Notes under the pieces: generated by a model | Databases searched by the model: none | The model's input: only the letters and a program-made list of their open reading frames with translations | Told to the model about the DNA's origin: nothing | Translations under genes and position numbers: made by a program | Part shown: positions 1 through 15,238 of the stretch, one piece after another | Numbering within the stretch: the first letter of the stretch is position 1 | Layout of the letters: every line of letters starts with the position of its first letter | Assembly (NCBI GenBank): GCA_964447985.1 | Contig: CAYUVE010000036.1 | Location: forward strand, 1-15,238 | Direction of reading: 5' to 3' | DNA length: 15,238 nucleotides | Source: an uncultured Thiotrichales bacterium | GTDB lineage: Bacteria > Pseudomonadota > Gammaproteobacteria > GCA-2400775

Positions 1-1
1 C

Positions 2-118
2 CTCTTCAAGCTGAATCTGGCCTTGCTTCATTTCTTCTTCAAGCTGGCTAATTTGCTGATTGGTGTTGTATTTGAGTTTCTTATTCTCTTCTATTTTCGC
101 TTGTATTTGACTGCTTAG
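2..118 (+). CDS. Possible 3' end of an upstream gene (hydrophobic C-terminus, partial). Very uncertain.
   Basis: Frame 2 is open from the window edge to TAG at 116-118 and encodes a strongly hydrophobic tail (LFKLNLALLHFFFKLANLLIGVVFEFLILFYFRLYLTA). The region is low-complexity GCTTG/CTTCAAGCTG repeat DNA, so the open frame may be an artefact. The minus-strand alternative lacks any start codon. Confidence 0.25.
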   Translation, partial: LFKLNLALLHFFFKLANLLIGVVFEFLILFYFRLYLTA

Positions 119-138
119 CTTACCGTTCGCTTGCTCTT

Positions 139-1425
139 GTGCTTGGATTGCTTGGTTTAGCTCTATTATTTGCTTTAATGGTTTGGGGGATATTAATGCT
201 CTGGGCCAGCTTGTTTAGAGCTATCGGTATTCATTTCTTTTACGATGTATTTATAGAGGGCTGGTTTTATTATCCGGTAATTGCGCTAGCGTATGGTTTT
301 GGGATAATAATATTTAGAAGACTTACGCATATTATCGATACTATTTCGCGCATACAACAGGCATTGATGAAATTCCTGTTAGTCTTGATAGTATTTGTGT
401 CTATCATCTTTTTAATTACGCTTCCCTTTACAGGTTTATCACCGCTCTGGGAAAGTGGTGGGAGCGCACTCATTTTATGGATGCAAGCATTAATATTCTT
501 CTTTGTTAACGCTGTTTACCAAAATGACCCGGAATCTAGGCCCTACAATCAATGGCTTCATAAATTTATTTTTATTGGAATAGCATTGTTGCCTGCATAC
601 AGTGCGATCAGTTTTTACGGGTTGAGCTTAAGAATTGATCAATACGGTTGGAGTGTAGATCGACTTTGGGCATTTCTAATTTGGTTTCTCTTAGCTTTGT
701 TTTCTATTGGCTACCTTTGGGGAATTATCAGGCTTAGGGAAGGTTGGCAAAAGCAACTAAGCAAGGTAAATGTGTCGGTAGGCTTATTGGTTTTGGTGAG
801 TATGTTATTGGTGAATTCACCGATACTGGATTTTCGAAAAATTACCGTGATAAGCCAGTTGAATTTGTTGCGAGAAGGAAAAATTAGCGAGGAAGAATTT
901 AGTATCTATTACTTCAGTCGTAATTTGTCTAGGCCGGGTCGAGAGGCGCTGGAGAAATTGAAAAATAATAAAGAGTTAGCCAACCCTCAATTGGCAGCTC
1001 GAATTACTAACTTACTTAATAGCGCTGACAGAAATAAAATTTTGTCGAAAGAAGAGTTTATCAGTGCGATTCATGTTTCTGAAGGTCGCGCACCTGGTTC
1101 TCTCATTGACGTTATTTACTCGGACCTTTCCGGCCTTAAAAAATGGTTTCTTAGGGGTGATGAAACTTACTATCTGATGCCTCTTGAGTTAAACGATGAT
1201 GAAGTTTTCGAATATCTTTTTGTTATTAAAGAGAGCCATGGTTCTCATGTAGAGCTTTATGTTGTAAACGAAGAATCATGGTCTAAATTAGATTTTCATA
1301 GGGATAATGCTTGGGTGTACGACGATAAAAAGTTTCTTGAGGCTGTTAAGTCAGGCGAATACAGCTTAGCTAAGCCAAAATGGCCTAAGATTATAGTAGG
1401 GAATGAAGAGCTACAAGCAAGATAA
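139..1425 (+). CDS. Hypothetical integral membrane protein: about 230 aa of multi-TM N-terminus plus about 200 aa of soluble C-terminal domain. GTG start at 139; an alternative ATG lies at 178.
   Basis: A 428-codon ORF. The N-terminal half is rich in hydrophobic helices (for example LLGLALLFALMVWGILMLWASL, FLLVLIVFVSIIFLITLPF, LIWFLLALFSIGYLWGII). The C-terminal half is charged and soluble. I recognise no family. Confidence 0.7.
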   Translation: MLGLLGLALLFALMVWGILMLWASLFRAIGIHFFYDVFIEGWFYYPVIALAYGFGIIIFRRLTHIIDTISRIQQALMKFLLVLIVFVSIIFLITLPFTGLSPLWESGGSALILWMQALIFFFVNAVYQNDPESRPYNQWLHKFIFIGIALLPAYSAISFYGLSLRIDQYGWSVDRLWAFLIWFLLALFSIGYLWGIIRLREGWQKQLSKVNVSVGLLVLVSMLLVNSPILDFRKITVISQLNLLREGKISEEEFSIYYFSRNLSRPGREALEKLKNNKELANPQLAARITNLLNSADRNKILSKEEFISAIHVSEGRAPGSLIDVIYSDLSGLKKWFLRGDETYYLMPLELNDDEVFEYLFVIKESHGSHVELYVVNEESWSKLDFHRDNAWVYDDKKFLEAVKSGEYSLAKPKWPKIIVGNEELQAR

Positions 1426-1469
1426 TGATGAAAAGCTATTTATGTAATGCTAGCAGGTAGGTTAAACGT

Positions 1470-1997
1470 ATGAAATTAACACCAGTTATGGAAAAATATG
1501 TTCTTCATTGGGGGGAAATGGGTACCCGATGGGGGGTGAATAGAACGGTATCTCAGATACACGCTTTGTTATTTTTAGCTTCGAACCCGTTGAATGCAGA
1601 GGAAATTTCGGAGACATTATCAGTTGCTCGATCCAACGTGAGCACGAGTATTAAAGAACTGCAATCTTGGGGGCTAGTAAAAACCGTGCATATTCTAGGT
1701 GATCGCCGTGATCACTTTGAAACTATGAGGGATCCATGGGAGTTATTCCATATCATTATGGAAGGCCGTAAACAGCGTGAGCTTGATCCAACTATGTCTT
1801 TGCTGCGAGAGTGTGTTCTGGATGCGGAAAGTGATAAAGAAACACCGGAAAAAGTAAAAAGCAGAATGAAAGATGTGCTTCAGTTTATGGAGACTCTAGA
1901 TACTTGGCATAGCCAGGTAAAAAGTTTGCCTAGACCGACTTTGATTAAACTAATCAAATTAGGCGCAAAGGTTCAAAAGTTTATAGGTGTGAAGTAA
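1470..1997 (+). CDS. GbsR/MarR-family winged-helix transcriptional regulator
   Basis: GbsR/OpcR-type signature: RTVSQIHALLFLASNPLNAEEISETLSVARSNVSTSIKELQSWGLVKTVHILGDRRDHFET. This follows the RT.G.LL.S..PLS.EEL...L..S...VS...R.LE.WG.V......GDRRD.Y pattern. The protein is 175 aa. An RBS-like AGGTAGG lies upstream. Confidence 0.8.
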   Translation: MKLTPVMEKYVLHWGEMGTRWGVNRTVSQIHALLFLASNPLNAEEISETLSVARSNVSTSIKELQSWGLVKTVHILGDRRDHFETMRDPWELFHIIMEGRKQRELDPTMSLLRECVLDAESDKETPEKVKSRMKDVLQFMETLDTWHSQVKSLPRPTLIKLIKLGAKVQKFIGVK

Positions 1998-2013
1998 GGC
2001 TTTTTTTTGCTTT

Positions 2014-2039
2014 TTAATTTCTGTTTATACAGAAATTAA
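2014..2039. promoter_or_regulatory. Perfect 11-bp/4-nt/11-bp AT-rich palindrome, a candidate operator for the adjacent GbsR/MarR-type regulator
   Basis: The sequence ttaatttctgt-ttat-acagaaattaa is an exact inverted repeat. It lies 20 bp upstream of the RBS of the 2059 operon and just downstream of the regulator's stop. No U-tract follows it on either strand, so it is not a classic intrinsic terminator. Confidence 0.45.
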
Positions 2040-2058
2040 TGAATAAAAAGGAAAGTGT

Positions 2059-3348
2059 ATGAATATATTTCTAACAGGTGGAACAGGTTTCGTTGGTGGT
2101 TATATTTTAAATGCGCTCAGCAACGCTGGACATAACGTAATAGCCGCAGTGAGAAACACTGAGTCAGCTCATAATCGCTGGCCAAATATCACCCTAGTAG
2201 AAGCAGACTTTGCTAGAGATCATCAAGTAGAAGATTGGTTAGAAAAATTGGATGGTGTTGATGTCGTTATCAATGCTGTTGGAATTATTAGTGAAACTAA
2301 ATTCCAGAGCTTTGATGCCTTGCATGCGAAAGCACCCAGTGCGCTATTTCATGCAGCAGAAAAAGCCAATGTTAAACGTATAGTGCAAATCTCTGCTCTG
2401 GGGGTAGATGAACAATCATTCGTGGAATATCAGTTGAGTAAAAAAGTCGCAGATGATTGCTTGAGATCGTTAAATATAGATTGGGTAATACTTCAACCTT
2501 CTTTTATCTATGGCGTGGGTTCCACTAGTCTCAATTTCTTTAATGCCTTCTCCGCTCAGGGAGTTATTCCACTAATAGGGGGAGGGGGACAAAGAATTCA
2601 ACCGATTTATATTGATGACCTTGTACAAGTTGTTTTGGCTGCGATTGATGGTGACGCGCTTAAGAATAAAACGATACCCGTGGTAGGGCCACATGCTATG
2701 GATATTAGGTCTATATATAAAAAGCTGCACGCGTTTTTGGGTTTAGGTAAAACAAGGTTCATATCAATTCCTTACGAATTAGCACTTTTTGCATCGCATT
2801 TAGGCGTGGGGAAGCTTTTGGGGGCACCTCAATTTACTTCTGACGCTATAAAAATGCTTCGTGCAGGTAATACAAGCAATGTTGTTCGAATTGCAGGTTT
2901 GGATAATTACTCGCCTATTAGCTTTGATCAAGGGTTAGCTAAGATACCAGCACAGTCATCAGACCGATGGCATGCAGGATTATTTTTTTTAAAACCCTTA
3001 CTGCGGTATACAATTGGTTTCTTATGGATATTTACCGCTATTGTTTCAGCGTTTTTATTTCCTGCAGAAAGAAGTTATGCCTTACTCGCTAAAGTAGGCG
3101 TTAGCGAATATTGGGCACCATTTTTACTTTATAGTGCTGCCTCATTGAACTTTATTCTGGGTTTGGCAACATTATTTGCCTATCGAGTCTCGCTATTTGG
3201 TTTACTGCAAATAGCTGTGATAGTAATTTACACCACCTTTATTTCAATTGCGTTGACTGAGTATTGGTATCACCCCTTCGGCCCTGTCAGCAAAAACATA
3301 CCTATAGTTGTTGCTATCATGATCATGATGGTTCTAGAGAAAAAGTAA
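2059..3348 (+). CDS. NAD(P)-binding SDR/NmrA-like (epimerase/dehydratase-fold) protein fused to a C-terminal membrane domain of about 130 aa (4 predicted TM, possibly DoxX-like)
   Basis: N-terminal Rossmann motif MNIFLTGGTGFVGGYIL followed by ...AAVRN... as in atypical SDRs. Residues about 300-429 are hydrophobic helices (LLRYTIGFLWIFTAIVSAFLF, FLLYSAASLNFILGLATLFAY, LLQIAVIVIYTTFISIAL, IPIVVAIMIMMVL). RBS AAGGA upstream. Confidence 0.8.
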   Translation: MNIFLTGGTGFVGGYILNALSNAGHNVIAAVRNTESAHNRWPNITLVEADFARDHQVEDWLEKLDGVDVVINAVGIISETKFQSFDALHAKAPSALFHAAEKANVKRIVQISALGVDEQSFVEYQLSKKVADDCLRSLNIDWVILQPSFIYGVGSTSLNFFNAFSAQGVIPLIGGGGQRIQPIYIDDLVQVVLAAIDGDALKNKTIPVVGPHAMDIRSIYKKLHAFLGLGKTRFISIPYELALFASHLGVGKLLGAPQFTSDAIKMLRAGNTSNVVRIAGLDNYSPISFDQGLAKIPAQSSDRWHAGLFFLKPLLRYTIGFLWIFTAIVSAFLFPAERSYALLAKVGVSEYWAPFLLYSAASLNFILGLATLFAYRVSLFGLLQIAVIVIYTTFISIALTEYWYHPFGPVSKNIPIVVAIMIMMVLEKK

Positions 3349-3815
3349 TGGATTACGAAATAGTGAAATGGCTCCATATTTTAAGTGCCACCTTACTTTT
3401 CGGTACCGGTCTAGGGAGTGCTTTTTATAAGTATATGGGTGATAGATCTCAAGATATTTCAACGATTGCTTACACCAATAAGCATGTTGTGTTAGCTGAT
3501 TGTGTGTTCACTACACCTACAATCGTCATTCAACCAATTACTGGGCTGATTCTTGTTTCGATAATAGGGGGTTCTATTACCGATGTATGGGTAATACTTT
3601 CCATAGTTTTTTACACATTAGCGGGACTATGTTGGTTACCTGTTGTGGTTTTACAAATAAGAATGTCAAAAGCAGCTGAGGCTGCACGGTTAAATAATTC
3701 AGAATTACCAGATAGCTATTGGAGATACACGAATCAATGGTTTTGGCTAGGCATACCCGCTTTTTTGTCAATGATGCTAGTGTTTTTATTTATGGTATTA
3801 AAACCAGGGGCGTAA
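3348..3815 (+). CDS. DUF2269-family integral membrane protein
   Basis: The ATG overlaps the upstream TAA (TAATG), indicating translational coupling. The sequence MDYEIVKWLHILSATLLFGTGLGSAFY..., with four hydrophobic helices, is typical of DUF2269. The ORF track's 3264 start overlaps the upstream gene and is unlikely. Confidence 0.7.
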   Translation: MDYEIVKWLHILSATLLFGTGLGSAFYKYMGDRSQDISTIAYTNKHVVLADCVFTTPTIVIQPITGLILVSIIGGSITDVWVILSIVFYTLAGLCWLPVVVLQIRMSKAAEAARLNNSELPDSYWRYTNQWFWLGIPAFLSMMLVFLFMVLKPGA

Positions 3816-3819
3816 TACG

Positions 3820-4254
3820 ATGATAATCAAAGAAGATATAGCACCATATGTTTCCAAAGGCGATAAAGTCATACTGTTTGATGGGGTGTGCAAACTATGT
3901 AGTGCATGGAGTCGTTTTATCATCAAGTACGATACGGCCCATATATTTAGACTCGCTTCTGTGCAATCAAGAGAAGGGCAGTCGATTCTCAAACACTTTG
4001 ATCTTCCGACTGACTACTTCGAAACGATGCTCTATGTAGAAGAATGTGTTGCTTATGAGAAAAGCGATGCGCTATTCAAAGTATTGATACAGTTGCCAAG
4101 GCCGCTATGCTGGCTAGCTTGCGGCGCTATTTTTCCCAAGCCCGCACGCAATTGGGTCTATGACCGTATCGCCTTGAATCGCTATCAGCTATTTGGCAAG
4201 TATCAGCAATGTTTGCTTCCTCACCCTGATCACGAGACACGCTTTTTATCATGA
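3820..4254 (+). CDS. DCC-family (DUF393) thiol-disulfide oxidoreductase
   Basis: Hallmark motif ILFDGVCKLCSAWSRFI (FDGxCxLC) near the N-terminus. The protein is 144 aa. There is a 4-nt gap after the upstream gene. Confidence 0.8.
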   Translation: MIIKEDIAPYVSKGDKVILFDGVCKLCSAWSRFIIKYDTAHIFRLASVQSREGQSILKHFDLPTDYFETMLYVEECVAYEKSDALFKVLIQLPRPLCWLACGAIFPKPARNWVYDRIALNRYQLFGKYQQCLLPHPDHETRFLS

Positions 4255-4646
4255 CAGGTTCAGGATATGAAAAGATAAACTTAATGTCGAGAACGACATT
4301 AGCTTTCGTGTTCTTCTACCACGGATTGGTTTCAAAAATCATTATTATGGACGATTCAGAGCGTGAAATTATTGAAGCCCATGCGTTTTTATCTTCTTCC
4401 GATGCTATTTTATTGGCTTCTGGTGTGGCGGAAATTATCTTGGCTACACTGTTGGTCATTTTTAGGAACTCATTACTCACGATATATTTAGTAATAGTTA
4501 TATTGTTACTATTGTTGATCGATATCGCTCTATTTACGCCACATATCCTTTTTCAAGCGTTTAGCCCAGTAACTTTAAATATGGTGTGTTTAGTCCTGTG
4601 CTGGGTGGTGATTATCACTCATCAAAACAAAGGGGAATTACCATGA
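4251..4646 (+). CDS. DoxX-like family small membrane protein. An alternative start lies at ATG 4284.
   Basis: ATGA overlap with the upstream stop. The AFVFFYHGLVSKI motif and 3-4 TM helices match the DoxX-like architecture. Confidence 0.7.
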   Translation: MTGSGYEKINLMSRTTLAFVFFYHGLVSKIIIMDDSEREIIEAHAFLSSSDAILLASGVAEIILATLLVIFRNSLLTIYLVIVILLLLLIDIALFTPHILFQAFSPVTLNMVCLVLCWVVIITHQNKGELP

Positions 4647-6196
4647 GTGTTGATAAGAAATACGATGTTATCGTCGTTGGCGGTGGGTTGTCTGGTATGG
4701 CAACGGCGATGTTGCTGCAAAATCAGGGGAACAAGACGTTGCTTCTAGAAGCACATTCTCGCCTTGGCGGTTGTGCGGGGTTTTATCGTCGAGATAAGTT
4801 CAGTTTTGATATTGGTGCAACTACCTTGGTCGATTTTAATAAAGACGGTGTTGGCGGCAATTTTTTACAAAAAGTGGGTTTGCAACCAATAAAGGATGAA
4901 TTACTGCCTGGTTATATGGCGTGGTTGCCTGATCGTCGTGTGGAAGTCGCTTCTGACAATACTCGTTGGCAGCAAGAACGTTTAAAAATGTTGGGAGATT
5001 CTAATAGCCATAGAAGATTCTGGAATACGCTCGACGAAATAGCTGATACCTACTGGCAAGCTTCCAGGTCGGGATTAAAAATGCCCATGCGTTCATTCTC
5101 TGATATGTATCGAAATTGGAAGGCGCTAGACTTCAAAGGGTTGATGATGTCGCCATATTTGTTTTCATCAATGGGTGATTTACTTAGGAAAAATGGTTTG
5201 CAAAATGACCGTCCGCTAGTAGGTTTGTTATCAATGATGATAGAAGATACCGTTCATGCCAAAGTCGATTCCGCGCCCCTTATAAATTCGGCATTGGGCG
5301 TCACAATTCGAGGTGCAGGTTTGGCCAGACCAGTAGGAGGGATGCGCGGTTTCTGGCGTCAGCTTGCTAAACGTTATGTCGAGATTGGTGGCACAATTAA
5401 ACTGAATGCGTACGTTAATCAGATTAGTGGAAAATTAGGCAGTTTCTCAGTTAGAGCAAAGAAAAACAAGTTTCAAGCTTTACAAGTTGTTAGTGCATTA
5501 CCTATTCAAAATACTGCAAAAATTGCCTCACATTGCATAGGTAAGCAAGTGCGACAGTTTATCGAGCGTGATAATAAAGCCTTAGGTGGCGGTATAGTGG
5601 TATGCATCGGTGTTCCTGAGAACCAAGTGATAAATTCACCAAGCGGTCATCGTCACCATCAGCTGCTGCAGTCTTATGAGCGAGATCTGGGTAATGGAAA
5701 TAATATGTTTATTTCAATTTCTGCGGAGGAGGATACATTGAGTGCGCCTGAAGGGTTTCGCTCAGTAATGATTTCAACTCATTGTGAACTAGATGAGTGG
5801 AAATTTCTTAATCATTACGAATATCGAGCTGCGAAGAAAAGTATTACTAAAAAACTTATTACTTACGCTCGTCGCGTATATCCGGCCTTAGGTGAGACAT
5901 ACAAAGTGCTCGAGACGGGTACTCCACGTACTTATAAGTTGTTTACTGATCGTTTTGGTGGGTCAATTGGTGGTGCACGTTTGTCGATGCAAAATGCAAA
6001 TCAAAGAGCAGTACCTTACGACTTAGCCACTCCAGGACTATGGATGGTGGGCGATACGACATGGCCAGGACTTGGTACGGTCGCGTGTGTCATAGGTGCG
6101 AGCCACGTAAGTGAAGGCGTGATGGAGTTATTTCGCGATACTAAACTGCAAGTACGTTCTCATCGTAAAGGTTTAGTGCCGAGTTTACAGTTATGA
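4643..6196 (+). CDS. NAD(P)/FAD-dependent oxidoreductase of the phytoene-desaturase (CrtI/amine-oxidase) family
   Basis: Start at ATG 4643, preceded by AAAGGGG and overlapping the upstream stop (ATGA). The N-terminal dinucleotide-binding motif YDVIVVGGGLSGMATAMLL...LLLEAHSRLGGCAG matches the CrtI/amine-oxidase family. The C-terminal end ...GLWMVGDTTWPGLGTVACVIGA is also typical of this family. The protein is 517 aa. Confidence 0.8.
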   Translation: MSVDKKYDVIVVGGGLSGMATAMLLQNQGNKTLLLEAHSRLGGCAGFYRRDKFSFDIGATTLVDFNKDGVGGNFLQKVGLQPIKDELLPGYMAWLPDRRVEVASDNTRWQQERLKMLGDSNSHRRFWNTLDEIADTYWQASRSGLKMPMRSFSDMYRNWKALDFKGLMMSPYLFSSMGDLLRKNGLQNDRPLVGLLSMMIEDTVHAKVDSAPLINSALGVTIRGAGLARPVGGMRGFWRQLAKRYVEIGGTIKLNAYVNQISGKLGSFSVRAKKNKFQALQVVSALPIQNTAKIASHCIGKQVRQFIERDNKALGGGIVVCIGVPENQVINSPSGHRHHQLLQSYERDLGNGNNMFISISAEEDTLSAPEGFRSVMISTHCELDEWKFLNHYEYRAAKKSITKKLITYARRVYPALGETYKVLETGTPRTYKLFTDRFGGSIGGARLSMQNANQRAVPYDLATPGLWMVGDTTWPGLGTVACVIGASHVSEGVMELFRDTKLQVRSHRKGLVPSLQL

Positions 6197-6612
6197 CATA
6201 TCAAGAAAAAATATTATCTACGGTTTTCTTATCTGCCGCGATATACAACGTGGTATGGGGAGTCTTAATTATTTTCTACCCGAACTTGATATTCAAAGTC
6301 TTTGATATCGAACCGCTTAACTATCCGTTCTTAATGAGTGGTATCGGGATGTTTGTTGCCGTTTATGGATATGGATATTGGGTTGTGTCCAGAGATTTAT
6401 ACTGCTATCCGCAGCTTGTTGTTATAGGTTTGCTCGGAAAAACACTAGGGCCTATAGGATGGGGCTTTACTGTATTAAATGGCGATATTCCGGGGAGAAC
6501 ATTATGGGTCAATGTATTTAATGACTTAATTTGGCTACCATTCTTTGTTTATTATTTGTTTTGGTATCAAAAATATAAACAAAGAAATGATTTCAGCATC
6601 GACACCGCTTAA
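6193..6612 (+). CDS. Small hydrophobic membrane protein (139 aa), translationally coupled to the FAD oxidoreductase
   Basis: ATGA overlap with the upstream stop. Predicted TM helices: LSTVFLSAAIYNVVWGVLIIF, FLMSGIGMFVAVYGYGYWVV, LIWLPFFVYYLFWY. Confidence 0.65.
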   Translation: MTYQEKILSTVFLSAAIYNVVWGVLIIFYPNLIFKVFDIEPLNYPFLMSGIGMFVAVYGYGYWVVSRDLYCYPQLVVIGLLGKTLGPIGWGFTVLNGDIPGRTLWVNVFNDLIWLPFFVYYLFWYQKYKQRNDFSIDTA

Positions 6613-6700
6613 GTGAAATATAAGATTAGCGTTACAAAATAGAAATAGTGACAGCATAAGTATTCGCTTCTTTATAAAAACGTAGGGGTAATATTTCATT

Positions 6701-7711
6701 ATGAATAGTAATGAAAAAGATATTGTTAAAAAAGATTCTAGGTTGGAGTTTTCTGCTTGGATACCTCTTTTCGCTGGAGCCACTTATGGGATATTAATGC
6801 GAATCTTATTTGAGATGTCAAGCTTCTCAGATAAAGATTTAGAGGTGATGACTTTTGCATTTATCATTATCGTTCCTATTGCTGTGGGTGTTGTAACGGT
6901 TGTTTTTGCAGAAGCAAAAAAAAGTCATGGCTTTTTGTATTTTATCTTTGCGCCTTGGGCCTCCATTACTATATTTGTCCTTGGAACGGCTATCTCATTA
7001 CTTGAAGGTCTGATTTGTATTGCTATGGCATTTCCCCTTTTTCTTGTCCTCGGGTCATTTGGAGGCTTAGTCGCAGGTATAGTTACTCGGTATACGATTC
7101 ATAGAAAGTCCATTGTGACATGTGTTGGGGTGTTACCTATTTTGGTTGGGTTCTACGAAGCAGGAGAACCGATGTCAAATATCTATGCTGAAATCAGTAG
7201 AGATATTTATATTGAGGCGTCTCCGAATACAGTTTGGCACCAAATAAATTATCCAACTAACATTAAACCAAAAGAACTTAAAAACGGATTTGCTTATAAG
7301 ATAGGTGTCCCATATCCGATAGAGGCCAGAACGCTAGAGGAGCGTGTTGGTGGTATGCGAAACCTTATTTGGCAACGAGGGATCACCTTTCGGGAAGAGA
7401 TTACAGCTTGGGAGGAAAACAGATATATCGCATGGAATTATATTTTTGATAAAAATTCGTTTCCTCCTGGTTCAATGGATGATCATGTGGTGATTGGGGG
7501 TAAGTACTTTGACTTGAGAGAGACGTCTTATACATTAATACCAACGGGTAAAGGCACATTACTAGTACTCAAAGTTGGCTACAGAGTGAGTACTAGCTTT
7601 AATTGGTATTCTCAATTTTGGGGAGACTTTCTAATTGCTGATACAGCTGAGACTATACTGGAATTCTACAGGAATAGATCAGAAGCTAGCATAAGAAATT
7701 TATCTAAATAA
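6701..7711 (+). CDS. Membrane-anchored SRPBCC (Bet v1/START-like) domain protein
   Basis: About 130 aa of N-terminal TM helices, then a C-terminal region with an SRPBCC-like layout: IYAEISRDIYIEASPNTVWHQINYP...GGMRNLIWQRGITFREEITAWEENRYIAWNY. AGGGG lies about 12 nt upstream of the ATG. Confidence 0.65.
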   Translation: MNSNEKDIVKKDSRLEFSAWIPLFAGATYGILMRILFEMSSFSDKDLEVMTFAFIIIVPIAVGVVTVVFAEAKKSHGFLYFIFAPWASITIFVLGTAISLLEGLICIAMAFPLFLVLGSFGGLVAGIVTRYTIHRKSIVTCVGVLPILVGFYEAGEPMSNIYAEISRDIYIEASPNTVWHQINYPTNIKPKELKNGFAYKIGVPYPIEARTLEERVGGMRNLIWQRGITFREEITAWEENRYIAWNYIFDKNSFPPGSMDDHVVIGGKYFDLRETSYTLIPTGKGTLLVLKVGYRVSTSFNWYSQFWGDFLIADTAETILEFYRNRSEASIRNLSK

Positions 7712-7762
7712 TGTGACGAATAAGTCTAGACGTGCTAGTTAATTTTTTATTTAAAAAACTAT

Positions 7763-7790
7763 TTGACTTTTATTTTTTTAAGCGTAAGAT
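7763..7790 (+). promoter_or_regulatory. Sigma70-type promoter: -35 TTGACT (7763-7768), 16-bp spacer, -10 TAAGAT (7785-7790). An A/T-rich UP-like tract lies upstream.
   Basis: The -35 hexamer is perfect and the -10 matches at 4 of 6 positions, just downstream of the stop of the 6701 gene. The predicted TSS near 7797 would initiate the long non-coding region. Confidence 0.45.
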
Positions 7791-7796
7791 GCGCGC

Positions 7797-8714
7797 CACT
7801 ATGAATAAATTGAACTCACAAATGAATGTTCTTGCTAGCGCACTTGGCGGTTATCGCCTTTATGCGTGCGGCGCGAGCACGCGTGTTCAAAACCTCGAAC
7901 AGGTTTTGTGGCACATATCATTTGATGGTGAGAGTCAAAACATAACGTAGTTCTCTTTTAGGAGGACTGCGTGGCAGTCTTCCTAAGTCTTTATAAAACT
8001 AGGCTTTAGACGACTGTCAGTCTCTGAGGTGCTAGTGATTCTGGGCTGCTTTGTCGTCGAGCCTACTTCTTACTCTCAGAGCAGAAAGCGTCCTACAAAA
8101 CGTGGACATGTTGCGATAGCGGGTTCTTTGGGTCCCGTCTGGCACAAGGCACGCTGTGTTGTTGTGTACCTCATGTTTGCGAGTTGTATCGACACCATAG
8201 GTAGCTCATGGGCAGAGCAGCGAACTGATAATTCGTCGGTAGTGGGTTCGAGTCCCACCCTAGAACAGCCTGCAAAGCTGTTACGCGTAAGCGTACTAAG
8301 TAAAAAACTAGGTGAGAGGCTTCTCGGTTAATGTGTTTGATGGTTAAACGAATATGAAATGGAATTCGCGCTAACAACGGATGGTTTGGCCTGTGTGATA
8401 GACAACGAAATGAAGAACGAACTGTGGCGCTATCGTAGATAGGGAGGCGAAGAGACATAGCTGTGTAGTTAGGCAGCAGTGTCTCGCGATAGACGGGTAA
8501 GCGACTACTCATTTTGACGGTATCACCCGCTAAGACAACGTGGGAAGCCTCTTCATCTTTTTGAAGAGTGACCAATGGTTATATGAAAGAAATGAATGAT
8601 GAAATGAAAGGAGATTAGCAATGAAAACGTAGATGTGTCGGTGACGGCAGCCCGTAAGGTGCACCGAGTGAGAAATGCCGGGCTTATGTTGTGAAATAAA
8701 TAAAGGAAACAATC
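7797..8714 (+). ncRNA. Roughly 900-nt non-coding, hairpin-rich leader or structured RNA preceding the SPFH-RtcB genes. Extent and boundaries are uncertain.
   Basis: No credible ORF: only short, mutually overlapping ORFs on both strands, without RBS context. Stems include 7864-7882 (gcgtgc/gcacgc), 7888-7908 (caaaacct/aggttttg), 7958-7986 (13 bp with one GU, 3-nt loop, sequestering AGGAGG), 8263-8281, a tacgc-GUAA-gcgta tetraloop hairpin, and 8549-8568. The tRNA-like element lies at 8195-8266. Confidence 0.45.
8195..8266 (+). ncRNA. tRNA-like element (pseudo-tRNA, Y-RNA-like or other tRNA mimic) with a defective acceptor stem
   Basis: Folded by hand. U8-A9 ta; D-arm gctc-atgggca-gagc; anticodon stem gcgaa/ttcgt with 7-nt loop ctgataa (U33, anticodon GAU, A37); variable loop cggta; T-arm gtggg-ttcgagt-cccac with a canonical TTCGAGT loop. 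The putative acceptor pairs ccatagg with cctagaa in only 4 of 7 positions. Discriminator is c. No CCA is encoded. Confidence 0.5.
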
Positions 8715-9839
8715 ATGTTAAAAATGAAAAGAGTCGTGATTGCACAGCACGAGCGCGGGTTATACCTAGAAGATAGAAGTATTGTCCGTGTGTTGTCGCC
8801 AGGTGTTTATTGGAGCCTGAGCACAAGAGTGCACATCGTGGTCTTAGATACACGTAATGTGGAGGTAATCCACGATGCAGTATCGGCCTTGGTTGAAAGC
8901 AATCGAGAATTGGCCGAACAATATTTCCAGGTATTAGATCTTGGTGAATATGAAATCGGTCTGTTGTATCAGAGGAACACATTACAAAGGGTGTTAGCGC
9001 CAGGTGAACGTTATGTTTTCTGGAGAGAGAATAAAGATTTGCGAATCGATATTGTCGACATCAAAGAAGACTACCGTTTAGCTAAAGATCTGGCAAAGGT
9101 CTTAGTGAGACGTTCTATTCGTAATGCATCAGAAGCTGTTTACCCAGTAGAAGTGGCATCAGGTCATATTGGTCTGCTGTGGGTGGATGGTGAGCTGATT
9201 GATAGCTTAAAGCCTGGTGTTTACGCCTACTGGCGTTATAACCGTAACATTAAGGTTGAGCATGTTGATCTACGTTTGCAGGCGATTGATGTCTCAGGTC
9301 AGGAAATTCTGACTAAAGATAAAGTCAGCTTACGGATTAACTTAACGGCAGTTTATAAAGTTGTCGATGCGGTAACGGCACGATTAGCGGTAAATGTGTA
9401 TTCAGACCATGTGTATTTGCAATTACAACATGGTTTACGCGAAGCCGTAGCCACACGAACGCTAGATACGTTACTGGCAGATAAGGAGTCTTTAAATGGT
9501 GAGTTGTATCAAACCGTAAAAGCTAACTTAGCTGAGTATGGTATTAAAGTGGATCGTGTTGGTGTTAAGGACATTATCTTGCCTGGTGATATGAAAGATA
9601 TTTTGAACCAGGTTGTGGCGACTGAAAAGGCCGCCCAGGCTAATGTTATCCGTCGGCGTGAAGAAACCGCTGCAACAAGATCGTTGCTGAATACTGCAAA
9701 ACTGATGGATGAACATCCAACATTGATGCGGTTAAAGGAGATTGAAGCGTTAGAAAAAGTCACTGAGAAGGTAGATCGTATTACCGTCTACGATGGCTTA
9801 GATGGTTTGCTTCGAGATACCGTTAAGCTGCAGGTCTAG
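8715..9839 (+). CDS. SPFH/Band-7 (stomatin/prohibitin/flotillin-like) domain protein, no TM segment, with a triplicated N-terminal beta-motif
   Basis: RBS AAGGA lies 7 nt upstream. The SPFH core is recognisable: ...KPGVYAYWRYNRNIKVEHVDLRLQAIDVSGQEILTKDKVSLRINLTAVYKVVD...GIKVDRVGVKDIILPGDMKDILNQVVATEKAAQANVIRRREETAATRSLLNTAK. The N-terminal 150 aa contain two extra copies of the GLLx..L..VL.PG.Y..W motif. The C-terminus is helical and charged. Confidence 0.8.
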   Translation: MLKMKRVVIAQHERGLYLEDRSIVRVLSPGVYWSLSTRVHIVVLDTRNVEVIHDAVSALVESNRELAEQYFQVLDLGEYEIGLLYQRNTLQRVLAPGERYVFWRENKDLRIDIVDIKEDYRLAKDLAKVLVRRSIRNASEAVYPVEVASGHIGLLWVDGELIDSLKPGVYAYWRYNRNIKVEHVDLRLQAIDVSGQEILTKDKVSLRINLTAVYKVVDAVTARLAVNVYSDHVYLQLQHGLREAVATRTLDTLLADKESLNGELYQTVKANLAEYGIKVDRVGVKDIILPGDMKDILNQVVATEKAAQANVIRRREETAATRSLLNTAKLMDEHPTLMRLKEIEALEKVTEKVDRITVYDGLDGLLRDTVKLQV

Positions 9840-9862
9840 TAGTAAGTAATAAGGAAGAGGGC

Positions 9863-9893
9863 CCCAACCCCAGAAGTTGCCAATGGGGTTGGG
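9863..9893 (+). other. Intergenic perfect 10-bp stem / 11-nt loop hairpin between the SPFH gene and rtcB
   Basis: cccaacccca-gaagttgccaa-tggggttggg. No U-tract follows. It could act as an RNA processing or stability element, a partial terminator, or a protein-binding site. Confidence 0.4.
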
Positions 9894-9940
9894 ATAATGG
9901 GATTGAATAGAATTTAAGTAGGAAGTACACAGGAAGAAAA

Positions 9941-11137
9941 ATGCCAATTAAACAGGTGATTAAAAAAGGCAAAGTACCCGTCAAAATCTACACCAATGAT
10001 ATTGACCCAGGTGCTTACGAGCAGTTAGCGAATATGGCGCAGATGCCTTTTATTCATTCGCATATTGCTGCCATGCCTGACGTGCATAAAGGAATCGGTG
10101 CCACCGTGGGTTCAGTGATACCAACAAAGGGCGCTATTATTCCTGCTGCCGTGGGGGTAGATATTGGCTGCGGTATGAACGCAGTGCGTCTGAGCCTAAG
10201 TGCCAATGAATTGCCGGATAACTTGAAAGGCCTACGTAGCGCTATTGAGCGCGATGTGCCTGTCGGTTTTGCTATGCATAAAACGGATGCCGTGCCAGAT
10301 TCAACTGTCAGGGCTTTATCTCCAGGGCTAGAGACTATTTGGGGTAAACACCCAAAGTTAAAGCCGAAAAAGAAAAAGCCTTTTCATAGTTGGGTGAGAC
10401 AGTTAGCGACACTAGGTGGCGGTAACCATTTTATCGAGTTATGTCTTGATGAAAATAATGACGTCTGGGTAATGTTGCACTCGGGCAGTCGTGGCGTAGG
10501 TAACGCCATTGGTCAGTACTTTATTGAACTGGCGAGACGAGACATGGAAAAGATTCAAAAGAATCTGCCAGATCGTGACTTGGCTTACTTTACCGAAGGT
10601 ACCGATCATTTTGATGATTATTTACAAGCCGTTAGTTGGGCGCAGGATTATGCTATGACTAATAGGCGTGAAATGATGCGTATCCTTATCAAGGTGTTAC
10701 AGCACAAACTGCCTGCATTTAAAGTGACAAAAGAAGCCATTAACTGTCACCACAACTATGTAGACGAAGAAGTGCACTATGGCGAATCGGTCTTTGTCAC
10801 CCGTAAAGGTGCTATCAGAGCCAGCGAAGGCGAGTACGGGATTATTCCCGGCAGTATGGGTGCAAAATCTTTTATCGTCAAAGGTAAAGGTAACCCAAGT
10901 TCGTTTTGTTCCTGCTCACATGGTGCTGGTAGGGTAATGAGCCGTACTGCAGCGAAAAAGCAGTTCACCAGTGTTGATCTGGAAGCCCAGACCAAAGGTG
11001 TCGAATGTAGAAAGGATAAATCAGTGATTGACGAAATCCCTGCTGCATATAAAGACATCGATACCGTCATGGATAACCAAAAAGACTTGGTGGAAGTAGT
11101 GCATACCTTGAAACAGGTTGTCTGTGTCAAAGGCTAG
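9941..11137 (+). CDS. rtcB: RtcB-family RNA 3'-phosphate/2',3'-cyclic-phosphate to 5'-OH ligase (short form, 398 aa)
   Basis: RBS AGGAAG upstream. All RtcB active-site motifs are present: MPDVHKGIGATVGSV, VGVDIGCGM (metal-ligand Cys), GGGNHFIELCLD, MLHSGSRGVG, CHHNYVDEE, and SFCSCSHGAGRVMSR (the His that becomes guanylylated). Confidence 0.85.
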   Translation: MPIKQVIKKGKVPVKIYTNDIDPGAYEQLANMAQMPFIHSHIAAMPDVHKGIGATVGSVIPTKGAIIPAAVGVDIGCGMNAVRLSLSANELPDNLKGLRSAIERDVPVGFAMHKTDAVPDSTVRALSPGLETIWGKHPKLKPKKKKPFHSWVRQLATLGGGNHFIELCLDENNDVWVMLHSGSRGVGNAIGQYFIELARRDMEKIQKNLPDRDLAYFTEGTDHFDDYLQAVSWAQDYAMTNRREMMRILIKVLQHKLPAFKVTKEAINCHHNYVDEEVHYGESVFVTRKGAIRASEGEYGIIPGSMGAKSFIVKGKGNPSSFCSCSHGAGRVMSRTAAKKQFTSVDLEAQTKGVECRKDKSVIDEIPAAYKDIDTVMDNQKDLVEVVHTLKQVVCVKG

Positions 11138-11165
11138 AACCAAGCGCGTGTAATGCGTTTGGTTC
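11137..11165 (+). other. Hairpin immediately after the rtcB stop: 10-bp stem with one GU and a 9-nt loop
   Basis: gaaccaagcg-cgtgtaatg-cgtttggttc begins at the last base of the TAG. It is followed by accgttaaaac, a weak U-tract, so it is at best a leaky terminator or a stabilising 3' structure. Confidence 0.35.
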
Positions 11166-11192
11166 ACCGTTAAAACAAATAGGAGAAAGTAA

Positions 11193-11318
11193 TGCTTAAT
11201 CGAAATAAATATCAAGCAACACCGGGTGGCGTGGTGATATACGCCACCGATTTATTCGACTCGATTTATATAAGATTTTTAAAAGGTTCTAACTATGGAA
11301 ACAAAGCTATTAAATGAA
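11193..11318 (+). CDS. Possible 41-aa small ORF (MLNRNKYQATPGGVVIYATDLFDSIYIRFLKGSNYGNKAIK) overlapping the start of the next gene
   Basis: A strong SD AGGAG lies 6 nt upstream of the ATG. The ORF's stop overlaps the 11295 gene by 24 nt, which could allow coupling. Against it, the ORF contains an 8-bp hairpin (11225-11248, ggtggcgt/acgccacc). It could therefore be a leader peptide, a regulatory structure, or spurious. Confidence 0.25.
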
Positions 11319-12221
11319 GTCATAGCGTGTTTGCCAAAAGGTAAAACACATTATCGCTATTACAAAAATGCCTATGCTGCCAAATTATTGAATATGGCGA
11401 TGCGTCACGACGCGCCTATAAAATCAGTACGTCGGTCGCGCTATGCTAAGTTGTTGAATAATGTATTACTAAAGGGTGTCGTCGCCAATAGTGGCGATGG
11501 CGTTGTGCGTAAGCAGCAACTCGACAGCTTGTGGCAGGAACCTTCGTTACCTTTCATATTGACAGCGGCAAAGTGGCGCTATTGTTCACGTGGCTGGTCG
11601 CAGGTGTCAAGACCAGGCGATAATCTTGTGTTACAGCTTAATATGTCGACACAGCATGATCAGCTTTATGAGCGTTATGTTCACAATTATGATTTTAATC
11701 CATACACATGTCATCCGGTGTTATCAAAGCGGAGAAGATCGATAGCTAGAGAGACTTTAGCCTGGTCACGTATAGATTTTGATTTATCTTCTGACGAAGC
11801 GTTAATCGAAGAGATACAAAGTGATGCTATCAGAGAAATGTTGTGGTTAAAAAATTACACTATGAAACGTGATGACAGTCGTAGTCGCAATGATAAAACC
11901 TATCTAGAATGGTTTGAACCGTATTTAAAGTGTTGGCAAGAAGCGATGTTAATGGCCACGGTAGAATTTATTCGCTACGAACTTGGGATCAGTAGAATTT
12001 ATATTCATACTGATACGTCGGGTTGGAAAGTAAAGAAAATGCGAAAGAATTGGCTGCCACCAAAGTCTTTGTATTCTGATTTGCCAAGGAAATTTGCCTT
12101 TAAGCAAACCTGGAATGCGCCAGAGTTTTTACTGGGTACGCGCGGATATAAAAATCTTATCCGCAAGCAGCCGGATATTGATTTTTATCTTTTAGACTTT
12201 ACTCAGTCCATTGCAGCGTAG
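11295..12221 (+). CDS. Hypothetical protein (308 aa) with no recognisable domain, encoded downstream of rtcB
   Basis: Clean ORF in operon orientation. Composition is basic and aromatic-rich (many R/K/W/Y). I could identify no HEPN, PIN, GGQ, P-loop or Rossmann motif by eye. Confidence 0.7.
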   Translation: METKLLNEVIACLPKGKTHYRYYKNAYAAKLLNMAMRHDAPIKSVRRSRYAKLLNNVLLKGVVANSGDGVVRKQQLDSLWQEPSLPFILTAAKWRYCSRGWSQVSRPGDNLVLQLNMSTQHDQLYERYVHNYDFNPYTCHPVLSKRRRSIARETLAWSRIDFDLSSDEALIEEIQSDAIREMLWLKNYTMKRDDSRSRNDKTYLEWFEPYLKCWQEAMLMATVEFIRYELGISRIYIHTDTSGWKVKKMRKNWLPPKSLYSDLPRKFAFKQTWNAPEFLLGTRGYKNLIRKQPDIDFYLLDFTQSIAA

Positions 12222-12235
12222 AAGGGATAATAGCA

Positions 12236-12408
12236 TGCCAAATACAACTACAATCAGAAACCACGTGGCGCGTTCACCATTACTTCGAAAAGGCGGTGCA
12301 CATACTAAAAGTACTTCATCTGATCGCCAAAGCGAGAAACGTGAAGTAGAAGAAATAAAAGAAAACTGGCGCGAAGAATTGGAGTTTGAACGCAAGTTAA
12401 AGAGTTAA
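12236..12408 (+). CDS. Small basic/charged protein (57 aa): MPNTTTIRNHVARSPLLRKGGAHTKSTSSDRQSEKREVEEIKENWREELEFERKLKS
   Basis: ATG with AGGGA about 8 nt upstream, 15 nt after the 11295 gene's stop, and in the same orientation. The N-terminal half is basic and the C-terminal half is an acidic/basic helix. The competing 67-aa minus-strand ORF (12192-12395) has poorer context. Confidence 0.4.
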
Positions 12409-12444
12409 TGAATGGTTTAGCGATTTGCTGCAAGTAAGTTTTAC

Positions 12445-13056
12445 TCATATAGTCATAGGCTTATTATCTTTATGCTGCCACATATACATAGCGAGATATG
12501 AGCGGTAGGGCGAGAACTTTTCAGCTGTTGTGCTGATATCTTTATCATCACCTATTAGTTTTTGAAAGGTTTTGATGACAGCTACATCTTTATCGGGCCA
12601 TATGTCTGGGTCACAAAAGTAAAAAAGATTGACCATGTCAGCTGTCCATGGACCGACTCCCCAAATTGATGTTAGGGTTTTCGCACGTTGTTTCTGATCT
12701 AGCTTTTCCAAATTTTCTGCGGTGATATGTCCTGTATGAAAACTATGAGCAATAGCAGACAGTGTTTTGCACTTCGCGGCAGATAACCCGCAAGTGCGCA
12801 GGTCTTCGGTCTTACTAGAATGAATAAACTCTAGTAATGATTTTCCGTTTGATACATCTAAGAGTCTTTGCCAAATGGTACTAGCCGCTTTGGTTGAGAG
12901 TTGCTGGCCTGCTACTGAACGACAAAGTAATTCTGGTAGTGGAATATGTTGTCGAGAAGTGATTTTGACAACGCCTATTTGTTTGATGGAATGATGTAAT
13001 GGCCCACTGATATTCTTAGAGAGTTTTAAAAATTGTTGATGAATAGAACGAGACAT
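12445..13056 (-). CDS. HhH-GPD superfamily DNA glycosylase (AlkA-like DNA-3-methyladenine glycosylase II)
   Basis: Helix-hairpin-helix/GPD motif ...LTSIWGVGPWTADMVNLFYF.DPDIWP.D.... The 203-aa length is typical of single-domain AlkA/Mag-type glycosylases. Confidence 0.75.
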   Translation of the reverse strand: MSRSIHQQFLKLSKNISGPLHHSIKQIGVVKITSRQHIPLPELLCRSVAGQQLSTKAASTIWQRLLDVSNGKSLLEFIHSSKTEDLRTCGLSAAKCKTLSAIAHSFHTGHITAENLEKLDQKQRAKTLTSIWGVGPWTADMVNLFYFCDPDIWPDKDVAVIKTFQKLIGDDKDISTTAEKFSPYRSYLAMYMWQHKDNKPMTI

Positions 13057-13086
13057 TAATTTTTGTAGTGCTTCTGACTAGGGGGA

Positions 13087-14919
13087 CTAGTTTAAGGAGT
13101 CATGGTCCTCTTTACGTATACCAAATATTTTCATTCGATAGTTGAGTGTTGAGGCTTTAATGCCCAATAATTCAGCAGCGCCATCTTTTCCCCAGACTTG
13201 CCAATTAGCACTGCGAAGTGCAGCAATAATGTTATTTTTTTCCATTTCGCGGATCTCAGCGTCCGTGAGGTAATCTGTATTTTTTGTTTTCGACTGAGAT
13301 ACTAGGGTTTCCTGAGGTGCGAGTTTAGGGAGGACTAAATCGAGCCGAGCGCGGCCGCCTTTACTTAAGATGGCAGCACGCTCAATGGTATTCTTGAGTT
13401 CTCTTATATTACCTGGCCAGTCATGTTGTTTAAGGTGATTAACTTGTTGTTTTGAGAGTTTTAATGACTCTCGACCGAGTTGTGTACAACTACGGTTAAG
13501 AAAATGTTGTGCAATGGGTGCAATATCATCGGTGCGTTCACGTAGTGGCGGTACGTTAATAGGGAAGACACTTAAACGGTAAAATAGGTCTTGGCGAAAA
13601 AGGCCTTTCTTAATCTGTTCTTCAAGATTTAAATTCGTTGCAGCAATAATGCGAACGTCCACTTTAATGGTTTTATCATCGCCTACGCGTTCAAATTCAT
13701 ATTCTTGTAATACACGTAATAATTTGCTTTGCAGATCAAGCGGAATTTCGCCAATTTCATCGAGAAATAATGTACCGCCATCGGCAAGTTGCATACGGCC
13801 TATTCGGTCTCGATGTGCACCGGTAAAGGCGCCTTTTACATGACCAAAAAATTCGCTTTCAAATAAGTCTTTCGGGATAGCGGTGCAGTTGACCTTAACT
13901 AAGGGCTTACTGCTACGATCGCTCTTAGCATGAATAGCACGTGCAATCATTTCTTTACCTACACCCGATTCGCCTAGTAATAAGACGTTGGCTTGTGTTG
14001 TGGCTACGGCATCAATCTGTGCCATGGTGCGCTTTAAGGCATCGCTATCGCCAATAATTTCTCCAAAATCAGAAGTCACATTTATTTCATCGCGTAGGTA
14101 ATCGCGTTCGAGTTCAAGTTGCTGTTTGAGGTGGTTAATTTCCCGGTAGGAAGCTTCGCGTTGTTTCTCGATTTCTTTACGTTCGGAGATATCACGAAAA
14201 ACGACAACGGCGCCAGCGAGTTTTCCGTTTTGACGAATAGGTGTGCTGGTGTATTCCACGGGTATGGGTGAGCCGTTGGCATGCCAGAATACTTCATCAT
14301 CGACATGATGTACTTCGCCGTCCTTGAGTGCGGCATAAACGGGGCATTCGTCTCGTGGATAGATTGAACCATCTACCCGGGTATGGTGATGAACATCATG
14401 AGCGGGTTTACCGATGACGTCTTCGAGTTTCCAACCAACAATTTCAGTAGACGCGGCATTGGCAAAGATGGTCATGCCATTAGCGTCTAAGCCGTAAATT
14501 CCCTCACCAGCGGCGTTAAGAATGGACGCATGTTCTGTTTCTAAGCGCTCGAGCTTGGTTAAGGCTTCGTCGAACTGATCATTATGGTTTATGTGTAGTG
14601 CTAACCATGGTTTGTCATCGTCGTCTCTCGGCAGTGACCAGGCAGACATCAAGCCATGCACGACACCGCTTTTTCCATTGATGGAGACAGGAAGAGCTTG
14701 TAGCGGTTTTTCCTCGGTCCTTGCTTGCTGCAGTGTTTCCACCAACATCGAGTCTTCTTCAATATCAAAGAGTCTATCTAACGGTAAGACAGTGTCGTCG
14801 CTATTGGCCATGCCGAGATGCTGTGCCCAGCCCTGACTGATATGCCGACAGACGAGTTGTGCATCGAGTAAGCCGAGAAGAGTCGGTGCTTCATTCAGTA
14901 GCTTTGTTGTTGTGAGCAT
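13087..14919 (-). CDS. Sigma54-dependent transcriptional activator (bacterial enhancer-binding protein) with N-terminal PAS-type sensor domains and a C-terminal Fis-type HTH
   Basis: AAA+ sigma54-interaction core: LLLGESGVGKEMIARAIH (Walker A), ESEFFGHVKGAFTGA (GAFTGA motif), GGTLFLDEIGE (Walker B), WPGNIRELKN. The N-terminus contains PAS-like repeats (GIYGLDANGMTIFANAAS...). The C-terminal HTH is AAELLGIKASTLNYRMKIFGI. Confidence 0.85.
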   Translation of the reverse strand: MLTTTKLLNEAPTLLGLLDAQLVCRHISQGWAQHLGMANSDDTVLPLDRLFDIEEDSMLVETLQQARTEEKPLQALPVSINGKSGVVHGLMSAWSLPRDDDDKPWLALHINHNDQFDEALTKLERLETEHASILNAAGEGIYGLDANGMTIFANAASTEIVGWKLEDVIGKPAHDVHHHTRVDGSIYPRDECPVYAALKDGEVHHVDDEVFWHANGSPIPVEYTSTPIRQNGKLAGAVVVFRDISERKEIEKQREASYREINHLKQQLELERDYLRDEINVTSDFGEIIGDSDALKRTMAQIDAVATTQANVLLLGESGVGKEMIARAIHAKSDRSSKPLVKVNCTAIPKDLFESEFFGHVKGAFTGAHRDRIGRMQLADGGTLFLDEIGEIPLDLQSKLLRVLQEYEFERVGDDKTIKVDVRIIAATNLNLEEQIKKGLFRQDLFYRLSVFPINVPPLRERTDDIAPIAQHFLNRSCTQLGRESLKLSKQQVNHLKQHDWPGNIRELKNTIERAAILSKGGRARLDLVLPKLAPQETLVSQSKTKNTDYLTDAEIREMEKNNIIAALRSANWQVWGKDGAAELLGIKASTLNYRMKIFGIRKEDHDSLN

Positions 14920-15084
14920 AACCTTATCTGACCTTAAATATTTGAGTATTTAACCATAAAAATTTAAGTAACTCAATATTTTGAGGTAATTAGTACGACG
15001 TAAGTCATTGTTTTTATTAAAAAACAGATTTGGTACGGAAACTGTAATAGGGCTTAGTAAGGAACAACGAGTCTAGAGTTTTAA

Positions 15085-15238
15085 ATGAAGCAATTACTAA
15101 ATCTACCACTCAGCTTTGAAGCCGCAGCAGAAAAAGTACAGGCCGTGGAAGCAGCTTGGAATACGTGTAACCCGGATATCGTCTTGCGTGAATTTAGCGC
15201 AGATTCGGTATGGCGCTATTGCGATAAGTGTTTTATCG
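15085..15238 (+). CDS. 5' part of a DUF1348/SnoaL-like (NTF2-fold) protein gene, truncated by the window end
   Basis: MKQLLNLPLSFEAAAEKVQAVEAAWNTCNPDIVLREFSADSVWRY... resembles the N-termini of DUF1348 / nuclear-transport-factor-2-like proteins. It is divergent from the sigma54 activator. Confidence 0.5.
   Translation, partial: MKQLLNLPLSFEAAAEKVQAVEAAWNTCNPDIVLREFSADSVWRYCDKCFI

Follow-up and report, generated by a model that had tools for sequence, protein, structure and literature searches.

The block at positions 7763-12408 on the forward strand of the 15,238-nt window (the whole stretch of DNA analysed here) is probably one operon of the RtcB/Band-7 (SPFH)/'b7a-tRNA' RNA-repair class, for which we describe the anatomy and propose a mechanism. 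ARAGORN, Rfam and Pfam searches placed RtcB, Band_7 and a tRNA-like element next to each other in the same orientation. A preliminary description of this DNA had regarded the system as previously undescribed; however, the class was already predicted. According to Wang et al. (2018), the arrangement of RtcB adjoining a Band-7 protein and a 'band 7-associated tRNA' was predicted by comparative genomics (Burroughs and Aravind, 2016, NAR), and in the same account the Band-7/b7a-tRNA pair was considered a functional parallel of Rsr/YrlA. The published proposal, as relayed there and at the level of prediction, is that the Band-7 protein-RNA pair serves as cofactor or scaffold for ligation. Beyond this class prediction, we find that the tRNA-like piece belongs to a conserved structured RNA of about 600 nt outside Rfam, which is itself preceded by an apparent leader-peptide attenuator. 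Some of the further components, namely the leader ORF with its terminator, a mini-ORF, a GNAT-fold protein, a 57-aa protein and the extra RNA domains, may be contained in the full work of Burroughs and Aravind (2016). Otherwise, the preliminary description was borne out in that all features it named are present where it had located them and in that the module is centred on RtcB, with an SPFH protein and a tRNA-like RNA in the slot that Ro60 and Y RNA take elsewhere. The outcomes named beforehand as speaking against it, i.e., lack of conservation or covariation, SPFH-RtcB adjacency unique to this genome, or an integration remnant, were not what was found.

Promoter, leader ORF and terminator-like hairpins

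A pattern scan and alignment detected a sigma70-type promoter (TTGACT-16 nt-TAAGAT, 7763-7790) as previously proposed, and the layout of -35 and -10 elements followed by ATGAA 8-12 nt downstream was found in the window and in about 15-16 related loci. Downstream lies a leader ORF of 49 codons (MNKLNSQMN...ESQNIT*, 7801-7950). It is probably leaderless, and 6 nt separate its TAG stop from a hairpin, H1. An ORF of 30-67 codons from the promoter-proximal ATG to just short of H1 was present in 16/16 loci, the probability of such an ORF being open in shuffled composition amounting to 0.01-0.24 per locus. The claim that the 900 nt following the promoter cannot code for protein was thus only partly correct: the region starts with this conserved ORF and holds a Shine-Dalgarno sequence with a 3-codon mini-ORF, while the rest is indeed conserved structured RNA.

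The terminator-like hairpin H1 (7957-7987; terminator scan and RNAfold) has 14 bp and a U-rich tail and is kept in all 16 loci. Its 5' arm has the stop-codon region as alternative partner (GUAG(U/C)C : GGCU(G/A)C), a pairing that RNAfold returned as the MFE structure in the loci L001, L003 and L071. Direct reading revealed a degenerate counterpart, H2 (CUUUAGA/UCUGAGG, 8004-8029), without a U-run; at this position 12 of the 16 relatives carry a canonical intrinsic terminator (CCCCGG...CCGGGG followed by U7-8), and the window copy is weak. Moreover, the leader directly precedes RtcB in the SPFH-less loci L001, L004, L009, L011, L012 and L014. The leader ORF together with H1/H2 looks like a leader-peptide attenuator. 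As in attenuators of the trp, his and pheST type, the structural genes are preceded by a short ORF just past the promoter, by hairpins that can form alternatively and by an intrinsic terminator; contrarily, the mRNA here looks leaderless, no run of one regulatory codon is seen, the stop codon itself lies within the competing segment and the antiterminator is only putative.

We propose that the leader ORF acts as a translation-coupled attenuator: a ribosome at the UAG stop would mask the stop-codon segment, the H1 arms would pair and transcription would end at H1/H2, whereas cut or scarce tRNAs would stall the ribosome earlier, the stop-codon segment would pair with the 5' arm of H1 and the polymerase would read through. 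The leader peptide is only weakly constrained in its amino acids across loci, which counts against the attenuator part of the explanation; its N-termini are rich in K/N/Y/Q/H, and the A-rich start of the leader could alternatively merely serve leaderless initiation. Since H2 is degenerate and the tail of H1 is U-rich rather than a U-run, attenuation at the window locus may be weak or lost.

The tRNA-like element within a larger structured RNA

The tRNA-like element of the b7a-tRNA type (8195-8266) was recognized by ARAGORN as Ile/GAT, and the Rfam tRNA model matched it with 48.7 bits, covering just model positions 4-67, in agreement with the earlier reading; direct reading showed the anticodon loop CUGAUAA, an acceptor stem of 4 bp and no CCA. 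A 7-pair acceptor stem is present in 12/78 SPFH-proximal elements as compared to 226/275 other tRNAs, and CCA in 36/78 as compared to 255/275, and this acceptor-end defect is a trait of the whole tRNA-like family, not random decay. Of 60 metagenomic loci, 53 have the element 200-700 nt 5' of SPFH, at a fixed spacing (median 378 nt), and its anticodons vary widely (CAU, GAU, UAG, UGU, GAA and others).

Three further domains flank this element on the same strand. Domain A (8085-8197; 21 bp by RNAalifold) consists of an outer 6-bp stem around a T-loop-like GGUUC hairpin and a CUGGYGC...GYGURUACC hairpin. Its covariance model R1 scored 69.8 bits in the window and gave 49 matches in 78 sources, all on the forward strand and with their ends at the tRNA-like element or shortly 5' of it, and 91.9% of cells were paired as compared to 32-52% in slid controls. 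Domain B (8265-8568), derived from the alignments A4 and A8, RNAalifold and pair counts, comprises an anticodon-arm-like hairpin P0 (8265-8281), a GNRA hairpin P1 (8284-8293) and a trailing hairpin (8549-8568) and is closed by two long-range helices, P2 (8315-8325/8542-8552) and P3 (8380-8397/8524-8539). Both independent alignments showed 85-92% pairing against 35-48% in slid controls, and the test of cognate versus non-cognate helices yielded p=6e-10; the early strand of P2 alternatively forms a local hairpin, P2a, which itself covaries. A Shine-Dalgarno sequence AAGGAG with the mini-ORF ATG AAA ACG TAG (M-K-T-stop; 8608-8632) leads to domain C (8638-8683; alignment A9, outer helix by RNAalifold), a pseudoknot with an inner GNRA hairpin in which UCGG 8638-8641 pairs with CCGA 8664-8667 and ACGGC 8644-8648 with GCCGG 8677-8681 (96.7% paired as compared to 24-40% in slid controls, compensatory changes in 6/12 pairs). 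In 10/10 loci having domain C next to the mini-ORF, a Shine-Dalgarno sequence and an ORF of 3-4 codons stand directly 5' of the domain, and the peptides are MKT, MKC, MRKT, MLKT, MKHT, MRHN, MNAF and MTF. Domains A, B and C had no match in Rfam 15, and an Rfam scan of 24 sequences returned tRNA and no Y RNA or other family. The hairpin-rich region that had been pointed out is hence conserved, as seen from the covariation in all three domains.

The position of this RNA raises the question whether it is purely a cis-regulatory leader of SPFH-RtcB, i.e., a 5' UTR of the riboswitch, T-box or attenuator kind, perhaps one that senses the tRNA or ribosome state, rather than an RNA that acts in trans or as RNP partner of SPFH. 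The distance from the ends of domains B and C to the SPFH ribosome-binding site is 25-150 nt, the Shine-Dalgarno sequence and mini-ORF immediately precede pseudoknot C, the choice between P2 and P2a permits a switch, and in the locus L010 the tRNA-like element and domain B stand directly before RtcB without SPFH. However, with roughly 600 nt, 10 or more helices and a nearly complete cloverleaf inside, the RNA is far larger than known bacterial leaders, it accompanies SPFH irrespective of the downstream genes (53/60 loci, as compared to RtcB in 10/25), and in many loci it comes after long tRNA arrays like one more RNA gene, so that we regard this explanation as unlikely. Considerably less probable is that SPFH and the tRNA-like RNA form a decoy or sponge, or a sensor of the defence type, for nucleases that attack tRNAs (anticodon nucleases, VapC, colicins), with toxin capture as its function instead of a ligation cofactor role and RtcB as an occasional add-on. 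The highly varied anticodons, the resemblance of P0 to an anticodon arm, the absence of RtcB from most SPFH loci and the frequent co-location of long tRNA arrays, for which a sponge role has been proposed in the literature, would fit; by contrast, PADLOC gave no match, no phage-borne copies were found in the viral contigs searched and linkage to RtcB or RtcR recurs in distant lineages. The earlier suggestion of a defence-related system found no support, neither from PADLOC nor from the viral contigs, which contained no relatives. Finally, despite the truncated acceptor stem, the missing CCA and genomic surroundings of the module that differ between genomes, a decayed tRNA gene or the remnant of an integration site amid 900 nt of junk or pseudogene DNA is refuted by covariation and synteny: the flanks are structurally conserved, with compensatory changes, across distant lineages (49 sequences for domain A, 27 for domain B), the element keeps a constant place with respect to SPFH, and the acceptor defect is family-wide.

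The encoded proteins

The first protein of the proposed RtcB/Band-7/b7a-tRNA operon is a soluble SPFH/Band-7 ('slipin family') protein of 374 aa (8715-9839), in which two extra N-terminal 5-strand beta units precede the SPFH core and a long C-terminal helix; the Pfam Band_7 match covers aa 146-317. Its maximum hydropathy of 1.17 implies that no TM segment is present, and three 5-strand beta units are predicted in total, which agrees with its initial characterization as an atypical, anchorless SPFH protein with a triplicated beta unit. RtcB was found within 6 kb of SPFH in 10/25 loci (about 40%), so the linkage extends beyond this genome, and the 308-aa protein (p308) accompanies SPFH in only 2/25; from these frequencies, SPFH and its RNA must have a role independent of this RtcB.

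RtcB itself (398 aa, 9941-11137; PF01139, 9e-132) was correctly described as catalytically intact: an alignment with P. horikoshii RtcB shows its motifs DIGCG, GNHF, HSGSRG, HHN and SHGAGR, and its scores stay below the thresholds of the NCBIfam models for the E. coli and PrfH types. As noted before, the usual partners RtcA, RtcR/CARF, Ro60/TROVE, PrfH and archease are absent from the entire window. The RtcB-linked 308-aa protein (11295-12221), for which no recognizable domain had been reported, indeed lacks Pfam, NCBIfam and PADLOC matches but has a GNAT (acyl-CoA N-acyltransferase-like) fold. Next comes a 57-aa basic protein (12235-12408) with the motif MP...RNxVARSPLLRKGG[AV]H, whose start is most likely ATG 12235 rather than TTG 12211, and for which no relative in Pfam or the PDB and no resemblance to ArfA was found. 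RtcB, the GNAT-fold protein and the basic protein constitute a conserved trio: RtcB lies immediately 5' of the 308-aa protein gene in 46/72 loci, and the small protein gene (p65) is kept downstream of the latter in 44/78. The neighbourhood comparison recommended earlier revealed conserved linkage both for RtcB with the 308-aa protein and for the RNA with SPFH. Across genomes two modules occur in free combination, one of tRNA-like RNA and SPFH, the other of leader/attenuator, RtcB, GNAT-fold protein and small protein.

We propose that RtcB reseals the 2',3'-cyclic-phosphate/5'-OH breaks that ribotoxins or stress nucleases introduce into tRNA or rRNA, that an SPFH oligomer on the large tRNA-like RNA may be a scaffold, substrate mimic or decoy, by analogy with the role proposed for Ro60-Y RNA beside RtcB, and that the GNAT-fold protein and the basic peptide might be RtcB accessory factors on repaired tRNA, aminoacyl-tRNA or the ribosome.

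Comparison with known systems

The b7a-tRNA systems, as summarized by Wang et al. (2018), share RtcB beside a Band-7/SPFH protein and a predicted tRNA-like ncRNA; that description mentions a tRNA-like gene only, whereas here it is one domain of the larger RNA with three more covarying domains, and the operon adds the leader ORF and terminator, the mini-ORF, the GNAT-fold protein and the 57-aa basic protein. The Salmonella Rsr(Ro60)-Y RNA (YrlA/YrlB)-RtcBA system likewise combines an RtcB operon, a structured ncRNA containing a tRNA-like part and an RNA-binding scaffold protein that forms rings or cages, but TROVE/Ro60, RtcA, RtcR and an Rfam Y RNA match are lacking here, and a sigma70 promoter with leader ORF takes the place of sigma54/RtcR. 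Experiments in Anabaena showed that mutation of trcR derepresses rtcB jointly with a slipin gene, GNAT genes and a long tRNA array, and that translational stress induces rtcB along with the tRNA array. This TrcR regulon resembles the present loci, at family level, in its long tRNA arrays, RtcB, slipin alr0740 and GNATs; its genes are dispersed and TrcR-repressed, whereas those described here are physically clustered. Moreover, an SPFH gene lies within the rtc locus of P. aeruginosa, and in Citrobacter rtcR is located divergently upstream of a slipin homologue. The vault particle (MVP and vault RNA) is similar in its beta-repeat units, SPFH-like domain, long helix and associated small RNA. As a side observation, both modules are often situated beside long tRNA arrays.

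A probable RtcB/Band-7 operon of an apparently marine gammaproteobacterium

The block at 7763-12408, all features of which lie on the + strand, is in our judgement probably a stress-gated RtcB/Band-7/b7a-tRNA ('band 7-associated tRNA') repair operon, in which the soluble SPFH protein likely has a large structured RNA for a partner. Most gene assignments of the preliminary description were borne out. The proposed promoter was located as TTGACT-16-TAAGAT at 7763-7790, and the SPFH protein (8715-9839), described as lacking a membrane anchor, carries Band_7 at residues 146-317 of 374 and no hydrophobic segment (maximum KD 1.17). The AF2 model shows its supposedly triplicated beta-motif as a series of three beta units with 5 strands each, and the motif G-L-x3-G-x4-L-x-PG-x-Y-x2-W occurs three times in the sequence. 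The RNA ligase RtcB (9941-11137), taken to be catalytically intact, matches PF01139 at 9e-132 and keeps all catalytic motifs, including the metal-binding residues and the GMP-histidine. For p308, the 308-aa protein at 11295-12221, the view that it has no recognisable domain holds for Pfam, NCBIfam and PADLOC, none of which gave a match (the Pfam GNAT families included), but not at the level of structure, where a GNAT core fold was found; an invariant H238/G243/K247 segment occupies the expected pyrophosphate-loop position, with no canonical Q/RxxGxG/A motif. The small basic protein p65, judged by its homologues, starts at the ATG at 12235 and comprises 57 aa (12235-12408) with an invariant core RN..A..P.LRKGG.H, and neither a PDB profile search nor Pfam scans of 25 homologues detected a relative. 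An ArfA-like rescue factor was rejected as a candidate for p65, as the PDB profile search, Pfam and hhalign against an ArfA sequence were all empty; an anti-phage defence system was likewise rejected, there being no PADLOC match for SPFH, RtcB, p308 or p65. The 157 nt that separate RtcB from p308 (8 to about 350 nt in relatives) contain a GC-rich hairpin of 9 bp, followed by a weak T-rich tail (11225-11248).

The window appears to be chromosomal and to come from a marine gammaproteobacterium with a GC of about 0.40, and the nearest relatives of its genes are found in Arenicella and Arenicellales MAGs. Housekeeping and redox genes unrelated to the module (MarR, NAD-binding/DoxX, DUF2269, DCC1-like, FAD oxidoreductase) occupy 139-7711, and two convergent genes lie on the - strand beyond the operon (12445-14919), one HhH-GPD glycosylase-like and the other for a PAS-AAA+-HTH sigma54 activator. 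As neither of the latter two was found beside the module in related loci, they were not counted as parts of it.

RtcB is, to our knowledge, universal. The claim that RtcA, RtcR/CARF, TROVE, PrfH and archease are absent was upheld for all window ORFs. In contrast to the Rsr/Ro60-Y RNA-RtcB system, there is no TROVE domain, and no YrlA/YrlB match appeared in the Rfam scan even at E<=10, where only tRNA and noise were returned. Unlike the rtcBA-rtcR operon, the window has neither an RtcA cyclase nor the CARF-sigma54 activator RtcR: the sigma54 activator at 13087-14919 contains PAS and no CARF and is therefore not a CARF-type RtcR. The RtcB2-PrfH ribosome-rescue pair differs by its PrfH and by its ligase type, given that RtcB reaches 136 bits against TIGR03073 ('release_rtcB' type) at a cut-off of 271.8.

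In the abstract of their 2016 paper, Burroughs and Aravind reportedly put forward SPFH/Band-7 modules, together with 'a novel tRNA-like molecule', as potential scaffolding cofactors. With the RtcB/Band-7/b7a-tRNA system (Burroughs and Aravind, 2016) the window shares an RtcB with intact active site adjacent to a Band-7/SPFH gene as well as a tRNA-like ncRNA beside that gene, which is conserved across genomes: of the 60 SPFH loci whose upstream sequence is long enough, 53 have a same-strand tRNA or tRNA-like gene at a distance of 200-700 nt on that side. According to a preprint, certain bacteria encode RtcB beside a Band-7 protein and an ncRNA that is itself a prediction, and the Band-7-associated RNA is viewed there as functionally redundant with YrlA and as not experimentally validated (Wang et al., bioRxiv 10.1101/312249). 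The module can therefore not be called previously undescribed, as had been proposed; because of that prediction, our core finding is a member of a known, purely computational class. The Band-7/b7a-tRNA branch has been a computational prediction since 2016, and the present analysis supplies concrete targets. Judged by the literature that is accessible, the new elements are a multi-domain RNA that Rfam lacks, a candidate attenuator together with a mini-ORF, the partner proteins (the one with the GNAT fold and the small one) and the physical association with long tRNA arrays.

The tRNA-like element and its flanking RNA domains

The tRNA-like element noticed initially was called as tRNA-Ile(GAT) at 8195-8266 by ARAGORN, and the Rfam tRNA model scored it at 48.7 bits (gathering threshold 29) over model positions 4-67 only. 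The D, anticodon and T arms of the cloverleaf are present, whereas direct reading gives an acceptor stem of 4 pairs with no CCA in place of the canonical 7 bp with discriminator and CCA. This non-canonical acceptor end is systematic and family-wide: a 7-pair acceptor stem is found in 12 of 78 tRNA-like elements as compared to 226 of 275 other tRNAs in the same loci, and CCA in 36/78 as compared to 255/275. The anticodons vary, CAU and GAU being the most frequent, and the median distance from the element to SPFH is 378 nt (78 sequences, i.e., the window and 77 loci with both).

This 'tRNA' forms a single domain within a large RNA, widespread and covarying, whose helices are defined. MAFFT alignment of the intergenic region with Arenicella-type loci revealed modular conservation. 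In domain A (8085-8197), RNAalifold predicted an outer 6-bp stem around a GGUUC-loop hairpin and a 10-bp hairpin. The covariance model built from 12 sequences gave 49 matches in 78 sources, all on the + strand and nearly all ending within a few nt of the tRNA-like element; the E. coli and Citrobacter loci yielded no significant match to this model. A caveat for the counts is that the alignment was produced by fitting to the model; 91.9% of its cells are paired as compared to 32-52% in slid controls, and 256 double-change cells were observed as compared to 84 in shuffles. A G-U wobble at the base of the second hairpin is kept in 48/49 sequences (alignment A7, columns 60/116), and its conservation suggests a recognition element.

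Domain B (8265-8568) begins with the anticodon-arm-like hairpin P0, of 5 bp and a 7-nt CU-NNN-AA/C loop, followed by a GNRA hairpin and, in distant loci, by a perfect T-arm GYGGUUCGAAUCCRC; it is closed by the long-range helices P2 (8315-8325/8542-8552) and P3 (8380-8397/8524-8539). In alignment A4 of the Arenicella-type loci, 85-88% of cells are paired as compared to 34-42% in slid controls, 21 pairs show compensatory changes and the observed value was reached by 0/500 shuffles. For the independent set A8, RNAalifold predicted P2 and P3 unaided, with 92.4% paired as compared to 35-48% in slid controls and 26 compensatory pairs. Moreover, in an alignment-free test based on an ungapped helix score, the helices between early and late windows of the same locus were superior to those of non-cognate combinations (p=6e-10); in the helices recovered the sequences diverge while complementarity is kept. 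A naive column-pair helix search on A4 returned mainly G-U noise. Both P2 and the local hairpin P2a show compensatory changes in the Arenicella-type set; P2 was kept as the main helix, with P2a as a possible alternative conformer. Additionally, a 7-bp hairpin (CUCUUCA/UGAAGAG) at 8549-8568 overlaps the 3' strand of P2, so that the two are mutually exclusive, and this may constitute a further switch point near the region where SPFH translation starts.

Immediately after the tRNA-like element, P0 (8265-8281) shows the geometry of an anticodon loop, C-U-N-N-N-A-A/C, in which the 'anticodon' differs among loci (GCA, GAA, UUA, AUC and others). In distant loci, where the GNRA hairpin and the perfect T-arm come after it, the whole resembles a class II tRNA that lacks its 5' third.

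Against Rfam 15, the window and 23 related loci gave only tRNA plus noise, at the gathering thresholds and at E<=10; tmRNA, GOLLD, ROOL, OLE, raiA, Drum and other Rfam 15 families did not match domains A-C.

Candidate switches and the role of the RNA

ATGAA is present 8-12 nt past the promoter in the window and 16 loci, six of which lack SPFH and the tRNA-like element. Since this leaves no space for a Shine-Dalgarno sequence before the leader ATG, the mRNA is probably leaderless. The leader ORF (7801-7950 in the window) comprises 30-67 codons and stays open to within about 25 nt of hairpin H1 in the window and 15 loci, the openness having P = 0.01-0.24 per locus given composition. The peptide sequence is poorly conserved except for a K/N/Y/Q/H-rich N-terminus, which would fit a regulatory ORF. 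H1 is conserved, and in 12/16 loci it is followed 3' by a canonical intrinsic terminator, H2, with a CCCCGG...CCGGGG stem and U7-8; the window copy of H1 (7957-7987), whose tail is U-rich, was scored terminator-like, and H2 is degenerate there and the terminator weak. The stop-codon segment cGUAG(U/C)C is complementary to the H1 5' arm GGCU(G/A)C (the related loci L003 and L071 show a U-A/U-G change), and this pairing is the MFE alternative in L001, L003 and L071. Judged by its sequence, this arrangement of ORF and hairpins looks like the layout of a translation-coupled attenuator; which of the conformations would yield read-through is something we infer. The leader ORF ends in TAG in 12/16 cases (the window, stop at 7948-7950, and 15 related loci), usually inside cGUAG(U/C)C, a motif that mimics the H1 3' arm.

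The second such element lies directly 5' of domain C, where a Shine-Dalgarno sequence and a 3-codon mini-ORF (M-K-T-stop) were located at 8608-8632. Domain C (8638-8683) is a pseudoknot found in a subset of loci, with 96.7% paired as compared to 24-40% in slid controls. A Shine-Dalgarno sequence and a 3-4-codon ORF are present 3-8 nt upstream in all 10 loci with this pairing, the 10 (the window and 9 others) being those in which the search found a mini-ORF in front of domain C. The encoded peptides read MKT, MKC, MRKT, MLKT, MKHT, MRHN, MNAF and MTF, the second or third codon often being Lys AAA. The leader ORF with its terminator and the mini-ORF with its pseudoknot are thus candidate translation-coupled switches.

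The main rival to a repair operon with an SPFH-bound RNA is that the RNA would act only in cis, as a leader, which we consider unlikely. A more elaborate version of the repair operon, which is doubtful at present, is a vault-like RNP. In it, SPFH would be a 'mini-MVP' (two extra beta units, an SPFH core and a cap-like helix) that oligomerises around the tRNA-like RNA of about 600 nt, and the particle would capture broken tRNAs or tRNA-targeting toxins and pass substrates to RtcB. Two translation-based sensors of tRNA integrity might gate it, namely the putatively leaderless leader peptide, rich in Lys, Asn, Tyr, Gln and His codons, and the 3-4-codon mini-ORF, usually with a Lys codon. The tRNA families for Lys, Asn, Tyr, Gln and His are targets of known anticodon nucleases. 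If true, this would represent a new class of large ncRNA and a new mode of sensing cellular tRNA damage. That the module serves as a decoy or sensor, unconnected with ligation, appears improbable, and decay of the region or the remnant of an integration site, a reading that the preliminary description had named against itself, is excluded by the covariation.

Gene neighbourhoods in related genomes

More than 566 homologues of p308 were found, and the protein is present in 352 species genomes. In a p308-centred sample of 80 loci, with denominators that vary by count, RtcB lies immediately upstream in 46/72, p65 downstream in 44/78 and SPFH is present in 20/55. SPFH has thousands of homologues ('slipin family protein' in NCBI names), at least 587 of them in metagenome contigs; among 80 SPFH-centred loci, again with varying denominators, RtcB occurs within 6 kb in 10/25, p308 in 2/25 and at least five tRNAs upstream in 11/43. 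These linkage counts therefore define two recombining modules, one of tRNA-like RNA and SPFH and one of RtcB, p308 and p65, and the trio of RtcB, GNAT protein and small protein is now defined as a fixed set. At one related locus (L010, 2-1592), the tRNA-like element and domain B stand directly 5' of RtcB with no SPFH gene, and the RNA can thus accompany RtcB without SPFH. A phage origin of the module was also considered and rejected, as IMG/VR viral contigs contained no SPFH or p308 relatives in a pattern-based search, by which distant ones could be missed.

Many related loci carry an array of 15-23 tRNA genes, canonical in appearance, that directly precedes domain A, the tRNA-like element and SPFH; long arrays are located at L021 3008-5037, L048 1452-4367, L056 56-2947, L082 1120-3590, L086 266-2638, L125 148-2875 and L159 1293-4808. 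They resemble the horizontally transferred cyanobacterial 'L-arrays' induced by translational stress. Long tRNA arrays spread horizontally and, in Anabaena, are induced with rtcB by translational stress (PMC8421152), and the Anabaena TrcR regulon brings together rtcB, the slipin gene alr0740, GNAT genes and a tRNA operon (PMC10272220). The clustering observed here physically links these co-induced players, i.e., tRNA arrays, RtcB, slipin and GNAT. The rtcR-rtcA-rtcB locus of P. aeruginosa PA14 includes an SPFH gene, PaFlo8 (PMC13086221).

Furthermore, an enterobacterial variant was found in E. coli STEC639 (L161, 5469-7922) and Citrobacter freundii (L162, 3960-7913), in which a 42%-identical slipin gene is followed by a nucleotidyltransferase-domain gene. 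Neither locus has RtcB or a full tRNA-like element, the Rfam scan giving a T-arm fragment only. Before the slipin gene, some 450 nt contain a sigma54-like promoter and a single T-arm hairpin, and a divergent rtcR lies upstream of the slipin gene in Citrobacter only. Culturable relatives were identified in E. coli STEC639, Citrobacter freundii and P. aeruginosa PaFlo8 (rtc locus).

Follow-up and report, generated by a model that had tools for sequence, protein, structure and literature searches.

The tRNA-like element at positions 8195 to 8266 on the forward strand of the window (the whole 15,238-nucleotide stretch analyzed here, from an uncultured Thiotrichales bacterium) is very probably a b7a-type element. 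The best explanation overall, which we regard as probable, is that it is a non-decoding b7a-tRNA mimic encoded just upstream of, and on the same strand as, an SPFH gene that is followed here by rtcB. The b7a-tRNA ("band 7-associated tRNA") is a computational prediction by Burroughs and Aravind (Nucleic Acids Res 2016, via bioRxiv 10.1101/312249), and that preprint describes it as a strongly tRNA-like noncoding RNA adjoining Band-7 and RtcB genes. Compared with this description, the arrangement in the window is exactly alike, with no defining difference. As of 2018 the prediction was without experimental validation (bioRxiv 10.1101/312249). Our literature search found no experimental study of b7a-tRNA; its companion, the Ro60-Y RNA system, has been studied. 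An initial sequence-only reading had suggested a tRNA mimic linked to RtcB, which was the right general idea and agrees with the b7a-tRNA prediction as summarized in the preprint.

ARAGORN calls a tRNA-Ile(GAT) over exactly this span and strand. The fold comprises an acceptor 5' strand (8195 to 8201), U8/A9, a D arm (8204 to 8218) with a 4-bp GCTC/GAGC stem, an anticodon arm (8220 to 8236) with a 5-bp stem and the loop CTGATAA (8225 to 8231; "anticodon" GAT at 8227 to 8229), a 5-nt variable loop (8237 to 8241), a T arm (8242 to 8258) with a 5-bp stem and the loop TTCGAGT, and an acceptor 3' strand (8259 to 8265) followed by C8266 as position 73. Acceptor pairing is confined to pairs 4 to 7 (8198 to 8201 with 8259 to 8262), positions 1 to 3 (CCA) oppose positions 70 to 72 (GAA), and no 3' CCA is encoded after the element, all of which bears out the unpaired ends and missing CCA noted from the letters alone. 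The Rfam tRNA model RF00005 matches at 48.7 bits (E = 5e-8; gathering score, 29) over model positions 4 to 67 only, so the outer acceptor stem is excluded from the match. On a covariance model, R1, for which 63 orthologous elements were used, the window copy reaches 64.9 bits (E = 5e-19), far beyond chance. The D, anticodon, and T arms first seen by hand folding are real, and the cloverleaf is recognized as a tRNA by both ARAGORN and RF00005, the resemblance expected of a b7a-tRNA. The cloverleaf is also the minimum-energy fold of the isolated 72 nt, with a z-score of only -0.74, so folding energy alone cannot distinguish the element from shuffled sequence.

We collected 84 related SPFH loci, 81 of which had enough upstream sequence for linkage to be counted. 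In 79 of these 81 loci a same-strand tRNA-like element lies no more than 750 nt ahead of the orthologous SPFH gene, and none of the 81 has a tRNA-like element on the opposite strand upstream of SPFH. Distances to the SPFH start range from 263 to 625 nt (median, 404 nt). The SPFH gene is the element's tightest genomic partner, and the conserved element is carried by both Gammaproteobacteria and Betaproteobacteria. Across 63 aligned sequences (alignment A3), 92.9% of stem cells are paired, compared with 68% after shuffling and 37 to 48% in slid controls. Alignment of homologous loci, which the sequence-only reading had proposed as a check, revealed compensatory changes in the anticodon stem (all five pairs covarying), the T stem (4 of 5), and the inner acceptor stem, whose pairs 4 to 7 are ∼95% paired. 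The GCTC/GAGC D stem never changes, and U8, A9, A14, A21, T54, T55, C56, A58, and T60 are present in all 63. Constraint on the elbow and core is very strong, and compensatory changes maintain the stems. These shared changes, together with the R1 score, mark the window element as a homologue of those at orthologous SPFH loci. The earlier view that it is not a recent tRNA-Ile pseudogene is upheld.

The frayed acceptor stem, which had been described as broken, is a trait of the family and not a fault of the window copy. Of 62 members, 39 (63%) lack pair 1:72, 22 lack 2:71, and 13 lack 3:70; NCCA is encoded in 13 of 63 (21%). The anticodon loop is free to vary, and the acceptor end is frayed and mostly without CCA. 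Among 50 seven-nucleotide anticodon loops we counted 25 different triplets, with U33 in 36, and a further 13 of 63 loops were of other lengths, some of 4, 6, or 8 nt. The anticodon-like loops retain a YU-NNN-A pattern. In eight Competibacter loci, the entropy of anticodon-loop columns is 1.3 to 1.8, compared with a mean of 0.44 over 629 columns. The closest relative of the window, L081, has genes 95 to 97% identical to those in the window, yet carries CAU in place of GAU. Its flanks are 96.7% and 99.3% identical to those of the window, and a difference in the T stem is compensated. Identity drops to 73% over the 164 nt following the element. Divergence that runs this far beyond the element suggests that a whole segment was replaced and not that the change was targeted. 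Anticodon variability could reflect a simple lack of constraint, not selection for diversity.

Tandem tRNA-like copies were found in 27 loci, and arrays of 5 to 20 tRNA genes lie directly upstream of the b7a element in 12 related loci; the array members that we inspected have full acceptor stems and encoded CCA. Extra tRNA genes with genomic and regulatory ties to RtcB are known, and have been proposed to act as spare tRNAs or as "sponges" for toxin RNases. Those arrays consist of apparently functional tRNAs with a 7-bp acceptor and CCA, whereas no array is present in the window, where the lone element, unlike array members, cannot be a normal tRNA.

The gene 448 nt downstream of the element (8715 to 9839, forward strand) encodes a 374-aa SPFH/Band-7 ("slipin") protein (Pfam Band_7, 8e-29), on the same strand as the element, in agreement with the Band-7 adjacency of b7a-tRNA. 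The protein has a beta-rich N-terminal region of ∼140 aa, an SPFH domain, and a long helix, and no N-terminal hydrophobic segment is evident from reading its sequence. Foldseek searches with its AlphaFold model (pLDDT, 80) recovered the ring- or cage-forming stomatin, HflK/C, prohibitin, and flotillin assemblies with E values down to 1e-12. No SPFH homologues were found in phage records. The next gene (9941 to 11137, forward strand) encodes an RtcB RNA ligase, which joins 3'-phosphate or 2',3'-cyclic phosphate ends to 5'-OH ends (Pfam RtcB, 9e-132), placing RtcB in the neighborhood as b7a-tRNA predicts. Of the 84 related loci, 47 encode an RtcB homologue no farther than ∼4 kb from SPFH, and in certain loci SPFH is followed by unrelated genes; we relied on Pfam spot checks here, given that clustering of the next open reading frame was noisy in GC-rich loci.

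After rtcB, a conserved 308-aa protein (11295 to 12221, forward strand) belongs to no assigned family, with no sequence match in Pfam, NCBIfam, PADLOC, or the PDB, and its homologues adjoin SPFH/RtcB in 9 loci. It has no similarity to the E. coli nucleotidyltransferase RlaP. About 30% of complete E. coli genomes carry a related slipin-RlaP island, which could serve as a convenient model, although a T-arm-like hairpin is all that its leader shows. A divergent PAS sigma-54 activator (13087 to 14919) is not RtcR, scoring 339 bits against a cutoff of 650, and L081 has other genes after the 308-aa gene, so the activator is probably outside the system.

The element sits within a longer structured leader. 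The sole terminator-like site (7957 to 7987) is upstream of it and none lies between it and SPFH, in agreement with its earlier placement within the head of the SPFH-rtcB transcription unit. A sigma-70 scan of 7790 to 8893 found no promoter-like site. A sigma-54 promoter candidate, TGGCACaaggcACGCT (8140 to 8155), has 2 mismatches, and such matches occur at chance level in the window; the motif is not kept in L082 or most other loci, and the full sigma-54 consensus is present in 1 of 85 sources (the 84 loci plus the window). A search of the 448-nt spacer against 80 related loci with nhmmer returned no matches, indicating that leader conservation is confined to clades.

Directly overlapping the element's end is hairpin A (8265 to 8281, forward strand; A-CAGC/CTGCAAA/GCTG-T), which resembles an anticodon stem-loop and begins within the unpaired acceptor 3' bases (positions 72 and 73). 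In 32 of 52 loci, compared with 13% of shuffles, a hairpin whose stem has 4 bp or more and whose loop is 7 nt long begins no more than 14 nt from the 3' end of the element. Of these 32 loops, 24 have YU at positions 1 and 2, and 27 have A at position 6. Within the close clade the stem of hairpin A covaries (CAGC/GCTG, GCAC/GTGC, and CCAAC/GTTGG). Hairpin B (8282 to 8295, forward strand), predicted by RNAfold, is closed by TACGC/GCGTA and capped by the GNRA tetraloop GTAA; GNRA-capped homologues with different stems occur in L082, L084, L039, and L001, and GGC-GAAA-GCC hairpins were seen in many further loci.

Upstream of the element, a T-arm-like hairpin (8119 to 8138, forward strand; GCGGG/TTCTTTGGGT/CCCGT) is, judging from aligned sequences, probably the leftover of the upstream copy of a tandem tRNA-like pair. 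Alignment A6 places a full second tRNA-like element at the equivalent position in L084, L039, and L001, and L082 retains the hairpin with a compensatory change (GCTGG/CCAGC); the window itself contains no full second element. The sequence-only reading had also noted that ttctggg (8039 to 8045) could, perhaps by chance, pair with cctagaa (8259 to 8265) and close a structure of ∼220 nt. The complementarity is present, but the closure is unsupported: L081 has CCTATAG as its 3' strand with 8039 to 8045 unchanged, its acceptor stem pairs better, and more distant relatives carry the second tRNA-like copy in that place. The pairing appeared in one minimum-energy fold of 8030 to 8300, with an ensemble frequency of 1e-4 and a z-score of -1.1, and by rough estimate about one such 7-nt match is expected by chance per ∼1 kb.

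Closer to the coding region, a leader pseudoknot (8638 to 8680, forward strand) lies ∼35 nt before the SPFH start codon, near its ribosome-binding site, and consists of P1 (TCGGTG, 8638 to 8643, with CACCGA, 8662 to 8667) and P2 (CGGCA, 8645 to 8649, with TGCCG, 8676 to 8680). In an alignment of 14 loci (A7), 93% of its cells are paired, compared with 20 to 50% in slid controls, and 7 of 12 pairs changed on both sides. We used this homologous alignment in place of a generic pseudoknot finder, which was non-discriminating, being positive for 70 of 84 real leaders and also for 62% of shuffled ones. The region from 8431 to 8714 is 99.3% identical to that of L081, exceeding the coding genes.

This conserved structure near the start codon bears on whether the element acts only in cis, as a processing or stability signal (an entry point for RNase P, RNase Z, or RNase E) that, with the pseudoknot, controls the amount of SPFH-rtcB mRNA and has no function as a free RNA. 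The same-strand placement at 263 to 625 nt from the SPFH start, the lack of a terminator-like site before the gene, the covarying pseudoknot, and the stronger conservation of 8431 to 8714 than of coding genes are all in keeping with such a leader. However, a processing signal alone needs neither invariant tertiary bases in the D and T loops nor an invariant D stem over very distant taxa, and it leaves the tandem copies in 27 loci and the YU-NNN-A loops unexplained. We consider this account unlikely, and note that cis-leader and trans-RNA readings are not mutually exclusive.

The perfect core positions, the ARAGORN and Rfam calls, and the loop CUGAUAA with canonical U33 and A37 would suit an unusual but functional decoding tRNA-Ile(GAU) co-transcribed with the operon, and CCA can be added to tRNAs post-transcriptionally. 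Such a tRNA would have a 7-bp acceptor with a CCA end, but the element has 4 acceptor pairs and no CCA, and bases 72 and 73 pair into hairpin A. Nor are the anticodon and a 7-nt U33 loop conserved among orthologues, given the 25 triplets, the 4-, 6-, and 8-nt loops, and the CAU of L081, making a decoding role very improbable. The truncated acceptor stem, the missing CCA, and the difference in gene content directly upstream between the window and L081 could instead point to a tRNA gene in decay or to what is left of an integration (att) site, the latter having been raised earlier. Yet the 3' half is not repeated in the window, no integrase domain was found among the scanned open reading frames, and 79 of 81 loci in Gammaproteobacteria and Betaproteobacteria conserve the element through compensatory changes, so we give this origin almost no credence.

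The earlier suggestion of a YrlA-type Y RNA binding Ro60/Rsr has genuine parallels. YrlA has a tRNA-like domain and is encoded beside rtcB in other bacteria, and YrlA and b7a-tRNA contexts are occasionally swapped (bioRxiv 10.1101/312249). Like the window element, it mimics tRNA without decoding, conserves the D and T stems, and lacks a free CCA; a role in RNA repair or decay alongside a ring-shaped protein scaffold has been suggested for it. However, YrlA has a permuted tRNA-like domain: the ends of the RNA make up the Ro-binding stem where the anticodon stem would be, and a closed stem-loop takes the place of the acceptor (bioRxiv 10.1101/312249), whereas the arms of the window element follow the normal tRNA order, with a closed anticodon arm of 5 bp and a loop of 7 nt. 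The partner of YrlA is Ro60/Rsr, whereas the candidate partner here is SPFH; no rsr gene is nearby, and a scan of the 17 largest open reading frames of the window found no TROVE/Rsr domain. A cmscan search of 7600 to 8800 at E values up to 10 returned the tRNA match, a weak antisense plastid match (E = 0.041), and chance-level hits (E ≥ 1.9), with nothing convincing beyond tRNA and no Y RNA among whichever such families Rfam 15 includes. A Y RNA of this type is thus highly unlikely.

Returning to the non-decoding b7a-tRNA mimic, we suggest that transcription of the SPFH-rtcB unit would include the element at its head and that the RNA would fold as an L shape. From co-occurrence only, we infer contact between the RNA and the SPFH protein; the element may be the RNA partner of an SPFH oligomer serving as a ring or cage scaffold, as Y RNA is for Ro60. 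The vault particle (MVP, vault RNA, and TEP1) is a large cage built mainly from a protein with an SPFH-like "shoulder" domain; it is associated with small structured RNAs, and one of its proteins has a TROVE domain like that of Ro60. It offers a parallel to an SPFH scaffold paired with a small RNA, but vaults are eukaryotic and their RNAs are not tRNA-shaped, and no RNA homology is implied. The tRNA-like body and variable anticodon-like loops might be presented to tRNA-recognizing enzymes. Tentatively, the likeliest function for the RNA would be as a bait, decoy, or sensor for nucleases that cleave tRNA anticodon loops, or else as a tRNA-shaped cofactor that would deliver damaged tRNA to RtcB for re-ligation. 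Any part in RtcB repair would not be universal, as RtcB is near SPFH in just 47 of 84 loci and in some loci unrelated genes follow SPFH.

A more speculative and doubtful extension is that the element is one module of an ∼0.5-kb structured RNA heading the SPFH operon, composed of the remnant or second tRNA-like copy, the tRNA-like body, hairpin A, the GNRA hairpin, and the pseudoknot near the ribosome-binding site. Hairpin A would then be a second anticodon stem-loop mimic stacked on the frayed acceptor end, and the loops would be exchangeable nuclease baits. RtcB might reseal a cut bait in or on the SPFH cage, such that an attack is sensed or absorbed and operon expression is tuned. The frayed 1-3:70-72 end, hypervariable anticodon, tandem copies, hairpin A, and pseudoknot may already have been described by Burroughs and Aravind in 2016.

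The window and the 84 related loci define a family with an invariant elbow and D stem, covarying anticodon, T, and inner acceptor stems, a frayed acceptor, and a free-running anticodon. The predictions that arise are that the RNA is non-decoding, that it binds SPFH, and that its anticodon loop is a bait. If the modular bait reading is true, it would represent an undescribed RNA-based decoy or sensor arm of bacterial conflict systems.

A single tRNA was called by ARAGORN in the 15.2-kb window, a tRNA-Ile(GAT) at 8195 to 8266 on the forward strand. Its drawing bears out the arms described in a sequence-only reading: U8 and A9, a D stem (GCTC/GAGC), an anticodon stem (GCGAA/TTCGT) with the loop CTGATAA, a 5-nt variable loop, and a T stem (GTGGG/CCCAC) with the loop TTCGAGT. 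The acceptor stem is broken, as also described, with just four pairs (positions 4 to 7 with 66 to 69) and CCA at positions 1 to 3 opposite GAA at 70 to 72, and the 3′ end lacks an encoded CCA. The Rfam tRNA model scored the element at 48.7 bits (gathering score, 29) in an alignment limited to model positions 4 to 67.

The element sits within a ∼1-kb gap without ORFs (7712 to 8714), upstream of genes for an SPFH/Band-7 protein (8715 to 9839, forward strand) and the RNA ligase RtcB (9941 to 11137, forward strand). Because the only terminator-like site between 7500 and 9000 (7957 to 7987) is 5′ of the element, we infer that the element is probably part of the SPFH-rtcB transcription unit. RtcB is encoded beside a Band-7 domain protein and a predicted noncoding RNA in some bacteria; the relevant passage of the YrlA structure paper describes this RNA as strongly resembling tRNA, predicted by Burroughs and Aravind (2016), and experimentally unvalidated (bioRxiv 10.1101/312249). 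The window has exactly the arrangement of RtcB, Band-7 protein, and tRNA-like RNA described for this band-7-associated tRNA-like RNA (b7a-tRNA), and we therefore assign the element to the class: it is a b7a-type tRNA mimic, a further member of a computationally defined class. The abstract of the 2016 study reportedly suggests that SPFH/Band-7 modules, along with “a novel tRNA-like molecule,” could be scaffolding cofactors in RNA repair. Our literature search found no later work on b7a RNA.

We compared 80 reference-genome loci with SPFH relatives (44 to 64% identity; mostly Gammaproteobacteria and some Betaproteobacteria) and added four closer metagenomic contigs. In 70 of the 80 reference loci, ARAGORN found a same-strand tRNA-like gene 260 to 625 nt 5′ of the SPFH start. 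We built a covariance model on 63 of the upstream elements; it recovered the element in most loci missed by ARAGORN and scored the window copy at 64.9 bits. Based on an independent profile HMM, of the 81 loci in which 700 nt or more of upstream sequence is available, 79 contain one or more elements within 750 nt upstream, with none on the opposite strand, and 27 contain two. These pairs are direct tandems, often abutting without a spacer (e.g., L039:3498-3640, L084:5504-5657, L001:3514-3666, and L053:3462-3613, where L numbers denote related loci). In Lysobacterales/Xanthomonadales-type loci (Dyella, Pseudoxanthomonas, Luteimonas, and relatives), the anticodon loop of the upstream copy is often 6 nt long. 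SPFH is the constant neighbor of the RNA; RtcB lies within ∼4 kb in 47 of 84 loci, and unrelated genes occur 3′ of SPFH in some. Additionally, 12 of the 80 related loci (L002, L003, L006, L007, L008, L009, L029, L032, L040, L060, L078, and L080) have same-strand arrays of 5 to 20 tRNA genes just 5′ of the b7a element and SPFH (e.g., L002:411-2755 and L032:773-2727), and those array genes inspected combine a 7-bp acceptor stem with an encoded CCA. Cyanobacteria are known to co-regulate tRNA arrays with rtcB (PMC8421152), and we found no report in the literature linking tRNA arrays to SPFH and b7a in Proteobacteria.

Standard pairs occupy 92.9% of cells in the 63-sequence alignment, compared to 68% with shuffled partners and 37 to 48% with slid ones. 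Compensatory changes are seen in the anticodon stem (both sides changed in 5/5 pairs), the T stem (4/5 pairs), and the inner acceptor stem, where pairs 4 to 7 covary and are formed in ∼95% of cases; the D stem, in contrast, does not vary. U8, A9, A14, A21, T54, T55, C56, A58, and T60, from which the tRNA elbow and core are built, are likewise invariant among the 63 elements.

This family-wide covariation, together with the lack of any repeat of the element's 3′ half in the window, excludes an integration-site remnant, which had been one proposal. A Y RNA (YrlA) identity is ruled out because the arms are ordered differently, rsr is lacking, and no model match was obtained, and no TROVE/Ro60 domain was detected among the window ORFs scanned. 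The pairing of 8039 to 8045 with 8259 to 8265, once suggested to close a longer structure, is present in the sequence and in one minimum-energy fold, but its ensemble frequency is 1e-4 and its z-score is −1.1. It is not kept in the closest relative, L081, where the 3′ strand reads CCTATAG while 8039 to 8045 is unchanged, and a full second tRNA-like copy lies there, upstream of the element, in L084, L039, and L001. We treat this pairing as chance. Overall, the observation made by the sequence-only reading stands and its interpretation was partly right, with these three proposals set aside. The sole probable remainder of the second copy in the window is a T-arm-like hairpin at 8119 to 8138 (forward strand), which is shared by L082 with a compensatory change.

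Judging from the family alignment, the element is predicted not to decode and thus to be no ordinary tRNA. The outer acceptor pairs are open in many family members (1:72 in 39/62, 2:71 in 22/62, and 3:70 in 13/62), so that the broken stem in the window represents the extreme form of a trait of the family, and NCCA is encoded in 13 of 63 elements. The 50 anticodon loops of 7 nt contain 25 different triplets, most commonly CAT (10), GAT (7), and TTT (4), and only 36 have U33; the other 13 loops are 4, 6, or 8 nt. Among eight Competibacter loci (83% identical over a 630-nt region), four anticodon-loop columns have entropies of 1.3 to 1.8 versus a mean of 0.44, and two are among the ten most variable of 629.

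L081 shares 98% identity with the window in the SPFH protein and 95 to 97% in its genes at the DNA level. Its anticodon is nevertheless CAT where the window has GAT, its T stem carries compensated changes (GTGGG/CCCAC to GCGGG/CCCGT), and its acceptor stem pairs better. Between these near-identical strains, window 8181 to 8430 (L081:2982-3225) is a divergence hot spot: identity is 43% over the 14 nt 5′ of the element, 90% over the element, and just 73% over the 164 nt 3′ of it, against 96.7% and 99.3% in the flanks. The pattern resembles segment replacement or very rapid evolution at this site. Immediately 5′ of the RNA region is an indel, as three genes at 4586 to 7711 (an FAD/amine oxidoreductase, a 139-aa ORF, and a 336-aa ORF of no family), between a DoxX-like gene and a small ORF, are missing at the matching place in L081. 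A 53-aa ORF (7789 to 7950), with promoter-like TTGACT-16-TAAGAT (7763 to 7790) 5′ of it and the 14-bp terminator-like hairpin 7957 to 7987 after it, is a called gene at the matching place in L081 (peptide 96% identical), with no tblastn match in the other loci.

The RNA seems to extend beyond position 73. Bases 72 and 73 and the next nucleotides form hairpin A (8265 to 8281, forward strand), whose 7-nt loop, CTGCAAA, resembles an anticodon loop. Such hairpins follow the element in 32 of 52 loci versus 13% of shuffles, with YU at loop positions 1 and 2 in 24/32 and A at position 6 in 27/32, and the stem covaries within the close clade. The GNRA-capped hairpin B 3′ of it (8282 to 8295, forward strand) is conserved among loci despite stem changes. 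Many loci also have, 3′ of the b7a element, a second, D-arm-less tRNA-like module composed of TGGTAA, a short hairpin (often GGC-GAAA-GCC), and a perfect T arm (GCGGTTCGAATCCGC; L002:3678-3745, L003:971-1040, L004:3558-3625, L009:3578-3642, L011:3546-3605, and others in A5, the alignment of this downstream region). The module is degenerate in the window, and its T arm is lost there and in L081.

Closer to the SPFH gene, a conserved H-type pseudoknot at 8638 to 8680 (forward strand; P1, 8638 to 8643 with 8662 to 8667; P2, 8645 to 8649 with 8676 to 8680) lies ∼35 nt 5′ of the start codon (∼35 to 60 nt with homologous sites included). It has no Rfam family match. Across 14 loci it is 93% paired (slid controls, 20 to 50%), with both-side changes in 7 of 12 pairs and compensatory changes in both helices; homologous sites occur in L082, L004, L009, L003, L007, and the Competibacter loci, and an analogous pseudoknot occurs in the Lysobacterales/Xanthomonadales-type loci. 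The pseudoknot may regulate the SPFH gene in cis. A sigma-54-like motif (TGGCACaaggcACGCT, 8140 to 8155) lies 40 nt 5′ of the element, and the gene for a PAS-AAA+ sigma-54 activator that is not RtcR (13087 to 14919, reverse strand) lies 3.2 kb downstream; L082 and most other loci do not conserve the motif, leaving any connection unproven.

Read by eye, the sequence of the SPFH protein shows no evident hydrophobic segment at the N terminus. The predicted model of the protein (pLDDT 80) comprises a beta-rich N-terminal ∼140 residues, the SPFH domain, and a long helix, and matches stomatin, HflK/C, prohibitin, QmcA, and flotillin, each solved as a large ring or cage assembly. The beta-rich extension (residues 1 to 142; window 8715 to 9140) resembles two repeats. 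The 308-aa protein encoded 3′ of rtcB (11295 to 12221, forward strand) belongs to no known family, with no match in Pfam, NCBIfam, PADLOC, or PDB sequences; its homologues adjoin SPFH/RtcB in nine loci (33 to 55% in distant loci and 95% in L081), which makes it a probable additional component of the system. An island between yjbD and lysC, present in about 30% of complete E. coli genomes (1629/5426), encodes a slipin with 42% identity to the SPFH protein of the window, the “RNA repair pathway” nucleotidyltransferase RlaP, and a zeta-toxin family protein (e.g., L085:3460-5922 in STEC639 and L086, WAT chromosome 4473553-4476968). A near-consensus sigma-54 promoter (TGGCACgcttcTCGCA, L085:3684-3699) and a hairpin resembling a T arm (TGGGTTCGATTCCCA, L085:3810-3824) lie in the 530-nt leader, which has neither a full tRNA-like element nor an annotated RNA.

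The b7a elements are tRNA-shaped RNAs with a strongly constrained elbow, a free anticodon, and an acceptor end unlike that of tRNA, and their gene is tied to SPFH. Such an RNA would be made together with the operon, fold into an L shape, and partner the SPFH oligomer, by analogy with Y RNA and Ro60, offering a tRNA-like surface to tRNA-recognizing enzymes. Since the anticodon-like loops are variable, the most attractive specific role is that of bait, decoy, or sensor for anticodon-loop nucleases, with RtcB resealing either the bait or damaged tRNAs; the window has two such loops, one with GAU in the element and one with GCA in hairpin A. Nucleases of the VapC and PrrC types classically attack CAU and UUU loops, and the common CAT and TTT triplets fit this role, although the match is suggestive only. 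It is also possible that the element acts in cis as a processing signal working with the pseudoknot, which is compatible with its serving as an RNA partner and bait. For a class on which we found no experimental study, the present comparison adds testable detail.

What the first reader, a model, noticed from the sequence alone, without database searches (positions are those of the whole stretch)
8715..9839. Atypical SPFH/Band-7 protein: no membrane anchor and a triplicated N-terminal beta-strand motif
Bacterial SPFH proteins (HflK/C, YqiK, slipins) usually have an N-terminal TM helix and an NfeD partner, and neither is present here. Instead, the first roughly 190 residues contain three tandem copies of a roughly 40-55-aa motif, GLL(Y/W)x5(L/I)xx(V/S)LxPGxYxxWRxNxxxxIxxVD. 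The third copy is the true start of the SPFH fold. This indicates internal duplication of the first SPFH beta-segment. The fold may therefore oligomerise on a soluble or RNA scaffold rather than a membrane.
Basis: seen in the sequence. Interest (0 to 1): 0.6.

Follow-up and report, generated by a model that had tools for sequence, protein, structure and literature searches.

The report
Anchorless SPFH protein of RtcB RNA-repair module
This gene encodes a stomatin-like scaffold protein with no membrane anchor, whose first beta-sheet module is present three times, and it sits between a conserved tRNA-like RNA and the RNA ligase RtcB; this gene pairing was predicted in 2016 but has never been studied experimentally.

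Summary
ORF 8715..9839 is a 374-aa SPFH/Band-7 protein with no hydrophobic segment and no NfeD partner. It carries three homologous N-terminal units (shuffle z 5.4-9.7; profile-profile E 4e-10 to 6e-8). AlphaFold2 folds each unit confidently as five beta-strands; the third opens the canonical SPFH domain. The repeat period is about 70 aa, not 40-55.

The context explains it. RtcB follows directly. A tRNA-like element lies 449 nt upstream (8195-8266), preceded by two covarying hairpins. The tRNA-like element is upstream in 75 of 81 loci; RtcB is within 6 kb in 38 of 80. This is the Band-7 / "b7a-tRNA" / RtcB module that a 2018 preprint attributes to Burroughs and Aravind (2016). The window is therefore a new member of a known, still uncharacterised kind.

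Most likely it is a soluble ring- or cage-forming scaffold that works with the tRNA mimic and RtcB. Assembly, solubility and RNA binding are inferred, not shown.

The parts
7957..7987 (+). Terminator-like hairpin (14 pairs plus a T-rich tail) that closes the upstream transcription unit. It marks the likely left boundary of the RNA/SPFH/RtcB module.
8119..8167 (+). Conserved 5' extension of the tRNA-like RNA. Hairpin 1 is 8119-8123 / 8134-8138, with a T-arm-like GGTTC loop. Hairpin 2 is 8142-8147 / 8162-8167. The sigma-54-like TGGCAC at 8140 lies inside hairpin 2.
   Evidence: The alignment of 25-26 loci shows compensatory changes in both stems. There is no Rfam family here.
8195..8266 (+). tRNA-like element (b7a-tRNA type) with a cloverleaf and a GAT anticodon. 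Only 4 of 7 acceptor pairs form, so it is not a normal tRNA-Ile.
   Evidence: ARAGORN. Rfam tRNA 48.7 bits, but only model positions 4-67. Acceptor-pair analysis. Family covariation in 22 of 31 pairs.
8267..8714 (+). 448-nt spacer or leader between the tRNA-like element and the SPFH start. It contains small GNRA-type hairpins and an AAGGA ribosome-binding site 8 nt before the ATG. No terminator-like site was found in it. Its role is unknown.
8715..9839 (+). SPFH/Band-7 protein gene, 374 aa, with no membrane anchor.
8724..8924 (+). Repeat unit 1 (aa 4-70): five beta-strands (5-45) followed by helices 54-70.
8925..9137 (+). Repeat unit 2 (aa 71-141): five beta-strands (71-115) followed by helices 124-141.
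9138..9284 (+). Repeat unit 3 (aa 142-190): five beta-strands that are the canonical start of the Band_7 domain.
9285..9584 (+). SPFH alpha/beta core (aa 191-290), stomatin-like.
9585..9836 (+). Long C-terminal helix (aa 291-356) and short tail. Together with the preceding strand (aa 283-353) it is the most conserved part of the family, with 0.90 mean column identity. It aligns with the stomatin region that follows the SPFH core.
9941..11137 (+). RtcB RNA ligase, full-length.
   Evidence: Pfam RtcB E 9.3e-132, model positions 1-426 of 426
11295..12221 (+). 308-aa conserved hypothetical protein (X308). It is an occasional third gene of the module and lies after a terminator-like hairpin at 11225-11248.
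   Evidence: Present next to the SPFH gene in 7 of 80 loci, in varying order. It has 566 homologues, with no Pfam, NCBIfam or PDB match.
13087..14919 (-). Transcriptional activator with a PAS domain, a sigma-54 AAA+ domain and an HTH. Its AAA+ core is RtcR-like, but no match covers RtcR's N-terminal part. It is convergent with the module and only a possible regulator.

Best explanation
The gene encodes the SPFH/Band-7 scaffold protein of an RtcB-centred RNA-repair module.

Shown: it is a stomatin-type SPFH protein in which two extra copies of the first beta subdomain of the SPFH fold replace the usual membrane hairpin or TM helix. It sits behind a conserved structured RNA (two hairpins plus a tRNA-like cloverleaf) and in front of RtcB. 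The RNA-protein pairing is the most conserved link.

Inferred: like every solved stomatin, HflK/C, QmcA, flotillin, prohibitin or erlin complex, it assembles through its very conserved C-terminal helix into a closed ring or dome. The stacked beta units extend the wall on the side that would otherwise face a membrane, so the assembly is cytosolic.

Inferred: the tRNA-like RNA is its cognate RNA, as Y RNA is for Ro60. It either tethers the scaffold to tRNA-handling enzymes or mimics the substrate. The particle would then concentrate or shield broken tRNAs for religation by RtcB.
For: Fold and family:
- Pfam Band_7 E 8.4e-29.
- PDB profile search: PH stomatin E 3.4e-28 and human stomatin E 3e-24, both covering residues 184-353.
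- AF2 model mean pLDDT 81, with three five-stranded units.

No anchor.

Duplication of the SPFH beta subdomain.

Ring-forming relatives: the matched PDB entries hold 16 stomatin chains and 26 QmcA chains, and the four HflK entries hold 48 chains between them. The region 283-353 is the most conserved (0.90, against 0.62-0.73 elsewhere).

Context:
- RtcB lies 101 nt downstream.
- A tRNA-like element lies 267-625 nt upstream on the same strand in 75 of 81 loci. These loci were kept from matches in at least 590 stretches of the one-genome-per-species collection.
- RtcB lies within 6 kb in 38 of 80 loci, and directly downstream in 27 of 65 loci with enough sequence.
- Loci without RtcB have unrelated downstream genes, so the RNA plus the protein form the core pair.

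The RNA is a distinct family, not ordinary tRNAs:
- The D stem is invariant, and 22 of 31 pairs show compensatory changes.
- Pair 1-72 forms in only 21 of 73 copies.
- 12 of 13 Leu or Tyr anticodon copies are 73-76 nt and so lack the class II long arm; 13 copies have A34 anticodons, 11 have abnormal loops and 1 has a stop anticodon.

Literature: the RtcB + Band-7 + predicted b7a-tRNA link, proposed as functionally parallel to Ro60/YrlA, is reported in bioRxiv 10.1101/312249, citing Burroughs and Aravind 2016. A P. aeruginosa SPFH gene (PaFlo8) lies inside the rtc locus.
Against: - No direct evidence exists for oligomerisation, solubility, RNA binding or an RtcB interaction. Only monomers could be modelled.
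- The relative orientation of the domains is uncertain (pTM 0.52).
- The N-terminal units and the whole protein are about electroneutral, with no basic patch typical of RNA binders.
- RtcB is absent from about half of the related loci.
- Two long-repeat relatives have neither RtcB nor a detectable tRNA-like element directly upstream.
- Flotillins attach to membranes without a TM helix, so the lack of one does not prove a cytosolic location.
- Deleting P. aeruginosa PaFlo8 gave no phenotype in general assays. RNA-damage conditions were not among the assays described in the passages read, and I did not confirm that PaFlo8 has the same N-terminal units.
- The primary 2016 paper could not be read.
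Confidence: 0.6

Rival explanations
1. The upstream hairpins and tRNA-like fold are a cis-acting leader of the SPFH-RtcB mRNA, not a separate cofactor RNA bound by the protein. For example, the leader could sense tRNA-modifying or tRNA-cleaving activities, or be processed by RNase P or RNase Z, and so control expression. The SPFH protein would then act on something else.
For: - The element is always on the same strand, 267-625 nt upstream.
- No terminator-like site was found between 7987 and the SPFH start.
- Only 12 of 73 copies encode CCA.
- The N-terminal units carry no basic charge.
Against: - A tRNA-like fold would normally be excised by RNase P and RNase Z, giving a stable separate RNA.
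- The pairing persists where the downstream genes differ, which ties the RNA to the protein rather than to an operon.
- Many loci carry two tandem copies or extra T-arm modules, which is more typical of a structural RNA than of a leader.
- The two readings are not exclusive.
Confidence: 0.2
2. It is an ordinary membrane-microdomain SPFH scaffold attached peripherally, as flotillin is. The two extra beta units serve as a spacer or membrane-contact module, and the RNA-repair neighbours are unrelated to its function.
For: - All solved SPFH assemblies among the matches abut a membrane (abstract of PMC12624060 listed).
- In those structures the N-terminal SPFH subdomain is the membrane-proximal part (my own knowledge of them).
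- The PaFlo8 deletion gave no phenotype.
Against: - There is no hydrophobic or hairpin segment and no NfeD partner.
- The tight linkage to a dedicated structured RNA in 75 of 81 loci across many gammaproteobacterial families is unexplained by a membrane role.
Confidence: 0.12
3. The protein is a bacterial homologue or ancestor of the major vault protein. Its beta repeats would correspond to MVP repeats, its SPFH core to the shoulder and its helix to the cap helix.
For: - The order of parts is the same: a beta-repeat stack, then an SPFH-like domain, then a long helix.
- Repeat number varies from 3 to at least 8 (probably about 11) in relatives.
- Vaults are also RNA-containing particles.
Against: - No Pfam Vault or MVP_shoulder match, even at E <= 10.
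- No MVP chain in PDB sequence searches at E <= 1 or E <= 10.
- MVP is absent from the Foldseek top 50.
- The units are demonstrably copies of this protein's own SPFH beta segment.
- True bacterial MVP homologues belong to other taxa and are a different family.
Confidence: 0.05
4. The upstream tRNA-like genes are ordinary tRNA genes that served as integration sites for a mobile SPFH(-RtcB) island. Their variety of anticodons would then reflect different insertion sites.
For: - The anticodons differ widely between loci.
- tRNA genes are common island insertion sites (general knowledge).
- Ten loci sit beside tRNA arrays.
Against: - The elements share one invariant D arm and a conserved 5' two-hairpin extension with covariation.
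- Their acceptor ends are unpaired.
- The Leu and Tyr copies lack the long arm, and there are A34, stop and abnormal anticodon loops.
- Orientation and distance are fixed.
- No integrase was found in the window.
Confidence: 0.03

Closest known systems
Band-7/SPFH + b7a-tRNA + RtcB RNA-repair systems (Burroughs and Aravind, Nucleic Acids Res 2016, as summarised in bioRxiv 10.1101/312249)
   Same: The three components are the same and adjacent: a Band-7 protein, a predicted tRNA-like ncRNA and RtcB. The linkage is conserved across many genomes.
   Different: Nothing essential differs; the window is one more instance. I could not check three details against that paper, because it is not in the library: the three-fold SPFH beta-subdomain repeat with variable copy number, the two covarying hairpins 5' of the tRNA-like fold, and the 308-aa partner.
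Prokaryotic stomatins / slipins (for example Pyrococcus PH1511 with its NfeD/STOPP partner PH1510; E. coli QmcA-YbbJ)
   Different: There is no N-terminal hydrophobic hairpin or TM helix and no NfeD operon partner. Two extra beta units occupy the N-terminus, and the neighbours are an RNA and an RNA ligase.
Ro60 (Rsr) with YrlA/YrlB Y RNAs in the rsr-yrlBA-rtcBA operon of Salmonella
   Same: It works alike on paper: a ring- or scaffold-forming protein plus a non-coding RNA with a tRNA-like module, encoded next to RtcB. The two have been proposed to be interchangeable.
   Different: The protein fold is unrelated, since no TROVE or vWA domain was found in the window. The RNA here is a nearly complete cloverleaf with its own 5' hairpins, not a Y RNA stem.
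Major vault protein / vault particle
   Same: The order of parts is analogous (beta-repeat stack, SPFH-like shoulder, long helix), and an RNA-containing cage is conceivable.
   Different: The repeats are not detectably related to MVP repeats by sequence or structure. Similarity of the SPFH core to the shoulder is shared by all SPFH proteins.

Membership tests
SPFH / Band-7 superfamily (Pfam PF01145) | Match to the Band_7 profile above the curated threshold, over the whole domain | tested here: met
   101.3 bits against a cut-off of 23.6; residues 146-317 match model positions 2-175 of 176
SPFH / Band-7 superfamily (Pfam PF01145) | SPFH alpha/beta fold | tested here: met
Stomatin / slipin, membrane-anchored and NfeD-partnered | Stomatin-type core plus the C-terminal helical region | tested here: met
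   The family profile hits PH stomatin at E 3.4e-28 and human stomatin at E 3e-24 over residues 184-353
Stomatin / slipin, membrane-anchored and NfeD-partnered | N-terminal hydrophobic hairpin or TM helix | tested here: not met
   The highest 19-residue hydropathy mean is 1.17, and no upstream extension of the ORF is possible. Only 1 of 120 relatives reaches 1.6. Dedicated TM predictors were not available.
Stomatin / slipin, membrane-anchored and NfeD-partnered | NfeD/STOPP gene in the same operon | tested here: not met
   No NfeD match among the 17 window ORFs scanned with Pfam, nor among the nine of them also scanned with NCBIfam
Stomatin / slipin, membrane-anchored and NfeD-partnered | Homo-oligomeric ring or dome | not testable with these tools
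   Only single-chain prediction was available. Inferred from the relatives.
Band-7 / b7a-tRNA / RtcB RNA-repair module | Band-7 gene adjacent to an RNA ligase (RtcB) | tested here: met
   RtcB at 9941..11137, 101 nt downstream on the same strand. RtcB lies within 6 kb in 38 of 80 related loci.
Band-7 / b7a-tRNA / RtcB RNA-repair module | Adjacent tRNA-like non-coding RNA | tested here: met
   8195-8266. Present in 75 of 81 loci. The cloverleaf shows covariation.
Band-7 / b7a-tRNA / RtcB RNA-repair module | The RNA is expressed and associates with the Band-7 protein, and the module aids RNA repair | not testable with these tools
   The b7a-tRNA was reported as not experimentally validated in 2018. 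No later study was found.
Major vault protein | MVP repeat (Pfam Vault) and MVP shoulder signatures | tested here: not met
   No such Pfam hit at E <= 10 for the N-terminal units, nor for multi-repeat relatives at E <= 0.1. No MVP chain in PDB sequence searches.
Major vault protein | Repeat units structurally equivalent to MVP R domains | tested here: inconclusive
Ro60 / Y RNA RNP | TROVE-domain protein | tested here: not met
   No TROVE match in any window ORF scanned

The most novel reading that the evidence does not exclude
A membrane-free bacterial SPFH cage, a functional 'mini-vault'. Its wall would be built from tandem copies of the SPFH N-terminal beta subdomain, with wall height set by copy number (3 here, at least 8 in relatives). 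It would carry its own tRNA-mimic RNA. It would either enclose broken tRNAs with RtcB for repair or present the mimic as bait for anticodon nucleases. The neighbouring 20-30-gene tRNA arrays in some genomes could be a spare tRNA set belonging to the same stress response.
Probability: 0.25. Interest if true: 0.85.

Novelty: new member of a known kind. Interest (0 to 1): 0.5.

Why it matters
All SPFH assemblies solved so far among the matches (stomatin, HflK/C, QmcA, flotillin, prohibitin, erlin) are domes that sit on membranes. A widespread bacterial SPFH protein that has swapped its anchor for extra folded modules and travels with a dedicated tRNA-like RNA and an RNA ligase would extend the family to cytosolic RNA-protein particles. 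It would also give a second, unrelated solution to what Ro60 and Y RNA do next to RtcB. The system was found in at least 590 stretches of a one-genome-per-species collection, was predicted in 2016, and appears to be experimentally untouched. The parts mapped here make it directly testable: protein domain boundaries, RNA boundaries with covarying stems, and the optional 308-aa partner.

Tried and rejected
- Sigma-54 promoter at 8140 (TGGCAC-N5-ACGC). I rejected it as a promoter call. The pattern is not enriched in the window (5 matches against 7.1 expected). Only 3 of 75 loci fit it, and in just one of them besides the window at a comparable position. The bases lie in a hairpin with compensatory changes.\n- Vault homology. 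See the rival explanation; it is not supported.\n- tRNA gene as an island insertion site. Rejected.\n- Basic-charge signature for RNA binding. None found.\n- Single-sequence folding of 8100-8300. Uninformative, z = 0.37.\n- Conservation of the 448-nt spacer. No similarity between the window and other loci. Other clades share a T-arm-like module there that the window lacks.\n- Context of long-repeat relatives P0215 and P0271. No RtcB and no intact tRNA-like element directly upstream, only about 1 kb of non-coding DNA, with tRNA-like fragments in L082. It is therefore unclear whether the whole repeat family shares the RNA link.\n- PADLOC defence models. No hit for SPFH, RtcB or X308.\n- X308. 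No Pfam, NCBIfam or PDB match, even with a profile.\n- Tools and sources that were unavailable. The AlphaFold-database fold library was unavailable. The primary Burroughs and Aravind paper is not in the library. One Pfam call failed on a bad coordinate. One row (L042) of alignment A3 used wrong coordinates and only adds noise.

Full report
**1. The observation**

ORF 8715..9839 (+) encodes 374 aa. Its ATG is the first start codon after an in-frame stop, so no hidden N-terminal extension exists. Homologues start at the same position. Pfam places a complete Band_7 domain at residues 146-317, matching model positions 2-175 of 176, with E 8.4e-29.

The highest 19-residue Kyte-Doolittle mean is 1.17, so no transmembrane or hairpin segment is present. 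Among the 120 closest relatives only one reaches 1.6. None of the window's other ORFs matches NfeD.

The three copies of the motif are real. Units aa 1-71, 72-142 and 143-213 align with local scores of 57, 50 and 69, against 24 +/- 4.6 for shuffles (z = 7.5, 5.4 and 9.7). They score at background against the C-terminal half. Family profiles of the units match one another at hhalign probability 95-97% and E 4e-10 to 6e-8. The conserved beta part is about 45 aa, but the period is about 70 aa.

**2. Structure**

An AlphaFold2 model built from 41 family members has mean pLDDT 81. Each of the three units forms five beta-strands: 5-45, 71-115 and 142-185. Units 1 and 2 are each followed by two short helices. 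Unit 3 runs straight into the SPFH alpha/beta core (191-288) and a helix of about 65 residues (291-356).

A separate model of residues 1-145 has mean pLDDT 84 and pTM 0.73. The N-terminus is therefore a pair of folded domains, not a disordered tail.

Units 1 and 2 are duplications of the first beta subdomain of the SPFH fold.

**3. The family**

The word-indexed search returned 7,985 proteins at E <= 1e-5. The best 120 cover at least 93% of the query (nearly all 98-100%), and most are 373-384 aa long. Where named, they are called 'slipin family protein'.

An exhaustive search with residues 1-145 alone found 470 cluster representatives. A unit HMM counts three units in most full-length members. 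It counts 4, 5, 7 and at least 8 in longer proteins, for example P0183 (637 aa), P0163 (787 aa) and P0215 (894 aa). In P0215 the spacing implies about 11 units. Every long relative scanned with Pfam ends in a Band_7 domain, and only one representative (P0166) has a strongly hydrophobic segment.

Within the family the most conserved stretch is 283-353, comprising the last core strand and the long helix, at 0.90 mean column identity. The beta units score 0.62-0.71 and the core 0.73. The units are electroneutral.

**4. The neighbourhood explains the protein**

RtcB (E 9.3e-132, full length) starts 101 nt downstream.

ARAGORN calls a tRNA-Ile(GAT) 449 nt upstream, at 8195-8266. Rfam scores it at 48.7 bits, but only over model positions 4-67. 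The first three acceptor pairs are mismatched, so it is tRNA-like rather than a working tRNA.

I fetched 80 related loci from at least 590 matching stretches in the one-genome-per-species collection. They are mostly Gammaproteobacteria. Counting the window as an 81st locus, 75 of 81 have such an element on the same strand, 267-625 nt (median 398) upstream of the SPFH gene. RtcB lies within 6 kb in 38 of 80 loci. It lies directly downstream in 27 of the 65 loci with enough sequence. Where RtcB is missing, the downstream genes are unrelated. The conserved core is therefore the RNA plus the protein.

The elements form one family:
- The D stem is invariant, and 22 of 31 predicted pairs show compensatory changes.
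- Pair 1-72 forms in only 21 of 73 copies, and CCA is encoded in 12 of 73.
- The anticodons are very varied. 12 of 13 Leu or Tyr copies are 73-76 nt and so lack the class II long arm; 13 copies have A34 anticodons, 11 have abnormal loops and one has a stop anticodon.

The roughly 80 nt in front of the cloverleaf are also conserved. They form two hairpins with covariation (window 8119-8138 and 8142-8167). Rfam has no family for them. What looked like a sigma-54 promoter at 8140 lies inside the second hairpin and is not a conserved promoter pattern.

A strong terminator-like hairpin at 7957-7987 bounds the unit on the left. None lies between the RNA and the SPFH gene.

**5. What is known**

[quoted passage not shown] It adds that this RNA and YrlA sometimes swap partners, and that the RNA had not been validated. 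It cites Burroughs and Aravind 2016. From memory, that paper's abstract names SPFH/Band-7 modules with 'a novel tRNA-like molecule' as potential scaffolding cofactors of RNA-repair systems. I could not open it.

A 2026 study notes that P. aeruginosa PaFlo8 lies in the rtc locus, and found no phenotype for its deletion in general assays. I found no structural or biochemical work on this protein family. Bacterial proteins that are true MVP homologues belong to other taxa and to a different family.

**6. Mechanism**

Shown:
- The protein is a stomatin-type SPFH protein whose membrane anchor is replaced by two extra folded copies of its own first subdomain.
- It is genetically coupled to a dedicated structured tRNA-like RNA, and often to RtcB.

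Inferred, with about 0.6 confidence overall:
- It assembles through the conserved C-terminal helix into a ring or dome, like its solved relatives. Among the matched PDB entries there are 16 chains for stomatin and 26 for QmcA, and 48 chains in four entries for HflK.
- The beta units extend the wall.
- The particle is cytosolic and uses the tRNA mimic as a tether or substrate mimic, to organise RtcB-dependent repair of cleaved tRNAs. This would parallel Ro60 and Y RNA.

The main rival (0.2) is that the RNA is a cis-acting leader rather than a bound cofactor. A peripheral-membrane role (0.12), vault homology (0.05) and a tRNA insertion site (0.03) are less likely.

**7. Verdict**

The functional idea is plausible and agrees with a published prediction. 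The system is a new member of a known but experimentally unexplored kind. I could not check three details against the 2016 paper, so they may be new: the variable-copy SPFH-subdomain repeat, the 5' hairpins of the RNA, and the 308-aa partner.

Noticed in passing
L003:1542-5679, L036:1133-5602, L070:428-5603; also L004, L008, L009, L011, L012, L039, L045: Ten of 80 related loci carry arrays of 5-34 tRNA genes packed directly upstream of the tRNA-like element and the SPFH gene. L003 has 25, L036 has 22 and L070 has 34 within a few kb. This could be a spare tRNA set linked to the repair module, or just a shared genomic neighbourhood.
   Followed up: partly
window 11295-12221 (+): A 308-aa conserved hypothetical protein lies after RtcB. 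It has 566 homologues, all unnamed, with no Pfam, NCBIfam or PDB match even with a profile. It sits next to the SPFH gene in 7 of 80 loci, in varying order (SPFH-RtcB-X, SPFH-X-RtcB, or SPFH-X without RtcB). It has many invariant residues, including W, H, D, E and R.
   Followed up: partly
proteins P0215 (894 aa), P0163 (787 aa), P0183 (637 aa); loci L081, L082: Relatives have 5 to about 11 copies of the N-terminal unit before the same SPFH core, often as alternating unit-1-type and unit-2-type pairs. The two loci inspected have no RtcB and about 1 kb of non-coding DNA upstream. L082 contains a T-arm followed by a D-arm-like piece at about 5250-5330, which may be a split or permuted tRNA-like element.
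   Followed up: partly
spacers after the tRNA-like element in L003, L004, L005, L006, L010, L012, L015, L017, L030, L036, L037, L042, L080: In many loci a small hairpin and a second T-arm-like module (consensus GGCGAAAGCC-TGCGGTTCGAATCCGC) follow the tRNA-like element. 23 loci have two or more tRNA-like genes within 1 kb upstream of the SPFH gene. The window lacks the extra T-arm and has GNRA-type hairpins instead (8267-8300).
   Followed up: partly
window 12445-14919 (-): A HhH-GPD DNA glycosylase-like gene and an activator with PAS, sigma-54 AAA+ and HTH domains are convergent with the module. The activator's AAA+ core matches RtcR models, but the matches cover only the AAA+/HTH part, not RtcR's N-terminal part. 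Whether it regulates the RNA/SPFH/RtcB unit is unknown. Sigma-54 activator homologues are also near RtcB in L043, L050, L058 and L075.
   Followed up: no
window 11225-11248 (+): A terminator-like hairpin (9 pairs, 6 of them GC) lies between RtcB and the 308-aa gene. This suggests partial termination after RtcB.
   Followed up: no
window 2059-6612 (+): Upstream lies an unrelated gene cluster. It encodes a NAD-binding/DoxX fusion, DUF2269, a DCC1-like thiol-disulfide oxidoreductase, DoxX and an FAD amine-oxidase-like protein, preceded by a MarR-family regulator (1470-1997).
   Followed up: no
window 8029-8331 (+) and 8171-8575 (-): Two ORFs of 100 and 134 aa overlap the structured RNA and leader region. 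Neither has a family match, so they are most likely spurious.
   Followed up: partly

Follow-up and report, generated by a model that had tools for sequence, protein, structure and literature searches.

An E. coli-type RtcB RNA ligase in a compact gene neighbourhood with an SPFH/Band-7 protein, a tRNA-like RNA and a GNAT-fold protein

We find that a 15,238-nt stretch of DNA from an uncultured Thiotrichales bacterium (contig CAYUVE010000036.1, analysed over its whole length and hereafter called the window) encodes an intact, E. coli-type RtcB RNA ligase within a recurrent set of neighbours (Table 1). We consider it likely that these elements form a compact RNA-repair operon, in which a tRNA-like RNA, a structured leader and a soluble SPFH/Band-7 protein are combined with an ordinary RtcB as the sealing enzyme and with a GNAT-fold protein of 308 residues, here termed P308. 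The identity of the RtcB, its intact active site, the gene set and the recurrence of that set in other genomes are directly established. For the initial observation the analysis serves chiefly as a correction, since the enzyme proves ordinary and its neighbourhood one of a known type; the most interesting lead is the unnamed family to which the GNAT-fold partner belongs.

Table 1. Features of the RtcB neighbourhood, with window coordinates
Feature	Coordinates	Strand	Basis or remark
tRNA-like RNA gene ("b7a-tRNA" type), GAU anticodon	8195..8266	+	ARAGORN, Rfam, fold
Leader, from the tRNA-like RNA to the SPFH start codon	8267..8714	+	folding and cross-locus alignments; hairpins partly conserved
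Soluble SPFH/Band-7 protein, 374 aa	8715..9839	+	Pfam Band_7 (PF01145), E 8e-29, residues 146-317
Stem-loop between SPFH and RtcB: GC-rich stem of 9 bp with a 13-nt loop, not followed by a T tract	9862..9893	+	read from the sequence
RtcB ligase ORF, 398 aa	9941..11137	+	ATG at 9941 to stop at 11137; Pfam, motif alignments
Terminator-like hairpin between RtcB and P308: 9-bp stem, then GATTTATT	11225..11248	+	consensus scan; weak evidence
P308, 308 aa, unnamed family with GNAT-fold core	11295..12221	+	downstream of RtcB; recurrent linkage
Sigma-54 activator with PAS domains	13087..14919	-	Pfam; 2 kb downstream

The RtcB of the window is a genuine full-length gene product of the E. coli type. A Pfam scan of the 9941-11137 ORF covers the whole RtcB profile (PF01139, positions 1-426 of 426, E 9e-132), and the PHROG model for tRNA splicing ligase matches as well (3e-152); because hundreds of homologues have exactly 398 residues, the start codon at 9941 is well supported. 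The initial annotation had described the enzyme as a short form, but the 408-aa RtcB of E. coli K-12 is 56% identical to it in an alignment that covers both proteins entirely and has only two small gaps, and by such comparisons 398 residues is an ordinary length for a bacterial RtcB. The long forms (about 480-505 aa) are those of archaea, Thermus and human, and these align with the window RtcB in two segments only (E 1e-24 to 1e-34). The nearest relatives, 79-99% identical, come from Arenicella/Arenicellales.

RtcB enzymes use GTP and Mn2+ to join RNA ends bearing a 3'-phosphate or 2',3'-cyclic phosphate to 5'-OH ends, and the essential residues are those assigned by Shuman-lab mutagenesis and established RtcB biochemistry. 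For the motif comparison we used the RtcBs of known structure from P. horikoshii and T. thermophilus together with E. coli K-12 RtcB taken from an annotated genome, and residue numbers were counted from the alignments. DIGCGM supplies D74 and C77 (D75 and C78 in E. coli; D95 and C98 in P. horikoshii); GGGNHFIE supplies N162 and H163 (E. coli N167 and H168; P. horikoshii H203 for H163); HSGSRG supplies H180 and R184 (E. coli H185 and R189; P. horikoshii H234 for H180); CHHNY supplies H271 and H272 (E. coli H280 and H281; P. horikoshii H329 for H272); and SHGAGR supplies H327, the counterpart of the guanylylated H337 of E. coli and of H404 of P. horikoshii, along with R331/R335. All metal ligands (one Asp, one Cys and three His) and the guanylylated His are thereby aligned (D74, C77, H163, H180, H272 and H327). 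Every motif that the initial annotation had named aligns with known catalytic residues of the E. coli and P. horikoshii enzymes, so that its description of the catalytic set as complete was correct; its view of a probably active ligase agrees with the intact active site in the alignment and the full-length PF01139 match, and the enzyme looks catalytically competent.

To place the gene in context, we gathered 80 genome loci, chosen by similarity to the window RtcB, and 80 metagenome loci, chosen by similarity to P308, and scored both sets with tblastn and ARAGORN. A gap of 101 nt separates the SPFH gene from the RtcB gene that follows it in the same orientation, and the SPFH protein contains no hydrophobic or membrane segment (the maximum Kyte-Doolittle mean over 19 residues is 1.17). 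SPFH homologues with 42-59% identity adjoin RtcB and/or P308 in many loci, with homologous SPFH-RtcB pairs in L003, L010, L061, L162 and many metagenome loci; L061, from Glaciecola, has the layout RtcR(CARF), tRNA-like gene, SPFH, RtcB, and Arenicella xantha, a cultured relative, has the same Band_7-RtcB-P308 layout as the window, with a tRNA-like gene upstream. The neighbours are conserved rather than incidental, and the linkage to SPFH and the noncoding RNA recurs across many loci. As SPFH is missing from many loci that carry the closest RtcBs (e.g. L001 and L002, 79-81% identity), it is dispensable for this RtcB subgroup, which counts against the operon that we favour.

The tRNA-like element is a conserved structured RNA rather than a stray tRNA gene. 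Against the Rfam tRNA model the 8195-8266 segment scores 48.7 bits, matching model positions 4-67 only; it folds into a cloverleaf with an acceptor stem of just 4 bp and without a CCA end, and it sits 448 nt upstream of the SPFH start. Eighteen related loci encode an SPFH homologue with about 500 nt or more of sequence available upstream; of these, 17 carry a tRNA-like gene (ARAGORN) on the SPFH strand at a distance of 299-448 nt, and the window, which is additional to these 18, does likewise; tRNA-like genes beside the module were seen only in loci with an SPFH homologue. An alignment of 16 loci revealed compensatory changes in 15 of the 19 cloverleaf pairs, with nearly invariant D and T arms and only five acceptor pairs kept. 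The anticodon varies among loci (GAT, CAT, TTT, GTT, AGG), and some loops have 6 nt.

The leader that follows is conserved in length, and alignments show elements common to several loci: a hairpin at about 8264-8282 lies directly 3' of the tRNA-like element, and further on come a GNRA hairpin (ACGC-GUAA-GCGU) and then, on the 3' side, CCCGC-N-GUGGG. Two features of this region count against our preferred explanation, namely that the acceptor stem of the window element is weaker than in its relatives, and that the second T-arm-like GGTTCGAATCC found in the leader of most relatives is degenerate in the window. Rfam was also searched for a Y RNA or YrlA within the 980 nt of non-coding sequence, and gave no match over 7650-9000 even at E <= 10.

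The position and shape of this RNA also raise the possibility that it acts in cis: the tRNA-like element and leader would be a sensor or decoy in the 5' untranslated region, whose cleavage by a ribotoxin, or whose RNase P/Z-type processing, controls SPFH-RtcB expression in place of the sensing of tRNA halves by CARF-RtcR that is known from Salmonella, while RtcB would repair bulk tRNA or rRNA without an RNA cofactor. Such a role would fit the fixed short distance between the tRNA-like gene and SPFH on one strand, the conserved leader, the failure to find a terminator between the tRNA-like gene and the SPFH start, the absence of CARF-RtcR from the window, and an anticodon loop that is widely variable or aberrant, as a decoy might be expected to have; in Salmonella, induction is triggered by damaged tRNAs (PMC7790460). 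However, L061 has CARF-RtcR as well as the tRNA-like/SPFH pair, which argues that the two are not simple alternatives, and a sensor or decoy would be compatible with, rather than exclusive of, the RNA-repair operon that we favour. We judge it unlikely that the RNA acts mainly in cis.

On the other side of RtcB lies P308, which the initial annotation had overlooked in listing the partners and to which this RtcB subgroup is linked more consistently than to any other partner. Among the 15 closest genome loci, only two of which have SPFH, P308 directly follows RtcB in 11; from the P308 side, RtcB is present in 37 of the 54 loci with enough flanking sequence and SPFH in 20 of the 54. The gene order is variable (RtcB-P308; SPFH-P308-RtcB; RtcB-P308-tRNA-like-SPFH; SPFH-P308 without RtcB), and the gap from RtcB to P308 is often just 4-10 nt in relatives. 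P308 has only unrelated genes around it in roughly one third of loci, meaning that the linkage is frequent and not obligatory; this, too, counts against our preferred explanation. The family has 873 representatives (clusters at 50% identity), and nearly all among those listed have 300-330 residues; no domain fusion in the longer members is informative. No source gives the family a name, and Pfam, NCBIfam, PADLOC and PHROGs contain no match. P308 has a GNAT fold; sequence-level membership of the GNAT acyltransferase superfamily and the canonical acyl-CoA loop (Q/R-x-x-G-x-G/A) are not evident, and for this reason we term it only a GNAT-fold protein. A mobile-element origin was rejected because no relatives were found in IMG/VR or in phage and plasmid collections.

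For phylogenetic placement we built a neighbour-joining tree of 112 full-length RtcBs from the surveyed loci, rooted on E. coli. RtcBs linked to RtcA and CARF-RtcR (E. coli, Acinetobacter, Moraxellaceae), which are 56-62% identical to the window RtcB, lie apart from the P308-linked copies (63-81%), and a third, small group of RtcBs follows tRNA arrays. Several loci hold two RtcBs: in L012, L014 and L087, RtcA stands beside a copy of 59-60% identity and P308 beside a copy of 71%, and in L101 a second RtcB (57%) follows a tRNA array while P308 stands beside the 72% copy. The window enzyme is near E. coli RtcB, yet it appears to belong to a subgroup separate from the RtcA/RtcR-linked copies and with a recurrent SPFH/noncoding RNA link, and the outcome that the initial annotation had named as refuting its view was thus not observed. 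Given a simple tree method and a set of loci selected for their similarity, this placement is indicative rather than definitive.

These data bear on a rival reading of the locus, namely that RtcB is a housekeeping enzyme whose true partners (RtcA, RtcR and others) are encoded elsewhere, and that SPFH, the tRNA-like gene and P308 share no function with it. The 56% identity to E. coli RtcB is in keeping with this reading, as are the lack of SPFH beside several of the closest RtcB relatives and the solitary P308 genes, and the genome is seen here through 15 kb only. On the other hand, three or four of the components recur together in many gammaproteobacterial and metagenomic loci, in varied orders and often with gaps of 4-10 nt, and loci with both RtcB types keep RtcA by one paralogue and P308 by the other. 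We therefore regard a housekeeping RtcB among chance neighbours as quite improbable, somewhat more so than control in cis, and retain the RNA-repair operon as the better account.

The wider surroundings are more variable. In nine related SPFH loci, 5-18 further tRNA genes with many different anticodons lie directly upstream on the same strand; no such tRNA array is present in the window, another point against the operon that we favour. The genes flanking the module differ between close relatives, and in a sister-strain contig (L164) with an identical P308 a 5.7-kb insertion follows directly after P308, encoding a metallophosphoesterase, an MBL/Apyc1-like protein, an RlaP nucleotidyltransferase, a NUDIX protein and an unrelated second Band_7 gene. 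From this content, the site downstream of P308 accumulates RNA-repair or conflict genes. The insertion was also considered as a second copy of the module, and this was rejected since its pair of a Band_7 and a 308-aa protein is unrelated to the proteins of the window.

The insertion and the changing flanks would both suit another reading, in which the module is carried as cargo by a variable defence or counter-defence island and acts in conflicts between phage and host or among bacteria instead of in general stress repair, with the PAS-type sigma-54 activator as a possible regulator. PADLOC, however, gave no match for SPFH, RtcB or P308, the searches of IMG/VR and of phage and plasmid collections returned no relatives of P308, and neither the position of the activator in relatives nor the search for a sigma-54 promoter favours such control; we consider this reading very improbable, the least probable of those weighed here. 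The activator shares with RtcR only the AAA+ and HTH part, at 34% identity, and RtcR models match it from residue 265-288 onwards; it contains no CARF domain and has PAS sensor domains instead. In the closest relatives it is not found beside the module. No convincing sigma-54 promoter was found in the window: the best candidate (8140-8155) carries two mismatches, and 51 sigma-54-like matches occur in the window as against a mean of 63 in shuffled sequence. The idea that the activator drives the operon as RtcR does was consequently dropped as unsupported, and we do not count the PAS-type activator as part of the RtcB system.

Metal-independent ribotoxins, such as anticodon nucleases, leave RNA ends with a 2',3'-cyclic or 3'-phosphate and a 5'-OH. 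In the RNA-repair operon that we favour, RtcB would rejoin ends of this kind using GTP and Mn2+, and its substrates would most probably be tRNAs. A soluble SPFH oligomer loaded with the tRNA-like RNA may serve as scaffold or cofactor, as proposed for Ro60 and Y RNA in rsr-yrlBA-rtcBA; alternatively, within the same mechanism, the tRNA-like element of the leader might be a decoy or sensor. The GNAT-fold protein would add an accessory modification step. We assume that the genes are co-transcribed across both of the hairpin-containing intergenic regions.

A bolder proposal can be made for P308, and we offer it tentatively, as one that is possible and still rather doubtful: the family would belong, as a hitherto undescribed member, to the core of tRNA repair modules built around RtcB, and would work as an enzyme on tRNA or on the tRNA-like cofactor. 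With the soluble SPFH protein and the tRNA-like RNA, and in relatives with full back-up tRNA arrays as well, it would make up a dedicated "tRNA back-up and repair" island. In Pnkp/Hen1 repair, methylation by Hen1 marks or protects the repaired RNA. By analogy, one possibility is that P308 transfers an acyl group to a nucleoside, a 2'-OH or an aminoacyl group and in this way marks or protects tRNA after repair.

To our knowledge, few substrates and cofactors of bacterial RtcB have been identified under physiological conditions, and the branch of RtcB systems with Band-7 proteins and tRNA-like RNAs exists so far as a prediction only. The locus is a compact example of that branch from a lineage with a cultured relative, Arenicella xantha, and may offer an experimental entry point. 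Moreover, the recurrent GNAT-fold partner and the tRNA arrays of sister loci suggest that what is repaired is tRNA and that a further enzymatic step is involved.

Comparison with known RtcB systems places the locus more closely. The initial annotation had stated that none of the usual partners of RtcB is present. This was accurate for RtcA, CARF-RtcR, archease, Ro60 and PrfH, none of which was found in the window by Pfam on all large ORFs, but not for the SPFH/Band-7 protein and tRNA-like RNA, which are a published partner set, nor for the conserved partner P308, and a sigma-54 activator lies nearby. Relative to E. coli rtcR-rtcBA (RtcB1), the window has the same type of enzyme, with the same active-site residues and nearly equal length; it differs in having neither RtcA (tblastn with E. 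coli RtcA matches other loci and not the window) nor the CARF-domain RtcR, and in the tree subgroup of its RtcB. The bacterial RtcB2-PrfH ribosome-repair module pairs an RtcB paralogue with a dedicated partner and substrate (PMC9223846 and PMC9304027). Assignment of the window enzyme to this PrfH-type RtcB2 was rejected, its scores being 136 bits for TIGR03073 (cut-off 272) and 169 for NF007153 (cut-off 407) in NCBIfam. Archease-dependent RtcBs of archaea and eukaryotes are again different, being of the long form and accompanied by archease.

Closer likenesses are found where RtcB is associated with structured RNA or with SPFH proteins. Salmonella rsr-yrlBA-rtcBA is likewise an RtcB operon with a tRNA-mimicking noncoding RNA and a putative RNA-binding scaffold protein; the window differs in that no ORF contains a TROVE (Ro60) domain by Pfam and no Y RNA was detected, the scaffold candidate being SPFH instead, and in the form of the RNA, which is a nearly complete cloverleaf, whereas Salmonella YrlA is a Y RNA stem with a tRNA-like module. 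In P. aeruginosa PA14, the SPFH gene PaFlo8 (PA14_60630) lies inside the rtc locus, and a mutant lacking it showed no phenotype in the assays used (2026 paper, PMC13086221), a result that counts against our explanation. That locus resembles the window in having an SPFH gene embedded with rtcB, and the Glaciecola layout is comparable; in contrast to the window, it keeps RtcA and RtcR. In Anabaena, long tRNA arrays are co-regulated with rtcB under translational stress (PMC8421152), a paper that does not mention SPFH/Band-7 proteins; this arrangement is echoed by the tRNA genes of related SPFH/P308/RtcB loci, though not in the window itself.

The nearest counterpart is the system described by Burroughs and Aravind in 2016 (NAR 44:8525), in which, as summarized in a preprint (bioRxiv 10.1101/312249), RtcB lies beside a Band-7 protein and a predicted tRNA-like noncoding RNA named b7a-tRNA. 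According to that summary, b7a-tRNA was proposed to be functionally analogous to Ro60/YrlA and was never validated experimentally. The window has the same RtcB, Band-7 protein and tRNA-like gene just upstream of Band-7, in a minimal version with a single tRNA-like gene, a weakened acceptor stem and no array. The neighbours that had been called non-canonical thus constitute a described module, and an SPFH gene is found in the P. aeruginosa rtc locus too. The suggestion of a tRNA-related substrate or cofactor and of ribotoxin repair was, on the other hand, a reasonable one, and the same idea had been published in 2016, as the preprint summary recounts it. Judged by its gene content, and as far as the summary describes the system, the RtcB neighbourhood of the window matches the RtcB/Band-7/b7a-tRNA type predicted by comparative genomics in that year.

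Among RtcB proteins of the subgroup to which that of the window belongs, the commonest neighbour is the 308-aa ORF of an unnamed family (P308), for which a confident structural model predicts a GNAT fold; the order of its gene relative to those of RtcB and the SPFH protein differs between loci. Some related loci carry two RtcB paralogues: at L012 (2117-8152), L014 (798-8152) and L087 (766-5894), RtcA lies beside the copy 59-60% identical to the window's RtcB and the 308-aa gene beside the 71% copy, and at L101 (1940-7157) the 57% copy follows a tRNA array and the 72% copy follows the 308-aa gene.

Alignment of the window with related loci L003, L162, L101, L105-L107, L110, L113, L114 and L126 shows that the spacer leading from the tRNA-like gene to the start of the SPFH gene is conserved in length (299-448 nt), and that the aligned loci have in common a stem with a GNRA loop and, on the 3' side, a CCCG...GTGTGG element. 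In most relatives the spacer holds a second T-arm-like GGTTCGAATCC as well, which is degenerate in the window. The spacer may be one long structured leader RNA. Further downstream, the GC-rich stem-loops in the SPFH-RtcB and RtcB-P308 intergenic regions may be sites of processing, stabilisation or attenuation.

Upstream of the tRNA-like gene, a sigma-70-like promoter is followed by a terminator-like hairpin (together 7763-7995, forward strand), and this arrangement suggests a small transcript or an ORF of roughly 46 aa. L003, an uncultured Arenicella MAG, has a similar promoter and a terminator that is strong in the matching relative position (about 3655-3990). The genes farther upstream seem to form an unrelated cluster of redox or membrane genes.

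Neither the HhH-GPD glycosylase-like gene nor the sigma-54 activator gene on the downstream flank adjoins the module in related genomes, and we found no convincing sigma-54 promoter upstream of the window's operon. On a sister-strain contig (L164, 1480-7340) whose 308-aa protein is identical, the 308-aa gene is separated from that for the HhH-GPD protein by a 5.7-kb insertion with genes for a metallophosphoesterase, an MBL/Anti-Pycsar Apyc1-like protein, an RlaP nucleotidyltransferase, a NUDIX/NrtR protein, a further, unrelated Band_7 protein and one more protein of 308 aa. The insertion and its gene content mark the site as a hotspot, variable between strains, for genes of RNA repair or conflict.

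Features of the window and tRNA arrays of related loci (L-numbers)
Feature	Locus	Position	Strand	Remark
NAD-binding/DoxX fusion, DUF2269, DCC1-like thiol-disulfide oxidoreductase, DoxX protein, FAD amine-oxidase-like protein, membrane proteins	window	2059-7711	+	upstream genes
Sigma-70-like promoter	window	7763-7790	+	TTGACT, 16 nt, TAAGAT
Terminator-like hairpin	window	7957-7987	+	14 bp, T tail; about 170 nt past promoter
Spacer, tRNA-like gene to SPFH start	window	8267-8714	+	shared hairpins
GC-rich stem-loop, SPFH-RtcB	window	9862-9893	+	
GC-rich stem-loop, RtcB-P308	window	11225-11248	+	then short T-rich stretch
308-aa ORF	window	11295-12221	+	GNAT-fold model
Small HhH-GPD glycosylase-like protein	window	12445-13056	-	opposite strand to module
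Sigma-54 activator	window	13087-14919	-	PAS sensor domains, no CARF; opposite strand to module
tRNA array	L090	1008-3037	same as module	directly upstream
tRNA array	L110	76-2448	same as module	directly upstream
tRNA array	L114	62-1918	same as module	directly upstream
tRNA array	L151	63-1366	same as module	directly upstream
tRNA array	L126	135-1163	same as module	directly upstream
tRNA array	L113	1734-2979	same as module	directly upstream
tRNA array	L101	190-1246	same as module	directly upstream
tRNA array	L010	644-1756	same as module	directly upstream

The closest SPFH-bearing relatives, L003 (4138-4302) and Arenicella xantha (L162, about 6163-6320), have a tandem pair of tRNA-like genes, whereas the window has a single one, the counterpart of the second in the pair. 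At other related loci, 6 to 18 tRNA genes with many anticodons are arrayed ahead of the SPFH/P308/RtcB modules. The window itself contains no such array. Those of the related SPFH/P308/RtcB loci are similar to the long arrays of tRNA genes to which rtcB is linked in cyanobacteria (PMC8421152).
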